From NCBI GenBank assembly GCA_035530335.1, contig DATKUZ010000028.1, forward strand, positions 61,842-125,841: a stretch of 64,000 nucleotides of DNA. The letters run 5' to 3'. This DNA is from Sulfuriferula sp. (lineage in GTDB: Bacteria > Pseudomonadota > Gammaproteobacteria > Burkholderiales > Sulfuriferulaceae). How positions within the stretch are numbered: the first letter of the stretch is position 1; each line of letters begins with the position of its first letter. Under the pieces are notes generated by a model. That model was not told the origin of the DNA, did not search any database, and saw nothing but the letters and a program-made list of their open reading frames with translations. Made by a program: the position numbers and the translations under genes. This document shows positions 1 through 64,000 of this stretch, one piece after another.

Positions 1-1
1 T

Positions 2-610
2 CACCCAAAAATCCACCACCCCGCGCCAGCCAGCACGAACCAGGCTGGATGTTGTTTCATCGGCAACAAGGATAGTCGGCGTGACGTCTGGCTCCAGGGA
101 CTGATTGCCGCCAACGTGCGCCCGATTGTTTACGGCAATTATTTCCTGCGCACACGCCTGTTCTGGCAGCACCCGCTGCTGTTTCGCCCCGCACTCGCCA
201 ACGCAAAAATGGGGGAGGTCTATGCGCGCTACCGTGTCGCGCTCAATCTCCATGCTCAGGTCGTGCGCCATGGCACCAACATGCGCAGTTTCGAGTGTGC
301 GGCTTACGGCATCCCGCAGGTCGTCGATTACCGCGACGGATTCACACGACATTTCGCGGCCGACTCCGAGATACAAATTAGCCATACGCCCGCAGACATG
401 GTGAAACGAATAAACAATCTGCTGTCACATCCAGATACCGCTGTCAGCATGGCGCAGCGCGCACGCAAGCGCGTGCTGGCCGAGCATACTTATTACCACC
501 GCCTGCTCACGATTCTTGCGGACTGGTTGTCGCCATCCGCAAATACTGCCAGCAGGCAACTTGTTACCACGCTAATTGCCCACCAGGAAACCACGCATGA
601 CTTCCTCTGA
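2..610 (+). CDS. Glycosyltransferase, CgeB-like/GT1-like C-terminal domain (5' partial)
   Basis: Frame is open from base 2 to the stop at 610. Motifs FIGNKD..R, ALNLH..V..GTNMRSFE.A.YG and AR.RVLAEHTYYHR are typical of CgeB-type glycosyltransferases. Confidence 0.7.
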   Translation, partial: HPKIHHPAPASTNQAGCCFIGNKDSRRDVWLQGLIAANVRPIVYGNYFLRTRLFWQHPLLFRPALANAKMGEVYARYRVALNLHAQVVRHGTNMRSFECAAYGIPQVVDYRDGFTRHFAADSEIQISHTPADMVKRINNLLSHPDTAVSMAQRARKRVLAEHTYYHRLLTILADWLSPSANTASRQLVTTLIAHQETTHDFL

Positions 611-1871
611 ACCCGTCGTTCTCTCTATCCCCGCTGGATCATTTGCACACACTGTGCGCCAACACGGCTGGTGGCTGATCGCCGCGTTTGTTTTTGCCTC
701 ACCCATGGGCAAAGGCTTCGAGGTGCCGCTGGCGCTGATGACCTTCGGCGGCATTGCACTGATGTTCAAGGATGGACGCACCATCTGGCGACACCCTTCG
801 ATGCGCTGGTTGCTATTGCTGTTCGCCTGCATCTGGCTGCCGCTGGTGACGGCCTTGCCGGATGCAATCACCTTCGAGCCGGCTGCCAGCACGGCACTGG
901 CTTATGTACGCTTTCCGCTGGCCGGGGTCTTTGCGCTGTATGCACTGCGCGACGAAGCCAGTCGCCGCAAGCTGTTTGTGGCCATCACGCTGCTGCTCAG
1001 TTTATGGATTGCCGATGGGCTGCTACAGGCCGCCATCGGCCATGATGTATTCGGCTATCAACCCGCCGGCGGCCGCATCACCGGCCCGTTCGCCAAGCTC
1101 ACCATGGGACTCATTTTGGCGGTGCTGGCACCGGTATATTTTGAAGTCATTCGCCGTTACGCGGCACGCTCACGTGGCTGGTACTGGCTGGCATTGCTGC
1201 CTTATACCGCGGTGATCCTGCTGTCGGGCAGCCGCGCCGCGTGGGGAATGTACGCAGCAGGGATGGTAGGGTTCGCCGTGTATGCCTATTTCACTGCACC
1301 CAGCCGCCATTTGGGCCGGGCAATCCTGATAGTTTTGCTGTGCGCCGCGTCAATCGGAGCACTGATTGCTGTCTCCCCGCCCCTGCAAGACAAGCTGCGT
1401 GTCACAGCCGGTCTGTTCAGCGGCAATTATGAAAAAATGGACGAGGCAACAAGCATCCGCTTGCCGATCTGGAAAACCGGAATAAACATTGTCAAAGATC
1501 ACTGGCTGAACGGTATCGGCGCGCGCGGGTTCCGTTACGTCTATCCGCAATACGCGGCATCGGATGACCCTTTCATGAAGCTCAACCCGACCTCCGGCCC
1601 CACCCATCCGCACCAGATCACACTGGAAATTCTGGTGGAAACCGGTGTGATCGGCCTGCTGGGCTTCGCGGCGTTTCTGGTTCTGATGCTACGCCGCACC
1701 TGGCAGGCGATGCGCGCCGGCAATACCTACGCCGTACCACTGGGACTATCGGTGCTGGTGGCGACCCTGCCGGTTAATGCAGGCATCGCATTTTATGGCA
1801 GCATTTTGTCGGCGCTGGTGTGGTGGCTGGTTGCGTTGTATTGCGCGACGTTGATCCAGCCAGACAATTAA
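597..1871 (+). CDS. O-antigen ligase (WaaL)-family membrane protein
   Basis: Multiple hydrophobic segments, LLSGSRAAW, R..IW..G, GIG..GF and HPHQITLEILVETGVIG (Wzy_C motif). ATG at 597 follows AGGAAA. Confidence 0.8.
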   Translation: MTSSEPVVLSIPAGSFAHTVRQHGWWLIAAFVFASPMGKGFEVPLALMTFGGIALMFKDGRTIWRHPSMRWLLLLFACIWLPLVTALPDAITFEPAASTALAYVRFPLAGVFALYALRDEASRRKLFVAITLLLSLWIADGLLQAAIGHDVFGYQPAGGRITGPFAKLTMGLILAVLAPVYFEVIRRYAARSRGWYWLALLPYTAVILLSGSRAAWGMYAAGMVGFAVYAYFTAPSRHLGRAILIVLLCAASIGALIAVSPPLQDKLRVTAGLFSGNYEKMDEATSIRLPIWKTGINIVKDHWLNGIGARGFRYVYPQYAASDDPFMKLNPTSGPTHPHQITLEILVETGVIGLLGFAAFLVLMLRRTWQAMRAGNTYAVPLGLSVLVATLPVNAGIAFYGSILSALVWWLVALYCATLIQPDN

Positions 1872-2028
1872 AGCCGGAAAAAGCGGTCGAAGCCGCAGAC
1901 AACACAGAGAAAAATGTATTGGCGGCTTTTCAGGAATCACTTGTCAAAAAAACGATTCACCTCAAAGCCTGCGCGACACTCTGTGGCCTTTGTGTTCTCT
2001 GTGCCTAAATGCCGTTTTCAGGTCAAAG

Positions 2029-3828
2029 TCAGATCGCAGCAGCGCCCACCCAATCATGCAGCGCCCCAGCTCGGCCTTCCATAAAACGCTCGTACCACAA
2101 CCCATACTGCAACAAGGCCCAGACAAAGGTGGTTTCATCTCCGCTGCGGGATTGACGGTCAATCAGCCGCGCCAATGGCTCGGCGCGCATCGCCTGGAAC
2201 GCCGCATGACCACGACAGGCCACACCTAGCTGCGTCATACGCTCGCCGCGCAGCCATTCCCCGACCGGCACGGTAAAGCCTTTCTTCTTGCTCCATAGGT
2301 GGTCTTTCGGCAAAAACTGCTCGGCCCAGCGGCGCAGGAACACCTTGCCGGTGCGGCCTTCCACCTTGAGCCGGTCCGGCAGCGCCAGACCGAATTCCAC
2401 CACGCGATGATCGAGGAATGGCACGCGCCCTTCCACGCCATGCGCCATCATCATGCGATCGGCCTTCACCAGCAGGTCGTCGGCGAGCCAGGTGGCAATG
2501 TCGGTGTATTGCATCCGCGCCAGATTGCTCCAGCGCGGGTTGGCTTCGTGCCAGGCCTGTATGAATGGCGCGCGGGCGATGCGTTCCGCGTCACCGCCAT
2601 CGAACAGATCCGCAACAGACGCTGATTTTGCCAACCCGCGGGTGCGGTAACCGCCGCTGCCAGGGTGTTGCAGCGCATGCCACAGTCGTTTGATGCGGGG
2701 CGCGCGGTAGCGCCCGTAGCCTGCAAAGACTTCGTCGCCGCCTTCGCCCGACAGCACCACTTTGACGTCCTCGCTGGCGCGCCGGGCGAGCAGCCAGGTG
2801 GGCAGATTGGCGTAGTCGGCCATCAGTTCGCCGGAGACGGCGATGGTGTCGGGCAACACCGCCAGCAGCTCGCGCTCGCTGAGTGCCAGCTCGGTATGCC
2901 GGGTGTGAAACTGTTCGGCAATGCGGCGCGCCGTGGCGAGTTCGTTATTCACCGCCGCGCCGGGAAACCCCACCGAATAAGTATGCAGCGGCTGGTCGCT
3001 GTAACGGCGGATCAGCGCCACCAGCGTGGAAGAATCCACGCCGCCGGAGAGGAACACGCCAAACGGCACGTCGGCGCGCAAATGCTGCTGCACCACGGTC
3101 GCCATCAGATCGTCGAAACGGCGTGCCGCCTCCGCGTGGGAAATTTCCAGCGGCTCGACATCGCTTAATTGCCAGTAGCGGTTGCGCGAGGCAATGCGGC
3201 CGTCGCGCACTTCCACCAGCTCGCCGGGCAATACTTTTTCGACGCCGGCGACGATGCTGCGCGCACCGCTGATGAAATTGCTCTGGAAATATTGCAGCAG
3301 CGCGTCGGGCTCGATGCGTGCGGGTTCGCCTGCCGGCAACAGCGATTTGATTTCGGAGGCAAACACGACACCCGCACTATCCGCCCTGATGAACAGCGGC
3401 TTGATGCCGAGCCGGTCGCGCGCCAGCAACAGGCGGTCGCGGGTCACGTCATACAGCGCAAAGGCAAACATGCCGAACAGGTGGCGGACAAAATCATCGC
3501 CGTACTCGCGGTAGGCGTGGAGGATGGTTTCGCAGTCGGAGTGCGTGCTGAATACATGGCCGCGCGCTTCCAGCGTGGCGCGCAACTCGATGTGGTTGTA
3601 GATTTCGCCGTTGGCCACCACGCACAGCTGGCGATCCCGGGTATACAGCGGCTGGTTGCCGCCAGCCAGATCGATGATGGACAGCCGGGTGTGCACCAGG
3701 CCCAGCCTGGCGGTCTGGTGATAGCCGGTCGCATCCGGTCCGCGGTGGTGCAGCGCGGCAGCCAATTGCGTGAGCGCGGCTTGCGGCACCGCTGCCGATA
3801 CCGAATAAATGCCCGCAATGCCGCACAT
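2029..3828 (-). CDS. asnB: AsnB-family glutamine amidotransferase (asparagine synthase-like), probably polysaccharide-modifying
   Basis: N-terminal MCGIAG, HRGPD, RLSIID, NGEIYN, LSGGVDSS, SGEGGDEVFAGY, E.RVPFLD. Confidence 0.9.
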   Translation of the reverse strand: MCGIAGIYSVSAAVPQAALTQLAAALHHRGPDATGYHQTARLGLVHTRLSIIDLAGGNQPLYTRDRQLCVVANGEIYNHIELRATLEARGHVFSTHSDCETILHAYREYGDDFVRHLFGMFAFALYDVTRDRLLLARDRLGIKPLFIRADSAGVVFASEIKSLLPAGEPARIEPDALLQYFQSNFISGARSIVAGVEKVLPGELVEVRDGRIASRNRYWQLSDVEPLEISHAEAARRFDDLMATVVQQHLRADVPFGVFLSGGVDSSTLVALIRRYSDQPLHTYSVGFPGAAVNNELATARRIAEQFHTRHTELALSERELLAVLPDTIAVSGELMADYANLPTWLLARRASEDVKVVLSGEGGDEVFAGYGRYRAPRIKRLWHALQHPGSGGYRTRGLAKSASVADLFDGGDAERIARAPFIQAWHEANPRWSNLARMQYTDIATWLADDLLVKADRMMMAHGVEGRVPFLDHRVVEFGLALPDRLKVEGRTGKVFLRRWAEQFLPKDHLWSKKKGFTVPVGEWLRGERMTQLGVACRGHAAFQAMRAEPLARLIDRQSRSGDETTFVWALLQYGLWYERFMEGRAGALHDWVGAAAI

Positions 3829-4904
3829 CAGCGCAACGCCGTCAGCAGGTGTTGATACAGCGCAGTATATTCGCCCACGATTCTGGCCTCCGAAAACTGC
3901 TGCTCCAGCTTATGGCGCGCTTGCACGACCAGCCTGGCGCAAGTGGTTTCCTCCCCGATCAGCGCGCGGATCGCGCCGGCCAAGGCATTCGCATCCGCCA
4001 GCGGGGTGAGCACGCCGTCCACGCCATCCTCGATCAGTTCCTGCGCGCCCTGGCTGCACGTGGACACCACCGCCACGCCCTGTGCCCAGGCTTCCAGGAT
4101 CACGTTGCCCAGCGGCTCATGCCGCGATGGGCAGACGAACACATCAGCGCTGCGATATACCGGCGCGGGGTCGGCCTGCCAGCCCAGCCAGTGTACGCGG
4201 TCACTGATGCCCAGCTGCGCCGCGTGCTGGTGCAGTGCAGCGCGCAACGGGCCGTCGCCCGCAATCGCCAGGTGCAATGGGCGGCCTGCCAGCTGCGCAG
4301 GCAGCAGATGAAAAGCGTCGAGCAAATCCGCCATGCCTTTGTTCGGATGCAAACGCCCTACCGCCGACACGACCCAGGCAGCGTGCGGCAAGCCCAGCGT
4401 GCGGCGGTGTATAGCCTGCTCCGCAATACTGAGCGGCGCGCCCGGTTCGACGAAATTGCCGATATGGAACACCCGTTTCGCAGGCAGTCCATGCTGGACA
4501 AGGTAATCGCAAATGCCGCGCGTATTCCCTACCCAGGCGTGGGCGTGGCGGTAGCCTTTGAGGTCGTAATAACCGCCCAGACGCGCCACGTGCACCGGCT
4601 TTTTCCCGAGCTTGAAATGGGTGAGGCGCGTGGCTCGCCCCATGTAGGTCTGCACGATGTCAGCGCCTTCGGCGCGGGCAGTCATGCCGATTTTCCAGCG
4701 TGAAGCCAAGTCCCACACACTGCGCAGCGGCAGATGCCGCTGTTCTACGCTGGCATTCAGTTCGGCATTGATCGCACTGCCCGGCGGCGTGATGCTGGTG
4801 ACACGCTCGCCACGCTGCGCCAGCGCGTTCACCAGGCGCGCATAGAAACGCTCGGCGCCGCCGGATTGCTTGCTGCCGATAATGTGCAGGGAATGGATGT
4901 TCAT
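3828..4904 (-). CDS. Glycosyltransferase family 4
   Basis: GGAER, VGRLHPNKG, FVCPSRHEPLGNVILEAWA motifs. Confidence 0.9.
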   Translation of the reverse strand: MNIHSLHIIGSKQSGGAERFYARLVNALAQRGERVTSITPPGSAINAELNASVEQRHLPLRSVWDLASRWKIGMTARAEGADIVQTYMGRATRLTHFKLGKKPVHVARLGGYYDLKGYRHAHAWVGNTRGICDYLVQHGLPAKRVFHIGNFVEPGAPLSIAEQAIHRRTLGLPHAAWVVSAVGRLHPNKGMADLLDAFHLLPAQLAGRPLHLAIAGDGPLRAALHQHAAQLGISDRVHWLGWQADPAPVYRSADVFVCPSRHEPLGNVILEAWAQGVAVVSTCSQGAQELIEDGVDGVLTPLADANALAGAIRALIGEETTCARLVVQARHKLEQQFSEARIVGEYTALYQHLLTALR

Positions 4905-5812
4905 GGCGAGTTCAGCAGATCGTTCAATTGTTCGGCTACCCGTGCCACATCGAGCCGGGCAAGGTCGTTGCCCGGCGCAATCAGCCAGCGCGCACGGGCG
5001 CCCCAGGGATGATAGCGCAGCGGATCGCCGGGACCGAATACGGTGAGCGTGGGCGTGCCGACCGCGCTGGCGAGGTGGCCAAGGCCGGAGTCATTCCCCA
5101 CAAACACCGTTGCGCGTTGCAACACGGCAGCGGCCTCCAGCAGACTGCTCTTACCCGTTAGATCGAGGCAGGGCAAGGACAGCGTGCGGACGATGTCTGC
5201 CACGCGTGCGCTGTCGGCGGCGCTACCCAGAAAAATCACGGCGTCGAATTGTCCGGCGCAGTGCTGCGCCAGCTCGGCAAAGTGCCGCGCAGGCCAGATT
5301 TTGCCTTCCCAGTTGGCGCCCGGCCCCAGTGCCAGCCAGCGCTTGCCGGGCAGCACTTGCAGCCAGGCTGCCACGCGGGCATGGATCGCCGGCGCTATCC
5401 ATAACTCAGCCGGCGGTGGCTGGGTGGGGCCCAGCAGCGGCGCAATGGCCATGAAATGCCGCACCACGCTGTGGCGTTCGGGCGGGTGCTGTCTGACTTT
5501 ATGCAAGCGCCGTCTGGCCCGTAGCAGCCAGCCCAGGCCATCGGTGCGCAGGTCCACGATGAGGTCGTAGCGCTTGCGTCGCAGTTGCCTGACAAAGGCC
5601 AGCTTGTCGCGCCAGCGCGCATTTTTGTGCTTGAGGATAATCTCGTCCAGTGCATCGAAGTGTTCGAACAGTGCAGCCGAACGCGCATCGGCAACGATGT
5701 CAAAACGCGCCTGGGGATAGCGTGCGCGCAATGCCGCCAGCACCGGGGTGGTCATGACCGCGTCACCGATGTTGCTCAGGGTGACAAACAGAATGTGGCG
5801 CGGATCAGGCAT
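4901..5812 (-). CDS. GT9 LPS heptosyltransferase-family protein
   Basis: LSNIGDAVMTTP, GNDSGLGHLA.AVGTPT.T.FGP. Start trimmed to MPDPRHIL at 5812. Confidence 0.85.
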   Translation of the reverse strand: MPDPRHILFVTLSNIGDAVMTTPVLAALRARYPQARFDIVADARSAALFEHFDALDEIILKHKNARWRDKLAFVRQLRRKRYDLIVDLRTDGLGWLLRARRRLHKVRQHPPERHSVVRHFMAIAPLLGPTQPPPAELWIAPAIHARVAAWLQVLPGKRWLALGPGANWEGKIWPARHFAELAQHCAGQFDAVIFLGSAADSARVADIVRTLSLPCLDLTGKSSLLEAAAVLQRATVFVGNDSGLGHLASAVGTPTLTVFGPGDPLRYHPWGARARWLIAPGNDLARLDVARVAEQLNDLLNSP

Positions 5813-5896
5813 GGGGAAGCGCCTTAAGGAGCCTGCCGGACCTAAAGGAAATCTGCTGCAAATCCGCCTGGCCGGTGCATATTTCACCGCTTTTTT

Positions 5897-5919
5897 GGTC
5901 AATAGAACGACTATTGACC
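5897..5919. promoter_or_regulatory. Perfect 9-bp inverted repeat GGTCAATAG-N5-CTATTGACC, candidate operator
   Basis: Read directly in the ~200-bp gap between the two GT9 genes. No U-tract follows it on either strand. Confidence 0.45.
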
Positions 5920-6010
5920 TGCAAAACCGGCAAAATCTGCCCTCGCCCAGCCGAATTTTGCGAGCATCCGCTGTGCGGATTGCCTGCGTGAATCTTTTCG
6001 CTGCGATTCT

Positions 6011-7114
6011 TCAAGTCCGACAGGCTCCTAGGATTCTGGCCGGCACCCGGACGATGGCCTGCGCCGGCGGCACTGTGAGCAATGCCAGCACCTGCGCCGG
6101 GTGCACCTCGCGCATGCACGAGTGATGCGCGCAATGCTTGCGATAGCAATTGCTGCACGGCAAGTCGGCCTGAATGGCGATGACCTGGTCGCCCAGCGGT
6201 TTGACGCGGGTAGGATCGGTAGGACCGCAAATCACCACTTGCGGACGTTCGCTGCAGGCAGCCAGATGCGAGGTGCCGGTGTCATTGCCGACGATGTAGC
6301 GGGCGTGCTCAGCCAGCGGAATGATGTCCAGCATTTCGGTGGCGCCGCACAGATTCACTGCCGTCGCGCCAATGCGGCTGGCGATGGTATTGCCCAGTTC
6401 GACTTCATCCGGGCCGCCTGCGATGACAACGTGCCTGACCAGTCCCTCCGCCAGCAGCAAGCGGCCCAACTCGGCGTAGTTTTGCTCTCCCCAGCGTTTC
6501 AGGTAACCGCGCGGATGGCAACCAGGGAACAGCAGCGCGTAGCTTCCATCTGCGATGCCGTGTTGGGTAAGCAGATGTTGCACACGCTCACGGTTGCGTT
6601 CCGGCACCGCCAGCACCGGATGGCTGGTAGTTGCGGGAATGCCTGCCAGCTTCAGCGCGGCGCGCATGCGCAACACCGGGTTGATGTCCAGCGGCAGATC
6701 GTCCGGCCCGATGGTGTATGGCCAGAAGCCATGATTGCCGACACGATGGCGGATACCCTTACCGGTGAGTTGCAACGCGCCAAGCAATAAACGGCTGCGG
6801 TCGCTGGTCTGCAGATCGACCACCAGGTCGTAGCGCCCCGCACGTATGCTGCGCAGCCAGTCCAGCATGGCGCCGAGTTTGCCTGATCGGGCACGCGTAT
6901 CCAGCGCAATGATTTTGGCAAAGCGCGTGTCGGCGGCAAACAGCTTCTGATTAGCCGGCAGAGTATTTAGATGTATCTCGGCATGGGGAAAGGCGCGGCG
7001 GATGTCTTCAAACAATGCGCTGGCCATCACCAGATCGCCGAGTGCACTCCATTTGATGACCAGAATGCGCCGGATGGATGAATCAGCTGGCAGACTGACG
7101 GGCGTCGCCGACAA
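6011..7114 (-). CDS. GT9 LPS heptosyltransferase-family protein
   Basis: KWSALGDLVM, GNDTGTSHLAA, GPTDP, and C-terminal CSNC..KHC..HSCM motif. TTG start. Confidence 0.85.
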   Translation of the reverse strand: MSATPVSLPADSSIRRILVIKWSALGDLVMASALFEDIRRAFPHAEIHLNTLPANQKLFAADTRFAKIIALDTRARSGKLGAMLDWLRSIRAGRYDLVVDLQTSDRSRLLLGALQLTGKGIRHRVGNHGFWPYTIGPDDLPLDINPVLRMRAALKLAGIPATTSHPVLAVPERNRERVQHLLTQHGIADGSYALLFPGCHPRGYLKRWGEQNYAELGRLLLAEGLVRHVVIAGGPDEVELGNTIASRIGATAVNLCGATEMLDIIPLAEHARYIVGNDTGTSHLAACSERPQVVICGPTDPTRVKPLGDQVIAIQADLPCSNCYRKHCAHHSCMREVHPAQVLALLTVPPAQAIVRVPARILGACRT

Positions 7115-7120
7115 CTGACG

Positions 7121-7762
7121 TCAGTCCGCCTTGATGGCCGAGGCGAAGCTGTCCAGCATGGGCCGGATTTCCGCGCGCTTCAACTTGAGCGATGCCTGAT
7201 TGACCACCAGGCGCGAGCTGATGTCCATGATCTCTTCCACAGCCACGAGACCGTTGGCCTTGAGGGTACTGCCGCTGCTCACCAGGTCCACAATCACGTC
7301 GGCGAGCTTGACCAGCGGTGCCAGTTCCATCGAGCCATACAGCTTGATGAGGTCGACATGCATCCCCTTGGCGGCGAAGTATTCGCGTGCTGTCTTGAGG
7401 TACTTGGTGGCCACGCGCAGACGCGCACCCTGATGCACGGCCTGTTCGTAGTCGAAGGCCGGGTGTGCCGCCACCATCATCTTGCAGCGTGCGATGTTCA
7501 GATCCAGCGGCTGGTACATGCCCTCGCCGCCGTGTTCGATCAACACGTCCTTGCCTGCCACACCCATATCTGCCGCGCCATATTGCACGTAGGTGGGCAC
7601 GTCGGTGGCACGGATGATGATGAGGCGCACACCGGGCTGGTTGGTGGCGATAATCAGCTTGCGCGATTTTTCCGGATCCTCGCGCGGGACGATGCCTGCG
7701 GCTTCAAGCAACGGCAGGGTTTCCTGGAAGATGCGGCCTTTGGACAGAGCTATGGTAATCAT
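7121..7762 (-). CDS. hisG: ATP phosphoribosyltransferase, short form
   Basis: [49 protein letters not shown]; 213 aa. Confidence 0.97.
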
Positions 7763-7774
7763 GGGTACCTCAGG

Positions 7775-9270
<1,496 letters not shown>

Positions 9271-9275
9271 GTATG

Positions 9276-10031
9276 TTAATGCCGGAGTTTGTAGCCGCTT
9301 TTGAGCAGAATCAGTGTGAGTGCGGATAATGCCACAAAGCACACCCCCACGACCAGCAGGCTCAATTGCGGTGCCACGTCGGCGACGCCGAAGAAACCGT
9401 AGCGGAACCCGTCTATCATGTAGAAAACCGGGTTAAAACGCGACACTGCCTGCCAGAACGCGGGCAACGAGTGGATGGAGTAGAACACGCCCGAGAGAAA
9501 CGTCAGCGGCATGATGAGGAAATTCTGAAACGCGGCCAGCTGGTCGAATTTTTCTGCCCAGATGCCGGCGATGATTCCCAGCGTGCCGAGCATGCCCGTG
9601 CCCAAAAACGCAAAAACAATCAGCCACAGCGGATGCAGAATGGTGAGCCGGGTAAACACCAGCGTCACTACAAATACGCCCAGTCCGACCACCACACCAC
9701 GCGCCACCGAGGCGAGCAGATAGGCGGAAAAAAATTCCAGATAGGACAGCGGCGGCAACAGCATGAAGACGATATTGCCGGTAATCTTGGACTGAATCAG
9801 GCTGGACGAACTGTTGGCAAAGGCATTCTGCAGCATCGACATCATTACCAGGCCGGGTACCAGAAACGCAGTGTAGCGAACGCCCAGATAGACCTGCACG
9901 TGCGCTTCCAGCACGTGTGAAAAAATCAGCAGGTAGAGCAGCGCGGTAATCACCGGCGCCAGCACCGTCTGGAACGACACTTTCCAGAAGCGCAGCAGCT
10001 CCTTGTACAGCAGCGTGTAGAAGCCGATCAT
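9276..10031 (-). CDS. ABC-2 type transporter permease (YadH-like)
   Basis: Six TM segments, PGLVMMS..QNAFAN.SSS, PLTFLSGVFYSI, NPVFYMIDGFRYGF. Confidence 0.9.
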   Translation of the reverse strand: MIGFYTLLYKELLRFWKVSFQTVLAPVITALLYLLIFSHVLEAHVQVYLGVRYTAFLVPGLVMMSMLQNAFANSSSSLIQSKITGNIVFMLLPPLSYLEFFSAYLLASVARGVVVGLGVFVVTLVFTRLTILHPLWLIVFAFLGTGMLGTLGIIAGIWAEKFDQLAAFQNFLIMPLTFLSGVFYSIHSLPAFWQAVSRFNPVFYMIDGFRYGFFGVADVAPQLSLLVVGVCFVALSALTLILLKSGYKLRH

Positions 10032-10936
10032 CAGGATGCCCCCATGACCTGGACGAAGACATCTTCCAGATCGGGCTGGGTGAGTTCCATATCCTGAATG
10101 CAGACACCCGCCTCGCGCAACTGGGCCAGCACGCCTTCCATATCTGCGTAATGATCCAGCGCCAGCACATGCAAACCATCAATATGGCTGACCACGCGCG
10201 CGGCCAGTCCGGCAGGCAGGGTGTCGGGCGTAATCCTCAGGCACAGATGGCGCTCGGCAATGCTTTTGAGCAGGTTGGCGGTACTGTCCAGCGCCACGAC
10301 ACGCCCCTGCTTGAGCATGGCGACACGATTGCACAGGGCTTGCGCCTCTTCCAGATAATGCGTGGTGAGGACGATGGTGTGGCCGCCCTCATTGAGCTTG
10401 CGGATGAATGCCCACAGCGACTGACGCAATTCCACGTCCACTCCGGCGGTAGGCTCGTCGAGGATGATCACCGGCGGCTTGTGCACCAGCGCCTGGGCTA
10501 CCAGCACGCGCCGTTTCATGCCGCCGGAGAGGGTACGCATGTTGCGGTCAGCCTTGTCGAGCAGATCGAGATTGGCCATGACCTCGTCGATCCAGTCGTC
10601 GTTGCGGCGCAGGCCAAAATAGCCGGATTGAATGCGCAGCCCTTCGCGCACGGTGAAAAACGGGTCGTACACCAGTTCCTGCGGCACCACGCCGAGCGCC
10701 TTGCGCGTGGCGCGGTAGTCGCGCACCACGTCGTGCCCCATCACTGCCGCGCTGCCGCTGCTGGCGCGGGTGAGTCCGGCGAGTATGCTGATGAGCGTGG
10801 TTTTGCCCGCACCGTTAGGACCCAGCAGTGCAAAAAACTCGCCCTGCTGCACCTCCAGATCAACCCCCTGCAACGCATGCAGGCTGCCGAAATGCTTGTG
10901 CAGATGGCGCACCAGAATGGCAGGCGTGGCGCCCAT
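10031..10936 (-). CDS. ABC transporter ATP-binding protein (YadG-like)
   Basis: Walker A GPNGAGKTT, LSGGMKRR, ILDEPT, H-loop TTHY. Confidence 0.92.
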   Translation of the reverse strand: MGATPAILVRHLHKHFGSLHALQGVDLEVQQGEFFALLGPNGAGKTTLISILAGLTRASSGSAAVMGHDVVRDYRATRKALGVVPQELVYDPFFTVREGLRIQSGYFGLRRNDDWIDEVMANLDLLDKADRNMRTLSGGMKRRVLVAQALVHKPPVIILDEPTAGVDVELRQSLWAFIRKLNEGGHTIVLTTHYLEEAQALCNRVAMLKQGRVVALDSTANLLKSIAERHLCLRITPDTLPAGLAARVVSHIDGLHVLALDHYADMEGVLAQLREAGVCIQDMELTQPDLEDVFVQVMGAS

Positions 10937-11215
10937 TTATTGCGGAAGCAGATCCAGCACGCCATAAAGCGTGGCGAGGCTTTTCAGATTGGCCGGCAGA
11001 TTGATGCAACGCAGTGCAACCCCGGCGCGTTCGGCCTCACGCCGGCATTCAATCATCAGACCAAGCACAGCCGAGTCCATCTCATTCACCTGGTGAAAAT
11101 CGATGATGCGCGCACCCTGCCTGATGGCATCGGTGCAGGTCTTGAGCACGCCGGCGGCGGTAGACATGGTCACCGTCGCACCGACGACGCAGATAGCGTT
11201 TTCGGCTGCAGTCAT
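10937..11215 (-). CDS. mlaB: STAS-domain Mla subunit
   Basis: 92 aa with DF.QV..MDSA.L.L motif and L..LYG. Lies in the mla operon. Confidence 0.8.
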   Translation of the reverse strand: MTAAENAICVVGATVTMSTAAGVLKTCTDAIRQGARIIDFHQVNEMDSAVLGLMIECRREAERAGVALRCINLPANLKSLATLYGVLDLLPQ

Positions 11216-11922
11216 TTGTGTGTGCTATGCGACTTTTTGGTTGGCGCAGCCGCCGGTGCTTCCTGCTGGTTGGCTCCATTCTGCTGATTGCGATTGGCGA
11301 GCGTGCGAATCAGTCCATCAATGCCGGACTGGCGGATTTCGCTGCCAAACGAACTGCGATAGTTGGTCACCAGGCTCACGCCATCAATCGCCACATCGTA
11401 GACTTTCCAGCCGAAAGGTGTTTTTTCCATGCTGTAGTCGATCGGAATGGGCTGTGCGCCGGGCTGCTTTACCTGGGTCTGCACGGTCACGTCGGTCGCA
11501 CCTGGCGTCATGCTGAACGGTTTGAATTCGATTGTCTGGTTATTGAAAGCAGTCAGCGAGCTGGCATAGGTACGCACCAGCAGGGTACGAAATTCCTGAA
11601 TCAGCGACTGGCGCTGGGCTGGCGTGGCGCGCGGCCAATACTTGCCCACCGCAAGCATGGTCATATGGTTGAAGTCGAAATTGGGCAGGATCTTGGCGTC
11701 CACCAGTTCGTATACCTTGTGGGAGTCACCGGATTGAATGTCCTTGTCCTTTTTAAGGATGGCAACCACTTCCTGGGTAGTGGTCCTGACCAGCACATCG
11801 GGCGCCACATCGGCGGCCGCAGCCTGTCCCTGTGCGACAACCAGCAGGGTCAGCGCAGCCAGGCTGGCGAGCAGCCATTTTGTTGCATGCGTGAATGATT
11901 TCAACCGGGGTTCATGCGTCAT
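11212..11922 (-). CDS. mlaC: Periplasmic phospholipid shuttle MlaC/Ttg2D
   Basis: Signal peptide, FDF..MT.LAVG.YW, LVRTY, WKVYDV.IDGVSLVTNYRSSF. Confidence 0.92.
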   Translation of the reverse strand: MTHEPRLKSFTHATKWLLASLAALTLLVVAQGQAAAADVAPDVLVRTTTQEVVAILKKDKDIQSGDSHKVYELVDAKILPNFDFNHMTMLAVGKYWPRATPAQRQSLIQEFRTLLVRTYASSLTAFNNQTIEFKPFSMTPGATDVTVQTQVKQPGAQPIPIDYSMEKTPFGWKVYDVAIDGVSLVTNYRSSFGSEIRQSGIDGLIRTLANRNQQNGANQQEAPAAAPTKKSHSTHK

Positions 11923-11948
11923 GATTTGTATCGACCTTTAGGGGTTGT

Positions 11949-13316
11949 TTATTTGAGTTCACCGACAGCGCGGTACATTTGGGCAACATCCATGTTGTAA
12001 TCGTTCACCGTTTTCAGGTACTCGGCCTGGGTAAGCGCATAGGTTTTCAGTGCCTCGGCGACTTTATCGGCCTGCTCCAGACCGGCGTTGAAATCCGCCA
12101 GCGAGGAAATCATCCAGCGCCGCGCCGCCCTGGCGCCCTCGGCCAGATCGCGCTGCGCGTCGTAGTTGGCCCGAACCTGCTGATACGCCGCGGACACCTG
12201 GAACGGAATCCCGGCCTGCGCGTACTGGTTTTTATAATTGAGCGCTTCCAGCTCGGCCTGCTCCTGCGCCACCTTGGCCGGTACCACGTCAAATTCCATG
12301 TCCCATTTCACCCCGACCACCGGGGTCAGGCCGGCGTTGTTGAAGGGGTCATAGACATAGGGATTGTTGAGGCGATCGCGGCGCGATGCGTAATTTGCCG
12401 TGCCTACGATACCCGCATAGACGTCCGGATATTTTTCCGATTTTTTCGCTGCCACCAGCGCACGGCGGGCACGCAGCCCCGCTTCCAGTTGCGCCATTTC
12501 CGGGCGATCCAGCAGCGCACGCGACTGCAAATCTGCCAGGTTATCCTTGGGCAACGCCACCGGCGTCAGGCTGTCGTCGGCCACCTGCAGATCGGCATCC
12601 ATGCCCACGCCGGTGAGCACCTTCAGGCCATCCAGGCTGATTTTTTCGATGGCTTTGGCCTGGCTCATGTATTTGCCCAGCATGCCGCGCGCCGCCTGCA
12701 GCGCATACAAATCCGATTGCTTGGATTCGCCATTGTCGTCCTTCAGGTTGTGGCTAACGCGGTTCACCGCACTGTCCAGCCGGCTCTGCACGTCTTCCAG
12801 CAGGCGGCGCGAATCCCGCGCGGCAAGATAGCCATAGTAAGCGCGCTTGACGTCCAGCACCGTGTCCGCCTTGCTGATGCGCACATCGCCGCGCTTGACA
12901 TCGATATTGCCCTGCGCAGCCTCGCTGTAATGCTGGATTTTTCCAAACGTAAACAGCGGCTTGATCAGCGCAACCTGCAACGAGGTCCAGTCGGACAGGC
13001 CACCCGGAAACGGACCGTCGGTACGCGGCGTCGTACCGGAGGTGGCGCCGCCCTGATAAAAGCCACCCTTCACCTCGGGTGCCAGCCCCACAAACAGATT
13101 GGCGTTAACACGCCAGCCATCCTTGGCCTGGGCTTGTTCGAGCAGGGCGCGCGCCGATTCCACCAGCTGCTCGCGCTCCTTGACCCGCGGATCGGCGTTC
13201 AGACTCATTTGCACAGCCTGCTGCAGGTTAACGGTTTGCGCCAAGCCCGTTGTTGGCAACGCAACTACCAGCACCAGCATGAAGCGGGATAATGCACTCA
13301 TTTTTTTCATTTTCAT
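11949..13316 (-). CDS. TolC/outer-membrane efflux protein (OEP) family channel
   Basis: Signal peptide, two OEP repeats (PLFTFGK..., DVKRAYY..L.A; RPE..Q...., P.V...), amphipathic helices. Its start overlaps the mlaD stop (ATGA). Confidence 0.85.
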   Translation of the reverse strand: MKMKKMSALSRFMLVLVVALPTTGLAQTVNLQQAVQMSLNADPRVKEREQLVESARALLEQAQAKDGWRVNANLFVGLAPEVKGGFYQGGATSGTTPRTDGPFPGGLSDWTSLQVALIKPLFTFGKIQHYSEAAQGNIDVKRGDVRISKADTVLDVKRAYYGYLAARDSRRLLEDVQSRLDSAVNRVSHNLKDDNGESKQSDLYALQAARGMLGKYMSQAKAIEKISLDGLKVLTGVGMDADLQVADDSLTPVALPKDNLADLQSRALLDRPEMAQLEAGLRARRALVAAKKSEKYPDVYAGIVGTANYASRRDRLNNPYVYDPFNNAGLTPVVGVKWDMEFDVVPAKVAQEQAELEALNYKNQYAQAGIPFQVSAAYQQVRANYDAQRDLAEGARAARRWMISSLADFNAGLEQADKVAEALKTYALTQAEYLKTVNDYNMDVAQMYRAVGELK

Positions 13317-13831
13317 TGTTGAATTCCTTGTGTTGCGGGAGCGCCTGCCGGGGCAGGTGCCGGGGGTTTGGCCGATCCACCCGCAGCCTTGTCGTAAAGA
13401 AATTGGCCAATCAGATTTTCCAGCACCACAGCCGACTGGGTGATCTGGATTTTATCGCCATTGGCCAGTTTTTTGTCACTGCCGCCTGCATCCAGCCCGA
13501 TGTATTGTTCCCCCAGCAGCCCGGAAGTCAGAATCGCCGCGATGGTGTCCTTGGGGAAAGTGTAGCGTTTGTCCAGACTCAGGGTAACTGTTGCCTCGTA
13601 AGTCTTGTCGTCAAACGCGATCTGGCTCACCCGCCCAACCACCACGCCCGCGCTTTTTACCGCTGCACGTGGCTTGAGCCCGCCGATATTGTCGAACTGT
13701 GCCGTTACAGTATAGCCGTCGGACATACTAAAACTGCTCATGTTCCCCACCTTGAACGCTAGTACCAGCAAAGCCGCCAGCCCCGCCGCCACAAATACGC
13801 CCACCCACAAATCGAGTGCGGTTCTTTCCAT
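13313..13831 (-). CDS. mlaD: MCE-domain protein MlaD
   Basis: VGVFV.AG, F.NIGGLK.RA.V..AGV.VGRV, I.TSGLLGEQYI. Confidence 0.95.
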   Translation of the reverse strand: MERTALDLWVGVFVAAGLAALLVLAFKVGNMSSFSMSDGYTVTAQFDNIGGLKPRAAVKSAGVVVGRVSQIAFDDKTYEATVTLSLDKRYTFPKDTIAAILTSGLLGEQYIGLDAGGSDKKLANGDKIQITQSAVVLENLIGQFLYDKAAGGSAKPPAPAPAGAPATQGIQQ

Positions 13832-13835
13832 TTGC

Positions 13836-14630
13836 CTATACCCCTTTGAACATGAATGCGGTGAGCACGAAATCCAGCGCCAGAATCGCCAGCGAGGAAG
13901 TCACCACCGTACGCGTGGTCGCGCGCGACACGCCCTCTGCCGTGGGCGGCGCGTCGTAACCTTCAAATAACGCAATTGCCGTAACCGCGAAACCAAACAC
14001 AACACTTTTGATGACGCCGTTAATTACATCGTGGCGCACATCCACCGCCGCCTGCATCTGCGACCAGAATGAGCCCTCGTCAACGCCGATCAGCACCACG
14101 CCCACCAGATAGCCGCCGAACACACCCATGGCAGAAAAAATGGCCGCCAGCAGAGGCATCGAGATCACGCCTGCCCAAAAACGCGGCGCCACTACGCGAG
14201 CGATGGGATCCACAGCCATCATTTCCAGCGCATTTAATTGTTCAGTCGCTTTCATCAGGCCGATTTCTGCGGTAATCGCGGAGCCGGCGCGACTGGCAAA
14301 TAACAGTGCCGCCACTACCGGCCCCAGTTCGCGCACCAGTGACAATGCAACCAGTACCCCCAGAGCCTGTTCCGAGCCATAGGTTTTCAAAGTCTCGTAA
14401 CCCTGCAAGCCCAGCACCATGCCGACGAATAAGCCGGAAACCACTATAATGATGAGCGACAGCACCCCACTGGAATAAATTTCGCGGATAACCAGATTGA
14501 AACGTGCAAAGCTCGTTCCCGAGCGCATCAGCGTCAGCGCCAGAAAACGTGATGCATAACCCAAACGCCAGATGCTATCGATGACCCGATGGCCGATTCT
14601 GGAAAACAAACGCCCACCCAGACGCATCAT
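13836..14630 (-). CDS. mlaE: Mla permease
   Basis: [36 protein letters not shown]. Confidence 0.95.
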
Positions 14631-15436
14631 TTGTGCGCCCCTAAACCCAGGTCTTTGCCGTAGTCTGCGGCAGGGTAATGGAACGGCACCGGGCCATCCT
14701 CCTCGCCATGCACAAACTGGTGCACGAAAGGCAAGCCTGATGCACGAATCTGATCCGGTGTGCCTTCAGCCTCGATCGCCCCCTCGGAGACGAAATAGAC
14801 ATAATCGACAATCTTGAGGGATTCATGCACGTCGTGGGTGACTACAATAGAGGTCAGCCCGAGCGTATCGGTCAACCTGCGGATCAAATTGCCCACCACA
14901 CCCAGCGAAATCGGATCAAGTCCGGCGAACGGTTCATCGTACATGATCAGCATCGGGTCGAGCGCCACCGCCCGCGCCAGTGCGACGCGCCGTGCCATGC
15001 CGCCGGACAGCTCGGCGGGCATCAGCTTGCTGGCACCGCGCAAGCCCACTGCGTGCAGTTTCATCAACACCAGATCACGGATGACGGCTTCAGACAAATC
15101 GGTATGTTCACGCATCTGGAAAGCGACGTTGTCGAACACCGACATGTCGGTAAACAGCGCACCAAACTGAAATAGCATGCCCATTTTGCGGCGCAACTGA
15201 TACAGCGCCTGCTGGTCAAGATCATGCACCAGCTGCCCAGCCACACTCACCTCGCCCTTGCTGGGGCGCAGTTGCCCACCGATCAGTCGTAACAGCGTGG
15301 TTTTACCACAACCACTGCCACCCATGATGGCGATCACCTTGCCACGCGGCGCAACAAGATTGATCCCTTGCAGAATCGGGCGCTTGCCATAGGCGAAAGA
15401 AAGATTACGAATTTCGACCAGATTATCTGTCGACAC
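14627..15436 (-). CDS. mlaF: Mla ATP-binding subunit
   Basis: [43 protein letters not shown]. Confidence 0.95.
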
Positions 15437-15494
15437 GGCTACGCCTTAAATTTAAGTTGAACGGATTTTATAACGGCTGGACGGCGCGAACAAT

Positions 15495-15980
15495 TTAATA
15501 ACCCAGAATTTCCAGCAATGTGACGGCCTGTTGCAAATCGGCCACAGCCTGCGTCTGACTGATCAGGTAACACGGCGTTCCAGGCGTTTGTACACGTTGC
15601 TGAATTTGCGTCGACAGCGCGCGCCAATCCGGCACGGCGGGCAGCCACATACAAGACGCCTGCAAGGCTGCCGCGGTGTCAGCCAGGCCGGTGCGCGGCG
15701 CGAGTATCGCCAGGCGCACGCGATCGGCTTCCGACAAGCTGGCTGGCGTCTCCAGCACAAAACGAAAACGCGGCAGGGTGTCGTCCAGCCACTGCACCAG
15801 CGTTGCCTCGGGCTGTTGCGCCCAGGCACTGTAGCCGAGATAACAGCAAGTAAAGAAATTATTGTAGTAAGTAAGCCGCCAGTCCGCCGGAAGATCGTCC
15901 GGGTAGAAGTTCCCCGCCCAGTCCTCGTGCTCCCAGCCGCGCGCGCCCACATAACACGTATAGTTTGGCGAATTCGTCAT
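15495..15980 (-). CDS. Short DUF72-like protein
   Basis: VG..GW.H..W.G.FYP.DLP..WRL.YY matches the DUF72 N-terminus. About 161 aa from MTNSPNY. Confidence 0.6.
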   Translation of the reverse strand: MTNSPNYTCYVGARGWEHEDWAGNFYPDDLPADWRLTYYNNFFTCCYLGYSAWAQQPEATLVQWLDDTLPRFRFVLETPASLSEADRVRLAILAPRTGLADTAAALQASCMWLPAVPDWRALSTQIQQRVQTPGTPCYLISQTQAVADLQQAVTLLEILGY

Positions 15981-16021
15981 GATACTGGCATTATAACAGC
16001 CCCCTGTGACCCGCTCCGGCC

Positions 16022-17074
16022 ATGCAATTCGACCTGTTTTACGAGATTTCCCAGCCACCGCACCTGGCACGCAGCGAGGCGCAGGCATTCGCCGATACCC
16101 TGGCCGAAATCGAGCTGGCCGACCGTCTCGGTTTCGGTTGTGCGTGGCTGGTCGAGCATCATTTCATGCGCGGCTACTCGCATTCTTCCAAGCCTGATCT
16201 GGTGCTGGCCGCGGCCAGCCAGCGCACCCGGCGCATCCGCCTGGGCTTGAGTGTGGTACCGCTGCCCTACCACCACCCCGTGCATGTTGCCGAGCGCGTT
16301 GCCACCCTGGACATCCTCACCGGCGGCCGCCTGGAACTGGGCATCGGACGCGGCTTCTCGCCCCAGGAGTATGGTGTGTTCGGTGCCGCCATGAGCGACA
16401 GCCGCAGCCGCACGGCGGAGTCGCTGGCGATCCTGCGCCAGTCATTCTTGCGCCGCCCGGTCACCTTTCATGGCGAACATTATCAACTGGATGCGCTGGA
16501 TATCCTGCCCTACCCGGTGCAATCCCCGCATCCGCCGCTGTGGACCGCAGCAGTCAGCCCGGACACTTTCACCTGGGCGGCGCAGCAACAGCTCGGAATG
16601 CTGGCCGGCCCGTTCAAGCCGTGGATGATGGTGAAACACGACATCCGCAACTATCTCGACAGCGCGGCTGCCGCGCCTGCGCCGCGTGCCGGCATGACCG
16701 TCGGCATCGTCTGCCTGCCCGACGGCAAGCGTGCCCGCGAGCTCGCCAAACCGGCGCTGACGTGGTTTTACAATGCGCTCTTCGCGACCACGCTGCCGGT
16801 GCTGGAAAAACTCTACCCCAGTTATGAGCACTTTCACGATCTAGGACGCTTTCGCAGCCTGATGAAGCTCGGCATCAATCTCAAGCTGCTGGAAACATTC
16901 GGCATGGCCGTCGTGGGCACGCCCGCAGAATGTATCGAGAAACTGCAAAAATATCGTGAGGCCGGGGTGACCAACCTGCTCTGCGCGGTAGGTGCCGGCG
17001 CGCTCCCGACCGAGGTCATCCAGGAATCCATGCACTGCATTGCAGAGGACGTCATGCCTGCTTTGCGCATCTGA
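16022..17074 (+). CDS. Luciferase-like (LLM-class) flavin-dependent monooxygenase
   Basis: ADRLGF..AWLVEHHF, AA..QRT.RIRLG, HP..VAE..ATLD.L..GRL.LGIGRG. Confidence 0.88.
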   Translation: MQFDLFYEISQPPHLARSEAQAFADTLAEIELADRLGFGCAWLVEHHFMRGYSHSSKPDLVLAAASQRTRRIRLGLSVVPLPYHHPVHVAERVATLDILTGGRLELGIGRGFSPQEYGVFGAAMSDSRSRTAESLAILRQSFLRRPVTFHGEHYQLDALDILPYPVQSPHPPLWTAAVSPDTFTWAAQQQLGMLAGPFKPWMMVKHDIRNYLDSAAAAPAPRAGMTVGIVCLPDGKRARELAKPALTWFYNALFATTLPVLEKLYPSYEHFHDLGRFRSLMKLGINLKLLETFGMAVVGTPAECIEKLQKYREAGVTNLLCAVGAGALPTEVIQESMHCIAEDVMPALRI

Positions 17075-17079
17075 ACGCC

Positions 17080-17964
17080 ATGCGTATATTCATTAGCGGT
17101 AGCGCCAGCCACCTTGCCCGCGCCCTGTTGCCGCGCCTGTGCGGTGACCCGGCAATCGAATCGGTGCTCGGCCTGGATATCCGGCCGGGATGGTTTGAGC
17201 ACCGGAAATATCGCCACGTCCAGGCGGATCTGCGCGATGTCGGTCTCGCCCCGCTGCTGCAAGGCAGCGACGGCCTGGTGCACCTGGCTTTTGTGGTGCT
17301 GCGCGGCAAGACCCCGGCGCACGCCATGCGCGCGATCAACCTGGATGCCTCGCAGCGATTGTTTGCTGCGGCCAGCGCGACGGGTGTGGCCCGGCAGGTG
17401 CACCTGTCCAGCGCGGCAGTGTACGGCAGCGGCGTGCTGGTCAATGAAGCCGCACCGCTCAAGCCTATCCCGGGGTTTCTGTATGGCGAGCACAAAGCCG
17501 AACTGGAACACTGGCTCGCAGCGCACTGTCCGAATGTAGTGCGTCTGCGCCCGCACATCATCCTCGGCGCCCATGCCCAGCCGCTGCTGAAGACTCTGCT
17601 GCGTCAGCCGTTCTATGTACGCCTGCCCGATCCGCAGCCGCTGCTGCAATGCGTGCACGAAGACGACGTGGCCGCGGCGATTATGCTGGCGCTGGAGCAT
17701 CCAGCAAACGGTGCATACAATCTGGCTGCGGACGACAGCTTCAGCTTCCGCGACGCGATTCGCGCACGTAGCCGCGTGGCGGTGCCGATTGCACCAAAAC
17801 TTGCCGGCGCGGCATTGAATCTTGTCTGGAAATTGACCGGAGCAGGCGGTGAACCCGGCTGGATGGAGGGTGTGCACCGGAGCCTTACATTGGACTGCGG
17901 CCGCGCTCGCAATGAACTCGGCTGGCGTCCGCTGCACACCAGCCGGGATATGCTGACGCGCTAA
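17080..17964 (+). CDS. Extended SDR / NAD-dependent epimerase-dehydratase family protein
   Basis: RIFISGSASHLA, HLAF, HLSSAAVYG, YGEHK (YxxxK), LQ.VH.DDVA.A. Confidence 0.8.
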   Translation: MRIFISGSASHLARALLPRLCGDPAIESVLGLDIRPGWFEHRKYRHVQADLRDVGLAPLLQGSDGLVHLAFVVLRGKTPAHAMRAINLDASQRLFAAASATGVARQVHLSSAAVYGSGVLVNEAAPLKPIPGFLYGEHKAELEHWLAAHCPNVVRLRPHIILGAHAQPLLKTLLRQPFYVRLPDPQPLLQCVHEDDVAAAIMLALEHPANGAYNLAADDSFSFRDAIRARSRVAVPIAPKLAGAALNLVWKLTGAGGEPGWMEGVHRSLTLDCGRARNELGWRPLHTSRDMLTR

Positions 17965-17965
17965 A

Positions 17966-19333
17966 TTAGTCGCGCCGCCAGCTGGTGCCTTGAGCGCCGT
18001 CTTCCAGCACGATGCCTGCATCCAGCAATTGCTTGCGAATACGATCTCCCTCGGCAAAGTTTTTCACCTTGCGTGCGCTGGCGCGGTCAGCAATCAGCTG
18101 TTCTATCTGTTGTGCCGAATAATCGCTGCCGGCCAGCGTTTGCAGATAGGTCGCCGGGTTGTTTTGCAGCAAACCCAGCACGCCGCCAAGCGCCCGCAGC
18201 AGTGCTGCATCCTGCGCCGAACGCGACTTGTTGGTCTCGCCCGCCAGTTCGAACAGCACCGCCATGGCCTCGGCAGTATTGAAGTCGTCGTCCATCGCCG
18301 CCTTGAAGCGCGCCGCCTGCGGGTGCGCCCAATCGATCTGGATGTCCAGCGGCGAAATATCCCGCAACGCGGTGTACAGCCGGGTCAGCGACTGCCTGGC
18401 GTCATCCAGATGCTGGTCGGAATAATTCAGCGGGCTGCGGTAATGCGCACGCAGGATAAAGAAGCGCACGGTTTCGGCATCGTAGCGGGTCAGCACTTCG
18501 CGGATGGTGAAGAAATTGCCCAGCGACTTGGACATCTTTTCGTTATCCACGCGCACAAAACCGTTGTGCATCCAGTAATTCACAAAGGTGCAGCCGTGTG
18601 CGCCCTCGGACTGCGCGATCTCGTTTTCATGGTGCGGGAACTGCAAATCCTGCCCGCCGCCGTGGATGTCGAAATGTGCGCCGAAGTAATGCTCGCTCAT
18701 TGCCGAACATTCGATATGCCAGCCCGGGCGCCCTGCTCCCCACGGCGAATCCCACGCGGGTTCGCCTGCTTTGGCGGCTTTCCACAGCACGAAATCGAGC
18801 GGGTCGCGCTTGTTCCTGTCCACCTCGACGCGCTCGCCTGCATGCAATTCGTCCAGCGATTTCCCGGACAACTTGCCGTAACCGGGAAAAGCATGCACGG
18901 CATAGTACACATCACCATTGGCGGCAGGATAAGCCAGGCCACGCGCGATCAGGGTTTCGATCATGTGCAGCATGGGCGCGACAAATTCGGTGGCGCGCGG
19001 CTCGTGGGTGGGCGGCAGCACGCCCAGCGCAGCGGCGTCCTGGTTCATCGCGGCGATGAAGCGCGCGGTGAGTTCATTGATTGATTCCTTGTTCTCGGCG
19101 GCACGCTTGATGATTTTGTCGTCGATGTCAGTCACGTTGCGCACGTACTCGACTGCATAGCCCGACGCGCGCAGCCAGCGCGTCACCATATCGAATACCA
19201 CCAGCACGCGTGCATGGCCCAGATGGCAATAGTCGTATACCGTCATGCCGCACACATACATGCGCACACGGCCAGGGTTGATCGGAACAAAGACCTGCTT
19301 CTCGCGGCCCAGGGAATTGTAGATGGTCAACAT
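17966..19333 (-). CDS. cysS: Cysteinyl-tRNA synthetase
   Basis: [50 protein letters not shown]. Confidence 0.98.
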
Positions 19334-19650
19334 GGCATGTTCAGACAAAACGTGCGGGAATAAAGGCAAGACTGCAAGTTACGATTTTGAATCAGTGGGA
19401 GTTCTTGCTAGAATTGGCCTCCAGGCTGAGTCCGCCCGAGTATATCATAATGAAGCGCACCCCCATTTTCGTACCGTTGTCTGCATCCTGTTCGGCTTTG
19501 CCGATCAGCGTTCATGCCATCAACGCGCTCCATAAACCGTAGCCATATCTTCATCAAGCCGCACCCGTCAAAGATAATACTGGATGCAACAACACGGCCA
19601 GTGGAAATCGTAGCCAGAGCAATGCCTAACTCAATCAGGAGATATACCCC

Positions 19651-20142
19651 ATGGTCAAACTGCATACCAACTACGGCGTCATCACGCTCGACCTTTACGC
19701 TGACAAGGCGCCCAAAACCGTCGCCAACTTCCTCGACTATGTAAATAGCGGCGCTTATAACAACACCATTTTTCATCGCGTGATTGACGGCTTCATGGTG
19801 CAGGGCGGCGGGTTCGAACCCGGCATGAGCCAGAAGCCGACCAATGCCCCGGTTGAAAACGAAGCCGGCAATGGCCTCAAAAACGAGGCCTATACCGTTG
19901 CCATGGCGCGCACCGGAGACCCGCACTCAGCCACTGCGCAGTTCTTCATCAATGTCGCCAACAACAGCTTCCTCAATTTCACTTCGGCCACGCCGCAGGG
20001 TTTTGGCTACTGCGTATTCGGCAAGGTAGTGGAAGGCCAGGAGGTGGTGGATAAAATCAAGAAAGTCAAAACTGGAAACCGCGCCGGCCATCAGGACGTG
20101 CCAGTTGAAGACATCATCATCGAGCGTGCCGAAGTAGCCTGA
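19651..20142 (+). CDS. ppiB: Cyclophilin-type peptidyl-prolyl isomerase
   Basis: [39 protein letters not shown]. Confidence 0.95.
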
Positions 20143-20146
20143 TCCC

Positions 20147-20899
20147 ATGGGCGAGTGCGCTCACAGCCTGTTCATTTCCGACCTGCATCTGTGCGACAGC
20201 CGGCCGCAAATCAGCCGGCTGTTTTTTGAATTCCTGGAAACGCACGCGCGTAGCGCCGAAGCTCTGTACATTCTCGGGGATCTGTTCGAGTCCTGGGTGG
20301 GCGATGATGAGGACACACCGTTGAGCCGCAGCGTTGCCGATGGATTACGCCGTCTCTCCGACTGTGGCGTAGCGGTGTACTTGATGCACGGCAATCGCGA
20401 TTTTTTGCTGGCGCAGCAATTTGCCGATGCCAGTGGCGCGCATCTGCTCGCTGATCCCACGCTGCTGGACCTGTACGGTCAGCCGACCTTGCTGATGCAT
20501 GGCGACACGCTGTGCACCGATGACAAAGCCTATCTGGCCTTCCGCGCGCAGGTGCGCGATGCTGCCTGGCAGACCGGCTTCCTGGCCCTGCCGCTCGCCG
20601 TGCGCCGCACCATGGCACAGCAGGCACGCAGCCAGAGCGAACACGACAAACAGGAAAAATCCGCCGCGATCATGGACGTCAATCAGCAGGCTGTGATCGA
20701 AATCCTGCGCGAATACGCCTATCCGCGCCTGATTCATGGTCATACCCACCGCCCTGCACACCACGAATTACAGGTGGACGGACATGCCTGCGAGCGCTGG
20801 GTATTGCCGGACTGGTACGACAGCGGCAGCTATCTGCGCTGCGATGCAACAGGATGCAGCGCGCATCCGCTCACTTGCCCTGAAGCTGGTCCGCGTTGA
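20147..20899 (+). CDS. lpxH: UDP-2,3-diacylglucosamine hydrolase
   Basis: FISDLHL, LGDLFE.WVGDD, HGNRDFL, HGD.LCTDD, IHGHTHRP. Adjacent to ppiB as usual. Confidence 0.93.
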   Translation: MGECAHSLFISDLHLCDSRPQISRLFFEFLETHARSAEALYILGDLFESWVGDDEDTPLSRSVADGLRRLSDCGVAVYLMHGNRDFLLAQQFADASGAHLLADPTLLDLYGQPTLLMHGDTLCTDDKAYLAFRAQVRDAAWQTGFLALPLAVRRTMAQQARSQSEHDKQEKSAAIMDVNQQAVIEILREYAYPRLIHGHTHRPAHHELQVDGHACERWVLPDWYDSGSYLRCDATGCSAHPLTCPEAGPR

Positions 20900-21551
20900 T
20901 CATTTTGTACGTTGGCGGCAACTGGAACAATGCCGCTTGCAATGTCCGCGTGCCATGCGAAACATAGCGGCGGCTGCGGCCATTGGCGTACACCTCTTCA
21001 ATCGGCAGACCGTATTGCAGGGTGCGCCGAATCTCGAAAACATGTTGTACCAGATCGCATTCGTCACGCATTTCCGGGGGTGTGCGCTGCCAGGTTAGCG
21101 CCTCCACCGATGCCAGCGTTTGCCGATAGGTGGCCAGCGCCGACACCACATCCGGCAACAACTTGTCTGCGGCCGTGATCTCCATGCAGGGCTTGCCATT
21201 GATGCCAAGGGTGAATTTACGCGTATTGCCCGGCAGCTGTTTGACCTGCTCCTGGATTTTCCAGGGAATGGGTCGCGCCAGCGTCAGCGGATGCGGGTTG
21301 TAGCGATACACACTGGCCTCACTCTGCACCACGTTGTAAATGGTGCCCGCGTGGCGATCCATCAAAATGAAATCGTCTGCATCCTTGCCCGAATCCATGC
21401 GCATGAAATTCTTGTTCACCAGGATGCGGGTGGGATAAGCCGCCGTACCGGGATCATGATCGAGATAGTCAAGCTCGGTCATGCTCTCGGCAAACCCCAA
21501 TATTGGCCATAGCAGAACCAGCCAGAGCAATTTTTTAGTCAGGCTGTTCAT
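20871..21551 (-). CDS. Exported hypothetical protein (DUF4412-like beta-rich)
   Basis: Signal peptide-like N-terminus. Start overlaps the metZ stop by 4 nt. Confidence 0.6.
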   Translation of the reverse strand: MNSLTKKLLWLVLLWPILGFAESMTELDYLDHDPGTAAYPTRILVNKNFMRMDSGKDADDFILMDRHAGTIYNVVQSEASVYRYNPHPLTLARPIPWKIQEQVKQLPGNTRKFTLGINGKPCMEITAADKLLPDVVSALATYRQTLASVEALTWQRTPPEMRDECDLVQHVFEIRRTLQYGLPIEEVYANGRSRRYVSHGTRTLQAALFQLPPTYKMINADQLQGK

Positions 21552-22732
21552 AACGCGTCCAATCCTCTTGCCAGATCAGCCTGAATGTCACGCACCGATT
21601 CCAGTCCGACGGCCACGCGCAACAGGCCGTCACCGATACTGGCCGCGCCACGCTGTTCCGCGGTCAATCGGCCATGGGTCGTCGTAGCAGGATGCGTGAT
21701 GGTGGTTTTAGCATCGCCCAGGTTTGCGGTGATCGAGATCATGCGGGTTGCGTCCACCACTTTCCATGCCGCTTCCTTGCCGCCTTTCACATCGAACGCA
21801 ACAATGCCGCCGCCGCTGCGCTGCTGACGCATGGCAAGCGCATGCTGCGGGTGCGATGGCAGGCCCGGATAATATACCCGCTCCACGCCAGGATGCTGCT
21901 CCAGCCAGGTCGCCAGTTGCAGCGCCGAGGCCGAATGCGCGTCCATGCGCAACTTGAGCGTTTCCAGCCCCTTCAGGAACACCCAGGCATTGAATGCACT
22001 GAGGGTGGGGCCGGCGGTACGCAAAAAGGTGAATACGCCCTCCATCAGCTCCTTGCTGCCCAGCACCGCCCCTCCCAGCACCCTGCCCTGGCCGTCCAGA
22101 TATTTGGTGGCGGAATGAATCACGATATCCGCGCCCAATTCCAGCGGGCGTTGCAGCGCCGGTGAGCAGAAGCAGTTGTCTACTGCAAGCCTGGCGCCGC
22201 TTTCCCCGGCCAGGGCGGCGAGCGCGCCGATGTCGCTGACTTCGGTCAGCGGATTGGAAGGCGATTCAACGAAAAACAGCTTGGTGTTGGGGCGTAGCGC
22301 GCGGCGCCATTCGTCCACATCCGTCGCCGACACCAGCGTGGTCTCGACCCCAAAGCGCGCCATGATGTTATTGAACAATTGCACTGTGGCGCCAAAGATG
22401 GAACGCGAGGCAACGATATGATCGCCAGCCGACAGCAGCCCCATCACCGTAGCCAGGATCGCGGACATGCCGGAGGCCGTGGCAACACAGCGCTCTGCGC
22501 CCTCCAACGCGGCCAGGCGCTGTTCGAACATGGTCACGGTGGGGTTGGTGAAACGCGCGTAGATATTGCCCGGTTCCTCGCCTTTGAAACGCGCCGCGGC
22601 CTGTGCTGCACTGTTGAACACGAAGCTGGAAGTGAGGAACAGCGCCTCGCTGTGCTCGTTGAACTGGCTGCGCACTGTACCGGCACGCACCCCCAGGGTT
22701 TCGATGTCGTATTGATCGTTGTCGTGATTCAT
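21548..22732 (-). CDS. metZ: O-succinylhomoserine sulfhydrylase
   Basis: HSEALFLTSSF, YARFTNPT, ASGMSA, HSATKYLDGQGR.LGG, NLGDAKTTITHPATTTH. ATG at 22732 follows GGAG. Confidence 0.93.
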   Translation of the reverse strand: MNHDNDQYDIETLGVRAGTVRSQFNEHSEALFLTSSFVFNSAAQAAARFKGEEPGNIYARFTNPTVTMFEQRLAALEGAERCVATASGMSAILATVMGLLSAGDHIVASRSIFGATVQLFNNIMARFGVETTLVSATDVDEWRRALRPNTKLFFVESPSNPLTEVSDIGALAALAGESGARLAVDNCFCSPALQRPLELGADIVIHSATKYLDGQGRVLGGAVLGSKELMEGVFTFLRTAGPTLSAFNAWVFLKGLETLKLRMDAHSASALQLATWLEQHPGVERVYYPGLPSHPQHALAMRQQRSGGGIVAFDVKGGKEAAWKVVDATRMISITANLGDAKTTITHPATTTHGRLTAEQRGAASIGDGLLRVAVGLESVRDIQADLARGLDAL

Positions 22733-22745
22733 GTCCACTCCAAAA

Positions 22746-22780
22746 TAAAAAGCCCGTTCAGCAGGAAAGCTGGAACGGGC
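22746..22780 (-). terminator. Intrinsic terminator in the metZ leader
   Basis: Minus strand GCCCGTTC(C)AGC-tttcct-GCTGAACGGGC followed by TTTTTATTTT. Confidence 0.8.
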
Positions 22781-22784
22781 CGTT

Positions 22785-22834
22785 CCGCTTTAGCTGAATT
22801 TATTAAGCGCCCGCAAGCTGTATCAAATCGGCGC
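22785..22834 (-). ncRNA. SAM-II riboswitch aptamer
   Basis: Minus strand GCGCCGAUUUGAUACAGCUUGCGGGCGCUUAAUAAAUUCAGCUAAAGCGG matches the SAM-II pattern GCGC-YGAUUU...UUGC..GCGC..AUAAA..AGCUAAA. It lies upstream of a methionine synthesis gene. Confidence 0.85.
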
Positions 22835-22840
22835 ATATTC

Positions 22841-22869
22841 AATTTATATCTGCAAAGCCTGGCTGTCAA
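22841..22869 (-). promoter_or_regulatory. Sigma70 promoter for the metZ leader
   Basis: TTGACA (overlapping the purF stop), 17-nt spacer, TAAATT. The predicted start falls at about 22834, the first base of the aptamer. Confidence 0.7.
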
Positions 22870-24398
22870 CTACCGTGCCCGCCAGCAACCAGATTAAGGT
22901 CGAGTTGCAAGGTATCCATACCGTTACCGTCTTTCTTGCCTGGATTGCAACGCAGGGACTCGATCAGCGCCAGATATTCCTGGGTGATATCGCCGGTCAC
23001 GTATTCGCCGTTGAAACAGGATGCGTCGAAGTGCTGCAAGGCCGGGTTGAGCTCGCGCACAGCCTCGATCAGCGCCTCAATGTCCTGATAAATCAGCGCA
23101 TCTGCGCCGATTTCGCGTGCGATTTCCGCGTCGTTGCGGCCGGTGGCGAGCAACTCCTGACGCGTCGGCATATCGATGCCGTACACGTTGGGGAAACGCA
23201 CCGGCGGCGCGGCGGAAGCAAAGAATACCTGACGCGCGCCGGCATCGCGTGCCATCTGCACAATCTCGCGGCTGGTGGTGCCGCGCACGATGGAATCGTC
23301 CACCAACAGCACGTTCTTGCCTTTGAATTCGATGCCGATGGCATTGAGCTTCTGGCGCACTGATTTCTTGCGCATGGCCTGCCCCGGCATGATGAACGTG
23401 CGACCAATGTAGCGATTCTTGATAAACCCTTCGCGATATGCCAAACCCAGCTGATTCGCCAGTTGCAGGGCGCTGGGACGACTGGTATCGGGAATCGGAA
23501 TGACCACGTCAATGTGCAGGTGGCTCCAGTCACGGCGAATCTTTTCCGCCAGGCTCTCGCCCATGCGCAGGCGGCTCTCGTAGACGGACACGCCATCGAT
23601 CACCGAATCCGGGCGCGCCAAGTAAACGTATTCGAAAATGCACGGATAGTATTTGGTCTGTTGAGCGCACTGCATGCTGTGAAACTGCCCGGCTGCGTCA
23701 ATATAGATCGCTTCGCCGGGCGCCACGTCGCGCATGATCTTGAAATCCAGCGCGTCGATCGCCACGCTTTCCGAGGCCACCATGTATTCGATGCCTTCCG
23801 CGCTCTGACGGCTGCCGATGATCAGCGGGCGGATGCCGTAAGTGTCACGAAACGCCAGCAGGCCATGCCCGGCGATCATCGCCACCACGGCATAGGCGCC
23901 CTTGCAGCGGCGATGCACACCTGATACCGCCTTGAAAATACGCTCCGGGCTCAGGCGCTGGCTGTTGCCCACCTCGACCAGTTCGTGCGCCAGCACATTC
24001 AGCAGCACCTCCGAATCGGAACTGGTATTGACGTGGCGCAGATCGAGACGGAACAGGTCTTCCTTGAGCTGATCCACATTGGTGAGATTGCCATTGTGGC
24101 CAAGCACGATGCCATACGGCGAATTGACATAAAACGGCTGCGCTTCTGCGCTGCTGGCGGCATCGCCGGCAGTCGGATAACGCACATGACCGATGCCGGC
24201 ATTGCCCAGCAGATTGCGCATGTCACGGGTACGGAATACATCGCGCACCAGCCCGTTGGCCTTGTGCATATGGAAAGTGTTGCCTTCTGCGGTAACAATG
24301 CCTGCCGCATCCTGGCCACGGTGCTGCAACACCAGCAGGCCATCGTAGAGCAGCTGGTTGACGGGATTATGGGAAACGATGCCGAGTATGCCGCACAT
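22866..24398 (-). CDS. purF: Amidophosphoribosyltransferase
   Basis: [51 protein letters not shown]. Confidence 0.98.
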
Positions 24399-24403
24399 GA
24401 TAA

Positions 24404-24895
24404 TTACCTGTAATGAATATGATTGGCCAGATCAATCGGCAACCACGGTTTAACCATAATGGCCAGGGGTTCAAACACCCCGGAAAGCGATGACTGTCGC
24501 CACGCCTGGGTTTTCGGCAGCTGGGTCAGCCCGGCCAGCAACACCAGGATGGTCACAATCACCATGCCACGTAAAAAGCCGAACACCACACCCAGCATGC
24601 GATCCACCGCACCCAAGCCGAGCGCTTTCAATGATTCGGACAACAGCAGGCTCAATAACATTGCCAGCGCCATCACCACGATGAATACCAGGATAAATCC
24701 GGCCAGGTAACGTAACGCCGGGTTGCCTATAAAATCCGGCATCACGCCAGCGGCGCTGCTGGCGAATGTTTTTGCTACAACAAAGGCCAGTACCCAGGCT
24801 GCCAGCGACAGTATCTCCTTGACTGCACCCCGCATCAGTCCAAGCAGTACTGACAGAGTGACGATGCCGATTACAACATAATCGAAACCGGTCAC
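24404..24895 (-). CDS. cvpA: Colicin V production protein
   Basis: D......S...G..RG..KE..SL..W, DR.LG..FG..RG. Sits between dedD and purF. Confidence 0.9.
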
Positions 24896-25611
24896 GGCTT
24901 GTCTATGCCCACCACTTTGGCTTGCACTCCGAGCAGCGCAATGCTGGCCTGGGTGCGATCCGCTTGCTCGCGGGTTTTGAATGGTCCCGCGCGTACTCTG
25001 GTTGCGCCACTCGGTAGCGTTTCAGTATAAGTATGAATCCCTCCCGCCAACAGCTTGTCGCGCAGTTGGCGCACATTTTCAGCATTGCTGAATGCCCCCA
25101 GCTGGACAACAAAATGGGTGGGGGGGGTGGATTTTTCAAGCGCCGTTTCGGCTGATTTGTGAGCAGCTTCGGCTTTTGGCAAAGGCTTTTCCGCGACTTT
25201 GCCGGCGGCCTGCTCCGGCTTGTGTGCAGCAACGGGTTTGGGTACAACCTGCTTGTGCTGGGTATCGGCGCCTGCAGCTGTCCTGGATTGGGTGGCGGTC
25301 GGTTCAGTCTGGCCGACAGCCTCCGCAGGGGATGGCGTGTCAGGTTTATCTGCTGCAATCGGCTCTGGTTGCGGAACGGCTACCGGGGCAGGCGGTGCGC
25401 TGGCCGCCACCTGCGGCGCGGCGGCCAGTGGCGCTGTTGTTTGCGAAGGAATGCGGATTTCAATATCGCGATCCAGCGGACGCGGCTGCTTGTCAAGCAA
25501 CATGGGCAGAACGATCGCCGCCAGCAACAGCAGCGTAGCTGCGCCAAGCAAGCGGCGGCGCGCCCGGCGGCGCATCCGCAGTTGTTCTTCAGAAGTGGCT
25601 TGAATGGCCAT
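24892..25611 (-). CDS. dedD: SPOR-domain cell division protein
   Basis: RRRARRRL.GA TM anchor, Pro/Ala linker, C-terminal VQLGAFSN...RVRAGPF SPOR domain. Confidence 0.85.
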   Translation of the reverse strand: MAIQATSEEQLRMRRRARRRLLGAATLLLLAAIVLPMLLDKQPRPLDRDIEIRIPSQTTAPLAAAPQVAASAPPAPVAVPQPEPIAADKPDTPSPAEAVGQTEPTATQSRTAAGADTQHKQVVPKPVAAHKPEQAAGKVAEKPLPKAEAAHKSAETALEKSTPPTHFVVQLGAFSNAENVRQLRDKLLAGGIHTYTETLPSGATRVRAGPFKTREQADRTQASIALLGVQAKVVGIDKP

Positions 25612-25629
25612 GATGCAATATTTTCCTGT

Positions 25630-26898
25630 TTATCCGCCGGTAAGCTGCAACACGCGCGCGACAGTGTAGAAGGAACCAAAGACGCAGATTCTATCATTTT
25701 CGCGGGCCCGTTCACAGGCAAGCCGCCACGCCTCTGCCACACTATCGCTGCACGTTATCGGTGCGCTGACGCCTGCTTCATGCAGCGCATCGTGAAGCAC
25801 CTGTGCAGTAGCGCCACGCGCCACATCCAGGCTGGCCAGCAGCCATTCGTCTACCTCGTGCTGCATGGCCTGCACCACACCGGCGATATCCTTGTCTGCC
25901 AGCATCGCACACAGTGCCAGCGTTTTGCCGCTGCCGGGTCGGGCTTGCAAATTAGCTGCCAGCGCACGAGCGGCATGGGGATTGTGCGCCACATCGAGCA
26001 CCACTTCGGGCTGCCCCGGCAATACCTGGAAGCGCCCCGCCGCGTGCGTCGTCTGCAAGCCCAGGCGAATCGCCGCCTCGGTCACCGGCAGGCGCTCGTG
26101 GAGGGTTTCCAGCGCAGCAATCGCGCAGGCGGCATTGTTGAATTGATACCGACCCGGCATGACTGGGTTGGGTAAATTCCGGTATTCATGCTGCCCGCTG
26201 TAATGCCAGTCGCTTGCTTCTGGCGCAACGCTGAACGCTTCAGCCATGACGCGCAAATCCGCGCCGATGTTAGCGGCATGTTGCAACAACGATTGCGGCG
26301 GGTGGTCATCTCCACAAATTGCCGGACGTCCGGCGCGAAAAATACCGGCTTTTTCAAACCCGATTTTCTCGCGCGTATCGCCCAGATAATCGGTGTGATC
26401 GATGTCCACGCTGGTGACAATCGCGCATTCCGGGTCGAACGCATTGACTGCATCCAGCCGCCCGCCCAGTCCTACCTCCAGCACCGCCACATCGACTTCG
26501 GCACGGGCAAACAGCCACACGGCGGCCAGCGTGCCAAACTCGAAATAACTCAGCGACACCGGACCGCGTGCGGTCTCGACTGCAGAAAAAGCCGCGCACA
26601 GCGCTGCGTCATCCACTTCGCGATTATCGATGCGCACACGCTCGTTATAGCGCAGCAGATGCGGCGAGGTGTACAGTCCCACCCGATACCCTGCTGCCGT
26701 GAGCATGGCTTCCAGATAGGCGCAAGTCGATCCTTTGCCGTTGGTACCCCCGACGATGATGACAGGCAAGGACGGTGCGAGCTGCAGCGCGGTCTTGACC
26801 GCGTGGACACGCGCCAGTCCCAGTTCGATGGTTTTGTGATGCAGGGACTCAAGGTGGCCAAGCCAGTCCGCCAGATTGACCGGATGATGCTCCGCCAT
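25630..26898 (-). CDS. folC: Folylpolyglutamate/dihydrofolate synthase
   Basis: VGGTNGKGST, YTSPHL..YNER, LEVGLGGRLDAVN, DVAHNP. Confidence 0.96.
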   Translation of the reverse strand: MAEHHPVNLADWLGHLESLHHKTIELGLARVHAVKTALQLAPSLPVIIVGGTNGKGSTCAYLEAMLTAAGYRVGLYTSPHLLRYNERVRIDNREVDDAALCAAFSAVETARGPVSLSYFEFGTLAAVWLFARAEVDVAVLEVGLGGRLDAVNAFDPECAIVTSVDIDHTDYLGDTREKIGFEKAGIFRAGRPAICGDDHPPQSLLQHAANIGADLRVMAEAFSVAPEASDWHYSGQHEYRNLPNPVMPGRYQFNNAACAIAALETLHERLPVTEAAIRLGLQTTHAAGRFQVLPGQPEVVLDVAHNPHAARALAANLQARPGSGKTLALCAMLADKDIAGVVQAMQHEVDEWLLASLDVARGATAQVLHDALHEAGVSAPITCSDSVAEAWRLACERARENDRICVFGSFYTVARVLQLTGG

Positions 26899-27771
26899 TC
26901 AGGCAGCAGCAGGCAGCCGCAGCATCATGGTGAGCAGGCTGGCCAGCCGCTCGCGCATTTCGCGGCGGTCAATAATCAGGTCAATCGCACCGTGCTGCTG
27001 CAGGAACTCGGAACGCTGGAAGCCCTCCGGCAGGGTTTCCCGCACCGTCTGCTCAATCACACGCGGCCCGGCAAAGCCAATCAGGGCTTTCGGCTCAGCG
27101 ATGATGATATCTCCAAGCATGGCAAAGCTGGCCGACACCCCACCCATGGTTGGATCGGTCAGCACCGAAATGAACGGTAATTTCGCCTCGGCCAGCCTGG
27201 TAAGCGCCGCGCTGGTCTTGGCCATCTGCATCAGCGAGAACAGCCCCTCCTGCATGCGCGCTCCGCCGCTGGCGGCATAACAGACGAACGGCAACTTGTG
27301 CTCCACACACGCTTCGACACCGCGCACAAAACGCTCGCCCACCACCGCGCCCATGGAGCCGCCCATGAACTTGAATTCAAACGCCGCCACCACCACCGGT
27401 ACCGTCAGCACGCTGCCCTGTATGACAATCAGCGCGTCTTTTTCCTCGGTGGCGCGCTGGGCCTCGGTCAAACGATCGATGTAGCGCTTGCTGTCCTTGA
27501 ATTTCAGCGTATCCAGCGGTGTCACCTCGGCGCCGATCTCGTGCCGCCCCTCCGCATCCAGCAACATCTCCAGCCGGGCACGCGCATCAATACGATGATG
27601 GTGGCCACACTTGGGGCAGACTTCCAGATTGTTTTCCAGATCAGCGCGGTACAGCACCGTTTCACACGCCGGACACTTGCTCCACAACCCTTCCGGCATG
27701 ACTTTCTTGACCGCACCATCGGCTTCTCTGCGATTAATCTTGGGGCGCAGGATTTTCTGGAACCAGCTCAT
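26899..27771 (-). CDS. accD: Acetyl-CoA carboxylase carboxyltransferase beta subunit
   Basis: [40 protein letters not shown]. Confidence 0.97.
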
Positions 27772-27780
27772 GGGATTTCC

Positions 27781-28581
27781 TTATTGTGCGTCCATCGCAG
27801 CGCGGATGCCGCGCACGAAGGTACCGAGATTTTCAATAACTTGCTCGCGCGGGGAATTTTCTATTTCCTGCACGATACGGCTGCCAATCACCACGGCATC
27901 GGCAAACTGGGCGATAGCGTGGGCGGTTTCACCATCACGAACACCGAATCCCACACCCACCGGCAGTCCACAATGCTCTCGGATGGCGGGAATATGCGAC
28001 GCTACCTCGGCCAGATCCAGACTGGCCGAACCGGTCACTCCCTTGAGCGAAACGTAATACACAAAACCGCTGGCCTTCTGCGCCACCACGTTGATGCGCG
28101 CCTCCGGCGTGGTCGGCGAGAGCAGAAAAATCATGTCCACGCCACGGGCGGCAAACACATCGGCTACACCCGTGCTTTCCTCGGGCGGAATATCCACCGT
28201 CAACACACCGTCCACGCCGGCAGCTGCAGCGTTGCGGGCAAATGTCTCATACCCCATGTGCTCCACCGGATTGGCGTAGCCCATCAGCACAATAGGCGTG
28301 ACGGCATTGGTTTTACGGAATTCCGCCACCATCGCCAGCACATCCTTCAACCCGACATGGTGCTTCAGCGCACGCTCGGACGCGCGCTGGATGGTCGGTC
28401 CATCCGCCATCGGGTCGGAAAACGGCACCCCCAGCTCGATGATGTCCGCCCCGGCCGCCGCCAGTGCATGCAGAATCGGCACCGTGAGCTGCGGGTCAGG
28501 GTCGCCAGCTGTGACGAAAGGAATCAGCGCGGTTTTGTGTTGCGCTTTGAGTTGCTCAAAAATGGATGAAATACGAGACAT
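27781..28581 (-). CDS. trpA: Tryptophan synthase alpha chain
   Basis: [32 protein letters not shown]. Confidence 0.97.
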
Positions 28582-28599
28582 AAAAATTTCCAGCTTGTT

Positions 28600-29799
28600 T
28601 TATAGTTCGATACCGGACAAACGCGCCACGGTATTGATGTCCTTATCCCCGCGCCCGGACAGGTTGACCAGCAGCACCTGATCCTTGCTCATGCCAGGCG
28701 CAATCTTGGCCGCGTGAGCGAGTGCATGGCTGGATTCCAGCGCCGGGATGATGCCTTCAAACCGGCATAAATCATGGAAGGCACGCAGGGCTTCGTCGTC
28801 GTTGATGGCAACGTACTCGGCGCGGCCGCTGTCTTTGAGCCAGGCGTGTTCGGGGCCGACGCCGGGGTAGTCAAGGCCGGCGGAGATGGAGTGGGTTTCG
28901 ATGATCTGGCCGTTTTCGTCCTGCATCAGATAGCTGCGGAAGCCGTGCAGCACGCCGGGAGTACCGGCAGACAGGGGCGCTGCGTGGCGGCCTGTGGCAA
29001 CACCGTCACCGCCGGCTTCGACGCCGATCAGACGCACCTTTTCATATTCGATATAAGGATGGAAAATGCCGATGGCGTTGGAGCCGCCGCCGACGCAGGC
29101 GATGATTGCATCGGGCTGGCGCCCAATCATGTCAGGCATCTGGGTTAGGCATTCATCACCAATGACCGACTGGAAATCGCGCACCAGCATGGGGTAAGGG
29201 TGCGGACCGGCGGCAGTACCCAGAATGTAGAAGGTGGATTCGACGTTGGTAACCCAGTCGCGCATGGCTTCGTTGAGTGCGTCTTTCAAGGTTTTTGAAC
29301 CGGAAGACACCGGCACGACGGTGGCGCCGAGGAGTTTCATGCGATACACATTGGGCGACTGCCGCACCACATCATCGGCGCCCATGTAGACGACACATTC
29401 CATGCCGTAGCGTGCAGCGACGGTGGCGGAGGCAACGCCATGCTGGCCCGCGCCAGTTTCGGCGATGACGCGCTTCTTGCCCATGCGCCGTGCCAACAGT
29501 GCTTGGCCGATGGTATTGTTTATTTTGTGAGCGCCGGTGTGGTTAAGGTCTTCGCGCTTGAGATAAAGCTGCGCGCCGCCCAGGTGCTCCGACCAGCGCT
29601 TGGCATGATAAATCGGACTGGGGCGGCCAACATAGTGCTTTAATTCGTAGCGGAATTCAGCCATGAAAGCGGCATCCTTGCGCGCCAGCTCGTACTCGCG
29701 GCGCAGCTCGTCGAGCGCGGCGATCAGCGTCTCTGCCACGAAAATGCCGCCGTAAGGGCCAAAATGTCCGCGTTCGTCCGGAAGTTCACCGATCCGCAT
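28600..29799 (-). CDS. trpB: Tryptophan synthase beta chain
   Basis: [52 protein letters not shown]. Confidence 0.98.
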
Positions 29800-30409
29800 T
29801 GCTCACCTCTTGAATAAATTGTGCGACCTTTGCCGCGTCCTTGATGCCTTTGCTTATCTCGACGCCACTGGAAACATCGACTGCCCACGGGTGCACACGG
29901 TGCACGGCGTGGCGCACGTTTTCCGGCTCCAGCCCGCCGGAGAGTATCAGCGGTAGCGGCAGGTTTTCCGGAATCAGCGCCCAATCGAACGATTGACCCG
30001 TACCACCAGCCTGACCGGGCACGAAGGCATCCAGCAGCAAGCCCTGCGCATCTGCATATAGGGTCGCGTATTGTACCAAATTCAGGCCCGCCCTGACCCG
30101 CGCTGCCTTGATATAAGGCACACCAAACTGGCGACAGTATGCGGGCGATTCGTCGCCGTGGAATTGCAGCAGGTCGGGGCGTACATCCGTCAGTACTGTT
30201 TCCACTTGTGCCGGGTCGGCGTCCACAAACAACGCGACGCTGGTAACAAACGCAGGCAGCGCACGGCTAATGGCGCGAGCCTGCCCCAGCGTGACGTTAC
30301 GCGGACTGGGTGGATAGAACACCAGGCCGATGGCATCCGCGCCGCAGCGGGCAGCGTGCAAAGCATCGGTCACGCGGGTCAGGCCGCAGATTTTGATTCG
30401 GGTTCGCAT
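29786..30409 (-). CDS. trpF: Phosphoribosylanthranilate isomerase
   Basis: [36 protein letters not shown]. Confidence 0.97.
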
Positions 30410-30421
30410 GGAAAAATCAGT

Positions 30422-31198
30422 TCAGAAATCAAGGCGTTGTGCTGTTGGCAAGCCCCATTCTTCAGCATATTGCACAGCGCTCAAGTATAACCCATCCGGC
30501 GCGAAGGTCGGCGCGGCAAGCTTGCGGTCGCGCTGTTGCAGCAGCTCGGCCACCCAGTACGGCGGATACCGGCCCTTGCCCACGTACACCAGGGCACTCA
30601 CAATATTGCGCACCATGTGATGCAGGAAGGCGTTGGCGCTGAGGTCGAATACGATGCGGTCGCCGTGGCGCGTGACTTCAAGATGGCGTAGCTCGCGCAC
30701 CGGGGATTTCGCCTGGCAGGCGGCAGCGCGAAAAGCACTGAAATCATGCGCGCCAACCAGCAGTTGCGCCGCTTCGCGCATGGGTTCGAGCGCCAGCGGG
30801 GCATGAAACCAGCCTACCCGGCCGGCCTGCAATGCCGGGCGCACCGGATGGTTGAGCAGCACATAGCGGTAGCTGCGGGACAATGCGCTGAAACGGGCGT
30901 GGAAGTCCTGCGGCACCGTGCGCGCCCACAGCACCGCCACGCTGTCCGGAAGAAAGCTGTTGACGCCGCGCACCCAGGCGCTTTCAGGGCGCTCGAAGTG
31001 CGCCTCGAAATGCACCACCTGCATGGCGGCGTGGACACCGGCATCGGTACGTCCGGCAGCGACAACCTCAACCGGGTGACCGGCAATACTCGTCAATGCC
31101 TGCTGCAACGCATCCTGCACGCTGCAGCCATCGGGTTGCGTCTGCCAGCCGCAAAAACGCCGGCCGTCATACTCCAGCCCAAGTGCAATTCTTACCAT
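30422..31198 (-). CDS. truA: tRNA pseudouridine(38-40) synthase
   Basis: EYDG..F.GWQ.Q, AAGRTDAGVHA, FHARFSA, AFLHHMVRNIV. Confidence 0.97.
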   Translation of the reverse strand: MVRIALGLEYDGRRFCGWQTQPDGCSVQDALQQALTSIAGHPVEVVAAGRTDAGVHAAMQVVHFEAHFERPESAWVRGVNSFLPDSVAVLWARTVPQDFHARFSALSRSYRYVLLNHPVRPALQAGRVGWFHAPLALEPMREAAQLLVGAHDFSAFRAAACQAKSPVRELRHLEVTRHGDRIVFDLSANAFLHHMVRNIVSALVYVGKGRYPPYWVAELLQQRDRKLAAPTFAPDGLYLSAVQYAEEWGLPTAQRLDF

Positions 31199-31208
31199 GG
31201 CGAGATGC

Positions 31209-31862
31209 CTACCACAGCGTGACGGTGGCGACGCCTATCGCCAGCAGCAAACATAGATAATCGGTCCAACCCATTGGCAGATCCGGCAACTCGATGTGCG
31301 ATTGCACATTGGGCAACGCCTCATTTAACTGCAGTGCGCCAAGACGCTGCTTCATGTTTATTTTTTGCTGATTCCCCAAGGCGGCCTCGGCATAGTGCAG
31401 GGTAAGCCAGAGACGCACGGCGATGCGCTCCACATCCACTCCCAGCCACTGCAGCGGATGCAATATCCGGTATATGCCTAATAGCAAAGCGGTGCGCGGA
31501 ATGCGCATCATCAGGATAGAAAGGGCGGCAAGCAGCAATGTCATGCGCGCGATACGCAGCACACCGTGCTGCAGACCTTGCACGCTCGGACTGAGACTGC
31601 CCAGCATGCTGGACACATGTTCACCCGGCAGCGTGTAGGCATAGATCATCAGCAACGAGAGCAGCAGCCAGCGCGTGCGACGCAAGTAGCGAAAAAACTG
31701 CGTTAACGTGGCGCCCTGCAGCCAGGGCAGCAATGCCAGAGCAGCCAGGCCAAGCGCTGGCGGACGGACGAATTCAAGCCACACCACAAAAAACAGCCAC
31801 AGCACGATGGCTGTGGCTGGATGCAGCTTGCAACGAATGGATAAAATGGAACTGTGCATCAA
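31209..31862 (-). CDS. EcfT/CbiQ-like ECF transporter T-component
   Basis: Hydrophobic, RR.RWL..S, YAYT.PG, RIAVRL.LTL.YAE. Confidence 0.6.
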   Translation of the reverse strand: MMHSSILSIRCKLHPATAIVLWLFFVVWLEFVRPPALGLAALALLPWLQGATLTQFFRYLRRTRWLLLSLLMIYAYTLPGEHVSSMLGSLSPSVQGLQHGVLRIARMTLLLAALSILMMRIPRTALLLGIYRILHPLQWLGVDVERIAVRLWLTLHYAEAALGNQQKINMKQRLGALQLNEALPNVQSHIELPDLPMGWTDYLCLLLAIGVATVTLW

Positions 31863-34579
31863 CCCATCTGGGCAAGGAGCATCTGTGCGTCCTCTTGTTG
31901 CGTTGCGTTACCTTCCTGTATTACTTCCTCCAGAATTTCGCGGGCATTTTCCTTGTCACCCATTTCCTGGTAGACGCGTGCCAGATCAAGCTTGGTTGCC
32001 ACTTCCTGGAAGGCTTCATCAGTCTCGCCCGCAGCTTGGCTCATGTCACCGATATCGTTCAGATCCAGACTGATATCCGAAAAATCCAGGGCCGGTGCTG
32101 TATCGGAGGCTGTCATCGGTGCCTCCGTTTCGGGCAGGTCGAAATCAAAATCCAGCCCGGTATCGTCCGCCGGTCCTGATTCAAGCGATGCAGCGGCCGT
32201 GTTGCTGTCCAAATCATGCGCAGCGAAGTCAAGATCCGGGAAACTCAGTTCATCATGGGCAAAAGTGCCTGAGCGTGTATCGTCGTGCGCATCCGGCGCC
32301 AACATCGAATCCAGCTCGTGGAATACGGAATCCTCGTGCGCAGCATGTTTTTCGACCGCATCTGCGATGATGCCTTGCTCTGCACCGGACGTGAAATCCA
32401 GGCCGCTGTCCACCGGAGTATCTGAAGTGTGCTCATCCTGATGCTCAGCTTCTGCAGTGCTTGGCAGGTGTGAAAAATCCAGTGTGGCATCACCTTGAGA
32501 CGCCTCGCTTGCAGCTTGCGCAGGGTCAGCCTCACCCGTATCTGTGCGTCTGCGCGAAGCCAGGGCAACCGTCGCCATGCCTGCTGCTGCAACCACTGCA
32601 GCAGCTGCGCCGTCCGTACCCGCCGGTTGTTGTGCTGCGGCAACCTGGTTGCCTTCGCCAGTGTTGTTATACAGCGGATTATTGGGATCCAGCCTGTGTC
32701 CGAGTTCGGCCGCCTTAGCCCACACTGGTGTCATCTCGCCACCCAGTGCCGCATACAGCTCGGTGGCCACAGATTCAAACGCGGGCAGGTTTTTGCGCGC
32801 TGCGTAAATTTCCAGCAGCTTGAGATGAATTTCGTGCCGCCCCGGATCTTTGGTCAGCGCCTCCTTGAGGATTTCCTCGGCCTGTGCGTCACGTCCGTAG
32901 GCCATGTAAACCTCGGCTTCGGCAATCGGATCCACGTCATGGGTGTCAATTGTGCCCAGGCCCGCCTGACTGAAGTCAGTCAGGAACGAAGTGTTGTTGG
33001 TATTCACCGCGCCGCCACCCTGGGTGCCGTAGACGGTATTGGCCCTGATGTCAGTGCCGGCCATGATGCTGTCTTCAAAATTCGACAGCCCATTGCGCCG
33101 CCGTTTGCCATGCATCATGAACGCGAGCAATGCGAAAAGCAGGGCTGCCAATGCTGCACCGCCTAGATAGATCGGATTGATACTGTCATACCAGTGGCCA
33201 CCTTCATCTGCCGGTGCTGGTGTAGGTGCAACCGGCTTGGGTACCGCAACAGGCTGTACCGGCGGACTTGCAGGCTTGGCGGATGCTGTCGGAGCGGCAG
33301 GCGCTGCTGCCTTGGCGCTCGCGGCTTGCGTGGCATCAGGGGTAGCCTTGGTGGCATTCTTTTGTAACTCTGCCAGCGCTTGGCTCTTGATATCCAGCAG
33401 CCGTTGCATGTCCTGGATACTTTTCTCCAATGCAGCCACACGGTTGTTGGCATCCTGCAAGGCTTTTTGCTTGGCGACAGCATCTTCCTGGAGCGCGTTC
33501 AGTTTATCCTGTGTAGCCGCTGCCAGCTTGGCATCCTTGCCGGCCGCCGACTGTTTGCCGGTGGCAGGAGCTTCGCCTTTAGACAATGTAAGCACGTCCT
33601 TGCCCGCTTGTGTTTGAGCAGCTTTGTCTTCCACCTTCGGCATGATCTTGCCAACTGCCTGCGCGGATTTCTCCGGCATTGCCGTTGACTTGACGACTTC
33701 TCCAGCCAGTTTCTGGCGATAGCTTTGCCAGTCAGCGGATTGCAGCTTGATGTCGCGCGCGGCTTCTGCCGCAGGAATTGCAGCAGCCTGCTCCTTGCTC
33801 GGCAGCTTGAGAATCTTGCCGGTTTTGAGCCGGTTCATATTGTTGCCATCGAACGCCTGGCGATTTTCGCGGAACAAACCAACCAGCATCTGTTCGAGGT
33901 TGACCCCCTCTGGCCTGGTTTGGCCAGCGATGGCGGCCAGCGTGTCACCCCGTTTGACCGGGCCATAAGTTTGCGCAGTGGATTTTTCAGCGTTGTCGGT
34001 AGGGGCAGTCTCGACTGTTTTGGTCGATTTGCGCGTCGCTGTAGCTCCGCCTGCCGTCCTGGATTCCGCCGACGGTTTTGACTCTGCTGCGGATTTTCTG
34101 GGTTTGGCACCCGCATTACCGTTGGCGGTGGCTGGCGTGACCTCCAATGGCGGTACCGCTGTTTGCATCGCAGCTGCGCCTGGTGGATCAAGCAAAACCG
34201 TATATTCGCGTACCATTCGGCCGGTCGCCCAGTCGAGTTCGATCAACATGTCCAGAAAAGGATCGTTGATCGGCTTGCTCGAGGTGATTTTCAACACAGC
34301 GCGGCCATCGGGTTTTTTGTCAACGACAAATTTGAGGCTGTATAACACCGCAACGGGGTCAATTTTGGCTTCGCGGAACGCATCATTACCGGCGAGACGC
34401 GCGGACAGTGCCGCCAGTTCAGCCTTGTCCTCGGCCAGCAATTCAATTTCTGCATTGAGAGGCTGCCCCAGCGCCGACTTGACGGAAAGTTTCCCCAGTC
34501 CCGCTGCATGTCCAGCCAACGGCAGCAGCATCAGCACGCCTGCCGACAGATAACTCGCAATGATCTTTTTTCGCATCAT
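31859..34579 (-). CDS. fimV: FimV/HubP polar landmark protein
   Basis: GLGKL.V.SALGQPL.AEI, LysM (YGPVKRGDTL..IA), TM segment, DPIAEAEVYMAYGR TPR, acidic region, C-terminal TKLDLAR.Y..MGD...AR.ILEEV. Confidence 0.92.
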   Translation of the reverse strand: MMRKKIIASYLSAGVLMLLPLAGHAAGLGKLSVKSALGQPLNAEIELLAEDKAELAALSARLAGNDAFREAKIDPVAVLYSLKFVVDKKPDGRAVLKITSSKPINDPFLDMLIELDWATGRMVREYTVLLDPPGAAAMQTAVPPLEVTPATANGNAGAKPRKSAAESKPSAESRTAGGATATRKSTKTVETAPTDNAEKSTAQTYGPVKRGDTLAAIAGQTRPEGVNLEQMLVGLFRENRQAFDGNNMNRLKTGKILKLPSKEQAAAIPAAEAARDIKLQSADWQSYRQKLAGEVVKSTAMPEKSAQAVGKIMPKVEDKAAQTQAGKDVLTLSKGEAPATGKQSAAGKDAKLAAATQDKLNALQEDAVAKQKALQDANNRVAALEKSIQDMQRLLDIKSQALAELQKNATKATPDATQAASAKAAAPAAPTASAKPASPPVQPVAVPKPVAPTPAPADEGGHWYDSINPIYLGGAALAALLFALLAFMMHGKRRRNGLSNFEDSIMAGTDIRANTVYGTQGGGAVNTNNTSFLTDFSQAGLGTIDTHDVDPIAEAEVYMAYGRDAQAEEILKEALTKDPGRHEIHLKLLEIYAARKNLPAFESVATELYAALGGEMTPVWAKAAELGHRLDPNNPLYNNTGEGNQVAAAQQPAGTDGAAAAVVAAAGMATVALASRRRTDTGEADPAQAASEASQGDATLDFSHLPSTAEAEHQDEHTSDTPVDSGLDFTSGAEQGIIADAVEKHAAHEDSVFHELDSMLAPDAHDDTRSGTFAHDELSFPDLDFAAHDLDSNTAAASLESGPADDTGLDFDFDLPETEAPMTASDTAPALDFSDISLDLNDIGDMSQAAGETDEAFQEVATKLDLARVYQEMGDKENAREILEEVIQEGNATQQEDAQMLLAQMG

Positions 34580-34661
34580 GCCAACCCCTCGATACTGAAG
34601 ACTTTTATCAAGTACTTCATGTAGTTATATTGTGATTTTAAAGCCGATAATATCAATACGC

Positions 34662-35684
34662 TTATTTCAGATATTTTTCAATAAAAATTTCTGCAATATT
34701 GACACAATTCAGGGCGGTACCAGCTCGCACATTGTCTGCAACAATCCACATATCCAAACCGTTTGGATGAGAAATATCCGTGCGAATACGTCCTACCAGC
34801 ACATCATCTTGCGCCGCTGCGTCAAGCGGCGTGGGATAACTGCCATCCTCGTGTTCGTCTATTACGGTCACACCCCGGGTATTCTTTAGTAAATCACGCG
34901 CGGCCGCTGCGTCTATCCTGTTGCGCGTCTCAATATGCAGGGCCTGAGCATGGCCGTAAAACACCGGCACACGCACTGTAGTCGGGTTGATTGCCAGCGT
35001 TTCATCGGCCAGCACGCGACGCGTTTCATTCACTATTTTCATTTCTTCAGCGGTGTAACCATTGTCTGTAAATGCACCGATCTGCGGCAGGAGATTGAAT
35101 GCAATGCGTTTGGGGTAAACCGTATTCTCGGTTTCCGACAGATTAAAAATGGCGCGGGTCTGGTCAGCCAGTTCATTGATCGCCTCTTTACCGCTACCCG
35201 ATACAGACTGGAAAGAAATCACATTGATGCGGCTGATGCCCACCGCGTCGTGAATCGGTTTGAGTGCTTTCAGCAAATACGTGGTTGCAGCATTGGGACT
35301 GGCGATCAGCTTACGCGGAAAATAATCCGCAATGCATTCAGGATTCACCTCTGCCACCACTAGCGGCACCGCTGCATCCATGCGGAACTGCGGGCTGCTG
35401 TCGATCACCACGCAGCCCGCTGCTGCAGCTTTGGCAGCATAATGCACTGCTGCCTCGGCTCCTGCCGCAAACAGCGCAATATTCACCTGGGAAAAATCAA
35501 ACTGCTCTGCATCCTGAATTACGATATCGCGTCCGGCAAAGCTGATTTCCTCCCCTACGGACAGGCTGGGCGAGAGCAAATACAACTTGCCCAATGGGAA
35601 ATCGCGTTCCGACAAATGTTCCAGTATTGCCTCACCGACCAAGCTGGTCGCGCCAAGGATGGCTACATCAACTTTTTTGGACAT
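34662..35684 (-). CDS. Aspartate-semialdehyde dehydrogenase-like (Usg/Asd type 2)
   Basis: VAILGAT.LVG, VID.S..FRM...VPLVV.EVN, SGSG, IAFN.LPQI, VRVPVFYGH, WIVADN.R.G.ALN. Confidence 0.85.
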   Translation of the reverse strand: MSKKVDVAILGATSLVGEAILEHLSERDFPLGKLYLLSPSLSVGEEISFAGRDIVIQDAEQFDFSQVNIALFAAGAEAAVHYAAKAAAAGCVVIDSSPQFRMDAAVPLVVAEVNPECIADYFPRKLIASPNAATTYLLKALKPIHDAVGISRINVISFQSVSGSGKEAINELADQTRAIFNLSETENTVYPKRIAFNLLPQIGAFTDNGYTAEEMKIVNETRRVLADETLAINPTTVRVPVFYGHAQALHIETRNRIDAAAARDLLKNTRGVTVIDEHEDGSYPTPLDAAAQDDVLVGRIRTDISHPNGLDMWIVADNVRAGTALNCVNIAEIFIEKYLK

Positions 35685-36796
35685 CAAGCTTCTACCAGTA
35701 TGCGCAACATGCGCCGCAACGGTTCGGCGGCACCCCACAGTAACTGGTCGCCCACAGTGAAGGCTGACAGGTATTCGCCGCCCATGTAGAGCTTGCGCAT
35801 GCGGCCTACCGGCACGCTAAGCGTGCCAGTCACGGCGGTGGGGGTAAGGTCGGTCATGCTCGCCTGGCGCTGGTTGGGCACGACTTTCACCCAGTCGTTA
35901 TGGGAAGCAACGATGGCTTCTATCTCATCCATCGGCACGTCTTTCTTCAGCTTTACGGTCAACGCCTGGCTATGGCAGCGCATCGCGCCAATGCGCACGC
36001 ACAGGCCGTCTATGGCAATCGCGTCGTCGCTGCGGCCCAGTATCTTGTTGGTCTCGGCACGTGCTTTCCATTCTTCCTTGCTCTGGCCATTGTCCAGATC
36101 CTTATCTATCCAGGGGATCAGACTGCCCGCCAGCGGCACGCCGAAATTGGCGGCAGGGAAGCTGTTGTCGCGCAAGATGCCGGCCACCTCTCGGTCAATT
36201 TCGAGGATGGCGGAAGCCGGGTCGTCCAGCAGATTCTTCGCCACGCGATGCACTTCGCCCATCTGGCTGAGCAATTCGCGCATGTTCTGCGCACCTGCAC
36301 CCGAGGCAGCCTGATAGGTCATCGCGCTGATCCAGTCCACCAGGTCTTCGCGGAACAGTCCTCCCATTGCCATCAGCATCAGCGAGACCGTGCAGTTGCC
36401 GCCGATGAAATCCTTGCCGCCTTTGGCCAGCGCATCCTGGATAACGTGCTTGTTCACCGGGTCGAGGATGATGACGCTGTCTGCTTCCATGCGCAGCGTG
36501 GAGGCGGCGTCGATCCAGTAACCTTTCCAGCCGGCGGCGCGCAGCTTTCCGAAGATTTCGCTGGTGTAATCGCCGCCCTGAGTGGAAATGATGGCGTCCA
36601 TCGCGCGCAGCTCATCCAGATTGCGGGCATCTTTCAATGCGGGAACGTCCTTGCCGATATCGGGGCCTTTGCCGCCCACCTGCGAGGTGGTGAAAAACAC
36701 CGGCTCGATCACGTCGAAATCGCGCTCCTCGCGCATGCGCTGCATCAGCACCGAACCTACCATGCCGCGCCAGCCAACCAGGCCTACTCGCATCAT
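35684..36796 (-). CDS. asd: Aspartate-semialdehyde dehydrogenase
   Basis: [71 protein letters not shown]. Confidence 0.97.
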
Positions 36797-36824
36797 TTCT
36801 GTGTCTCCTTTGTTCTTTATTTGG

Positions 36825-37889
36825 TCAAAGCGCGGCTAGCACCGCATCGCCCATGGCCGCGCAACCCACCCTGGTGGTGCCGGGCGTGTAAATATCAGCG
36901 GTGCGCAGCCCCTGGCTGATCACTTTTTTCACCGCGTTTTCAATGCGGTCGGCCATGCCGTCGTGGCCGAAGGTATAGCGCATCATCATCGCGGCAGAAA
37001 GAATCGTGGCGAGCGGATTGGCGATGTCCTTGCCGGCAATGTCCGGCGCCGAACCGTGGATGGGCTCGTACATGCCCTTGCGGTGCTCATCCAGTGAGGC
37101 CGAACCGAGCATGCCGATGGAGCCGGTGAGCATGGAGGCTTCGTCGGAGAGGATGTCGCCGAAGATGTTGCCGGTAAGGATCACGTCGAACTGCTTGGGG
37201 TTGCGCACCAGCTGCATCGCTGCGTTGTCCACGTACATGTGCGACAGCGCCACCTCGGGATATTGTCCGGCGGTCTCGATCACCACTTCGCGCCACAGCT
37301 CGCTGGTTTCCAGCACGTTGGCCTTTTCCACCGAGCACAGTTTCTTGCCGCGCTTCATGGCGATCTGAAAGCCGATGTGCGCCACGCGCCGCACTTCCGA
37401 CTCACTGTAGCGCATGGTGTTGTAACCCTCGCGCTCGCCCGCCTCGTTGACATGAATGCCGCGCGGCTGGCCGAAGTAGAGGTCGCCGGTAAGCTCGCGC
37501 ACGATCATCAGATCCAGCCCCGCCACCACTTCCGGCTTGAGCGTGGACGCGTCGGCCAGCTCCGGATAGAGCGTGGCCGGGCGCAGGTTGGCGAACAGAT
37601 TAAGTTCCTTGCGGATGCGCAGCAGCCCCTGCTCCGGGCGCATCGGGCGCGGCAACGTATCGTACTGATAGCCGCCCACCGCGCCGAGCAGGATCGCATC
37701 GGCTGCACGCGCCAGACTCAACGTGGCTTCCGGTAACGGATCGCCAGCTGCATCGTAACCTGCGCCACCGATAGCGGCGTGTTCCATCTCGATCCTGAAG
37801 CCGTCGCTGTTCAGCGCCTGCAATACTTTCACTGCCTGTGCAGTCACTTCCGGGCCGATGCCGTCACCGGGCAATACTGCGATTTTCAT
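36825..37889 (-). CDS. leuB: 3-isopropylmalate dehydrogenase
   Basis: [47 protein letters not shown]. Confidence 0.97.
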
Positions 37890-37920
37890 GAGGATTCTTT
37901 CAATTCAAAATCAGAAAAAA

Positions 37921-38559
37921 CTATACAAACAGCCACGGCGCTTCCAGCTTGCGCCGCTCTTCATAAGCCTTGATCCTGTCCGCCTGTTGCAGGGTCAGAC
38001 CGATGTCGTCGAGGCCGTTGAGCAGGCAATACTTGCGATGCGCGTCCACTTCGAAGCCGAAGGTCTCGCCACCGGGTGTGGTCACGGTCTGCTGTTCCAG
38101 ATCCACATGCAGGGTGTAGCCGGGCGAGGCTTCGGTTTCGCGGAACAGCTGATCGACGATAGCGGCGTCCAGCACGATGGGCAGCAAGCCGTTCTTGAAG
38201 CAGTTGTTATAGAAAATATCCGCGAAGCTGGGGGCGATGAGGGCGCGCAAGCCAAAATCTTCCAGCGCCCAGGGCGCGTGTTCGCGGCTCGATCCGCAGC
38301 CGAAGTTCTCGCGCGCGAGCAGCACCTGCGCGCCCTGATAGCGCGGCTGGTTGAGCACGAAATCCGGATTCTTCGGGCGCTTGCTGGCGTCCTGCCCAGG
38401 CTCGCCGTGGTCGAGATAACGCCACTCGTCGAACAGGTTGGGGCCGAAACCGCTGCGCTTGATGGATTTCAGGTACTGCTTGGGGATGATGGCGTCGGTA
38501 TCCACGTTGGCGCGGTCAAGCGGCACCACCAAACCATTCAGCTGTGTAAATGCGCGCAT
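37921..38559 (-). CDS. leuD: 3-isopropylmalate dehydratase small subunit
   Basis: [50 protein letters not shown]. Confidence 0.97.
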
Positions 38560-38687
38560 TATTTTTCCGATTTTTTCTGAATGGAGTCGCCGACTTTTTC
38601 CAGATCCTGGCCGAAGCCATGCACGGTATTGCAGGCAGAGAGACCGAGAACGGAAAACGGGGTGGAGATGAGAGCAAGGATGCGCAT
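38559..38687 (-). CDS. Entericidin A/B family small lipoprotein (42 aa, not in the ORF track)
   Basis: Manual translation gives [42 protein letters not shown], with lipobox LSAC and the CNT..G.G.D motif. Its stop overlaps the leuD start. Confidence 0.85.
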
Positions 38688-38691
38688 GATT

Positions 38692-40110
38692 TCACTCCTT
38701 TTCAAATTTAAAATTACGGACATCGACAAAGTGTCCCGCCACGGCGGCGGCGGCAGCCATGGCCGGACTCACCAAATGGGTGCGCCCGCCCTGCCCTTGA
38801 CGGCCTTCGAAATTGCGGTTGGAGGTGGAGGCGCAGCGCTCGCCCGGTTCCAGCCGGTCGGCATTCATCGCCAGACACATCGAGCAGCCCGGGTCGCGCC
38901 ATTCAAAACCGGCTTCGATAAAGACCTTGTCCAGGCCTTCCTGTTCCGCCTGCTGCTTGACCAGGCCGGACCCGGGCACCACCATCGCCAGCTTCACACT
39001 GGCGGCTTTTTGCCGGCCTTTCACCACCGCGGCGGCGGCGCGCAGGTCTTCGATGCGGGAATTGGTGCAAGAGCCGATGAACACCTTGTCCACGGCGATT
39101 TCCTCGATCGGCGTATTGGCTGTGAGCCCCATATAGGCCAATGCACGCTCCCAGTCGTTGCGTTTGACTGCGGAGGACGCATCGGCCGGGTCAGGCACGC
39201 GCCCATCCACGCTGGTCACCATCTCCGGCGAAGTGCCCCAGGTTACTTGGGGGACGATGGTAGCGGCGTCCAGTTGCACTTCCTGGTCAAACACCGCTTC
39301 CGCATCCGATACCAGCGTGCGCCACCAGCTCACGGCCTGATCCCACTGCTTACCCGTGGGTGCGTAGGGGCGCCCTTTCACATAGGCTATGGTCTTGTCG
39401 TCAACCGCCACCATGCCGGCGCGCGCACCCGCCTCGATAGCCATGTTGCACAAGGTCATGCGCCCTTCCATGGACAGCCCGCGAATTGCTGAACCGGCAA
39501 ACTCGATGGCGTAGCCGCTACCGCCGGCAGTGCCGATTTTGCCGATAATGGCGAGCGCCACATCCTTGGCGGTCACACCGTACCCCAGCCCGCCTTCCAC
39601 ATTGACGCGCATGGCCATGGATTTTTTGGTGACCAGGCATTGCGTGGCAAGCACGTGTTCCACTTCAGATGTTCCGATACCAAACGCCAGCGCACCGAAC
39701 GCCCCGTGGGTGCTGGTGTGGGAATCGCCGCATACCACGGTCATGCCGGGCAGGGTGAGCCCTTCTTCCGGCCCGATCACATGCACGATGCCCTGACGCA
39801 CATCATTCATTTTGAATTCGACAATGCCGAAATCGGCGCAATTCTGATCCAGCGTTTCCACCTGCAGACGCGAAATCGGATCCGCAATCCCGCCGGCGCG
39901 GTTGGTGGTAGGTACGTTGTGGTCGGGCACCGCCACTGCCGCCGCAGGTCGCCGGGGTTGGCGTCCAGCCAGACGCAGGCCCTCGAATGCCTGCGGGCTG
40001 GTTACCTCGTGCACCAAATGACGGTCGATATAGAGCAGCGTGGCGCCGTCCGGCTCCTCGTGAACCAGATGGGACTGCCAAAGTTTGTCGTAAAGGGTTT
40101 GCGCGCTCAT
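38692..40110 (-). CDS. leuC: 3-isopropylmalate dehydratase large subunit
   Basis: [49 protein letters not shown]. Confidence 0.98.
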
Positions 40111-40173
40111 GAATGCAGCCACTCAATAGTTGAACCGAAAATTATACACAGGCTGTCGCAACCATGCACTGAA

Positions 40174-41319
40174 TCAGGCCTCCATTGCCTTGAGTTTCCA
40201 TGCCACCAGCACAAATCCCAGCAGGGCAAATCCCGCCGCGATGCTAAAAGTCCAGTGTGCGCCCAGCCTGTCCCAGATTGCCCCAGCGTAGAGGCCGCCC
40301 AGCGTACCGCCCGCGCCGAACGCCATGCTGTTGTAGATGCCCTGCCCGCGCGCCTGATGCCTGCCGCGGAAATAACGGTGAATCAGCGCCACCGCAGACG
40401 CGTGGAAAGCGCCGAAAGTCGCCGCGTGCAGCACCTGGGCAAAAATCACCCAGGCCGGGTAATCCACCCTCCAGGCAATGATGAGGAAGCGCAGCACCGC
40501 GATGGCAAAAGTCGCCAACAGAATGCGCGCCATGGACACCCCCGGCAACAGACGCGGCAGCCACATAAATACAGCGATTTCGCAGATCACCCCCAACGCC
40601 CACAGCCAGCCCACCGCGCTTTTGCTATAGCCATGGTCCACCAGATAAATGGAATAGAAAGTGTAATACGGCCCATGCGCTACTGCCATCAGGAAGCACG
40701 CCACGATCAGCGCCATGACTTCGGGGCGGCGCACGATATGCCACACCGGCAGGTGATCGGCCACATGCACTTCGATCACTGCCTCCGGGATATGTCGTGC
40801 CAGCAGCGCAATGCCGGCCATGAAGCCCAGCACCGCCCAAGGCAAATCGCCGATTGGCCGCACGTCGAACCAGTAACCCAGCCCCAGCACCGCCACGATA
40901 AACCCCACCGAACCCCATAAGCGGATGCGCCCGTAGCGGTGGCTATGCTCGCCCAGGTGCGACAGCGTGGTGGCCTCCACCAGCGGCAGCGACGCGCTCC
41001 AGAAGAAACTCATGCTCGCCATCACCGCAAACAGCCAGGCAAAGCTGCTGCCAAAAAATACGCCGAGATAGCACAACAGACTCCCCAATGCCGCGATCTG
41101 CACGATCATCACGCGCTTGCCGCTGCGATCTGCCATCCAGCCCCAGATATTCGGCGCGAAAATCCGCATTACCTGCAACAGCGACATCAGCACACCGATC
41201 TGGAATGCACTGAACGTCAGCGACTCTAGGTAAAGCGCCCAGAACGGCGATATCGCCCCGACAAAGGCGAAATAGAAAAAATAGAAACCCGACAGGCGCC
41301 AGTAGGGGAGATTTTGCAT
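40174..41319 (-). CDS. MFS transporter (MFS_1-like)
   Basis: About 12 TM segments; FYFFYFA, WG..AD, YG.IRLWGS.GF, LHAATFG.FH, RGQG.Y. Confidence 0.88.
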   Translation of the reverse strand: MQNLPYWRLSGFYFFYFAFVGAISPFWALYLESLTFSAFQIGVLMSLLQVMRIFAPNIWGWMADRSGKRVMIVQIAALGSLLCYLGVFFGSSFAWLFAVMASMSFFWSASLPLVEATTLSHLGEHSHRYGRIRLWGSVGFIVAVLGLGYWFDVRPIGDLPWAVLGFMAGIALLARHIPEAVIEVHVADHLPVWHIVRRPEVMALIVACFLMAVAHGPYYTFYSIYLVDHGYSKSAVGWLWALGVICEIAVFMWLPRLLPGVSMARILLATFAIAVLRFLIIAWRVDYPAWVIFAQVLHAATFGAFHASAVALIHRYFRGRHQARGQGIYNSMAFGAGGTLGGLYAGAIWDRLGAHWTFSIAAGFALLGFVLVAWKLKAMEA

Positions 41320-41523
41320 CAGGAATTCAAAGGTGAAAAAAACCGGTAAAAGCTGCTTTGTTGCGCCTAGCGATGGATGAACAATCAATCAGCCCTGATA
41401 CAGCGAATTTTCCACAGCTTCATCATGTTTCGACAAGACGAGCATCAGCTTAGACCCAACACGCTGTTGGGATCCAGGCCAGATCAAGCCATCCTGATTT
41501 CGTTCGTGATCAAAAACCTTGAA

Positions 41524-41566
41524 TGTGCGACAGCGTACAGACCGCAGTCCGCTTAACTCCTAATCT
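41524..41566 (+). promoter_or_regulatory. Palindrome TGTGCG-ACAG-CGTACA plus -10 TAATCT (copy A)
   Basis: 16-bp dyad at 41524-41539, then 21 nt to TAATCT at 41561. Confidence 0.7.
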
Positions 41567-41590
41567 GAAGCCTCGATTAAAGGAGATTTC

Positions 41591-42049
41591 ATGAAAACAG
41601 TCCACAAAGCATTAGCGGTTGCAGGGATGGCAACCATGTTGCTGGGAGGTTGCGCCAATAGCAATCCATATCCTGACAATCAATCCGGTAATTCTACGCG
41701 TTACAGCAGCGCCTATGGGATTGTTGATTCCATCAACGCAGTGCAGACGGACAGCAATGGCAGCCCGATAGGCATCGGTACCGTCATCGGTGGTGTCGTT
41801 GGCGGCGTATTGGGCAATCAGGTTGGGGGCGGTACCGGCAGAACCGTCGCAACGGCGGCAGGCGCAGTCGGTGGCGCCGTTGTCGGCCACGAGATCGAAA
41901 AGAACCAGAACAATTCGAATTCCAATGCCTATCGTATCGGCGTCCGTCTTGATAACGGCGGCTATGAAAGCTTCACGCAAGACGATATTGGCGATATGCG
42001 CGTAGGCGACCGGGTGCGTATCGACAATGGCCGCGTCACCCGCTATTGA
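41591..42049 (+). CDS. Glycine-zipper 2TM outer-membrane lipoprotein (SlyB/Pcp-like)
   Basis: Lipobox LGGC; G.VIGGVVGGVLGNQVGGG.G...AT.AGAVGGA.VG.EIEK; VGDRV. Confidence 0.88.
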   Translation: MKTVHKALAVAGMATMLLGGCANSNPYPDNQSGNSTRYSSAYGIVDSINAVQTDSNGSPIGIGTVIGGVVGGVLGNQVGGGTGRTVATAAGAVGGAVVGHEIEKNQNNSNSNAYRIGVRLDNGGYESFTQDDIGDMRVGDRVRIDNGRVTRY

Positions 42050-42142
42050 AGCCGCATTGACTTGTCCTTGCATTCATTAAGGCGAGGGCAACAATCCTCG
42101 ATGGGCAATCCCGCCTTTCGAATCAACTGCAAAGGAGAAAAT

Positions 42143-42358
42143 ATGAACTGGGACATCGTTCAAGGAAACTGGAAACAATTCAAAGGTAATGTTAAGCAAC
42201 AATGGGGCAAGCTTACTGATGATCATCTGGATCAAATCGCTGGCAAACGTGACCAGTTGGCCGGCAAGATTCAGGAAGCTTATGGCGTAAGCAAGGATGA
42301 AGCTGAAAAGCAGATCAAGGAATTTGAGGAGCGTAACAAAGATTTCCGTGCACCTTGA
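42143..42358 (+). CDS. CsbD/YjbJ family stress protein
   Basis: MNWDIVQGNWKQFKG.VKQQWGKLTDD.LDQI.GKRDQL.GKIQE.YG. RBS AAGGAG. Confidence 0.92.
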   Translation: MNWDIVQGNWKQFKGNVKQQWGKLTDDHLDQIAGKRDQLAGKIQEAYGVSKDEAEKQIKEFEERNKDFRAP

Positions 42359-42445
42359 AGCGTGCTGGATACAGCATTCATCACCCGTTCATCACCCGGT
42401 TCGGACTTGAAGTCTGAACCAGGCAAATATCCAAGGAGTGAAATC

Positions 42446-42631
42446 ATGGGATTTGATCAAAAAGGATCCACAGTTTTTTGTGTGAAACATGGTAAATCCG
42501 GGCAATGGGAAGTAAGCGAAGAAGGTTTTGACAAGCCGCTGGCATCCTTCGACAGCCCGGAAGATGCCAAGAAGTATGCCAACGACCTGGCCAAGACCCA
42601 GGAAGATTTAAACGTCAAAGTAATTGATTAA
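42446..42631 (+). CDS. Small hypothetical protein (DUF2188-like)
   Basis: RBS AAGGAG before ATG 42446. Pattern V.H...G.W.V..EG......F.....A...A..LA. Confidence 0.6.
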   Translation: MGFDQKGSTVFCVKHGKSGQWEVSEEGFDKPLASFDSPEDAKKYANDLAKTQEDLNVKVID

Positions 42632-42656
42632 CCCACTTATTCATAAAGGAAAAATC

Positions 42657-43268
42657 ATGAAAAAAACCAATCTTACCGCACTTGCTACAGCCATCCTGTT
42701 GACTTTTAGCGTTGGCGCCATGGCCGAAACCATGTCCAAGACCGATTACAAGGCCAGCAAGGACAGCATTAGCTCTGAATACAAAGCCGCTAAACAAAAA
42801 TGCGATTCGCTGTCAGGCAATGCCAAGGACATTTGCAAAGCCGAAGCCAAAGGCAACGAAAACGTCGCCAAGGCTGAGTTGGAAGCGAAGTATGAGCCCA
42901 GCGAAAAAGCACGTTACAAAGCTTTGATGGCGAAAGCAGATGCCAATTACAAAGTGGCCAAAGAACGTTGCGACGACAAAGCGGGCAATGCCAAAGACGT
43001 GTGCATGAAAGAAGCCAAGGCAGCTTATGTACATGCGAAAGCCAATGCAAAAGTCCAGATGAAGAGCCTGCAGGCTGATGAAAAAGCCGATAACGCATCC
43101 GCAGAAGCCAACATGAAAGCCAAGGAAAAAACCTCTGATGCGCAGCATCAGGCTGCCAAGGACAAGCGTGCCGCAGATTTCGCTGTTGCCAAGGAAAAAT
43201 GCGAGACCTACTCTGGCGATACCAAGGAGCGTTGCATCAATCAGGCAAAAGCCCAGTTTGGAATGTGA
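42657..43268 (+). CDS. Exported Lys/Ala-rich protein with three Cys-pair repeats
   Basis: Signal peptide ending AMA and repeats K.KC...SG.AKD.C..EAK. RBS AAGGA. Confidence 0.8.
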   Translation: MKKTNLTALATAILLTFSVGAMAETMSKTDYKASKDSISSEYKAAKQKCDSLSGNAKDICKAEAKGNENVAKAELEAKYEPSEKARYKALMAKADANYKVAKERCDDKAGNAKDVCMKEAKAAYVHAKANAKVQMKSLQADEKADNASAEANMKAKEKTSDAQHQAAKDKRAADFAVAKEKCETYSGDTKERCINQAKAQFGM

Positions 43269-43393
43269 ATGACAGTTTGAAAACCGTACCAATTATCCGG
43301 TAAACGGCGTTCTATATTGGTGAATGATTCCGCACCGGATAAGGACTATGGATCGGCGTAAATCAATTACAAATCTTTGAGAGGGGTACTGTC

Positions 43394-43543
43394 ATGCTAT
43401 ATACAATCGCGGTTATTTTGATCATTCTCTGGTTGCTGGGCATGGTCACCTCCTACACTTTGGGGGGGTTCATTCACATTCTTCTGGTCATTGCGATAGT
43501 GGTTATCCTGCTCAGGGTAATCAGCGGCAGGCCTCCGGTATAG
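43394..43543 (+). CDS. lmo0937/DUF5670-like small membrane protein (49 aa, not in the ORF track)
   Basis: Manual translation gives MLYTIAVILIILWLLGMVTSYTLGGFIHILLVIAIVVILLRVISGRPPV. Confidence 0.8.
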   Translation: MLYTIAVILIILWLLGMVTSYTLGGFIHILLVIAIVVILLRVISGRPPV

Positions 43544-43691
43544 CCACTACTGTCAGTGGAGGCATCATGTACGTAGCCGAACTGCTTCATGGCCGGAGTG
43601 GCAATTCCGCCATCTGTGTAATGATGAATCTTATGGTCGGAATCCGCCTACATGATGCCGGAATGAACGCAAACCAATAGAGATCAATAGA

Positions 43692-44339
43692 ATGAATTTC
43701 TCGCACCACACTTCGGTAGAAATCATACTCACCCTGCTCGTGGCAGGCCAGGCAAGCTTGAGCCATGCCGATGCGCAGGCGGGTGCTGCAATAGCCAAGA
43801 ATGGTACGGGTGCAGGTTCAGCCTGCATGCAGTGCCATGGGGCAAACGGAGAGGGACAGGCCGCAGCCGGGTTCCCGCGTCTGGCAGGACAAAACAGGGA
43901 TTACCTGGTCAAGCAGCTGACGGATTTCAAGGCAAAATTGCGCACCAATCCCCTGATGGGGCCCATTGCTAGTGCACTGAGCACTACGCAGATGAAAGAT
44001 GTTGCAGATTACTACGCCGGTTTGCCAGCCTGGAAACCTGAACTCAATGCTGCACCCAGTACTGCGCAAACAGCACGCGGCGCGCAACTGGCACATCAAG
44101 GCAATTGGGACGAAGGCATGCCTGCCTGTTTTACCTGTCACGGCGAAAGCGGCGCTGGTATCGCGCCGCATTTCCCGAGCATTGCCGGGCAAAATTCCGT
44201 TTACATAGCGAACCAGCTCAAAAACTGGCAAACCGGAGCACGCCTGAATGACCCGCAGGGATTGATGAAGGCAGTTGCCGACAAACTCAGCGCGGAGGAT
44301 ATCAGCGCGGTCAGCGCCTATCTGGAGAACCCAAAATGA
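43692..44339 (+). CDS. tsdB: Diheme cytochrome c4-type, TsdB-like electron acceptor
   Basis: Signal peptide, CMQCH and CFTCH, P.LAGQ...Y...QL repeats. Directly upstream of tsdA. Confidence 0.75.
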   Translation: MNFSHHTSVEIILTLLVAGQASLSHADAQAGAAIAKNGTGAGSACMQCHGANGEGQAAAGFPRLAGQNRDYLVKQLTDFKAKLRTNPLMGPIASALSTTQMKDVADYYAGLPAWKPELNAAPSTAQTARGAQLAHQGNWDEGMPACFTCHGESGAGIAPHFPSIAGQNSVYIANQLKNWQTGARLNDPQGLMKAVADKLSAEDISAVSAYLENPK

Positions 44340-44360
44340 CGATTAATCTGGAGGCGTACC

Positions 44361-45302
44361 ATGATTCGATGGATTAATCAGCTTACACAAAATGGAAAAT
44401 TTCACCCCATGTGGATTGTGCTGGCGGTCACGGGGGTGTTGCTCGTAGGGGGTATTGTCCTTGTCCCAGCCTTGTATGAGGGCGCGAAAGAACCCAGGCA
44501 AAATGTTGTAACAGCCACCACGAAATCCGTAGCCGCAGCCAACTTGCCAGAGCCTGATTCAGGGCAGCACGATTTGCCGAAAGATCCGCAAAGCGTTCCA
44601 ACAGCGCATTTCAAGCCGCCCTCGGAGAGCGACATGCCTGCCGGTGAGTTTGGTGACATGGTCAAGTTGGGCAGGAATATTTTCGTGCATACGCAGATCT
44701 ACGCCAAAGGACTGGTCGGTAATGGCCTCAATTGCGTCAACTGCCACCTGGACGCGGGACGCAAGGCGGATTCAGCACCGTTATGGGCCGCCTATGTCAT
44801 GTTCCCGGCTTATCGCAGCAAAAATCACAAGGTCAACAGTTTCGAAGATCGCCTGGCCGGCTGTTTCCGCTTCAGCATGAACGGCACCGCGCCGGAATAT
44901 AACAGCAAGGAAATGATTGCCTTGACCAGCTATAGCTACTGGCTTGCGAAAGGCGCCCCCACCGGTGTGGAACTGCCGGGGCGCGGTTTTCCAAAGCTGG
45001 AAAATCCGCCGCTGCCACCTGATGTACAACGCGGCGCTGCCGTATTCAAGGCCAATTGCGCCATTTGCCACGGCACAGGTGGCCTGGGTACAAAAGTAAA
45101 CGGGCAATACGCATTCCCACCGCTATGGGGCAAGGATTCCTATAATGCCGGCGCTGGCATGCACTCCGTAAAAAATGCAGCTGCCTTCATCAAGGCAAAT
45201 ATGCCGCTGGGCAAGGGTAATTCCCTCTCGCTGCAGGAGGCTTGGGATGTTGCACAATTTGTGGACAGCCACGACAGACCACCGGACCCCAGGGCCAAAT
45301 AG
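44361..45302 (+). CDS. tsdA: Thiosulfate dehydrogenase/tetrathionate reductase TsdA-family diheme cytochrome c
   Basis: CVNCH and CAICH, catalytic Cys in RLAGCFRFSMNG, FPPLWG.DSYN.GAGM, NMPLG. Confidence 0.85.
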   Translation: MIRWINQLTQNGKFHPMWIVLAVTGVLLVGGIVLVPALYEGAKEPRQNVVTATTKSVAAANLPEPDSGQHDLPKDPQSVPTAHFKPPSESDMPAGEFGDMVKLGRNIFVHTQIYAKGLVGNGLNCVNCHLDAGRKADSAPLWAAYVMFPAYRSKNHKVNSFEDRLAGCFRFSMNGTAPEYNSKEMIALTSYSYWLAKGAPTGVELPGRGFPKLENPPLPPDVQRGAAVFKANCAICHGTGGLGTKVNGQYAFPPLWGKDSYNAGAGMHSVKNAAAFIKANMPLGKGNSLSLQEAWDVAQFVDSHDRPPDPRAK

Positions 45303-45350
45303 TCGGTCTGTCAGCTTTGCATACAGACCGCAAACAGCCGGGATTAACAC

Positions 45351-45551
45351 ATGCCCCAGAACCCGGTAACGCCATCTCCCCAGCTCCGGCTGCTCACCTG
45401 TCCGGTATGCGGCGGTACTGTGGCACGCATACACCGCAGACTGATCGACCGTTTAATCAGTCTGGTGGTTTTGCGTCATCGTTACCGCTGTCTCGCCATG
45501 GGGTGTGGCTGGGAGGGAAATCTTCCCCCGATGAAAAAATTCAGGAAATAA
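45351..45551 (+). CDS. Small putative zinc-ribbon protein (66 aa)
   Basis: CPVCGG...RIHRR..DR...RYRC...GCGWEG: four Cys in two pairs. Confidence 0.55.
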   Translation: MPQNPVTPSPQLRLLTCPVCGGTVARIHRRLIDRLISLVVLRHRYRCLAMGCGWEGNLPPMKKFRK

Positions 45552-45694
45552 CTGCAGGCGTTAAGATCGCCTACGCTATATATCCTTTCTGGCTTACATT
45601 GCGAGCAATGAAGATTGCTGCAAAATCAGTGACGGGAATTGGCTGGAAGCCTGTAGGACTCGATACATATACCAATCAAAAGGTGAGTTCGCTC

Positions 45695-47131
45695 ATGGCA
45701 ATCTCCTTGCAATTGCGACGCCATCCAGAATTCCTGGTCCGGCGATGGTGTACGAGATTCATGACCGCCACCATGTTATGCCTGCTGATGCTGACCGGAT
45801 GCGCGAGCCTGCCCAATGCCAAAGCTGCGCTGGAGACACCTGCATCGCATAAGGTGCAATTTGACAGTGCCCAAGGGGCCTTGCCGGCAAAAAAAAGCCA
45901 GGTCATCCTCAAGCAATTGAAGCAGGAGGTAGGCAACCTGGATATTTTGCAAAAACACCTCGCGCTGGAGCAGGCAATCAATCCTGAAAATCCACTGGTA
46001 TTAGGCAACAAGGTTACCTTGCTGAAGGATGGCCCGTCCACTTATAAAGCCATGTTTTCTGCCATCCGCAACGCACGCAGTACGATCAACCTGGAGACCT
46101 ATATCTTCGAAGACGGCCAGGTAGGTGATGAATTTGCAGAATTGCTGCTGGATAAGCAAGCACACGGGGTGCAGGTAAACCTGATTTATGACAGCGTCGG
46201 CTCGCTCGGCACACCGAAGGATTTTTTTCAATTCATGGCCGACAGCGGCATCCATGTCGTGGAATTCAACCCGGTCAATCCGTTGGCGCACAACTCAAAA
46301 ACATGGCTGCTGAATAACCGTGACCATCGCAAGCTGCTGGTTGTGGATGGCCGAATTGCTTTTGTCGGTGGCATTAATATCAGTAATGCCTACTCCAGTG
46401 GATCTATTTTACGTCACAGGACAAAAACGGGTGGTTCATCATTCGGCTGGCGTGACACCCATGTCGAAATTGCCGGACCCGCGGTTGCCGAATTCCAGAA
46501 GCTGTTCCTGGATACCTGGCAAAAGCAAAGTGGCGCGCCGCTTGCCCGGCGCGACTATTTTCCTCAACTCAGCAAACAGGGCGATGAAATCGTGCGCGCC
46601 ATCGGTAGCGTGGCCAATGATCCCGCCAGTCCGATTTATCTGACGTTGCTGTCAGTCATCAATCACGCAGAACGACAGGTGCACCTGACTAATGCCTATT
46701 TTGTGCCCGATCCGCAACTGATTAAAGCCTTGATAGATGCAGCGCGACGGGGCGTGGATGTGAAGCTGATACTACCGAGCCATAGCGATTCGTGGATAGT
46801 CTTCAATGCCGGACGTTCGCATTACACCAAGCTATTGCGCGCGGGAGTAAAAATCTACGAGCGCCGCGGAGCCGTGATGCACGCCAAAACTGCCACGATC
46901 GATGGTGTCTGGTCGACCATCGGTTCAACCAATCTGGATTGGCGCAGTTTTCTGCATAATGACGAGATCAATGCAGTCATCCTGGGTAGCGATTTTGCCA
47001 ATCAGATGGAAGCCATGTTTGCCAATGACCTGGCGCAATCCGATCAGATTGAGCTGAAGCAATGGCAGCGCCGGCCAATCACTTCGCGCTTCAAGGAATG
47101 GCTGTCCCGGCTGCCGGAATACTGGCTGTAA
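45695..47131 (+). CDS. Cardiolipin synthase-like phospholipase D (ClsB-like) with N-terminal lipobox
   Basis: Two HKD motifs (DHRKLLVVDG, MHAKTATIDG), WRDTH, LTNAYFVP. RBS AAGGTGAG before ATG 45695; LTGC. Confidence 0.85.
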   Translation: MAISLQLRRHPEFLVRRWCTRFMTATMLCLLMLTGCASLPNAKAALETPASHKVQFDSAQGALPAKKSQVILKQLKQEVGNLDILQKHLALEQAINPENPLVLGNKVTLLKDGPSTYKAMFSAIRNARSTINLETYIFEDGQVGDEFAELLLDKQAHGVQVNLIYDSVGSLGTPKDFFQFMADSGIHVVEFNPVNPLAHNSKTWLLNNRDHRKLLVVDGRIAFVGGINISNAYSSGSILRHRTKTGGSSFGWRDTHVEIAGPAVAEFQKLFLDTWQKQSGAPLARRDYFPQLSKQGDEIVRAIGSVANDPASPIYLTLLSVINHAERQVHLTNAYFVPDPQLIKALIDAARRGVDVKLILPSHSDSWIVFNAGRSHYTKLLRAGVKIYERRGAVMHAKTATIDGVWSTIGSTNLDWRSFLHNDEINAVILGSDFANQMEAMFANDLAQSDQIELKQWQRRPITSRFKEWLSRLPEYWL

Positions 47132-47186
47132 GCCGTCCCTTGCATGCAAATCCCTATCGTTAAGTAGACCTTCAGGCGGCGTCTTG

Positions 47187-47229
47187 TGTGCGCCGGCGCA
47201 CAGATAACAATCACTATTTAACTTAATCT
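47187..47229 (+). promoter_or_regulatory. Palindrome TGTGCG-CCGG-CGCACA plus -10 TAATCT (copy B)
   Basis: Dyad at 47187-47202, then 21 nt to TAATCT at 47224. Confidence 0.7.
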
Positions 47230-47394
47230 GTCTGTGGCAGTAGTCCCGAACTTTGCCCCCCCGGCGTGACAGAGACCGTGTGGTGTCGCCAACAGCGAGA
47301 TCAGGCCTAACGACAGGTTGTGAATCGTTGGTAGCGCGCATTGCCGCTGGACAAATGTTCATTTCCATCATCACCTCATACTACGGAGATTAAA

Positions 47395-47970
47395 ATGTCA
47401 CAGAAAACAGCTCTTACCGACATTGCCACCCTGCGCAAACGCGCACGCCAGCATATTGAAGAAGGTGCAGTAACCGCTGGTTATGATGCGGATCGCACAA
47501 TGGTACTCAAATTGCTGAATGACTCGCTCGCCACCGAAATAATTTGTGTTCTGCGTTATCGGCGTCATCACTTCATGGCAAAAGGAATTCAGTCAAAAAG
47601 CATTGCTGATGAATTTCTGGTTCACTCTAACGAGGAACAGAATCATGCCGACCTGATAGCCGAGCGCATCGTGCAACTCGGTGGAGCGCCCGACTTCTCG
47701 CCAGACGGAATGACCGGACGCAGCCACTCGGAATATGTAGAAGCTATATCACTGGTGGATATGATCAAGGAAAACGTAGTGGCTGAACGCATTGCCATTG
47801 ATACTTACCGCGAGATTATCCAGTACATCGGCGATAAGGATCCCACTACCCGCCGCATGCTGGAAGGCATACTCGCCATGGAAGAAGAGCATGCAGATGA
47901 AATGGCCGATTTACTGGTAAATTTTGCCGCGGAAAACCGCTCTAAAACACCGCCTGCCAAAAAGCATTGA
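47395..47970 (+). CDS. Ferritin-like / bacterioferritin-family protein
   Basis: LNDSLATE..C.LRY..H, EEQNHAD..AERI.QLGG.P, AERIAI..YRE, EEEHAD (diiron ExxH pairs). RBS GGAG. Confidence 0.85.
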   Translation: MSQKTALTDIATLRKRARQHIEEGAVTAGYDADRTMVLKLLNDSLATEIICVLRYRRHHFMAKGIQSKSIADEFLVHSNEEQNHADLIAERIVQLGGAPDFSPDGMTGRSHSEYVEAISLVDMIKENVVAERIAIDTYREIIQYIGDKDPTTRRMLEGILAMEEEHADEMADLLVNFAAENRSKTPPAKKH

Positions 47971-47982
47971 TGATCAGGTGTA

Positions 47983-48025
47983 TGTACGACAGCGTACAGA
48001 CGGTTTTTGTCATGCTTAATAAACT
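47983..48025 (+). promoter_or_regulatory. Palindrome TGTACG-ACAG-CGTACA plus -10 TAAACT (copy C)
   Basis: Dyad at 47983-47998, then 21 nt to TAAACT at 48020. Confidence 0.7.
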
Positions 48026-48099
48026 GGTTACAAGCTTGCAAATCTCTGCTTCCGGAGTTCAGGCTTTTTAATCAGCACTTAACATTCAGGAGATTAATC

Positions 48100-48266
48100 A
48101 TGACCAAGAAAATCCTATCCGCATTAGTGCATTAGTAATGGCAGGCACCCTGGGCATGTTGCTCAGCGTCAGCGCCTGCAACACCGTGGCTGGCGCAGGC
48201 AAGGACGTCGAACAAGCAGGGGATGCGATTCACGACAAAGCCAGAGATGTGCAGCAAGAAAACTAA
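48100..48266 (+). pseudogene. Entericidin-family lipoprotein frameshifted by an 8-bp tandem duplication
   Basis: GCATTAGT occurs twice at 48121-48136. Removing one copy restores the 52-aa MTKKILSALVMAGTLGMLLSVSACNTVAGAGKDVEQAGDAIHDKARDVQQEN. Confidence 0.8.
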
Positions 48267-48289
48267 AATGCAATTTTGGTAAGTAAGCG

Positions 48290-48318
48290 AAAAGGGCTTC
48301 TACCAGGAGCTCTTTTTT
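48290..48318 (+). terminator. Intrinsic terminator
   Basis: AAGGGCTTC-tacca-GGAGCTCTT stem with G-U pairs, followed by a T run. Confidence 0.65.
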
Positions 48319-48473
48319 GCTATGCACAAACAATTAATTTTTTAATAACACGCATCGAATTGCCATAAACCATGGCCTATTCAATCCACATCAAAGCAAG
48401 CCGGCTGTTAATCAATAAATAACCAGCCGGATCATAACAAAGACATTTATGTCGTCTCCCGGATAACGCGACC

Positions 48474-49658
48474 ATGGAAACAGCACCTCAGTCCGAATCG
48501 GCAAAAACTGCAAATAACACGATCAGCGCTTCCGATACCGATAACCTGACGCTGCCACCCACGCATGAGACGGTGGAAGCGCACAGCACGGCGCTTGCCA
48601 TCCTCGCTGTCATCGCCCTGATATTCGTCCTCGATTGGGCGCAGATCTTTGTCATTTCCTTGCTGCTCGGCATTTTGTTCGCTTACACACTGAATCCGTT
48701 GGTGGCATGGCTGGAATTCATCAAGATACCGCGTGTGATTGGCGCCAGCATGGTAATGCTGGCCGTGGTGAGCATGGTATTGCTGAGTACCTACGCCTTG
48801 CGCGGACAAATGCAAACCATAGTCGATCAGTTGCCCAAGGCCGCCAGCAAGCTCTCGTCCGCAGCCATTCATTGGCGGCACGGCCAGCTTGGCAACATGC
48901 AAAAAGTACAAATCGCCGCAAACGAAATTGAAAAAGCGACCAATCAGGTTGCCGCTACATCAGCGCCCAACAAACGCGCGACTACCTACGTGGTCGTTGA
49001 GCCGCCTGCATTCAAGCTCAATACCTTATTGTGGACGGGGTCGACAGGTGTGCTGGCGTTTATCGGACAAGCCATCATGGTGGCTTTCCTTACCTATTTC
49101 CTGCTGCTGTCGGGTGATACCTTCAAGCGCAAGCTGGTGCGACTGGCCGGGCCGACGCTGACCAGAAAGAAAATTACAGTCCATATTCTGGATGACATTA
49201 ACAACTCCATCCAGAATTACATGTTCATGCTGTTGATCACCAATGCCCTGGTGGGCGTGCTGACCTGGGCGGCTTTCACCTGGCTGGGCCTGGAAAATGC
49301 GGGCGCCTGGGCGGTAGCGGCGAGCCTGTTACACATCATTCCGTATTTCGGCCCCGCCATTACTGCCGGCGTGACCGGAATGGCGGCGTTCATTCAATTC
49401 GATTCAATTTCATCTGCACTACAGGTGGCAGGTGCATCATTGCTGATAGCCACGATCATCGGTACCCTGGTCACCACCTGGATGACGGGTAGATTTGCGA
49501 AAATGAATACTGCGGCCGTATTTATTTCCCTGCTGTTCTGGACCTGGCTGTGGGGTATATGGGGCATGCTGCTCAGCATACCCATCATCGTCATCGTGCG
49601 GGTTGTGTCCCAACACATCGAGCAATTGCATCCTGTTGCAGAATTGCTGGGCGACTAG
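48474..49658 (+). CDS. AI-2E family transporter
   Basis: AY.LNP.V.WL, YFLL..GD.FKRK, IPYFGP, LLFW.WLWG..GMLLS.P. Confidence 0.88.
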   Translation: METAPQSESAKTANNTISASDTDNLTLPPTHETVEAHSTALAILAVIALIFVLDWAQIFVISLLLGILFAYTLNPLVAWLEFIKIPRVIGASMVMLAVVSMVLLSTYALRGQMQTIVDQLPKAASKLSSAAIHWRHGQLGNMQKVQIAANEIEKATNQVAATSAPNKRATTYVVVEPPAFKLNTLLWTGSTGVLAFIGQAIMVAFLTYFLLLSGDTFKRKLVRLAGPTLTRKKITVHILDDINNSIQNYMFMLLITNALVGVLTWAAFTWLGLENAGAWAVAASLLHIIPYFGPAITAGVTGMAAFIQFDSISSALQVAGASLLIATIIGTLVTTWMTGRFAKMNTAAVFISLLFWTWLWGIWGMLLSIPIIVIVRVVSQHIEQLHPVAELLGD

Positions 49659-49714
49659 GTTACTCGAAGAATTGAATTGAACATTCCCTTCCGGGAACCA
49701 TGGCGCTTTTGCTC

Positions 49715-50737
49715 CTATGCTTCCCCGTACCCCTGTGGATTCTGTGACTGCCAGCGCCAGGCATCTGCACACATGACGTGCACGTCCCGCTGCGCGCGCC
49801 AGCCGAACAGACCCTCCGCGAGCGTGGGATCGGCATAGCAACTGGCAATGTCCCCTGCCCTTCGCTCTACAATCTGGTAGGGTATTTCACGTCCGCTTGC
49901 CTGGGCAAAAGCCTGTACCATTTCCAGCACGCTGTAGCCGCGGCCGGTTCCCAGATTTACCGTTGCCAGACCGTCGTGACTTTCCAGATAACGCAGTGCC
50001 GCCACATGGCCCTGAGCCAAATCCACCACGTGAATGTAGTCCCGCACGCCGGTGCCGTCCGGCGTCGGATAGTCGCCGCCGAAAGCCCTTAAAAAAGGCA
50101 GCCGGCCCACCGCCACCTGGGCAATGTATGGCATCAGATTATTGGGTATGCCATTCGGGTCTTCACCAATCAGACCACTCTCATGCGCACCTACCGGGTT
50201 GAAATAACGCAGCAGGGCGATGCGCCAGGACGGGTCGGCGCGATACAGGTCGCGCAGGATTTCTTCGACCATGAACTTGCTGCGGCCATAGGGATTGGTG
50301 GTGGCACCTACCGGGAAATCCTCATGAATCGGCACTGTATGAGGGTCGCCGTATACCGTCGCTGAGGAACTGAACACGATGCGCTTGACACCTGCCTCGG
50401 CCATAACCTGGCACAAGGTGAGTGTGCCCGCCACGTTGTTTTCATAGTAACGCAAGGGCTGTTCTACCGACTCGCCCACCGCCTTGAGCCCGGCAAAGTG
50501 GATCACCGACTGAATTGAGTGCTGCGCGAAAACTGTCGCCAAGGCCTCGCGATCGCGTACATCCACTTGGTAGAAAATCGGCTTTTTGCCGGTAATATCC
50601 TCCACCCGTTTCAGCGCGGTTAACCTGCTGTTGCTCAGATTATCGACCACCACCACCTCGAATCCTGCGTTGAGCATCTCCACGCAGGTATGGGAACCAA
50701 TGTAGCCAGCCCCGCCGGTAATCAGAATTGTTGTCAT
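49715..50737 (-). CDS. galE: UDP-glucose 4-epimerase
   Basis: [68 protein letters not shown]. Confidence 0.97.
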
Positions 50738-50800
50738 CTTGTTTTCTCTATTGATATAAAAGGTAATCGCGCGCTGGCTTCTACTGCCGGAACACTCGTT

Positions 50801-53800
50801 TCAATGTTTATCCGGCACCCGGACTGCAATGAGTCGATCCACATATACATATTTCACATATTTTGCACTCGGTGCCTGGACATAGATGCCTTTGCCCTGG
50901 TCTGTATCGTAACGGAACGGGCCGCCCGGAACCTTGATCAGATGGTACTGGCCATCATTCAAATTGCCTATCAATCCCGGATTGAACAAACCCATCGGCG
51001 GGGAATATCCGACTTTTGCACCCACATCCTTGTCATGATTTGCAGCAGCGTCAGTGCGGATACTCGCATAAAGCTCCCATTGACCCTCCTTGGGCAGCTT
51101 ATCCAGCTTGAACTGCACCGCCCAGGTGGAGGAGTCGCCTTTCATCCTGGCTGCGGCGCCATCGGACGCCGCCTTATCCTGAACGATTTGCGCCGATTCA
51201 TAGCGATTGAAACTCAAATCCTGAAAATCCCTCCAGTCCGATCCGGGCAAATCGCGCACCATCGCAGGAACCGCCGGTGTGTGCCGCTCGACTGCCAGCA
51301 ATTCCTCCAGTTCCTGGATATTCCCCCCCTGACGGTACTGCGTCACTTTCGCCGTGCGCAGCGTCTGCTTGAAACGCGCCAGGCGCTGCGCGGTGCCCGG
51401 CTGCCAGTCGAGGTCACGGCGGGCGGCCTCGTCCGCATACTCTTTACGTCGTACCAGAATGACGTAATCCACAGGCATGCGCGCTTCTTTCACGTGCTCC
51501 AGCAACACCGGGTTGTTTGCCACTGCCGCCTGCGCTTGCTCGAACAACTGGTCTGCAGCACGCACGAAGTCCAGATTCAGCATGGCCAGATCGACCTGGG
51601 TTTTCTCGCCAAGCATGTCGCCGCTCCTGGCAATCGCCGCGTGCATCAGATCGATGTACTGGAGCACGTAGGGGCTGGCCGCACCGAAATAATACCGGCA
51701 ATATTCGGCGACCAGCGCCCTGACGTCCTGCTTCGGGTTCCACAACAGCCGCGCGATCATCCACGCACGCAAGCTGGCAAACTCGGCAGCCGGCGTATCC
51801 CAGCTGCCTTCGGCAAAATAACCATGCACATTCGGCAGCGTAGCCAGCCATTGCAGGCTATGGCCGATCGGATAAATGTTGGGCGTGGGCTGAAGGAAGC
51901 CGCTGAAGTTGGTAATGTGATCCCATACCAGGATGTGTTTCGCGATGGCATTCCAGCCTGCGATGTCCTGGCCCAGTTTCTTGTTTCTCCCCTGGTTCAG
52001 CGGTGAGCTGTAATCCACCTGTATCGTCATCGGAAATACCAGCACATAGTCGGGCACCGTCATGCCCTTGGGTGGCGTAAAACTCCAGTGATAGGCGTTG
52101 AAAGCCAGACGTGCGCCGGGTAGAACCTTGCGCACGCGGTTGGCGATATCGATCACCATGTCCAGCCGGGGTGCGGATGGCTCGCCGCCATGCTTGTCGG
52201 CAAAGGCTTTGCTGGCCGGATCCATATCCCAGCCCCAGTCCATGTCGTGAAGATCGAACCAGACTTTTCTGTAGTCCGGCAGCTGCTTCAATCGGTTGAT
52301 GATGGCCTCGGCCATGACCTGGCGCACTTGCGGATTCATCATCGCCACCTGGCCACCGGCATACCAGTCAGGATGTGCCTTGGCATATTTATCCTGCGGC
52401 ATCAGCTCCCAGAAAGTGGCTTCTCCGCCTTTCGCCCCCCAGCTGTGATTCCAGCTGTCGATTTCCGGTGGCGACGCGCTGAACGACGGCCCGTGCGATT
52501 CGCCGTTGAGCAGATTATGGGCGCGATAAGGCTTGTCCTGCCCTTCATAGCTGAGCACTTCCCGATAGCCGAAGCGCGGCACCTGCAGCTCATCCAGACG
52601 CGCAACCTGCAGCTTACTTTCCTCCGGCACATAAGTGTAGGAAGGGCTAAGCCACTTGACCCCGAGCTTGCGATCCAGAAACCAGTTGACGCCATACATG
52701 GTGCCGCGCGGTGTGGCGCCGGCTATCACCAGATGCGGCCCCACGGTGCGGATGACGAAGCCGTCCTCGCCCAACTTGTCATAGGGAATGTCCGGGCACA
52801 ACCGTTGCGTCAGGGCATTGTCACGCCCGACCACCAGCAGCGGGCCGGTCTGCGGATTGTCATCGGAGGAAAATGACGCAAAGCTGGCACCGCTGATCTG
52901 CTTCAGATAATCGGCAAGCGTGGCGGCTGCACCCAGGGTGATGGCATCGGCATTTCGAGCCACATGGATGTGATAACGCGCGTGACCGTTATCCGCCAGA
53001 ACCAAGGTGCCGGGAGACTTGCCAGCGCCCGCGGCAATCGCGGCAGCGATGGTTTTTTCGACGTTGCCGGTTTTTACCGCCGGTGCAAACATGGCCGCCG
53101 CCATCTCCGTCTGCTTCAAGATAGCCGCCGTAGTGACCGGATCGTCTGTCGGGCTCACCGCAACCGCATCAAAGTCGGCCGCACCAGGCGTAGCTGCCTT
53201 CTTGCGCAGATAAAGCAACAGCTCGTTGGCGCCGGGCGGCGCTTTTACCACCACCGAATACGATTTCCATGCATGCGTCCCGCCGGTCACAAACAGTGCC
53301 GGCTCGGCCCCCGAAGCCAGCTTGACTTGCTGCGGCCCTCGCCACCCGGCATCGACTCCGCTGCCGCGAAAACTCAACTGGACAAATACCGAGCCGTCGG
53401 CCGCATCCTTGGAGCGGATCTGCATGCTCACCCGATAGTGCTTGCCGCCCACCACAGGCCGCTTGTCCTGGGCGGCAAATCCCCCGGTGATTCTCAGGGC
53501 CGACCGGCCTTCAGCTGCACTACCCTTGATGATGCCCCCATCACCCCACCAGGGCGCCTTGCCTGTTTCAAACCCGCCGTTCCGGATAATCCGGATCGGC
53601 GCAAGGGTTCCCGCCGTCAGCCGTTCGATGGACAGGTCATCGAAATAGGCCGTTCCCCGGGGTTCAGGCTGGGCGTCATGACGCAGGTAAATCTGCAACG
53701 CTCTGGCAGCGGGCGGAATCTGCGTGGCGGGAATCACTGCCGAATATTCCTTCCAGCCTGATGTCCCCCCAACCGACAGCAACGCCGGTGATTTACCACC

Positions 53801-54205
53801 ATCCAGCACGAAAGCCGGCGCCGCACCTTCCAGCCAGCCACCGACAACCGGGCCGAACGTCCCGCTCGCGGCATTGGAGCCCTCCCCCCGTAGCAGCGCG
53901 CTCACTGCCACATCACGGGCATTACAGGCATCGCACTTGACCCAGAGATGGATTCGATAATCAAAACCCGGCTTGATCGGTACCATGCCCGCGGGCGCCT
54001 GATAGGCAAAACCGGATGCGAGCGCCAGCGATCTCGTGCCCCCATGCCGCTCGCCATCCACGATGCTTCCGCCCACCCAGACGCTTTTTCCATCCTCGAA
54101 TCCGCCATCGGCGACAGGCACAGGCTCGCCTTGAATAGCCATTGCCCGCGCGCAGAAAAGCAGCGCAAACAATCCCATCGCAAACAAACAGAACAGCCGG
54201 CTCAT
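50801..54205 (-). CDS. Large secreted multidomain protein: two CBM-like domains, a GH67/GH20-N-like domain, a DUF4838-like barrel and a C-terminal beta domain
   Basis: Signal peptide MSRLFCLFAMGLFALLFCARAMA; two (D/N)GGFE...(Y/A)FD repeats; EDGFVIRT..LVIAG..RGTMYGV; PRFGYRE...W.IARLLWNP...YYFG. An alternative start at 54235 is possible. Confidence 0.7.
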   Translation of the reverse strand: MSRLFCLFAMGLFALLFCARAMAIQGEPVPVADGGFEDGKSVWVGGSIVDGERHGGTRSLALASGFAYQAPAGMVPIKPGFDYRIHLWVKCDACNARDVAVSALLRGEGSNAASGTFGPVVGGWLEGAAPAFVLDGGKSPALLSVGGTSGWKEYSAVIPATQIPPAARALQIYLRHDAQPEPRGTAYFDDLSIERLTAGTLAPIRIIRNGGFETGKAPWWGDGGIIKGSAAEGRSALRITGGFAAQDKRPVVGGKHYRVSMQIRSKDAADGSVFVQLSFRGSGVDAGWRGPQQVKLASGAEPALFVTGGTHAWKSYSVVVKAPPGANELLLYLRKKAATPGAADFDAVAVSPTDDPVTTAAILKQTEMAAAMFAPAVKTGNVEKTIAAAIAAGAGKSPGTLVLADNGHARYHIHVARNADAITLGAAATLADYLKQISGASFASFSSDDNPQTGPLLVVGRDNALTQRLCPDIPYDKLGEDGFVIRTVGPHLVIAGATPRGTMYGVNWFLDRKLGVKWLSPSYTYVPEESKLQVARLDELQVPRFGYREVLSYEGQDKPYRAHNLLNGESHGPSFSASPPEIDSWNHSWGAKGGEATFWELMPQDKYAKAHPDWYAGGQVAMMNPQVRQVMAEAIINRLKQLPDYRKVWFDLHDMDWGWDMDPASKAFADKHGGEPSAPRLDMVIDIANRVRKVLPGARLAFNAYHWSFTPPKGMTVPDYVLVFPMTIQVDYSSPLNQGRNKKLGQDIAGWNAIAKHILVWDHITNFSGFLQPTPNIYPIGHSLQWLATLPNVHGYFAEGSWDTPAAEFASLRAWMIARLLWNPKQDVRALVAEYCRYYFGAASPYVLQYIDLMHAAIARSGDMLGEKTQVDLAMLNLDFVRAADQLFEQAQAAVANNPVLLEHVKEARMPVDYVILVRRKEYADEAARRDLDWQPGTAQRLARFKQTLRTAKVTQYRQGGNIQELEELLAVERHTPAVPAMVRDLPGSDWRDFQDLSFNRYESAQIVQDKAASDGAAARMKGDSSTWAVQFKLDKLPKEGQWELYASIRTDAAANHDKDVGAKVGYSPPMGLFNPGLIGNLNDGQYHLIKVPGGPFRYDTDQGKGIYVQAPSAKYVKYVYVDRLIAVRVPDKH

Positions 54206-54258
54206 GTTCTGCGCTGCAGAATTACATGCGCTCATACAGGGCTCTCCACCACACATGC

Positions 54259-55092
54259 TCAGCGCCAAAGCCCGGGAATTCCCGGTTGGCGGAACAGCGG
54301 CACGCGAAATTTCTTCCTGAACCGCATCAAACTTTGCAGGTGCAGACGGCCGGCCCAGCTGAATGGCCCGGCCGCACTGGTTCGCTGATGATCGTGCACC
54401 AGCCGCACACCCGGGACGCATACTACGCGGAAACCGGCCTGCCAAACCCTGGCACACAGGTCAACATCCTCCATATACAGGAAATAGGCTTCATCCATGC
54501 CGCCAATGCTGTTAAACAACGCGCGCCGGACGATAAAACCTGTCCCCATTACCCATTCGGCGTCGAACGGCTGATCGGCGTCCCACGCCGACAGCATCAT
54601 GTGCCGGTCAATACGCGGCTTGAATGGCCAGTATCGCCCGATCGGCAGCCTGCGCCCGACAACATCCAGCAGGCTGTAGAAGCGCCTTGCAGAAAATTGC
54701 CGTGCACCCCCGGGATAAACCAGGTCGAGGCCGACAATCCCGACATCGGGTTCACGCTCAAACAGCCGGATTGCCTGCTGAATGCTGAGATCTTCAAAGT
54801 ATGTGTCCGGGTTCAATACCAGGATGAACTCGCGATCACAGGCCGCTGCGCCAAGATTCACGCCGGCGCCGAACCCGCTATTGGTTGCCGAGCGCACCAG
54901 GCGGACGCCTTGCAGCAATTCCCGACTGAGGCGCTCGAAGGAGTCGTCCGGCGAGGCATTTTCCACCACCACGATATCTTGCGGAGCAGCGATACCCAGA
55001 CGCACGATCGACTCTACACACTTCAATGTGAGATCAGGTGTGCGGAAATTGACGACGACCGGATTAATAGCGCCCAATAAGCTGGTTGACAT
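54259..55092 (-). CDS. GT2 glycosyltransferase (WbbL/rhamnosyltransferase-like)
   Basis: VVVNFRT, VVENAS.D, N.GFGAG.N.G, LNPDT, DE.YFLYMEDVDLC.R. Confidence 0.88.
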   Translation of the reverse strand: MSTSLLGAINPVVVNFRTPDLTLKCVESIVRLGIAAPQDIVVVENASPDDSFERLSRELLQGVRLVRSATNSGFGAGVNLGAAACDREFILVLNPDTYFEDLSIQQAIRLFEREPDVGIVGLDLVYPGGARQFSARRFYSLLDVVGRRLPIGRYWPFKPRIDRHMMLSAWDADQPFDAEWVMGTGFIVRRALFNSIGGMDEAYFLYMEDVDLCARVWQAGFRVVCVPGVRLVHDHQRTSAAGPFSWAGRLHLQSLMRFRKKFRVPLFRQPGIPGLWR

Positions 55093-55163
55093 TGCAATTC
55101 TCCTTCAAACCAATGCGCTGTCGCTGTCTGCAACGCGCCGAGAGCTTTCCCTGGCGACGGCTA

Positions 55164-55922
55164 TCATTTCCATGCGCAAACGACTTTCGAGGGGATGTGT
55201 TGCGCATCTGCAAGAAAAACATCCATTAGTTCAACCTTCCTGAAACCGGCTGTTTTAACCCGCCCTGCAATATCCCTTGAAGAATGACGCCAAAACACCG
55301 GCACTGATTTTGCGCCAGCCAGCCGGCTATCGTGGTATTCGGGAATGCCGGTAAAAACGATATTGCCATTATCGAGAAAGGCGATTCTTTCAGTGCAATC
55401 GGTATCGTAGAGGGGCACGCTGAAAATAAGTGCGCCACCCTTGCGCAGTACCCGGAAACATTCGGCATATCCCCGGATATCGTCCGGCACATGCTCAAAA
55501 ACCTGATTCGAGGTGACCAGATCAAAACTCTCATTATCAAAGGTTAGCTGCTGGACGTCCTGATTCAGGACGCCATCAATAACGCTGCCTGGCTTTTCTT
55601 CCGGGAAAAATTCGCTGTCAACGACTGTGGGCCAATTGGCTTTTAACCAGGCAAGCGTGCATCCATAGCTGGAAAGCTCGTATGCAGACTTTCCCGTATA
55701 GGGTTCCTTGAAATAATTTTTAATGGCTGCGACCAGCGAGAGATTGGTGATGTTCGTCCTGCATTTCAGGCATCTTGTCATGAAGGGGTCTTTCCTGAAT
55801 GACAGGAAAAAGCTTTTATTGCAAAGCGGACACTCGCCTTTCGAGACCCTCCATTTATACGGGGTGTCTGCCCAGCCCAGATAGCGTATTGCCGAGCTTA
55901 GTCTTGGCGAAATCATGCTCAT
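55164..55922 (-). CDS. Class I SAM-dependent methyltransferase with N-terminal CxxC pairs
   Basis: CPLC...CLKC, QDVQQLTF...SFDLV.SNQVFEHVPD....AECFRVLR.GG.LIFSVP. Confidence 0.75.
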   Translation of the reverse strand: MSMISPRLSSAIRYLGWADTPYKWRVSKGECPLCNKSFFLSFRKDPFMTRCLKCRTNITNLSLVAAIKNYFKEPYTGKSAYELSSYGCTLAWLKANWPTVVDSEFFPEEKPGSVIDGVLNQDVQQLTFDNESFDLVTSNQVFEHVPDDIRGYAECFRVLRKGGALIFSVPLYDTDCTERIAFLDNGNIVFTGIPEYHDSRLAGAKSVPVFWRHSSRDIAGRVKTAGFRKVELMDVFLADAQHIPSKVVCAWK

Positions 55923-55929
55923 GCGAACC

Positions 55930-56970
55930 TCACGCCGACTCATATACATGTTCGACAATACCCCAGAGCTCTTGTGCCGAACGATCCCAGTCGAAACGCG
56001 CCACTTGTTCCCTCCCCCTGGCCACCAGTTCGCTGCAGAACCCATCATCGCAGGCCAGACGGTTCAGCCCTTTGGCAATGTCTTTTATCGAATACGGATC
56101 GACAATCAAGGCGGCATTTCCCGCCACTTCCGGCATGGCCGAAACGTTCGACGTCACCACCGGCACCCCCGAGGCCATTGCCTCCACGATCGGCAACCCG
56201 AAGCCCTCGTATAGCGAAACGAAAGCTACGAACAGCGCGCCTTTATACAGCTTCGGCAAGTCCTCGTCATTGACCCGCCCCAGAAAATGCAGCCTGGATT
56301 CCACCCCCGCGCGCCTGGCGTGTCCGACCAGTGCCTGATTGACATTGCCGGTCATCGCCAGATGAATATCCCGTTGCGGCAACGCAGAAGCTGCGTAGGC
56401 CGAGATCAGACGCTGCAGATTTTTGTAACTGCGATGATTGCCCGGATACAGAACATAGCGATACGGCATCTTGGCCGATTCCTGGTTTTCCAGATAAATG
56501 CTGTCCACGCTGTTATAAACAACAGACACTTTGTTCGGGGGCATACCGGACCATTCAAGAAACTCGCGACGCGTGTAATCGGAAACGCAAACGATGGCGC
56601 TGCACAGCCGATACAGGGGCTTGAGATAGTGGTTGTAATACGCTGCATGGAAACGGCTATAGAAACGCAAGTGGGTCAGGTCATGCACAGTCACCACACT
56701 GGGAATGTCCATCACTGCCGGCGGTACAAATCCCGCACTCCAGTACACGCCATCGCGATCCGTCGCCGAACGCCGCAAGGCGCGGCTTATCGCAAACGGC
56801 GAAAACGGGCTGCCGATACTTCCCTTCACCTCAAGACCTACCAGATTCATGCGCGACGGTTTACGTTCCACCATGGCGGCCATGACATTGCCAATCCCGG
56901 TCTTCAGGGGCCAGCGCATGTCTGAATAAACGCTTAGACGATGCTCGTTATATAAACTCGCCTTCATCAT
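55930..56970 (-). CDS. Glycosyltransferase family 4
   Basis: [49 protein letters not shown]. Confidence 0.9.
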   Translation of the reverse strand: MMKASLYNEHRLSVYSDMRWPLKTGIGNVMAAMVERKPSRMNLVGLEVKGSIGSPFSPFAISRALRRSATDRDGVYWSAGFVPPAVMDIPSVVTVHDLTHLRFYSRFHAAYYNHYLKPLYRLCSAIVCVSDYTRREFLEWSGMPPNKVSVVYNSVDSIYLENQESAKMPYRYVLYPGNHRSYKNLQRLISAYAASALPQRDIHLAMTGNVNQALVGHARRAGVESRLHFLGRVNDEDLPKLYKGALFVAFVSLYEGFGLPIVEAMASGVPVVTSNVSAMPEVAGNAALIVDPYSIKDIAKGLNRLACDDGFCSELVARGREQVARFDWDRSAQELWGIVEHVYESA

Positions 56971-56977
56971 TCCGCCC

Positions 56978-57814
56978 TCAGTCGATCCAGCCGAGAAAAC
57001 GCTGGGAGGCAGCAATCCAGTAATACCTGGCGCGCTTGTAATCCAGCCTGAGCAGGGACAGCATGCCTCCTGCCATCGACCTGAAGATCAGATACAAGAC
57101 AAAATACGCCGGATAGCTCGACAACCCCAGAACACGGCCGAACCCGCGGTTATACAGGCGCGCCCGTGAAAACGCCTTGTCGTCCATCACCGTCAGCGGC
57201 TCGGGATGGAATATCCGCAGGTCCGGGTCATAACGCACATACATGGACGCCTGAATGACACGCAGCAGAAAATTCACTTCCTCGCCCGCTCCCCAGCGCG
57301 TACCGGAACCCACTCCCAGCGCTTCATTGAACTGCCCGGCGCGAATAACCGCCTCGGTGCGCAGGAAAATGGTGTAAGACGTGGCGCAAGTCCAGACGTT
57401 GTATCTGTCGACCGTCAATCTCTGATCCGACCAGCGCCCTTGTGACGCGATGCCATTTCCGTCCACGCTGCGCCCGGTCAAACCCTGCAGGCGCGGATCG
57501 GCCTGGAATTGTTTGACCACAAACTCCAGCACGTCCGGACGGTACCAGCAGTCATCGTCCGGAAAGGCAACCAGGTCGCCGTGAATGTGTTTCAGGCCAA
57601 CATTCCTTGCACGCGACAGGCCTTTTTCCGAACGCAGATAAACAAACTCAAGACGGTCGCGAAACTCATCCACCAGCTTCACCACGCGGTCATCCTCGTT
57701 CTGATCCACCACGATCACTTCAAAGTGCTTGTATGTCTGGTTCGCGAGCGAGTTGAACAGGCGTTCAATTTCCACGCTGCGTCCCAGCGTTGCCATCACC
57801 AGAGAGAATTTCAT
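56978..57814 (-). CDS. Glycosyltransferase family 2
   Basis: FSLVMAT.GR, VIVVDQN, GLS.ARN.GL, AFPDDDC (DXD), GAGEE. Confidence 0.88.
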   Translation of the reverse strand: MKFSLVMATLGRSVEIERLFNSLANQTYKHFEVIVVDQNEDDRVVKLVDEFRDRLEFVYLRSEKGLSRARNVGLKHIHGDLVAFPDDDCWYRPDVLEFVVKQFQADPRLQGLTGRSVDGNGIASQGRWSDQRLTVDRYNVWTCATSYTIFLRTEAVIRAGQFNEALGVGSGTRWGAGEEVNFLLRVIQASMYVRYDPDLRIFHPEPLTVMDDKAFSRARLYNRGFGRVLGLSSYPAYFVLYLIFRSMAGGMLSLLRLDYKRARYYWIAASQRFLGWID

Positions 57815-58836
57815 GACCTTGCTCCACCATCGGCGACCGAATCGACGATGTTCCACAATTGCGCCGCGGATTTTTTCCAGTCGAATTGGAGGACACGCTC
57901 GGCACCGCACGCGATCAGTTGGTGACGCGCAGCTTCGTCCAGCGCCAGGGTATTGAGCCCTTTGGTAATTTCTTCTATCGAATAGGGATCGACGAGCAGT
58001 GCCGCATCGCCGGCGATTTCAGGCATCGAGGAGACGTTGGAGGTCATTACCGGCACCCCCGATGCCATGGCTTCGACAATAGGCAGACCAAAGCCCTCAT
58101 ACAGCGAGATATAAGCTACAGCCAACGCCCCCCGGTAGAGTTTCGGCAGGTCGGGGACATCCAGCCATCCGCAAAAATGTACCCGATCCGCAATTCCCAA
58201 CTCCGCCGCTTGGGATTGCAAGCCGGCGTGGAGCTCTCCAGTCAATACGAGATGAATGTCATGCTGTGGCAGCCGCGAGCGGGCATACGCCTCCAGCAGA
58301 CGCGCCAGGTTCTTGTAGGGGCGATGATTGCCGGGATAGAGCACATAGGGGTAGGGCAGATCCAGTGTTTCAGTGTTGGCCGCGTAATCCGGGCAGACGC
58401 CGTTCAGAACCACGTGCACCTTGTGCGGCGCCATTTTCGACCAGGACAGGAAAGTGGCGCGGGTGAACTCCGACACGCAGATGATCGCAGCGCAGCGCCG
58501 GTAAAGCGGCTTCAGGACGATATCGTAATAGGCGCGGTGCAGGCGGCTATAAAACAGACGATGCGTCAGATCGTGCACGGTGACGACCGAGGGTATGCGT
58601 GCCCACAAGGGGGGCAGGAAGCCAGGGTTCCAGAATACGCCGTCGCGCATGCGCTGCAGGGCGCGGGTCAATGTCAGCGGTGCCCCCGGGCTGCCGAGAC
58701 TGCCGCTCAGATGCAGATCGACCAGGCGGACATGCGGCGGCGCCGCGGCGCAGCACGCCGCCTGAACTTTGGCGATGCCGGTCATACGCGGCCAGCGCAA
58801 ATCGGCGTATACCGGGTAGAAGGCAGGTGCGGTCAT
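57811..58836 (-). CDS. Glycosyltransferase family 4 (paralog of 55930-56970)
   Basis: Shares [39 protein letters not shown] and [14 protein letters not shown]. Confidence 0.9.
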
Positions 58837-59012
58837 CGCATGTCTCCGTAGACGTTTACGCTATCCAGCTGCCGGTCATCCTCATTCCGGTCAACCACGA
58901 TCGCTTCGAAATTTTTATACATCTGGTTTGCGCGCGAGTTGAACGGGCGCTCAATTTCCATGCTGCGTCCCCGCGTCGCCATCACAAGTGAGAATTTCAT
59001 CAATTTATCCAT
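58833..59012 (-). pseudogene. Truncated GT2 5' fragment (paralog of 56978-57814)
   Basis: Manual translation gives [59 protein letters not shown], 35/43 identical to the intact GT2 N-terminus. Confidence 0.8.
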
Positions 59013-59069
59013 CCTGTAAATAACCTTGGCATCGCTGACAAAGGCCTGACCAACAACCGCGGCGCCCCC

Positions 59070-60206
59070 TCATTTGGCACGGGCCGCAGCCCGGCGCTGC
59101 AGGCCCCAGGACGCCAGAAAACCGGCAAACAGGTAAACAATCTCCGATTGATGCAATGGGTTCACCAACGACCAGGCCGCCACCGGGGCCAGCAGAAAAA
59201 CAGATGAAGTGCCGACGCCGGCAAAGAAAACAAACCAGAACGCCAGTCCGGCAAACCCGGCAATCACCATGAAATCGAGTGGCGAAGAGAAAATGGAATT
59301 CGTGCCCAAACCCAGGCCCATGACGGTGAACCACAGCTGCGAAAAGTATCCTTCGACAAAACCGAAACCGTATCCGGTCCAGTTTTCACCGATCAGTTTT
59401 ATGCTTTGTTCAAAAGCGAGTCCGCGTTCATTCTGAAGCCGTACCTGCAACAGGTCTCCGGATAATTCCCAGCCGAAATGCTGCATGTAAAACGCTGAGC
59501 CTGCGGCAATCGCTAAAATCTTCAGCCAGAAATGCCCGCGATGGTGCAACATAAAAGCGATGCCGCAAGCAATCAACACTGTTTTCGATTCGCTAAGCAG
59601 GGCAATCAATAGGCTGGCCCCGAAGAATTTCGCCAAAGAGGAAAAGCGGAAATCAGATCTCAAAAAAAGCAGATAAATAAGCAAGAAAAAGTAGATGGCA
59701 AACCAGTTTCTTTCTTTGAAAGTGCCATGGATGGCGTTTTGCATGAAACCCACAGCCTGGTAAACCACCGGCACCCGATAAAACTGGAGAAGAAATTGGA
59801 CGGCAATAAATACGAATATGAAAACATAGCCGTAGGGCAGTTTTTGGTTGAAATATTTTACCCCGTACATTCTTCCGATCAGATAGAACGCCGGGTACAC
59901 CGCGACAAACTTTATTATCTGTTCCAATGCCTTGATGCGAAAATATTGAGCCAATAAGGTGTCCACCAGCGCGATGGCGATAAAAAACAGATAGGCGCCT
60001 ATTTCCAGTCCGCTGACCCGAAAAGACCGGGTGTAAACCATCACCCCGATCACCAGTATTGCCCATAGATGGGCCGGTTGCGCCATGCCGACCTGAATGA
60101 ACTGCAACGGCAGCAGTAGCAGGCCTGCGATAAATAGCCGCCCTAGCCACACATCCGTAGCTGTCTCTTTCGTCAGTGCGAAAACAGGAATCGCTGGAGC
60201 ATTCAT
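59070..60206 (-). CDS. Wzy-like polysaccharide polymerase (polytopic membrane protein)
   Basis: About 10 hydrophobic segments, GTF.ERN.F..Y, LSESKT, ER..AF, GYG.G. Lies within the GT cluster. Confidence 0.6.
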   Translation of the reverse strand: MNAPAIPVFALTKETATDVWLGRLFIAGLLLLPLQFIQVGMAQPAHLWAILVIGVMVYTRSFRVSGLEIGAYLFFIAIALVDTLLAQYFRIKALEQIIKFVAVYPAFYLIGRMYGVKYFNQKLPYGYVFIFVFIAVQFLLQFYRVPVVYQAVGFMQNAIHGTFKERNWFAIYFFLLIYLLFLRSDFRFSSLAKFFGASLLIALLSESKTVLIACGIAFMLHHRGHFWLKILAIAAGSAFYMQHFGWELSGDLLQVRLQNERGLAFEQSIKLIGENWTGYGFGFVEGYFSQLWFTVMGLGLGTNSIFSSPLDFMVIAGFAGLAFWFVFFAGVGTSSVFLLAPVAAWSLVNPLHQSEIVYLFAGFLASWGLQRRAAARAK

Positions 60207-60254
60207 TGCGCTAGCCTAAAACTTCCCGAATCGATAACCCGTTCCAATGCATCC

Positions 60255-61157
60255 CTATCTCCCTAACGTGGACTCTTTAAAGCGCTTGATTGCACGGATT
60301 GAATTCAGTGCTTTTATCCCCAACCTGCCGATTTGGCCATTATGCAAAAGCGCCTCGAATGAATCGTTGGGCAAGGTGGCCGAAGGCGCCACTGAAACCC
60401 CGATGCCCGAGAAGAGATGCCCCAGATAACTGCCTTCGCAAGGGAGGATATTCTTGGGGATGCGCCACCTGCGCAGAAATTCGTTCCACAAATGCACACA
60501 AACGGCTTCCTCGGCGGCTTCCACACAGCCAGCCAATTCCTGGGGACGAAAGAACCTGGCAACCTCCAGATAATGGATCGGATAAAAATACTCCTGTGGA
60601 AGCACAGTCACCAATTCCGGAAATTCCAGAATAAATTGCGTCACCAGCTGCGGGCCGATCGCACCCCATGCGTCCAGAACCTTCCCTTTCAAATTCGCTC
60701 GCCGCTCCAGCTCTTTTGCCAGGTCGGGATTCGATACATAAAAAACTGCGCCATTGACTTTCCCTGGCTCTTCAAACCCCAGCAGGATGCCTTTTGATCG
60801 GGACTGGAGTTCGACATAGAAGCTTGCGTCTTTCAGGCAAAACACATCCGTATCAAACCACCAGCCTGGCTCCCGGGACAGCACCCGATAGCGGAAAATA
60901 TCGGTGAAGGCAGCCACCGAATTCTTGTGCCCGCCTTGCGTGTATGCGAAAACCTCATCCACATCGGCAAGCTCGGACGCATCACACAGTTCCACGCCTT
61001 CCGGAACCCGCAGCTCCTTGTTGAAGGTATGCAGCAGTACCCGGCAATTGTGGTTTACAAAAGAAGACAGGCAGGCCATCTCATACAGACTGAGCGCCGG
61101 GCCGTGCCAGAAAAAATTCGCGTTGATCACAGTATCTGTTTCCTTATCTAACATCAC
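60255..61157 (-). CDS. DXD-motif glycosyltransferase (GT32/Gly_transf_sug-like)
   Basis: FFWHG..LS.YE.ACL.SF, AAFTDIFRY..L...PGWWFDTDV.CL, WG.IGP.L.T, FYPIHY, VHLWNE. Confidence 0.7.
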   Translation of the reverse strand: MMLDKETDTVINANFFWHGPALSLYEMACLSSFVNHNCRVLLHTFNKELRVPEGVELCDASELADVDEVFAYTQGGHKNSVAAFTDIFRYRVLSREPGWWFDTDVFCLKDASFYVELQSRSKGILLGFEEPGKVNGAVFYVSNPDLAKELERRANLKGKVLDAWGAIGPQLVTQFILEFPELVTVLPQEYFYPIHYLEVARFFRPQELAGCVEAAEEAVCVHLWNEFLRRWRIPKNILPCEGSYLGHLFSGIGVSVAPSATLPNDSFEALLHNGQIGRLGIKALNSIRAIKRFKESTLGR

Positions 61158-62261
61158 TCACACCGACTGTGCCAGGGCCGCCACCCGCGCTGCCACGATG
61201 TCCCAGGACAATGCCTCCACCGCCCGCGCCCGTGCGCGTTGCGCCATCTCAAGGCAGGCCGCGTAATGTTCGGCACACCACACCAGCCGTTCAGCCGCAT
61301 GCTCGCCGCCCGTAGCGGTCAGGAATGTGCCATTTCCCTCCTCCACGTAGTCGCACACCCCGCCTACCTTCGATACCAGGAGCGGCAGCCCGGAGGACAT
61401 TGCTTCCAGTACCGAATTATTGGCCGTGGCATCGATCAACGGCAGAAACATCACTTGCGCGCTTCGATATCGCATGCGCAATTCAGCGTCCGACAAACCG
61501 GCGTGCCAATGCACATTGCTGTGTTGTGCCAGCCGGTAATGCTGCTCGAAGTTACGCGCAAATTTCGGCACGACAAGATGAAACTCGAAGCGCTGCGGCG
61601 CGTATTCCAGCAGTGCCAAAGTGTCGGTCAGTTGCCTGAAATCGCGCAGCCATTGGCCGCAGAACAGCACCTCGATCGGTCCGTCATCCGGCAGCGAGCG
61701 CAACGCTTCGCCGGGCGAGAAAAAATCCACATCCACGCCATGCGGCACGAAATGCACATTGGCGTGCCCTGTCTGCCCCTGCAGGAAACGCTGTGCCTGC
61801 CGCGACAACGCAATGACCAGATCCACTCCGGAAAATACCTTGCCATCCACCCCGTACATGCGCCACCACGCCGGCGGCTGATGCGATACGCCGGCTATCC
61901 TGATGCCGGGCATGCGCCCGTCTGCATGCGCAAAAGCATCGAAGTGATCCTCCAGCGCCTCGAAAAACACCATGTCAAAATGCTGCGCCCGCAACATGCG
62001 CAGCGCAGCTGTCTCCAGCAGTAGCCCGTTACGGTTATAGAAAGGGCTCCAGCCCTGCTTCTTCGGCACTCCCAACAGGCGCTCGCGCAACATCCCCCAA
62101 ACCAGCCGCGCGCCAACCCGAAGTTTGTCGCCTAGCGACGGCACCACGCGCTGTACTTCAAAGTGCTTGTTCAGTTGTTCGCCCAGAGGCGCCAGACCGC
62201 TATGACCGCCCAGATGATCCCAGCGCGCGCTTACCAGCAATAATTTTTGTCGTATGGTCAT
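61158..62261 (-). CDS. Glycosyltransferase family 4
   Basis: PHGVD.DFF.P, LFCGQWLRDF, DATANNSVLEAMSSGLP..VS.VGG. Confidence 0.85.
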   Translation of the reverse strand: MTIRQKLLLVSARWDHLGGHSGLAPLGEQLNKHFEVQRVVPSLGDKLRVGARLVWGMLRERLLGVPKKQGWSPFYNRNGLLLETAALRMLRAQHFDMVFFEALEDHFDAFAHADGRMPGIRIAGVSHQPPAWWRMYGVDGKVFSGVDLVIALSRQAQRFLQGQTGHANVHFVPHGVDVDFFSPGEALRSLPDDGPIEVLFCGQWLRDFRQLTDTLALLEYAPQRFEFHLVVPKFARNFEQHYRLAQHSNVHWHAGLSDAELRMRYRSAQVMFLPLIDATANNSVLEAMSSGLPLLVSKVGGVCDYVEEGNGTFLTATGGEHAAERLVWCAEHYAACLEMAQRARARAVEALSWDIVAARVAALAQSV

Positions 62262-62953
62262 TGAGCTGATGACTCCTGAATCAAAACTGCTGCAACAGCG
62301 CAGCCCGATCCGGTTGTATCCGTCCCTACATCATTGGCGCCAACCACGCCGGTATTCGTATTTGGCGGCGCTGTACCGCCCACATAAATGAACCCCGGCG
62401 CGGCGACCTTGGCACCCGTCGCCAGACTGCGATGCACTACCGCGTTGGCTCCCACTTTGACCCCGTCACCCAGCGTAATGCGGCCGAACAATTTGCATCC
62501 GGCGCCGAGATATATATTGTCGCCGAGCACCGGCACGCCGCGTTTATCCCCGGATCCGCCAACCCCGATAGTGACGCCTTGCGAAATAAAACAGTTGCGC
62601 CCGATGACCGCCTTTGGACTGACAAAAATGCCGCTGAAGTGGCCGATATACAGCCCCGGTCCAATACGCGCGCTGCGCGGAATATCGATCCCCCAGAGTA
62701 TCTTGATGAGCTCGTTGAGCAACATATACACCGGAGCCAGCAACCAGTTAAGCGGAGCCCGCTGACGTGCCGCCCACTGACCAAATCGCAATACCGTCAC
62801 CGCGTGTATGCCGGGTGCGCGCAGGCAATCAAACATGCGCCGTGCCCGTGAGCCTTCGCACAGGCGATAAAATTGCGCCCAGTCGGCCCGCAGTGGCAGG
62901 CCGTATTTATCGGTGTGGCGTACAGCCAATATCTCATCTGGTCTCGTTGTCAT
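62258..62953 (-). CDS. CysE/WcaB-like hexapeptide O-acetyltransferase
   Basis: GIDIP..A.IG.GLYIGH..GI, IG.NC.I.QGVTIG, P.LGDN.Y.GAG.K..G.I..GD...VGANAVV. Confidence 0.85.
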   Translation of the reverse strand: MTTRPDEILAVRHTDKYGLPLRADWAQFYRLCEGSRARRMFDCLRAPGIHAVTVLRFGQWAARQRAPLNWLLAPVYMLLNELIKILWGIDIPRSARIGPGLYIGHFSGIFVSPKAVIGRNCFISQGVTIGVGGSGDKRGVPVLGDNIYLGAGCKLFGRITLGDGVKVGANAVVHRSLATGAKVAAPGFIYVGGTAPPNTNTGVVGANDVGTDTTGSGCAVAAVLIQESSAQ

Positions 62954-63999
62954 ACGCGGGCGGCTTTCCGGGTTGTTGGCGACGCTGGCGATCGCAATAC
63001 GTCAGCAAGGTTGGCAAGTTGCGTGGCGTTCCACGCACGGGCGGCGGCAAGTGCTTCGCGTACCAGTCTGGAACGCAGCTCCGGATCGCGCAGCATCCGC
63101 ACTACCCCCGCAGCCATGGCCGCTGCGTCGTCATCCGCCACAGTCAAAAAGGCACGCCCGCGCAGATTTTCCAGTCCGCGGCTGCCCGATTCGGTTACCA
63201 CCAGCGGCACGCCCAGGGCCAGACATTCCATGGTTTTAATATTCAAGCCCGTGCCCATACGTACCGGGTTCACCGCCAACGCTCCCTGCGCATAGGTCTG
63301 CGCTACTGAGTCCACCCGTCCCAACTTGTGTACTCCGGGCGCGTCAAGCGCATCCTGACAGACGTCACCCGCGAGCCAGAACTCAAAACCAGGCATGTCT
63401 GCGCGAATCAAAGGCAATACGCCGGTAATGAAGGCATTGGCAGCATCCACATTGATGCTGTTAGCCGAAGCGACAAAGATCGCCCGCTGTACATTCGCCA
63501 ACAAAACAGACTGCGACATATCCAGCAAATGACCCACCGTCGTCACTCGCGCACGTCCATGCAACGCCGCCGCAAACAAGCGCGCTTCACTGTCCTGTAT
63601 TGCCACCACCACGTCCGCACGCGCCAGGCCTTTGCGTTCGCCCGCTTGCGTGGTGGCAAACCACTCCGGCTGCTTGCCTGCCCGCAGGTAGTGCAGATGG
63701 CGATCGGCAAAGCGGTCATGGGTATCGATGACTTTCACCACTTTTGCTGGGAAAGCTTCCAATGCCTTGGACATGAAAACATATTCCACAAATACCGCCT
63801 CAAACCCGTATTGCGCCTGCAGTGCCTTCAGTTGATCCGTCAATCCCCGGTCGTACCAATCATCCACACTCCACACATGCGCCGACGCCTGCCCCATCCG
63901 CCGCAGCACACTGCGTCGCAACCGTGCCGATACACTGCTGACAGCCTTCGGTACCTGATACTTCAATTCGGTGAATTGGCTATCGAAATGCTTCATCAT
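62950..63999 (-). CDS. Glycosyltransferase family 4-like (5' end may lie outside the window)
   Basis: VIDTHD, AD.VVAIQ..E, NP...GTGL.IK..E.LA.G.P.V.T..G..G. Confidence 0.75.
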   Translation of the reverse strand: MMKHFDSQFTELKYQVPKAVSSVSARLRRSVLRRMGQASAHVWSVDDWYDRGLTDQLKALQAQYGFEAVFVEYVFMSKALEAFPAKVVKVIDTHDRFADRHLHYLRAGKQPEWFATTQAGERKGLARADVVVAIQDSEARLFAAALHGRARVTTVGHLLDMSQSVLLANVQRAIFVASANSINVDAANAFITGVLPLIRADMPGFEFWLAGDVCQDALDAPGVHKLGRVDSVAQTYAQGALAVNPVRMGTGLNIKTMECLALGVPLVVTESGSRGLENLRGRAFLTVADDDAAAMAAGVVRMLRDPELRSRLVREALAAARAWNATQLANLADVLRSPASPTTRKAARV

Positions 64000-64000
64000 C

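Follow-up and report, generated by a model that had tools for sequence, protein, structure and literature searches.

The 64,000-nucleotide stretch of Sulfuriferula DNA analysed here (the window) carries an mla operon with a gene for a 455-residue protein of the TolC family, hereafter OEP, between mlaD and mlaC. We consider it likely, from sequence comparison, that this protein is the outer-membrane component of Mla lipid trafficking, replacing the MlaA lipoprotein/porin complex. The original prediction of a variant lipid-trafficking system with a TolC-like outer-membrane partner is thus supported as far as such comparison reaches, namely by gene linkage, by gene fusion and by genome-wide MlaA counts. 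No published description of a TolC-type protein in the place of MlaA was found in the literature.

The operon and the mlaA position

The ORF listing, together with Pfam and NCBIfam searches, gives the minus-strand order mlaF-mlaE-mlaD-OEP-mlaC-mlaB from 15436 to 10937. The first gene, mlaF (14627..15436; 269 residues, GTG start), encodes the ABC ATPase of the inner-membrane complex; it matches PF00005 at 103 bits, and its top NCBIfam match, the MlaF model NF008809, scores 364 bits against an equivalog cut-off of 441. It is followed by the permease gene mlaE (13836..14630; 264 residues; PF02405, 257 bits; NF033619, 427 bits, above the cut-off of 315) and by mlaD (13313..13831; 172 residues), whose product is a short single-MCE protein with a Pro/Ala-rich C-terminal tail, passes TIGR04430 (199 bits, cut-off 135) and gives an end-to-end alignment with its E. 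coli counterpart (residues 6-167, 140 bits). Downstream of the OEP gene (11949..13316) lie mlaC (11212..11922), for a periplasmic lipid-binding carrier of 236 residues including its signal peptide (PF05494, 204 bits against a cut-off of 26), and mlaB (10937..11215), for a STAS-domain accessory protein of 92 residues (PF13466, 44.6 bits, above the cut-off of 29.2; top NCBIfam match, the MlaB model NF033618, 30.6 bits against a cut-off of 90). MlaE and MlaD, both of which pass their NCBIfam cut-offs, are of the asymmetry-maintenance type; for MlaF and MlaB, the ABC_tran and STAS_2 Pfam domains pass and the position in the operon fits, with NCBIfam scores below cut-off.

ATGA stop/start overlaps are seen on inspection of the sequence at mlaF/mlaE, mlaD/OEP and mlaC/mlaB, which bears out the earlier reading of the gene order and of the ATGA at mlaD/OEP, and a Shine–Dalgarno motif (AAGGA) stands 8 nt upstream of the OEP ATG. 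The OEP gene is embedded in the mla operon and probably translationally coupled. The candidate 'RNA' runs considered for transcripts are DNA-like.

A tblastn search of the window with E. coli MlaA gave no match (best E 0.15), in agreement with the claim that it holds no vacJ/mlaA, and none of the ~170 related loci fetched contains an MlaA-like ORF. That the TolC gene occupies the mlaA slot of many betaproteobacteria was likewise correctly predicted: the accession order is D-A-C-B in Rhodoferax, Sutterella, Accumulibacter, Dechloromonas, Aromatoleum, Azoarcus and Hydrogenophilus (PMC10665443 Suppl. Data 1). The system resembles canonical Mla of E. coli and Acinetobacter (MlaA-OmpC/F, MlaC and MlaFEDB) in its orthologous MlaE, short MlaD and MlaC, with MlaF and MlaB as probable orthologues, in the operon lying upstream of murA and in a shuttle architecture with soluble MlaC, but differs in that the window is without the MlaA lipoprotein and the mlaA slot holds a gene for a TolC-fold channel that has no lipid anchor and is predicted to be a trimer.

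By gene position, the mlaEFD-tolC-tamB cluster of Veillonella parvula and other Negativicutes is also similar, with a tolC homologue directly after the mla inner-membrane genes and no MlaA (PMC10665443). Veillonella MlaD, however, is long (419 residues), has its own C-terminal β-barrel and is accompanied by no MlaC, and the authors of that study give TolC no Mla role (PMC10665443), whereas in the window MlaD is short and MlaC adjoins OEP. A Veillonella-type transenvelope MlaEFD, in which a long MlaD bears a helical extension and a C-terminal β-barrel, is ruled out here by the end-to-end alignment of the 172-residue MlaD with its E. coli counterpart and by the presence of MlaC.

Family and fold of the 455-residue protein

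OEP has the two repeats of PF02321 (100 bits in total) and a signal peptide ending ...TTGLA|QT; inspection of the sequence revealed no lipobox Cys. It scores far below the NCBIfam cut-offs for TolC (TIGR01844, 33 bits against 225) and NodT (TIGR01845, 31 bits against 210), and membership of the curated TolC type I secretion or NodT lipoprotein subfamilies was rejected on these low scores and the missing lipobox Cys. The top PDB sequence match is CusC (E 2e-4). An AF2 model of the monomer (pLDDT 87) has TolC topology, with four strands and long helical hairpins per protomer, and Foldseek aligns it at TM 0.70-0.77 with 39 chains of TolC-family outer-membrane factors, including OprN, OprM, TolC and CusC, at 12-17% identity. 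On these scores and this model, OEP is a genuine, if strongly diverged, outer-membrane factor of the TolC family (TC 1.B.17), with the canonical fold.

With the TolC/OprM/CusC factors of tripartite efflux and type I secretion, OEP shares the fold, the internal repeat and an α-tube built on helices of 67-68 residues. The barrel strands, as read from the sequence and the AF2 model, alternate in the usual way, polar side chains pointing into the lumen, and nothing in the sequence accounts for lipid entry or exit through a TolC-type channel. OEP differs from these factors in its low identity to solved members and in extracellular loop 2, where R313 and D323 are invariant across phyla, which is unusual for surface loops. 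A further difference is the lack of neighbouring genes for a membrane-fusion adaptor or an RND/ABC/MFS pump. The annotation shows no membrane-fusion (HlyD/MFP) or RND gene within ±10 kb, and the 20 next-largest ORFs in the window include none either – in these two ranges the predicted lack of an RND/ABC adaptor protein holds; nor does an HlyD/MFP or RND gene stand beside the OEP clusters of distant relatives.

Conservation of the arrangement and loss of MlaA

The original prediction had named missing linkage of this TolC clade to mla genes as a possible refutation; the linkage proved to be conserved in different phyla at identities as low as ~30%, and one lineage encodes OEP and MlaC as a natural fusion. 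Among 80 closely related genome loci (OEP identity ≥62%; Sulfuriferula, Thiobacillus, Sulfuricella and Sulfurimicrobium), mlaD-OEP-mlaC is present in 77, the other three being interrupted by contig ends, with zero exceptions. Relatives at 40-46% OEP identity retain the linkage in other chromosomal contexts: L082 at 46%, L083/84 at 43% beside kdsDC-lptCAB-rpoN and murA-hisGD, where ABC-2 and bolA are missing, and L085 at 40% between recQ and purL. It also persists at ~30% identity (L087 and L088), the relatives at this distance including Desulfobacca acetoxidans (Desulfobacterota) and Ca. Manganitrophus noduliformans (Nitrospirota), both with mlaE-F-D-OEP-mlaC. Judged from these sequences, the mlaD-OEP-mlaC arrangement is far beyond chance. 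OEP and MlaC, moreover, diverge in parallel: their identities to the proteobacterial relatives are 43-46% and 44-47%, respectively, and to the Desulfobacca group ~30% and 31%.

Among metagenome loci surveyed for the distant group, Mla linkage is present in 42 (with all five genes in 30), five have an MlaC-like gene without mlaD, and 33 'orphans' make up a single derived clade that falls inside the Mla-linked forms, with solitary OEP genes next to cdsA and an epimerase gene. The adjacent mlaC is missing in five Mla-linked loci. One OEP–MlaC fusion (P0166), identical in three independent assemblies, follows mlaE-mlaD at a site with no separate mlaC; an HpnL-like–OEP fusion precedes an MlaC-family gene, and MMPL–OEP fusions also exist. 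In several phyla, the OEP subfamily is linked to a gene for an MlaC-family carrier, with occasional fusion of the two.

These patterns bear on whether OEP is a conventional outer-membrane factor of efflux or type I secretion, served by an unlinked adaptor and pump in the manner of E. coli tolC and merely co-located and co-transcribed with mla. Such a role would agree with the canonical TolC fold and its two OEP repeats, with the orphan clade of the same subfamily and with the frequent separation of tolC genes from those for their pumps. We nonetheless regard it as improbable: the mlaD-OEP-mlaC position is kept from beta- and gammaproteobacteria to Desulfobacterota and Nitrospirota amid unrelated flanks, OEP is fused to MlaC in one lineage and co-occurs with loss of MlaA, the orphans are a derived group lying inside the Mla-linked forms, and the curated TolC and NodT models score OEP far under their cut-offs.

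Directly after mlaB, outside the system, the minus strand continues with genes for an ABC-2 ATPase (10936..10031), an ABC-2 permease (10031..9276), a BolA/IbaG-like protein (9342..9028) and murA (9028..7775), and the ABC-2 pair, bolA and murA recur in 80/80 close loci. OEP might accordingly be imagined as the outer-membrane partner of this adjacent ABC-2 exporter (10936..9276). However, the ABC-2 pair is missing next to OEP in the more distant clusters L083, L085 and L087-L090 and in the metagenome loci, and no adaptor gene is present within ±10 kb; bolA is likewise missing at L083, L085 and L088-L090, the L087 contig stopping short of its position. Since ABC-2 and bolA genes are missing beside distant OEP-type clusters, they are not obligate partners of OEP.

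Alternatively, OEP could be a porin-like scaffold for an MlaA encoded elsewhere, as E. coli MlaA requires a trimeric barrel partner, OmpC or OmpF (PMC10665443). Against this, the genome-wide count of MlaA (PF04333) in an HMM survey is 0 in both Thiobacillus denitrificans ATCC 25259 and D. acetoxidans (PMC10665443 Suppl. Data 1). Both species bear the OEP-type cluster, and in both an accession is skipped between MlaD and MlaC (PMC10665443 table), at the site of the OEP gene. By these profile counts, the surveyed genomes with an OEP-type cluster are without MlaA, and we hold it very improbable that OEP is either a partner of the ABC-2 exporter or a scaffold for MlaA.

Proposed mechanism and direction of transport

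If OEP does replace the MlaA/porin complex, it would form the usual trimer, a 12-stranded outer-membrane barrel with a periplasmic α-helical tube of ~100 Å. Soluble MlaC would dock on the periplasmic part of OEP, swap lipid with it and ferry that lipid, in one direction or the other, between OEP and the ring of six MlaD subunits in MlaFEDB; a membrane-fusion adaptor would be unnecessary, because MlaC is proposed to bridge the gap. A docking surface for MlaC is not distinguishable in OEP, because the residues invariant across the family are also present in the orphan clade. For the direction of transport and the substrate, we infer from the inner-membrane complex: since it is in all probability closely orthologous to canonical MlaFEDB, its likeliest task would be that of canonical Mla, to clear phospholipid from the outer membrane by retrograde transport and so keep it asymmetric.

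The same components could also work in the opposite direction or on another cargo, with MlaFEDB, MlaC and OEP exporting a specialised lipid through the TolC-like channel, either into the outer leaflet or out of the cell; the cargo could be a hopanoid or some other lipid that is not a phospholipid, or else phospholipid destined for vesicles or surfaces. TolC-family proteins are, to our knowledge, exit ducts in every characterised case; a sister clade of OEP is found in hopanoid clusters as OEP-HpnN-HpnM-HpnI, next to the hopanoid exporter HpnN, the MlaC-like HpnM and an HpnI above its NCBIfam cut-off; and the MMPL–OEP and HpnL-like–OEP fusions point the same way, as does the window MlaC, which scores 104 bits on the HpnM model and 88 bits on the E. 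coli MlaC equivalog. Both scores, however, are under their cut-offs (160 and 195, respectively), the nearest solved relative of this MlaC is a lipid-bound, phospholipid-binding MlaC-like protein of Ralstonia (2QGU, 159 bits), MlaE and MlaD score above cut-off on NCBIfam models for 'lipid asymmetry maintenance', the operon is found where housekeeping mla is conserved, upstream of murA and hisG, and no hpn or shc gene was found among the window ORFs examined. On balance, we consider export rather unlikely. Because the sister clade pairs OEP with HpnN and HpnM, the earlier suggestion of a different lipid or of export does gain some support; by analogy with the pair next to HpnN, outward delivery is probably also possible for an OEP/MlaC-like pair.

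The proposed hopanoid route HpnN-HpnM-HpnS pairs HpnM, an MlaC-family carrier, with the MlaA-like outer-membrane receiver HpnS (bioRxiv 2025.07.29.667474, PMC12324291), and the preprint mentions no OEP or TolC partner (PMC12324291). It resembles the window system in pairing an MlaC-family carrier with an outer-membrane receiver; in loci L171, L172 and L126, it is the OEP subfamily that stands in the receiver role of a hopanoid system. In the window, by contrast, the engine is the MlaFED ABC/MCE complex and HpnN is absent. The marks of HpnN/HpnM hopanoid transport, an HpnN RND transporter and an HpnM above its model cut-off beside hpn biosynthesis genes, occur at L171 and L172 of the sister clade and nowhere else; such transport was rejected for the window, where MlaC falls short of the HpnM cut-off and no MMPL or hpn gene lies nearby (±10 kb).

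Returning to OEP as a replacement for MlaA, a partial parallel is offered by the TGD system of chloroplasts and cyanobacteria, in which TGD1/2/3 are homologues of MlaE/D/F and TGD4 is an outer-envelope barrel. Like the window system, it combines an Mla-type ABC/MCE engine with an outer-membrane β-barrel other than MlaA; unlike it, the TGD4 barrel is LptD-like rather than TolC-fold, and there is no MlaC shuttle.

More broadly, we lean slightly towards a third, ancient Mla architecture, in which a dedicated TolC-family channel and an MlaC shuttle would hand lipid over directly to or from the MlaC-family carrier, free of adaptors. The OEP/MlaC pair would be combined with MlaFED for phospholipid or with HpnN for hopanoids, would occur in Pseudomonadota, Desulfobacterota and Nitrospirota, and would exclude MlaA. 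If this is true, Mla would come in three forms: MlaA-porin with an MlaC shuttle, a long bridging MlaD, and a TolC-family channel with an MlaC shuttle. The recurrence of the arrangement in at least three phyla points to an undescribed link of lipid transport to the outer membrane.

The mla operon of Sulfuriferula and its OEP gene

Six genes lie head-to-tail on the minus strand of the window, as read from its ORFs and their Pfam and NCBIfam matches: mlaF (15436..14627, an ATPase whose best NCBIfam match is MlaF), mlaE (14630..13836; NF033619, 427 bits against a cut-off of 315), mlaD (13831..13313; TIGR04430, 199 bits, cut-off 135), a gene for a 455-aa protein of the Pfam OEP family (13316..11949; hereafter the OEP), mlaC (11922..11212; PF05494, 204 bits) and mlaB (11215..10937, STAS domain). 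ATGA overlaps join mlaF to mlaE, mlaD to the OEP gene and mlaC to mlaB, and an AAGGA ribosome-binding site lies 8 nt 5′ of the OEP start. The originally predicted gene order, with the OEP between mlaD and mlaC, is thus correct, and the reported lack of mlaA from the window is borne out by a tblastn search with E. coli MlaA, which found no match there. On the 3′ side of mlaB follow genes for an ABC-2 ATPase and its permease, then a BolA-like gene and murA.

A promoter and terminator scan returned counts at the level expected from shuffled sequence and no convincing internal terminator. Runs X14–X18, flagged as possible RNA and matching window positions 9000–16200, were rejected as transcripts: their contigs of 100–180 kb, at 90–95% identity, look like genomic DNA of one or more related strains and are therefore uninformative on co-transcription. 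Directly upstream of mlaF, an ORF of 161–197 aa without a Pfam match (15495–16088, minus strand) is called as a 161-aa gene at the same locus in two other assemblies (L174, L175).

Elsewhere in the window, downstream of murA–hisG (2029–7114, minus strand), a group of LPS-core-type genes near the mla operon comprises two family-9 heptosyltransferase genes, a GT4 glycosyltransferase gene and an asparagine synthase gene. Two adjacent semialdehyde-dehydrogenase-family genes (34662–36796, minus strand; 358 and 370 aa) adjoin a FimV-like gene (31859–34579) and genes of leucine biosynthesis; as called, the two ORFs share about 55 nt, and the downstream one may therefore start later. Between 41600 and 48000, G+C falls from about 0.60 to 0.49–0.54 in what may be an acquired island, with short ORFs and a gene for a 629-aa protein that has two PLD domains (45242–47131). 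A 1218-aa protein with DUF4838, a CBM_4_9 domain and a GH67 N-terminal domain (50801–54457, minus strand) looks like a secreted carbohydrate-active enzyme, unusual for a chemolithotroph.

The OEP itself matches the Pfam OEP model with two repeats (100 bits) but falls far short of the curated models for TolC and NodT (33 and 31 bits; cut-offs 225 and 210), and the best solved relative of its family profile is CusC, at only E 2e-4. Its AlphaFold2 model (pLDDT 87, pTM 0.76) has the topology of a TolC protomer, with four strands (69–80, 107–122, 298–310, 328–337) and long helices at 126–193, 200–235, 344–410 and 416–451, and Foldseek retrieves OprN, OprM, TolC, CusC, SilC, CmeC, MtrE and VceC (TM 0.70–0.77, 12–17% identity). 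Taken together, the repeats, the fold and the low curated-model scores identify a genuine, very divergent outer-membrane factor, with a signal peptide that lacks a lipobox cysteine; relatives are publicly annotated only as ‘TolC family protein’ or ‘RND transporter’. Its barrel strands seem unremarkable, and the sole unusual feature noticed is a pair of residues in extracellular loop 2 that do not vary between phyla, R313 and D323, combined with an IKPLxTFGK motif at the barrel–helix junction.

Linkage to mla genes and the distribution of MlaA

The best named match to the OEP, in Sulfuriferula plumbiphila, is 91% identical, and Thiobacillus relatives are 65–68% identical. Scanning one genome for each species yielded 342 relatives, whose best 80 loci, annotated with the window’s own proteins, belong to Sulfuriferula, Thiobacillus (including T. 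denitrificans DSM 12475 and T. thioparus DSM 505), Sulfuricella and Sulfurimicrobium. In 77 of these 80, mlaD lies directly upstream of the OEP gene and mlaC directly downstream; the other three are interrupted by contig ends, and none of the best 80 of the 342 loci shows a different OEP neighbour or an MlaA-like ORF within 8 kb. As the query was a closer alignment that left out the group at about 30% identity, these 80 loci are all at least 62% identical, and distant relatives were examined singly.

An exhaustive search among 50%-identity representatives separated a tight clade at 40–55% identity from a broad group at about 30%. Within the tight clade, the mla context takes several forms: mlaE-D-OEP-mlaC-STAS followed by two ABC-2 genes and bolA (P0122, 46%); mlaFED-OEP-mlaC-STAS-murA-hisGD adjoining kdsDC-lptCAB-rpoN, with neither ABC-2 genes nor bolA (P0123, 43%); and all six genes flanked by recQ/desaturase and purL (P0126, 40%). 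At greater distance we find mlaE-D-OEP-mlaC (P0139, 32%) and mlaE-F-D-OEP-mlaC (P0141, 30%), the latter order also in Desulfobacca acetoxidans (Desulfobacterota) and Ca. Manganitrophus noduliformans (Nitrospirota), both of the 30% group; the contigs of P0137 and P0205 are too short to reveal neighbours. In Ca. Manganitrophus, STAS-domain and patatin-like phospholipase genes lie about 2 kb upstream of this cluster, on the same strand (L090:3095-4260). The co-occurrence of this OEP clade with mlaC that the original prediction proposed to survey is therefore conserved among close relatives and in two further phyla.

The identities of MlaC, MlaD, MlaE, MlaF and the OEP to other OEP-type clusters drop in parallel – for OEP and MlaC, 43% and 47% to the 43% relative (L083), about 30% and 31% to Desulfobacca – so that, judged by sequence identity, the OEP has diverged together with the rest of the operon, and a recently inserted efflux gene is rejected. 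MlaD aligns with E. coli MlaD over its full length, and MlaC is most like the Ralstonia MlaC-like protein 2QGU (159 bits).

A metagenome scan with a distant profile gave at least 540 relatives, of which 80 loci were classified with HMMs built from the individually examined and close loci. Of these 80, 42 are Mla-linked (the full set of five genes in 30), 5 carry an MlaC-family gene without mlaD, and the remaining 33, ‘orphans’ that lie between an epimerase gene and cdsA, lack both. A neighbour-joining tree nests the orphans as one clade within the Mla-linked sequences, which makes mla linkage the older state. The orphan genes (L099, L113, L139, L160 and about 29 other loci) are divergently transcribed relative to an NAD-dependent epimerase gene, with cdsA downstream and, upstream on the opposite strand, an ABC-2 exporter with a GldG-like auxiliary protein. 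At L105, L107, L109, L115 and L123 the mlaE-F-D-OEP series has no mlaC beside it; what follows in L115 is an opposite-strand gene for a PAS histidine kinase.

HMM searches for MlaA–F in 1083 genomes (Grasekamp et al. 2023, Supplementary Data 1; PMC10665443) bear directly on MlaA. In the part of that table covered here, MlaA is 0 for T. denitrificans ATCC 25259, listed with MlaB AAZ97848, MlaC AAZ97849, MlaD AAZ97851, MlaE AAZ97852 and MlaF AAZ97853, and for D. acetoxidans, listed with MlaE AEB09359, MlaF AEB09360, MlaD AEB09361 and MlaC AEB09363. In both, a gap of one accession separates MlaC from MlaD, in agreement with the T. denitrificans (L035) and D. acetoxidans (L089) loci. The same part of the table holds no other betaproteobacterium without MlaA; by accession order it places MlaA between MlaD and MlaC in Rhodoferax, Sutterella, Accumulibacter, Dechloromonas, Aromatoleum, Azoarcus and Hydrogenophilus, and elsewhere in Gallionella, Nitrosomonas and Ferrovum, so that the OEP holds the mlaA slot of many related operons. 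On TolC, that paper says no more than that tolC and tamB come after mlaEFD in Negativicutes, and it assigns TolC no part in Mla.

On these comparisons the OEP is very unlikely to work with the ABC-2 exporter next to it or to act as a scaffold for an unlinked MlaA. The first reading fits the window, where the ABC-2 pair follows mlaB, but that pair is missing beside distant OEP-type clusters; against the second stand two complete genomes listed without MlaA.

MlaC-family carriers as constant partners of the OEP

The constant partner of the OEP is an MlaC-family carrier, in some cases within one polypeptide. In the 677-aa P0166, an OEP domain and an MlaC domain are connected by a linker of about 55 residues rich in Pro, Gly and Ala; the protein is identical in three independent metagenome assemblies (L091:1696-3729, L092:1726-3759, L093:1403-3436), always after mlaE-mlaD and without a separate mlaC. 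Two other fusions – of an HpnL-like LPG_synthase_TM domain with an OEP, followed, with a 4-nt overlap, by an MlaC-family gene (P0248, L177:85-3149), and of MMPL with an OEP (P0205, L176:1-3694) – may be assembly or gene-calling artefacts, as each is found on a single short contig.

The five loci with an MlaC-family gene but no mlaD share the order OEP, HpnN-like MMPL transporter (553 bits on TIGR03480, under the cut-off), HpnM/MlaC-like protein and HpnI (325 bits, over the cut-off of 310), placing a sister clade of the OEP in hopanoid clusters (L171:4965-9835, L172:4737-10945, L126:4737-9122); L126 also has a class-III aminotransferase and a radical-SAM gene nearby. A 2025 preprint (PMC12324291) proposes HpnN–HpnM–HpnS as a hopanoid route, with the MlaA-like HpnS at the outer membrane and no OEP, whereas these three loci have an OEP instead. 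An MlaA-like lipoprotein and this OEP thus appear to be alternative outer-membrane partners of MlaC-family carriers in both the Mla and Hpn systems.

That the OEP is a conventional efflux duct merely located in the operon is unlikely in view of its conserved position, the fusion to MlaC and the loss of MlaA.

A possible mechanism and its significance

The proposal that a TolC-like barrel is the outer-membrane partner in Mla holds up well at the level of sequence, on linkage, fusion and MlaA absence in the surveyed genomes. The OEP trimer would be the outer-membrane station of the pathway; MlaC would dock on its periplasmic part and ferry lipid between it and the MlaD ring of MlaFEDB, in one direction or the other, an arrangement in which a membrane-fusion adaptor would be unneeded. 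The long flexible linker of the natural fusion fits a carrier tethered at the periplasmic side of the OEP. Comparing conserved columns between Mla-linked and orphan OEPs brought out no MlaC-docking surface, because nearly all invariant residues are common to both.

The most likely function is retrograde phospholipid removal, since the inner-membrane complex is closely orthologous to its canonical counterpart. The main alternative, in which the system exports a special lipid, is improbable; the HpnN-linked sister clade makes outward delivery by an OEP/MlaC-type pair possible.

Lipid entry and exit at the outer membrane are among the least understood steps of the Gram-negative envelope, and the very direction of Mla transport has been disputed. 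OEP-type Mla is a form of the pathway that is probably both old and common among bacteria. The open-access literature searched yielded no description of it, nor of any TolC or other outer-membrane-factor partner for Mla or MlaC, and a Chem Rev efflux review, a YbjP–TolC preprint and the Ekiert 2016 preprint contained nothing on such a partnership. As Thiobacillus denitrificans is culturable, the idea should be directly testable.

If the MlaA–porin assembly is indeed replaced by a TolC-type channel, this would put beside MlaA a second solution of unrelated structure, and would explain how the pathway is completed in organisms with MlaC but without MlaA – a pattern visible, uncommented, in published surveys. 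It would also widen the known roles of the TolC family, one member of which would work with a soluble carrier rather than with an adaptor and pump. The hopanoid clusters hint that lipid carriers in general may use such a station at the outer membrane.

What the first reader, a model, noticed from the sequence alone, without database searches (positions are those of the whole stretch)
41524..48025. Hidden regulon: three TGTRCG-N4-CGYACA boxes each exactly 21 nt before a TAAWCT -10 element
Seen: copy A 41524-41539, copy B 47187-47202 and copy C 47983-47998. Each is followed by GA(C/T), and a -10-like TAATCT/TAATCT/TAAACT sits at identical spacing. They precede the glycine-zipper/csbD run, the ferritin-like gene and the entericidin gene. 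Degenerate copies occur at 43568 (TGTACG-TAGC-CGAACT, before tsdB) and near 45310. Established: a 16-bp TGT-N10-ACA dyad centred about -41.5 is the class II promoter geometry of CRP/FNR-family activators, but this half-site differs from CRP (TGTGA) and FNR (TTGAT). With a standard -10 to start distance the centre falls at -41.5. Inference: a CRP/FNR-family activator, not encoded in this window, drives a general-stress regulon in this betaproteobacterium.
Basis: partly seen in the sequence, partly recalled or inferred. Interest (0 to 1): 0.72.

Follow-up and report, generated by a model that had tools for sequence, protein, structure and literature searches.

The report
Stress-gene promoters with a CRP-family operator
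Three stress-protein promoters in this window share a 16-bp palindrome that is very probably bound by an unstudied CRP/FNR-type regulator, whose gene sits next to the first box in every close relative examined but is missing here.

Summary
The window has exactly three TGTRCG-N4-CGYACA boxes (0.03 expected). Each is followed by GAY and, 21 nt after the box, by TAAWCT. The "degenerate copies" at 43568 and about 45310 are no better than chance.

The rule holds well beyond this window. A box+GAY+N18+TAAWCT scan of 185,579 species genomes gave 109 loci against roughly 4-10 expected, mostly Beta- and Gammaproteobacteria. A metagenome scan that ignored the -10 gave 126 non-redundant sites. Of these, 64 have nAnnnT at spacing 21, 24 at 22, 9 at 20, and about 6 at any other offset.

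Downstream genes are a coherent small stress-protein set: BON/OsmY-like, CsbD, glycine zipper, DUF3309, ElaB-like, YeaQ-like and entericidin.

One conserved CRP/FNR subfamily is encoded in 43 of 109 genome loci and 26 of 120 metagenome loci. In every close relative examined it lies between the MFS gene and box A. The window has 165 unrelated bases in that slot.

The mechanism is ordinary class II activation. The half-site, the regulon and the regulator subfamily appear undescribed. TSSs, binding and activation are untested.

The parts
41524..41539 (+). Box A, TGTGCGACAGCGTACA; predicted operator centred at about -41.5
   Evidence: Exact pattern match. Box, GAC and -10 are conserved in relatives L079, L016, L074, L246 and L251 while the spacer varies.
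41540..41542 (+). GAC flank of box A; corresponds to -33 to -31, the core of a weak -35 (caGACc)
   Evidence: G and C here break the palindrome's symmetry. GA[CTA] lies on the promoter side of about 17 of 19 unconstrained boxes. Position arithmetic.
41561..41566 (+). -10 element TAATCT of promoter A; predicted TSS near 41573 and an 18-nt leader to ATG 41591
   Evidence: nAnnnT peaks at spacing 21.
41591..43543 (+). Genes downstream of promoter A: glycine-zipper lipoprotein 41591-42049, CsbD 42143-42358, DUF2188 42446-42631, 203-aa secreted protein 42657-43268, DUF5670 43394-43543
   Evidence: Pfam. The same families follow the box in other genomes. Metatranscriptome contigs match 42831-43124.
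47187..47229 (+). Promoter B: box TGTGCGCCGGCGCACA 47187-47202, GAT, -10 TAATCT 47224-47229; predicted TSS near 47236 and a leader of about 160 nt
   Evidence: The orthologous box in L251 has its -10 at spacing 22.
47395..47970 (+). Ferritin-like (bacterioferritin-like) gene driven by promoter B
   Evidence: PF00210 at 98 bits. Homologues in L240-L242 sit in an operon behind a 1-mismatch box plus GAC plus TAACTT.
47983..48025 (+). Promoter C: box TGTACGACAGCGTACA 47983-47998, GAC, -10 TAAACT 48020-48025; predicted TSS near 48032
   Evidence: The orthologous box lies before entericidin in L246.
48101..48266 (+). Entericidin gene. It is frameshifted by an 8-bp tandem duplication (GCATTAGT x2, 48121-48136). 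A 42-aa ORF remains from ATG 48138.
   Evidence: Pfam Entericidin. Comparison with the intact 52-aa allele in L005.
41353..41517 (.). 165 nt that replace about 917 nt carrying the CRP/FNR-family regulator gene in close relatives. Homology resumes at the left edge of box A.
   Evidence: blastn against L079, L016, L074, L246 and L251. No regulator remnant by tblastn. Synteny.
48474..49658 (+). AI-2E family transporter; possible further member, either by read-through from promoter C or from its own promoter
   Evidence: A box precedes an AI-2E gene in L082. Ferritin and AI-2E are linked in L240-L242. Membership here is not shown.

Best explanation
The three boxes are operators for a dimeric CRP/FNR-family transcription factor of an uncharacterised subfamily. 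Its members are about 240 aa, have the recognition helix GVRRE(G/S)(V/I)TEAA, and carry invariant Cys/His motifs.

Each box sits in a weak sigma-70-type promoter (caGACn, 17 bp, TAAWCT) and is centred at about -41.5. A bound dimer would therefore overlap the -35 region and recruit RNA polymerase as a class II activator.

The three promoters would drive (1) glycine-zipper, CsbD, DUF2188, a secreted protein and DUF5670, (2) a ferritin-like protein, and (3) entericidin.

Shown: the motif, its fixed spacing to a -10, its conservation, the coherent stress-gene set downstream, and its co-localisation with the regulator gene.

Inferred: that this protein binds the box, that it activates rather than represses, the TSS positions, and the inducing signal.

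In this genome the regulator gene next to box A has been deleted. The promoters must therefore depend on a copy elsewhere in the genome, or be newly orphaned.
For: - Window statistics: 3 boxes against 0.03 expected.
- Genome scan with the -10 required: 109 loci against about 4-10 expected by my information-content estimate, concentrated in Beta- and Gammaproteobacteria.
- Unbiased metagenome sample of 126 non-redundant sites. nAnnnT occurs 64 times at spacing 21, 24 at 22, 9 at 20, and 1-12 at other offsets. TAnnnT occurs 34 times at spacing 21 against 0-3 at offsets outside 20-22.
- Extra information at T(-2) and A(+17) and a central YR step give a 20-bp palindrome. G(+16) and C(+18) are asymmetric and coincide with the GAC of the -35.
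- The two half-sites vary independently (39/34/33/20), so there is no hairpin covariation.
- Downstream genes: BON 29, CsbD 15, DUF3309 10, glycine zipper 9, plus ElaB-like, YeaQ-like, entericidin and the regulator itself. The median distance from the -10 to the start codon is 95 nt.
- The regulator family is in 43 of 109 genome loci and 26 of 120 metagenome loci, where under 1 would be expected by chance.
- It lies divergent from box A in L079, L016, L074 and L246-L251.
- Boxes with GAC plus a -10 face the regulator gene in L046, L086, L194 and L231, which suggests autoregulation.
- The fold is CRP-like: pLDDT 89.6, TM 0.75-0.80 to Mtb CRP, GlxR and FNR; HTH_Crp_2 at 55 bits.
- Phylogenetic footprint: box, GAC and -10 are kept while spacers diverge.
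Against: - No TSS is mapped. Metatranscriptome contigs were uninformative about 5' ends.
- There is no binding or expression experiment.
- The genome and metagenome loci were selected by the box, so only the presence of the regulator gene is unbiased, not its adjacency to a box.
- The family has tandem paralogues, so which paralogue reads this box is unknown.
- The window lacks the regulator gene, and one target (entericidin) is frameshifted. The regulon may be decaying in this lineage.
- Some ferritin homologues have no box within 1.5 kb (L243-L245).
Confidence: 0.72

Rival explanations
1. The same CRP/FNR-family protein binds the box but acts as a repressor. It would block the -35 region until a stress signal releases it.
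For: The box overlaps the -35 position. CRP/FNR proteins can repress. The regulator is often divergent from its target with a shared intergenic region, an arrangement also common for repressors.
Against: The core promoter is weak: caGACn matches 3 of 6 and TAAWCT matches 3 of 6 of consensus, with no TG extension. Without an activator it would give little to repress. The spacing is fixed to within 1 bp in about 77% of unbiased sites. That is what face-of-helix activation requires, and repression does not need it.
Confidence: 0.1
2. In this particular genome the boxes are orphans. The regulator was lost with the deletion next to box A, no paralogue replaces it, and the promoters are relics that are silent or constitutive and weak.
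For: The regulator gene is absent from its syntenic slot and from all 64 kb. The same structure appears in independent assemblies L001 and L002. The entericidin target is frameshifted in four assemblies.
Against: All three boxes, GAY flanks and -10s are perfect, and the glycine-zipper, CsbD and ferritin ORFs are intact. Metatranscriptome contigs identical to 42831-43124 suggest the first operon is transcribed. The family commonly has several copies per genome.
Confidence: 0.13
3. A different dimeric regulator reads the box, for example a LuxR/TraR-type protein. The tra box TGTGCA-GATC-TGCACA has the same 16-bp frame (recalled, not tested). The CRP-like gene would then be just another regulon member.
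For: The resemblance to the tra box is recalled from memory only. Some boxes face the CRP-like gene itself, which fits it being a target.
Against: No other regulator family was seen recurrently, although I searched the loci only for the CRP family. Autoregulation is typical of CRP/FNR proteins. The protein keeps the Arg-Glu pair at the positions of CRP R180/E181, and by my recollection of CRP-DNA structures that pair reads the G:C of TGTG.
Confidence: 0.04
4. The palindromes act as RNA or DNA hairpins (terminators or REP-like elements), not as protein sites.
For: Box C followed by GACGGTTTTT was flagged as terminator-like, 13 nt after the ferritin stop codon.
Against: The half-sites do not covary: A with C in 33 of 126 sites. 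Box A lies between divergent genes. The T-run after box C starts 5 nt after a 6-bp stem. The minimum-energy fold of the box A region does not use the box hairpin. No Rfam family matches.
Confidence: 0.01

Closest known systems
E. coli CRP (CAP) class II promoters such as galP1
   Same: A dimeric CRP-fold protein, a 16-bp TGT-N10-ACA frame, a site centred at -41.5 overlapping a poor -35, and an Arg-Glu pair in the recognition helix.
   Different: The half-site is TGTRCG rather than TGTGA. CRP R185 is replaced by Glu. The cNMP_binding match is below Pfam's threshold (21.9 against 27.5 bits), so cAMP is not the evident ligand. The protein has an extra C-terminal helix and invariant Cys/His motifs. 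The regulon is stress proteins, not catabolism.
FNR/FixK/Dnr group (TTGAT-N4-ATCAA at -41.5)
   Same: Class II geometry, an N4 centre between 6-bp half-sites, and frequent autoregulation.
   Different: The half-site differs. There is no N-terminal Cys cluster: the N-terminus MSSIHDPKQNHLL... has no Cys. The targets are unrelated to respiration.
Cyanobacterial NtcA (GTA-N8-TAC at -41.5)
   Same: The TGTACG...CGTACA variant contains GTA-N8-TAC. The geometry is class II.
   Different: NCBIfam NtcA scores 18.6 bits against a cut-off of 245. The CG dinucleotides are invariant here. The host taxa and regulon differ.
RpoS general-stress regulon of enterobacteria (osmY, yjbJ/csbD, elaB, ecnB, dps, ygaU, ymgE)
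   Same: Nearly the same protein families are controlled. The -10 tends to carry C at -8 and T at -6, and I recall these as sigma-S-favoured.
   Different: Control here is through an operator-bound activator, not only through a sigma factor. Whether sigma-S or sigma-70 transcribes these promoters was not tested.
Thermus thermophilus SdrP (a stationary-phase CRP-family activator); recalled, not tested here
   Same: A CRP-family protein that activates stress and stationary-phase genes without an evident cyclic-nucleotide ligand.
   Different: The site and the phylum differ, and no sequence comparison was made here.

Membership tests
CRP/FNR superfamily (the regulator found in relatives) | C-terminal Crp-type winged HTH | tested here: met
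   PF13545 HTH_Crp_2 at 52-58 bits against a cut-off of 27, for three members.
CRP/FNR superfamily (the regulator found in relatives) | N-terminal beta-barrel sensor domain plus a long dimerisation helix | tested here: met
   AF2 model with pLDDT 89.6: strands 29-107 and helix 120-145. Foldseek TM 0.75-0.80 to Mtb CRP, GlxR and FNR at E about 1e-13. Pfam cNMP_binding itself is sub-threshold at 21.9 bits.
Class II activator-dependent promoter | Operator centred near -41.5 with spacing to the -10 fixed to the base pair | tested here: met
   nAnnnT at spacing 21 in 64 of 126 sites, at 22 in 24, at 20 in 9, and a background of about 6. Relative to a TSS this remains inferred, because no TSS is mapped.
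Class II activator-dependent promoter | Weak -35 and dependence on the activator for transcription | not testable with these tools
   The weak -35 (caGACn) and weak -10 are seen. Dependence needs a mutant or in vitro transcription.
cAMP-CRP proper | TGTGA-N6-TCACA half-sites and a cAMP-binding pocket | tested here: not met
   The fifth and sixth half-site positions were fixed as CG by every search pattern, and the three window boxes read TGTRCG, not TGTGA. cNMP_binding is below threshold. The pocket residues do not align cleanly in A1, so they were not tested rigorously.
FNR | N-terminal Cys cluster for a [4Fe-4S] centre; TTGAT half-site | tested here: not met
   There is no Cys in the first 140 residues of the L079 protein. 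The conserved Cys are at 142, 153, 219 and 221. The half-site differs.
NtcA | NCBIfam TIGR03697 equivalog score | tested here: not met
   18.6 bits against a cut-off of 244.95.
Intrinsic terminator / structured RNA | Stem covariation, an adjacent U-tract, or an Rfam match | tested here: not met
   The half-sites vary independently, the folds are inconsistent, and there is no Rfam hit at E<=0.1.

The most novel reading that the evidence does not exclude
An uncharacterised, highly conserved CRP/FNR subfamily may be the master activator of a general-stress regulon of envelope- and cytoplasm-protecting proteins. Its members are up to about 85% identical between Methylococcaceae and a MAG labelled Gallionella sp. 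The regulon (BON/OsmY, CsbD, glycine zipper, ElaB, YeaQ, entericidin, ferritin-like) would span many non-enteric Beta- and Gammaproteobacteria and some Acidobacteriota. That would make it an operator-based counterpart of the RpoS regulon. The signal might be sensed through the invariant Cys/His motifs or through the neighbouring CheB/CheR-PAS and histidine-kinase genes. The window would then show a natural regulator deletion that leaves three intact operators.
Probability: 0.45. Interest if true: 0.78.

Novelty: new member of a known kind. Interest (0 to 1): 0.62.

Why it matters
Nitrifiers, methanotrophs, sulfur and iron oxidisers and soil Oxalobacteraceae carry these boxes, yet I know of no description of how they switch on their small stress proteins.

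This analysis yields three usable things:
- a defined 20-bp operator (T-N-TGTRCG-NYRN-CGYACA-N-A);
- a strict promoter rule (GAC at -33 to -31, then a -10 exactly 21 nt after the box);
- a named candidate regulator.

Together they make the regulon predictable from sequence in many genomes. They also make it directly testable in cultured strains such as Sulfuriferula multivorans, Herminiimonas and Massilia.

The mechanism itself is textbook class II activation, so the gain is a new regulon and regulator subfamily, not a new principle.

Tried and rejected
- **Relaxed matches in the window.** 2-mismatch copies are at chance level. The copies at 43568 and near 45310 were rejected.
- **RNA evidence for TSSs.** Only one small metatranscriptome touches the window, with two contigs inside the 203-aa gene. 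A Methylobacter locus had one weak run, which I did not pursue. Nitrotoga-like metatranscriptome contigs show the BON gene expressed, but they are undirected and their ends are uninformative.
- **Co-occurrence test.** I tried to link a regulator-bearing contig (L115) to the window's organism through shared sequencing runs.
- **Composition test.** L115 has GC 56.8% and a tetranucleotide correlation of 0.905 with the window, but this does not discriminate because a Gallionella locus scores 0.94.
- **Organism name.** The cluster look-up returned no names.
- **Literature.** Six searches found no description of the motif or of the regulator subfamily. The BerA/Bcam1349 paper gives no BerA site and no sequence to compare.
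- **Hairpin or terminator reading.** Rejected.
- **Regulator search in the window.** None hit the window.
Full report
**1. The observation**

The window holds exactly three matches to TGTRCG-N4-CGYACA, at 41524, 47187 and 47983. All are on the + strand in the sense that the flanks are directional. Shuffles give 0.03 matches on average and none gave three.

Reading the sequence confirms that each box is followed by GAC, GAT and GAC. Twenty-one bases after each box lies TAATCT, TAATCT or TAAACT.
- The copy at 43568 lacks both the GA flank and a -10.
- The region near 45310 keeps only a right half-site.
- A scan combining a relaxed box, flank and -10 finds only the three sites in 64 kb, plus one 3-mismatch hit at 51053 on the minus strand that is most likely chance.

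**2. The genes**

Pfam identifies these genes:

| Coordinates | Product |
|---|---|
| 41591-42049 | glycine-zipper lipoprotein |
| 42143-42358 | CsbD |
| 42446-42631 | DUF2188 |
| 42657-43268 | 203-aa secreted protein |
| 43394-43543 | DUF5670 |
| 43692-45302 | TsdB/TsdA-like cytochromes |
| 45695-47131 | PLD-type enzyme, probably a cardiolipin synthase |
| 47395-47970 | ferritin-like protein |
| 48138-48266 | entericidin |
| 48474-49658 | AI-2E transporter |

Box A lies between a divergent MFS gene (start codon at 41388) and the glycine-zipper gene.

**3. Is the rule general?**

I scanned one genome for each of 185,579 species with box+GAY+N18+TAAWCT. This returned 109 loci. The pattern carries about 38 bits, so I estimate 4-10 chance hits in 1.2e12 positions.

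The hits are concentrated in two groups:
- Betaproteobacteria: Sulfuriferula, Sulfuricella, Gallionellaceae, Nitrosomonas, Nitrotoga, Methylophilaceae, Herminiimonas, Massilia, Undibacterium, Rhodoferax.
- Gammaproteobacteria: Methylococcales, Woeseiaceae, Chromatiales, Oceanimonas, Alteromonas, Pseudidiomarina.

A few Acidobacteriota also appear. L079, a Sulfuriferula MAG, carries box A with an identical 43-nt promoter, so the window comes from a close relative of that genus.

That scan forced the -10, so I needed an unbiased sample. It gave 126 non-redundant sites.
- nAnnnT occurs at spacing 21 in 64 sites, at 22 in 24 and at 20 in 9. At every other offset from 8 to 43 it occurs 1-12 times.
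- TAnnnT occurs 34 times at spacing 21 and 0-3 times at offsets outside 20-22.

So "exactly 21 nt" is a real architectural rule.

**4. Anatomy of the site**

In 89 non-redundant genome sites, the unforced positions that carry information are T at -2 and a central pyrimidine-purine step. T(-2) mirrors A(+17), so the operator is a 20-bp palindrome: T-N-TGTRCG-NYRN-CGYACA-N-A.

G(+16) and C(+18) have no mirror partner. If the -10 occupies -12 to -7, they fall at -33 and -31. That is the GAC of TTGACA at a 17-bp spacer. The asymmetry is therefore what one expects if sigma region 4 reads a residual -35 next to a symmetric dimer. The box centre is then at -41.5.

The R of one half-site and the Y of the other vary independently (39/34/33/20). 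A opposite C occurs in 33 of 126 sites. This excludes selection for a hairpin.

Other evidence also argues against an RNA element. There is no Rfam match. The minimum-energy fold of the box A region does not use the palindrome. Box C was flagged as terminator-like, but it has a 6-bp stem and a T-run starting 5 nt later.

**5. The regulon**

The first ORFs downstream of the sites in both scans cluster into these groups:
- BON/OsmY-like lipoproteins, 29 in the combined set;
- CsbD, 15;
- DUF3309-type small membrane proteins, 10;
- glycine-zipper proteins, 9;
- a 94-aa coiled-coil protein, 5;
- ElaB/DUF883-like, YeaQ/YmgE-like, BON-LysM, entericidin and outer-membrane proteins in smaller numbers;
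- the regulator itself, 3.

The median distance from the -10 to the start codon is 95 nt. Ferritin-like homologues in L240-L242 lie in an operon with an AI-2E transporter behind a 1-mismatch box plus GAC plus TAACTT. Three other homologue loci show no box within 1.5 kb.

From my knowledge of E. coli, this is essentially the protein set that RpoS controls there.

**6. The regulator**

This gave weak hits to one conserved family. Using a member of that family as the query finds it in 43 of 109 genome loci and 26 of 120 metagenome loci, and nowhere in the window. Chance would give fewer than one locus, given one to three copies per genome and blocks of 8 kb or less.

What the protein looks like:
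- It matches HTH_Crp_2 at 52-58 bits and cNMP_binding just below threshold.
- It has no specific NCBIfam model; NtcA scores 18.6 bits against a cut-off of 245.
- It has no close solved relative by sequence.
- An AlphaFold model from 40 homologues has pLDDT 89.6. It superposes on M. tuberculosis CRP, GlxR, FNR and NtcA at TM 0.75-0.80.
- The recognition helix reads GVRRE(G/S)(V/I)TEAA. It keeps the Arg-Glu pair of CRP R180/E181 and replaces R185 with Glu.
- Invariant C142-N-R-H-H, C153 and C219-E-C221, plus an extra C-terminal helix, set the family apart.
- The family is very conserved. A protein labelled Gallionella sp. is 85% identical to a Methylococcaceae one.
- All named members carry only the generic label "Crp/Fnr family transcriptional regulator".

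**7. What happened in this window**

In L079, L016, L074 and L246-L251 the gene order is LeuC, MFS, regulator (divergent), box A, glycine zipper, CsbD, DUF2188, the 203-aa protein, DUF5670, TsdB, TsdA, PLD, ferritin in some, then entericidin.

The window aligns to these relatives up to about 41350 and again from about 41520, at or just before box A. In between, 165 unrelated bases replace about 917 nt that contain the regulator gene. tblastn finds no remnant anywhere in the 64 kb. Independent assemblies L001 and L002 show the same structure.

Across the relatives the box, the GAC and the -10 are conserved while the spacers diverge, which is a classic footprint.

The entericidin gene behind box C carries an 8-bp tandem duplication that frameshifts codon 11. 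This is seen in the window and in four assemblies, while one assembly has the intact 52-aa allele. Two metatranscriptome contigs identical to 42831-43124 suggest the first operon is still transcribed.

**8. Mechanism and rivals**

The best reading is class II activation by a dimer of this CRP/FNR subfamily. The arguments are:
- fixed helical phasing;
- a poor -35 and a poor -10 that would need help;
- a symmetric operator with a sigma-side asymmetry;
- boxes in the same geometry facing the regulator gene in L046, L086, L194 and L231, implying positive autoregulation.

A repressor role for the same protein is possible but fits the weak core promoters and the strict spacing poorly. A different binding protein cannot be excluded without biochemistry.

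For this genome specifically, the operators may be orphans if no second copy of the regulator exists. I could not test that.

The signal is unknown. Two leads are the conserved Cys/His motifs and the frequent neighbourhood of tandem paralogues with a CheB-CheR-PAS fusion, a histidine kinase and a response regulator.

**9. Novelty**

Six literature searches and the curated family libraries returned no description of this half-site, regulon or subfamily. The library searched is incomplete, so this is absence of evidence only.

The mechanism is a known kind. The regulator subfamily, its operator and its general-stress regulon appear to be new members of it.

Noticed in passing
window 48101-48266 (duplication at 48121-48136): The entericidin gene behind box C has an 8-bp tandem duplication (GCATTAGT GCATTAGT) that frameshifts after codon 10. 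The same is seen in assemblies L001-L004, while L005 has the intact 52-aa allele. A 42-aa ORF restarting at 48138 lacks the charged start of the signal peptide.
   Followed up: yes
window 41353-41517: 165 nt replace the CRP/FNR-family regulator gene that occupies this slot in every close relative examined. Homology resumes at the left edge of box A.
   Followed up: yes
window 41000-49000: The stress-gene cluster is 51% G+C against 58% for the whole window.
   Followed up: no
window 45309-45352: A right half-site with the same flank as box A (CATACAGACCGCA), followed 21 nt later by ACACAT, lies upstream of the PLD gene. The left half is degenerate. No matching box (at most 1 mismatch, with a GA flank) was found upstream of the PLD gene in relatives L246 and L251.
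   Followed up: partly
L115 916-8432; L117 5233-10720: Elsewhere the regulator family occurs as tandem paralogues beside a CheB-CheR-PAS fusion protein, a histidine kinase and a response regulator. This may be the signalling input.
   Followed up: no
alignment A2 / protein P0247, residues 142-146, 153, 219-221: Invariant C-N-R-H-H at the end of the dimerisation helix, an invariant Cys at 153, C-E-C at the start of an extra C-terminal helix, and a nearly invariant (at least 90%) Cys at position 153. This is a possible redox or metal-sensing site that CRP lacks.
   Followed up: no
L252 3833 and 6912 (Burkholderia cenocepacia large replicon): A paralogue of the regulator is flanked by variant boxes TGTACG-N4-CGTACC with TAGCGT 21 nt after the box. 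Related subfamilies may read slightly different operators with the same geometry.
   Followed up: no
window about 38560-38690 (L001 1165-1293): A second entericidin-family gene lies between leuC and leuD, outside the box-controlled cluster.
   Followed up: no
window 47236-47394: The predicted leader of the ferritin-like gene is about 160 nt long. It has no Rfam match, and its function, if any, is unknown.
   Followed up: partly

Follow-up and report, generated by a model that had tools for sequence, protein, structure and literature searches.

The large exported protein encoded at 50801..54235 on the minus strand (the strand of every feature given below) of the window, the 64,000-nucleotide stretch of Sulfuriferula sp. 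DNA analysed here, is a multi-domain member of the DUF4838 (PF16126) family, and we think it fairly likely that it is a Sec-exported glycoside hydrolase dedicated to processing the exopolysaccharide (EPS) made by its own operon. By sequence comparison, the protein is a distinct clade of that family, and two of its traits are new here: its gene is inherited together with those for a Wzy-like membrane protein and a GT2–GT4–GT2 set, and its barrel keeps the universal DUF4838 residues while canonical ones at the strand ends are swapped in the clade. In the literature searched, DUF4838 is mentioned in only 3 papers, and no EPS-processing role is reported for a DUF4838 protein.

The gene, delimited from its ORF and translation, ribosome-binding site and Pfam domains, contains a 1134 aa reading frame without internal stop (50801..54205). 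Its start lies probably at 54235, not 54205, because a GGAGAG Shine-Dalgarno sequence is found 8 nt 5' of the ATG at 54235, with none before the ATG at 54205, and because a database copy that matches at 100% (P0001) is 1144 aa long. The choice between the two starts changes the length of the signal peptide alone, and residue numbers here count from the ATG at 54205 (the 1134 aa version). A single N-terminal hydrophobic segment ending in an A-M-A cleavage motif (54137..54205; residues 1-23, with ten more upstream if translation starts at 54235) marks the signal peptide, and a hydrophobic leader is present in 33 of 33 homologues examined, bearing out the preliminary description of a protein of about 1,134 aa with a signal peptide.

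The AF2 model (pLDDT 91.1, pTM 0.82) orders the domains as two beta-sandwiches, an alpha/beta domain, an eight-stranded barrel, a helical bundle and a further beta-sandwich. The two CBM-like sandwiches (53615..54127, residues ~27-197 from AF2 strands, opening with GGFE and ending in YFDD; and 53147..53593, residues ~205-353 from Pfam, AF2 and the internal repeat) are related to each other, residues 24-200 and 201-356 sharing 34% identity (E=3e-19) and both being predicted beta-sandwiches. The second matches Pfam CBM_4_9 (E=1.6e-7), the first finds the CBM22 tandem 4xup by Foldseek, and the family profile matches the carbohydrate-binding modules 2zex/2zew (E=5e-4). Homologues from Caballeronia, Paraburkholderia and Agrobacterium carry one such module, corresponding to sandwich 2, and those from Burkholderia none. 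An alpha/beta accessory domain of the GH20b/GH67N/GH115-N type follows (52667..53008, residues ~400-513, with DGFVIR...LVIAG...RGTMYGV); Pfam Glyco_hydro_67N matches it at residues 422-506 (E=3e-6), and the family profile matches the N-terminal domain of the GH115 enzyme 7pug (E=1e-6). The (beta/alpha)8 barrel itself (51626..52657, residues ~517-860, from Pfam, DSSP of the AF2 model and conservation) is a full-length PF16126 match (residues 518-852, E=6e-55, 187 bits against a cut-off of 26.6). Beyond it lie the helical bundle (51293..51574, residues ~878-971 of the AF2 model) and a C-terminal beta-jelly-roll (50819..51253, residues ~985-1129), which, modelled alone by AF2, reaches a pLDDT of 93.6 and has weak Foldseek matches to Cry domain III, CBM22/CBM4/CBM35 and the GH115 C-terminal domain. 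The tandem jelly-roll repeats, the GH20/GH67-type accessory domain and the barrel-like region first noticed in the sequence are all confirmed, the Pfam and Foldseek check returning a glycoside-hydrolase fold.

Foldseek places GH115 (E=1.6e-21), GH84, GH138, GH20, GH89 and GH67 closest to the whole model. The GH115 and GH67 alpha-glucuronidases are the best structural matches (4c91, which gives the E value above, 7pxq, 5by3 and 4zmh) and share the order of alpha/beta N-terminal domain, barrel, helical bundle and C-terminal beta-sandwich, but identity to them is only 10-13% and no Pfam GH115 or GH67 catalytic domain is matched. GH115 and GH67 enzymes are inverting and use other catalytic residues.

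The earlier statement that DUF4838 has no assigned activity is outdated: GH163, with the endo-beta-N-acetylglucosaminidase BT1035 acting on complex N-glycans, and GH185, with the exo 6-sulfo-beta-GlcNAcase Sp_0475, both have PF16126 as their catalytic domain, and members of PF16126 are proven retaining glycosidases (PMC10570127). Nor is this a new glycanase family at the level of fold or Pfam, since DUF4838 was already a known family, and a very large one, with 8,905 cluster representatives at E<=1e-3 and the majority of its proteins coming from glycan degraders. What survives of that proposal is its other half, a putative polysaccharide-processing glycanase, in the form of an exported protein of glycoside-hydrolase fold encoded in, and co-inherited with, a Wzx/Wzy EPS operon.

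Within that operon the gene sits, as originally described, between the last GT2 and galE. The latter, a UDP-glucose 4-epimerase gene (49715..50737; TIGR01179, 460 bits against a cut-off of 262; Pfam Epimerase), is the last of the operon, and no terminator or promoter was found between the two genes or around the DUF4838 gene. On the other side lie GT2 'a' with a Glyco_transf_7C-like segment (54259..55092; Pfam, tblastn synteny), a SAM-dependent methyltransferase (55164..55922; Pfam Methyltransf_11, with a 252-aa orthologue in locus L001), GT4 'a' (55930..57015; Pfam Glycos_transf_1, 50-82% identity in cassette loci), GT2 'b' (56978..57910; Pfam Glycos_transf_2, 43-76% identity in cassette loci), whose true start is probably near 57814, its orthologue having 278 aa, and GT4 'b' (57811..58836; Pfam), a paralogue of GT4 'a'. 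Next comes a 378 aa polytopic membrane protein (59070..60206) with about 9-10 predicted TM segments, a putative Wzy-type polymerase; it has no Pfam or NCBIfam match, is 45-57% identical to copies in all cassette loci, and its B. pyrrocinia counterpart, annotated 'hypothetical protein', lies between a flippase and a GT2. The upstream, less conserved part of the operon (60255..64000; Pfam throughout) encodes a GT32-like protein (Gb3_synth, 60255-61157), a GT4 (61158-62261), a hexapeptide O-acetyltransferase (62258-62953) and a further GT4 that extends past the window end (62950 onward). Contig L089, which carries the same genes, continues upstream with an outer-membrane barrel, Wza, Wzz/GNVR, a ParA-like kinase and a Wzx flippase, together with a pyruvyl transferase and two acyltransferases, and with the polytopic protein this upholds the earlier reading of a Wzy-type operon. 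The genes are best explained by a Wzx/Wzy-dependent pathway with a conserved core of Wzy-like protein, GT2, GT4 and GT2, and the gene content suggests a polymer that probably contains galactose and is pyruvylated and acylated.

The association of these genes extends well beyond Sulfuriferula. By tblastn, the Wzy-like protein, GT2 'b', GT4 and GT2 'a' adjoin the homologue at 28 loci spread over three proteobacterial classes (alpha-, beta- and gammaproteobacteria), with partial sets in 5 more; full or partial cassettes occur in Sulfuriferula, beta- and gammaproteobacterial MAGs, Caballeronia, Paraburkholderia, Burkholderia, Agrobacterium/Rhizobium, Ciceribacter and Pleomorphomonas. Rearranged gene order does not break the association, and GT2 'a' is the direct upstream partner in 24 loci. 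Other parts vary: the methyltransferase is a strain-variable insertion shared only with Sulfuriferula sp. GW1 and with one Paraburkholderia, where it lies at another point of the locus, and many loci have a single GT4, both window GT4s matching one gene in Burkholderia and Caballeronia. Sequence identities of the DUF4838 protein and the GTs correlate with r up to 0.98, which reflects mostly species phylogeny. About one third of the close homologues, the ~50%-identical copies from Verrucomicrobia, Lentisphaerae and Planctomycetes, never adjoin GTs and lie in loci with GntR/sugar-binding regulators, so that the proposed link of homologues to GT clusters holds in the 28 proteobacterial loci and fails in the PVC phyla. 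As judged from gene content, these regulator-linked PVC loci look catabolic, which would itself support a real glycanase activity of the clade.

Conservation in the barrel separates what the clade shares with the family from what is its own. Arg548, Asp656 (codon at 52238-52240), Tyr705, Trp751 and Trp761 are invariant even in comparison with DUF4838 proteins of 24-30% identity, and the conservation analysis found D656, D762, Y705, W751 and W761 in 34/34 sequences and D662, H571, N564 and N567 in at least 32/34. Outside the barrel, R974 just past the helical bundle and D1010 and R1050 in the C-terminal jelly-roll are also invariant. In the clade, the strand ends carry Ala596, Asp654, His706 and His763 where His, Gln, Gln and Tyr are canonical, and these four with Glu799 make up the clade-specific residues; in the AF2 model all five lie at or just past the C-terminal ends of predicted strands 595-597, 649-653, 699-704, 757-763 and 793-799. 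The signature A/G596, D/Q654, H706, H763, E799 is found in 58/59 loci with occasional substitutions at 596, 654 and 706, while H763 and E799 occur in 59/59 (the set being defined by a catalytic-domain identity of at least 53%; locus L056 is truncated before residue 656).

Comparison with characterised members, in which residue equivalences to Sp_0475 and BT1035 come from spacing and proxy sequences, not direct alignment, bears on what these replacements may mean. We infer from position and spacing that Asp656 is the counterpart of D309, the acid/base candidate of Sp_0475 and the single invariant carboxylate there. By spacing, Ala596 stands where Sp_0475 has H227 and His763 where it has Y436, and neither hallmark residue is conserved in the clade; in Sp_0475, mutating H227 or Y436 cuts kcat/KM 43- and 86-fold, and the Y436 mutation lowers kcat 400-fold (PMC10570127). 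Residues located past the barrel may take part in the site of both proteins (R633 in Sp_0475; R974, D1010 and R1050 here). Sp_0475 is nevertheless cytoplasmic, having no signal peptide, and its substrates are small sulfated oligosaccharides; the window protein is exported and CBM-bearing. BT1035 of Bacteroides thetaiotaomicron, which releases LacNAc units from complex N-glycans, resembles it in being exported and in having PF16126 after a GH20b/GH67N-like domain plus an extra carbohydrate-binding beta-sandwich. A Bacteroidota protein of this architecture, with DUF4838 and F5/8-type-C domains, is 31% identical to the window catalytic region over 536 aa (E=1e-73). The window protein, in contrast, has in place of F5/8-type-C a pair of CBM4/9-like modules at its N-terminus and another kind of jelly-roll at its C-terminus, lacks the Cys-rich stretch past the catalytic Asp, and against the proxies replaces W-x-H-T-F, S-Q-N-D, A-Y-[EQ]-Y and W-D-Y by G-x-A-x-F, H-D-M-D, A-Y-H-W and W-D-H. 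The window gene belongs to a biosynthetic EPS operon, not to a catabolic PUL.

We suggest that, once exported, the protein would hold the polymer through its CBM-like beta-sandwiches while the barrel cleaves glycosidic bonds in a pocket at the C-terminal strand ends, centred on Asp656 and predicted to include Arg548, Tyr705, Trp751 and Trp761. Given the cassette's co-inheritance in many Proteobacteria, it is most likely the operon's polymer that would be cut or trimmed. Because the His, Gln, Gln and Tyr are swapped, the bond specificity of the clade probably differs from the substrate-assisted beta-GlcNAcase reaction of characterised members, and its chemistry possibly does so as well. Cleavage would trim, release or clear the polymer, as PslG (GH39-like), PelA (hydrolase domain, GH166), BcsZ (GH8), AlgL (PL5), ExoK (GH16) and PgaB (C-domain, GH153) do elsewhere, the clearance expected being periplasmic; these precedents for hydrolases or lyases within EPS operons (PMC4928890, PMC5933820, PMC8829089, PMC9075953) are likewise exported glycan-cleaving enzymes encoded in and co-inherited with one polymer's operon. 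The window protein differs from them in its much larger size, CBM-like modules, Wzx/Wzy pathway and DUF4838 fold.

The same residues and gene neighbourhoods bear on four other readings. A conventional beta-N-acetylhexosaminidase, retaining and substrate-assisted (oxazoline), that cleaves beta-HexNAc linkages in the operon's polymer would fit the beta-GlcNAcase activity of both characterised PF16126 members, the kinship to the BT1035-type protein and the retained D656 and Y705; galE enzymes of some bacteria can also interconvert UDP-GlcNAc and UDP-GalNAc. We nevertheless hold it unlikely: the W-x-H-T-F His has become Ala/Gly and the W-D-Y Tyr, the best positional match to Sp_0475 Y436, has become His, no genes for amino-sugar synthesis, N-acetyltransferase or deacetylase were seen in the cluster, and the B. 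pyrrocinia priming enzyme is annotated undecaprenyl-phosphate glucose phosphotransferase. The biological role would there be the same as in the reading we favour, with chemistry already known. The lost H227 and Y436 counterparts and the mutation effects in Sp_0475 could instead mean that catalysis itself is lost, leaving a polymer binder (scaffold, export chaperone or surface anchor) that uses the fold as a platform, an idea to which substance is lent by up to three CBM-type beta-sandwiches and by the fact that some GH-like domains, that at the PgaB C-terminus among them, were at first described as binding domains (PMC5933820). It seems to us quite improbable, since conservation is tighter at the pocket residues than elsewhere in the protein, the replacements Asp654, His706, His763 and Glu799 add ionisable groups instead of removing them, Burkholderia versions keep the barrel without N-terminal CBMs, the signature recurs in the non-biosynthetic PVC loci, and PgaB proved to be an active hydrolase.

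We give little credence to a nutrient-scavenging glycanase for foreign glycans that is encoded in the EPS operon only by chance. The regulator-linked, GT-free PVC homologues and the prevalence of glycan degraders in the family point that way, but the same four biosynthetic genes adjoin the homologue in the 28 loci and survive rearrangement, start and stop codons overlap the adjoining GT genes in B. pyrrocinia, and no transporter or catabolic genes were seen in the proteobacterial loci. Least probable of all, in our view, is an enzyme that acts in the periplasm by transglycosylation or remodelling, moving sugar units on the nascent polymer instead of hydrolysing it; retaining DUF4838 enzymes are capable of transglycosylation, and Sp_0475 does it, but the PVC context points to degradation. 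The locus discussed here is not the known Burkholderia Bep cluster (BCAM1330-1341), and related sequence also occurs in runs labelled 'RNA?', which contain contigs of 100 kb and more and are evidently DNA.

The gene is a single unbroken ORF on the minus strand, reading from an ATG at 54205 to a stop at 50801 and encoding 1134 amino acids, just as the preliminary description had it; its position between a GT2 gene and galE also stands, with intervals of 53 and 63 nt, respectively, and a galE product (49715-50737) that scores above the TIGR01179 cut-off. The true start is probably the in-frame ATG at 54235, since a GGAGAG ribosome-binding site lies 8 nt 5' of it, none was found before the ATG at 54205, and the identical database protein, P0001, has 1144 residues. 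This longer start adds ten residues to the signal peptide, leaves the protein otherwise unchanged and reduces the distance from the GT2 gene to 23 nt; residues are numbered here from 54205. No promoter- or terminator-like site was found between the gene and its GT2 and galE neighbours. Its G+C content is 0.59-0.61, compared with 0.50-0.56 on either side (window 51000-55000). Downstream of the operon and unrelated to it, opposite-strand genes at 43692-45302 and 47341-49658 encode di-haem cytochromes c including a SoxA/TsdA-type domain, a PLD-like protein, a ferritin-like protein and an AI-2E transporter, which fits a sulfur-oxidising, Sulfuriferula-like host.

Using a combination of profile searches and structure prediction, we find an exported, multidomain protein built around a glycosidase-like barrel. 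The N-terminus consists of one hydrophobic segment ending in A-M-A, with an equivalent leader in all 33 of the aligned homologues, and a Sec-type signal peptide is predicted, in keeping with the export that marks the class of EPS-processing glycanases. Pfam assigns residues 518-852 to DUF4838 (PF16126; 187.1 bits against a gathering cut-off of 26.6, profile positions 1-325 of 325), residues 422-506 to Glyco_hydro_67N (E=3e-6), over which GH20b reaches 18 bits, below its cut-off of 26.1, and residues 206-277 to CBM_4_9 (E=1.6e-7). Residues 24-200 and 201-356 share 34% identity (E=3e-19), and the tandem jelly-rolls are therefore true internal repeats. An AlphaFold2 model from a 34-sequence alignment (mean pLDDT 91.1, pTM 0.82) places after the signal helix two beta-sandwiches (~27-197 and ~205-353), a helical linker, an alpha/beta domain (~400-513), the barrel (strands 547-551, 595-597, 649-653, 699-704, 721-726, 757-763 and 793-799), a helical bundle (878-971) and a C-terminal beta-sandwich (~985-1129). 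A (beta/alpha)8 barrel following a GH20b/GH67N-like alpha/beta domain is the fold of PF16126, and AlphaFold2, Foldseek and the Pfam GH67N match agree on it. The signal peptide, the two jelly-roll-like repeats and the GH20/GH67-type accessory domain previously read from the sequence alone are thus all recovered, as is the anticipated barrel, with glycoside hydrolases as its structural matches.

Among PDB structures, Foldseek ranks GH115 alpha-glucuronidases highest (4c91, E=1.6e-21), followed by GH84 O-GlcNAcases, GH138, GH20 lacto-N-biosidase, GH89 and GH67, and matches the N-terminus to the CBM22 tandem 4xup; no solved DUF4838 structure is among these matches. At the sequence level, the family profile finds the N-terminal domain of the GH115 structure 7pug (E=1e-6) and the carbohydrate-binding modules 2zex/2zew (E=5e-4), so that only the accessory domain and the CBMs are matched; the barrel has no PDB match by sequence, whether from the single protein or the family profile, and catalytic residues therefore cannot be transferred from a solved structure. 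Modelled alone, the C-terminal 185 residues form a generic jelly-roll (pLDDT 93.6) with weak matches to Cry-toxin domain III, CBM22/CBM4/CBM35 and the GH115 C-terminal domain. Homologues differ in how many N-terminal CBM-like modules they carry: Sulfuriferula and the PVC bacteria have two, Caballeronia, Paraburkholderia and Agrobacterium have one, and Burkholderia and Pleomorphomonas have none.

The preliminary description knew of no activity for DUF4838, but two have been assigned: PF16126 is the catalytic domain of CAZy families GH163 and GH185 (Bains et al. 2023, PMC10570127). The GH163 founder, BT1035, is a surface endo-beta-N-acetylglucosaminidase that cuts GlcNAc-beta1,2-Man in complex N-glycans and in which DUF4838 precedes an F5/8-type-C domain; the GH185 founder, Sp_0475, is a cytoplasmic exo 6-sulfo-beta-GlcNAcase with key residues Q174, H227, D309 and Y436, of which D309 is the single conserved acid, and GH185 corresponds to SSN cluster 3, cytoplasmic and without a signal peptide (PMC10570127). 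Our protein differs from the former in architecture and from the latter in its signal peptide. A Bacteroidota proxy for GH163 with BT1035-type architecture, P0172, is 31% identical to it (E=1e-73), a figure that does not settle family boundaries, and in place of the F5/8-type-C domain (no PF00754 match) it carries a different C-terminal jelly-roll. Unlike Sp_0475, it and all aligned homologues have a signal peptide. It does not belong with GH20, as it has no PF00728 match at E<=0.1 and carries H-D-M-D at the end of the D656 strand, with no conserved D-E pair, where GH20 enzymes have the adjacent Asp-Glu pair of H-x-G-G-D-E; a GH20-like HGGE at residues 672-675 was rejected as a catalytic motif, E675 not being conserved and the segment not lying at a strand end. 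For GH115 and GH67 there is no Pfam match to a catalytic, middle or C-terminal domain, and in the PDB profile search the alignment is confined to the N-terminal accessory domain; the likeness of the modelled barrel to their catalytic domains is structural only.

Exhaustive phmmer searching with residues 395-1134 retrieves 8,905 50%-cluster representatives at E<=1e-3; the stricter limit of E<=1e-30 leaves 1,500, only about nine sequences are at least 50% identical to the query, and hhalign against diverse DUF4838 proteins gives a probability of 100. Because this superfamily is known and has two assigned activities, the earlier proposal of a new polysaccharide-processing glycanase family does not hold at the level of the fold; what survives of it is a separate clade with an altered active site. 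NCBIfam offers no specific name for the DUF4838 protein, the Wzy-like protein or the GT32-like protein of the same cluster.

Alignment even to DUF4838 proteins of 24-30% identity leaves R548, D656, Y705, W751 and W761 invariant in the barrel, with D656 the sole universally conserved carboxylate, in agreement with the single acid D309 of Sp_0475 (PMC10570127). Around this core, canonical DUF4838 proteins, including Bacteroidota proteins of BT1035-type DUF4838 plus F5/8C architecture taken as proxies for the founders, carry W-x-H-T-F, S-Q-N-D, A-Y-[EQ]-Y, W-D-Y, F-E-Q-G and a C-x-C-x-x-C stretch, whereas this clade has G-G-x-A-x-F (593-598), H-D-M-D-W-G-W-D-M-D (653-662), N-A-Y-H-W (703-707), W-D-H (761-763) and Y-F-A-E-G (796-800). 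His763 and Glu799 occur in 59 of 59 loci with at least 53% catalytic-domain identity (one of which, L056, is truncated before residue 656), and residue 596 is not His in any of the 58 that cover it (49 Ala, six Gly, the rest Phe or Leu), the signature being the same in EPS-linked and PVC loci. More distant relatives, down to ~24% identity, have Tyr763, the single exception being the most divergent locus scored (L081); several have His596, and those in the 31-46% band mostly have Gln654. Within the 34-sequence alignment, D762, Y705, W751 and W761 are conserved in every sequence, H763 in 30 and D654 in 26, with Gln otherwise.

As read from these alignments, the residue changes form a coupled switch. 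Their spacing suggests how they relate to GH185: the His-Asp and Asp-Tyr (of W-D-Y) distances of 65 and 104 residues in canonical proteins run parallel to the 82 (H227-D309) and 127 (D309-Y436) of Sp_0475, from which D656 would correspond to D309, the lost His, now Ala596, to H227, and His763 to Y436, as judged by spacing in proxy proteins. BLAST places the canonical His opposite H591 instead, which is likewise not conserved in this clade. In TIM-barrel glycosidases, the active site lies at the C-terminal strand ends, and in the predicted barrel every changed position falls at such an end or directly beyond it. That the changed residues are strictly conserved within the clade argues for a pocket that is functional but re-tooled.

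The genomic setting points to a polysaccharide. Upstream on the same strand lie, in order, GT2 (54259-55092), a methyltransferase, GT4, GT2, GT4 and a 378-residue protein without a Pfam match (59070-60206, minus), and beyond it GT32-like, GT4, hexapeptide acetyltransferase and a further GT4 gene crossing the window end. With about 9-10 hydrophobic segments, the 378-residue membrane protein is likely a Wzy polymerase; it matches no Pfam or NCBIfam model, including Wzy_C and the O-antigen ligase family, and is 45-57% identical in every cassette locus, and would therefore represent an unmodelled polymerase family. In L089, a locus with the same genes, the cluster continues upstream through two acyltransferases, a pyruvyl transferase, a Wzx flippase, a ParA-like kinase, Wzz/GNVR, Wza and an outer-membrane barrel, and by gene content it is a complete Wzx/Wzy-dependent EPS cluster. 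Synteny is full in the nearest named relatives, Sulfuriferula sp. GW1 and S. multivorans TTN (87% identity), and the window is present in full in two soil-metagenome runs. Runs marked 'RNA?' were rejected as expression evidence and taken as DNA, because their contigs reach 100-180 kb at flat depth.

The methyltransferase (55164-55922, minus; orthologue of 252 residues), lying between GT4a and GT2a, is an insertion that varies among strains: the window and Sulfuriferula sp. GW1 have it, and S. multivorans and every other cassette locus lack it at that position. Its longest ORF, which extends to 56048, runs into the GT4 gene. Runs X12-X15, from a related cultured organism and likewise labelled 'RNA?' with contigs of 100-180 kb, contain two versions of the cassette over window 50626-58866, one ~92% identical and colinear, the other ~83% identical and without the methyltransferase, which points either to a pair of paralogous EPS loci or to two strains.

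Scanning one genome per species yielded 110 relatives, and tblastn of the window's neighbour genes against all fetched loci found the full companion set (Wzy-like, GT2b, GT4 and GT2a) in 28 proteobacterial loci and part of it in five more. These span Sulfuriferula, beta- and gammaproteobacterial MAGs, Caballeronia, Paraburkholderia, Burkholderia (B. multivorans, B. seminalis, B. catarinensis and B. pyrrocinia), Agrobacterium/Rhizobium, Pararhizobium, Ciceribacter and Pleomorphomonas. GT2a is directly upstream on the same strand in 24 loci; the alphaproteobacterial order is reshuffled, with the genes still no more than 10 kb apart. The minimal cluster appears on an annotated replicon of B. pyrrocinia BX1 and is confirmed by Pfam in B. 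multivorans: undecaprenyl-phosphate glucose phosphotransferase, tyrosine phosphatase, Wza, Wzc, flippase, a 'hypothetical' (Wzy-like) protein, GT2, GT1/4, GT2, DUF4838, GT4 and pyruvyl transferase, with the start and stop of the DUF4838 gene overlapping both flanking genes. The DUF4838 gene therefore lies within a biosynthetic operon and is inherited with it, as is characteristic of EPS-processing glycanases. Across loci, DUF4838 identity correlates highly with that of the cassette GTs, which is weak evidence, since shared phylogeny alone would give it. The expectation that homologues would be linked to GT clusters is borne out for these Proteobacteria but not for the ~50%-identical PVC copies. 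The known Bep cluster (BCAM1330-1341) was rejected as the Burkholderia version, having three GT4s, a beta-helix protein and ManC and neither GT2s nor DUF4838. The literature searched contained nothing relevant on Sulfuriferula EPS and no report of DUF4838 in an exopolysaccharide context, and a role for it in an EPS cassette has not previously been reported there.

At the level of sequence, then, this is a distinct DUF4838 clade with a changed active-site signature, tied to a conserved, widespread and previously undescribed EPS cassette. We consider it moderately probable that the protein is a dedicated EPS-processing hydrolase: it would be exported via its signal peptide, its CBM-like modules would hold the polymer made by the cassette, and the barrel would cut that polymer at the pocket around D656, so that it is trimmed, released or cleared, a role established for PslG, PelA, BcsZ, PgaB, AlgL and ExoK (PMC4928890, PMC5933820, PMC8829089, PMC9075953). 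Hints to the polymer come from galE and a GT2 with a galactosyltransferase-like segment, which adjoin the DUF4838 gene, from the pyruvyl and acyl transferases of the cluster and from the glucose-1-phosphate priming enzyme annotated in Burkholderia; no amino-sugar genes were seen in the cluster.

The remaining probability is shared among four alternatives. Classical beta-HexNAcase chemistry would keep the protein close to both characterised families, in line with the invariant D656 of the superfamily; set beside this are the lack of amino-sugar genes among those seen in the cluster and the replaced His and Tyr positions. The CBM-like modules would also serve a purely binding, non-catalytic protein, although the strict conservation at the strand ends speaks for a working pocket. 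A transglycosylase role is a further alternative. An unrelated scavenging role would suit the regulator-linked PVC copies, and has to be weighed against the biosynthetic cassette that accompanies the proteobacterial ones.

If the enzyme of the preferred reading, an EPS-processing hydrolase, does cut its own polymer, the cassette gives a direct route to a new exopolysaccharide and a new glycosidase specificity. The cassette is also found in culturable, tractable Burkholderia multivorans, B. pyrrocinia, Paraburkholderia, Caballeronia and Agrobacterium, and substrate production and gene deletion are therefore feasible outside Sulfuriferula. EPS-specific hydrolases such as PslG and PelA are practical biofilm-dispersal reagents. 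With only two activities assigned across the large DUF4838 superfamily, a third with a different pocket would aid the annotation of many CAZyme-like genes. For enzyme discovery we regard the protein as a good and tractable lead, though not a surprising one.

Homologues of ~50% identity with the same CBM-like modules occur in Verrucomicrobia, Lentisphaerae, Planctomycetes and Kiritimatiellia, and in the fetched loci tblastn never places the cassette genes adjacent to them. Their neighbours are instead a GntR/periplasmic-binding-type regulator, prepilin-like N_methyl proteins and a secreted protein, about 300-337 residues long and conserved at 44-62% identity across 13 loci, for example L005:13930-14943 (+), L002:839-1750 (-), L017:13759-14727 (+), L018:~13480-14445 (+) and L022:~8616-9593 (+). 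Even at E<=1 Pfam finds nothing in this partner; neither the window nor any of the proteobacterial loci contains it, and it may act on the same glycan as a further enzyme.

Proteobacteria carry the gene in biosynthetic loci and PVC bacteria in regulator-linked ones, a division that suggests an ecological connection between organisms that make one polymer and others that feed on it; the PVC copies would turn the shared activity to degrading it as food. More tentatively, and with less than even confidence, we put forward a joint reading that combines a new GH specificity, an unrecognised widespread EPS and a PVC enzyme consuming it. The specificity, possibly a new CAZy family or subfamily, would have given up the substrate-assisted beta-HexNAc mechanism for a re-tooled Asp/Glu/His pocket. 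A five-gene cassette of Wzy-like protein, GT2, GT4, GT2 and glycanase would mark the EPS in sulfur oxidisers, the Burkholderia cepacia complex, Paraburkholderia, Caballeronia and agrobacteria, and the enzyme of Verrucomicrobia, Lentisphaerae and Planctomycetes, always with its Pfam-less secreted partner of ~300 residues, would complete the set, so that producer and degrader genes form a pair matched to one environmental glycan. In five Verrucomicrobia loci, a further protein of ~1,130 residues without a Pfam match (L002:5850-9239, +; homologues in L022, L023, L028 and L030, 51-70% identity) lies just upstream of the DUF4838 homologue and adjoins the prepilin-like N_methyl proteins.
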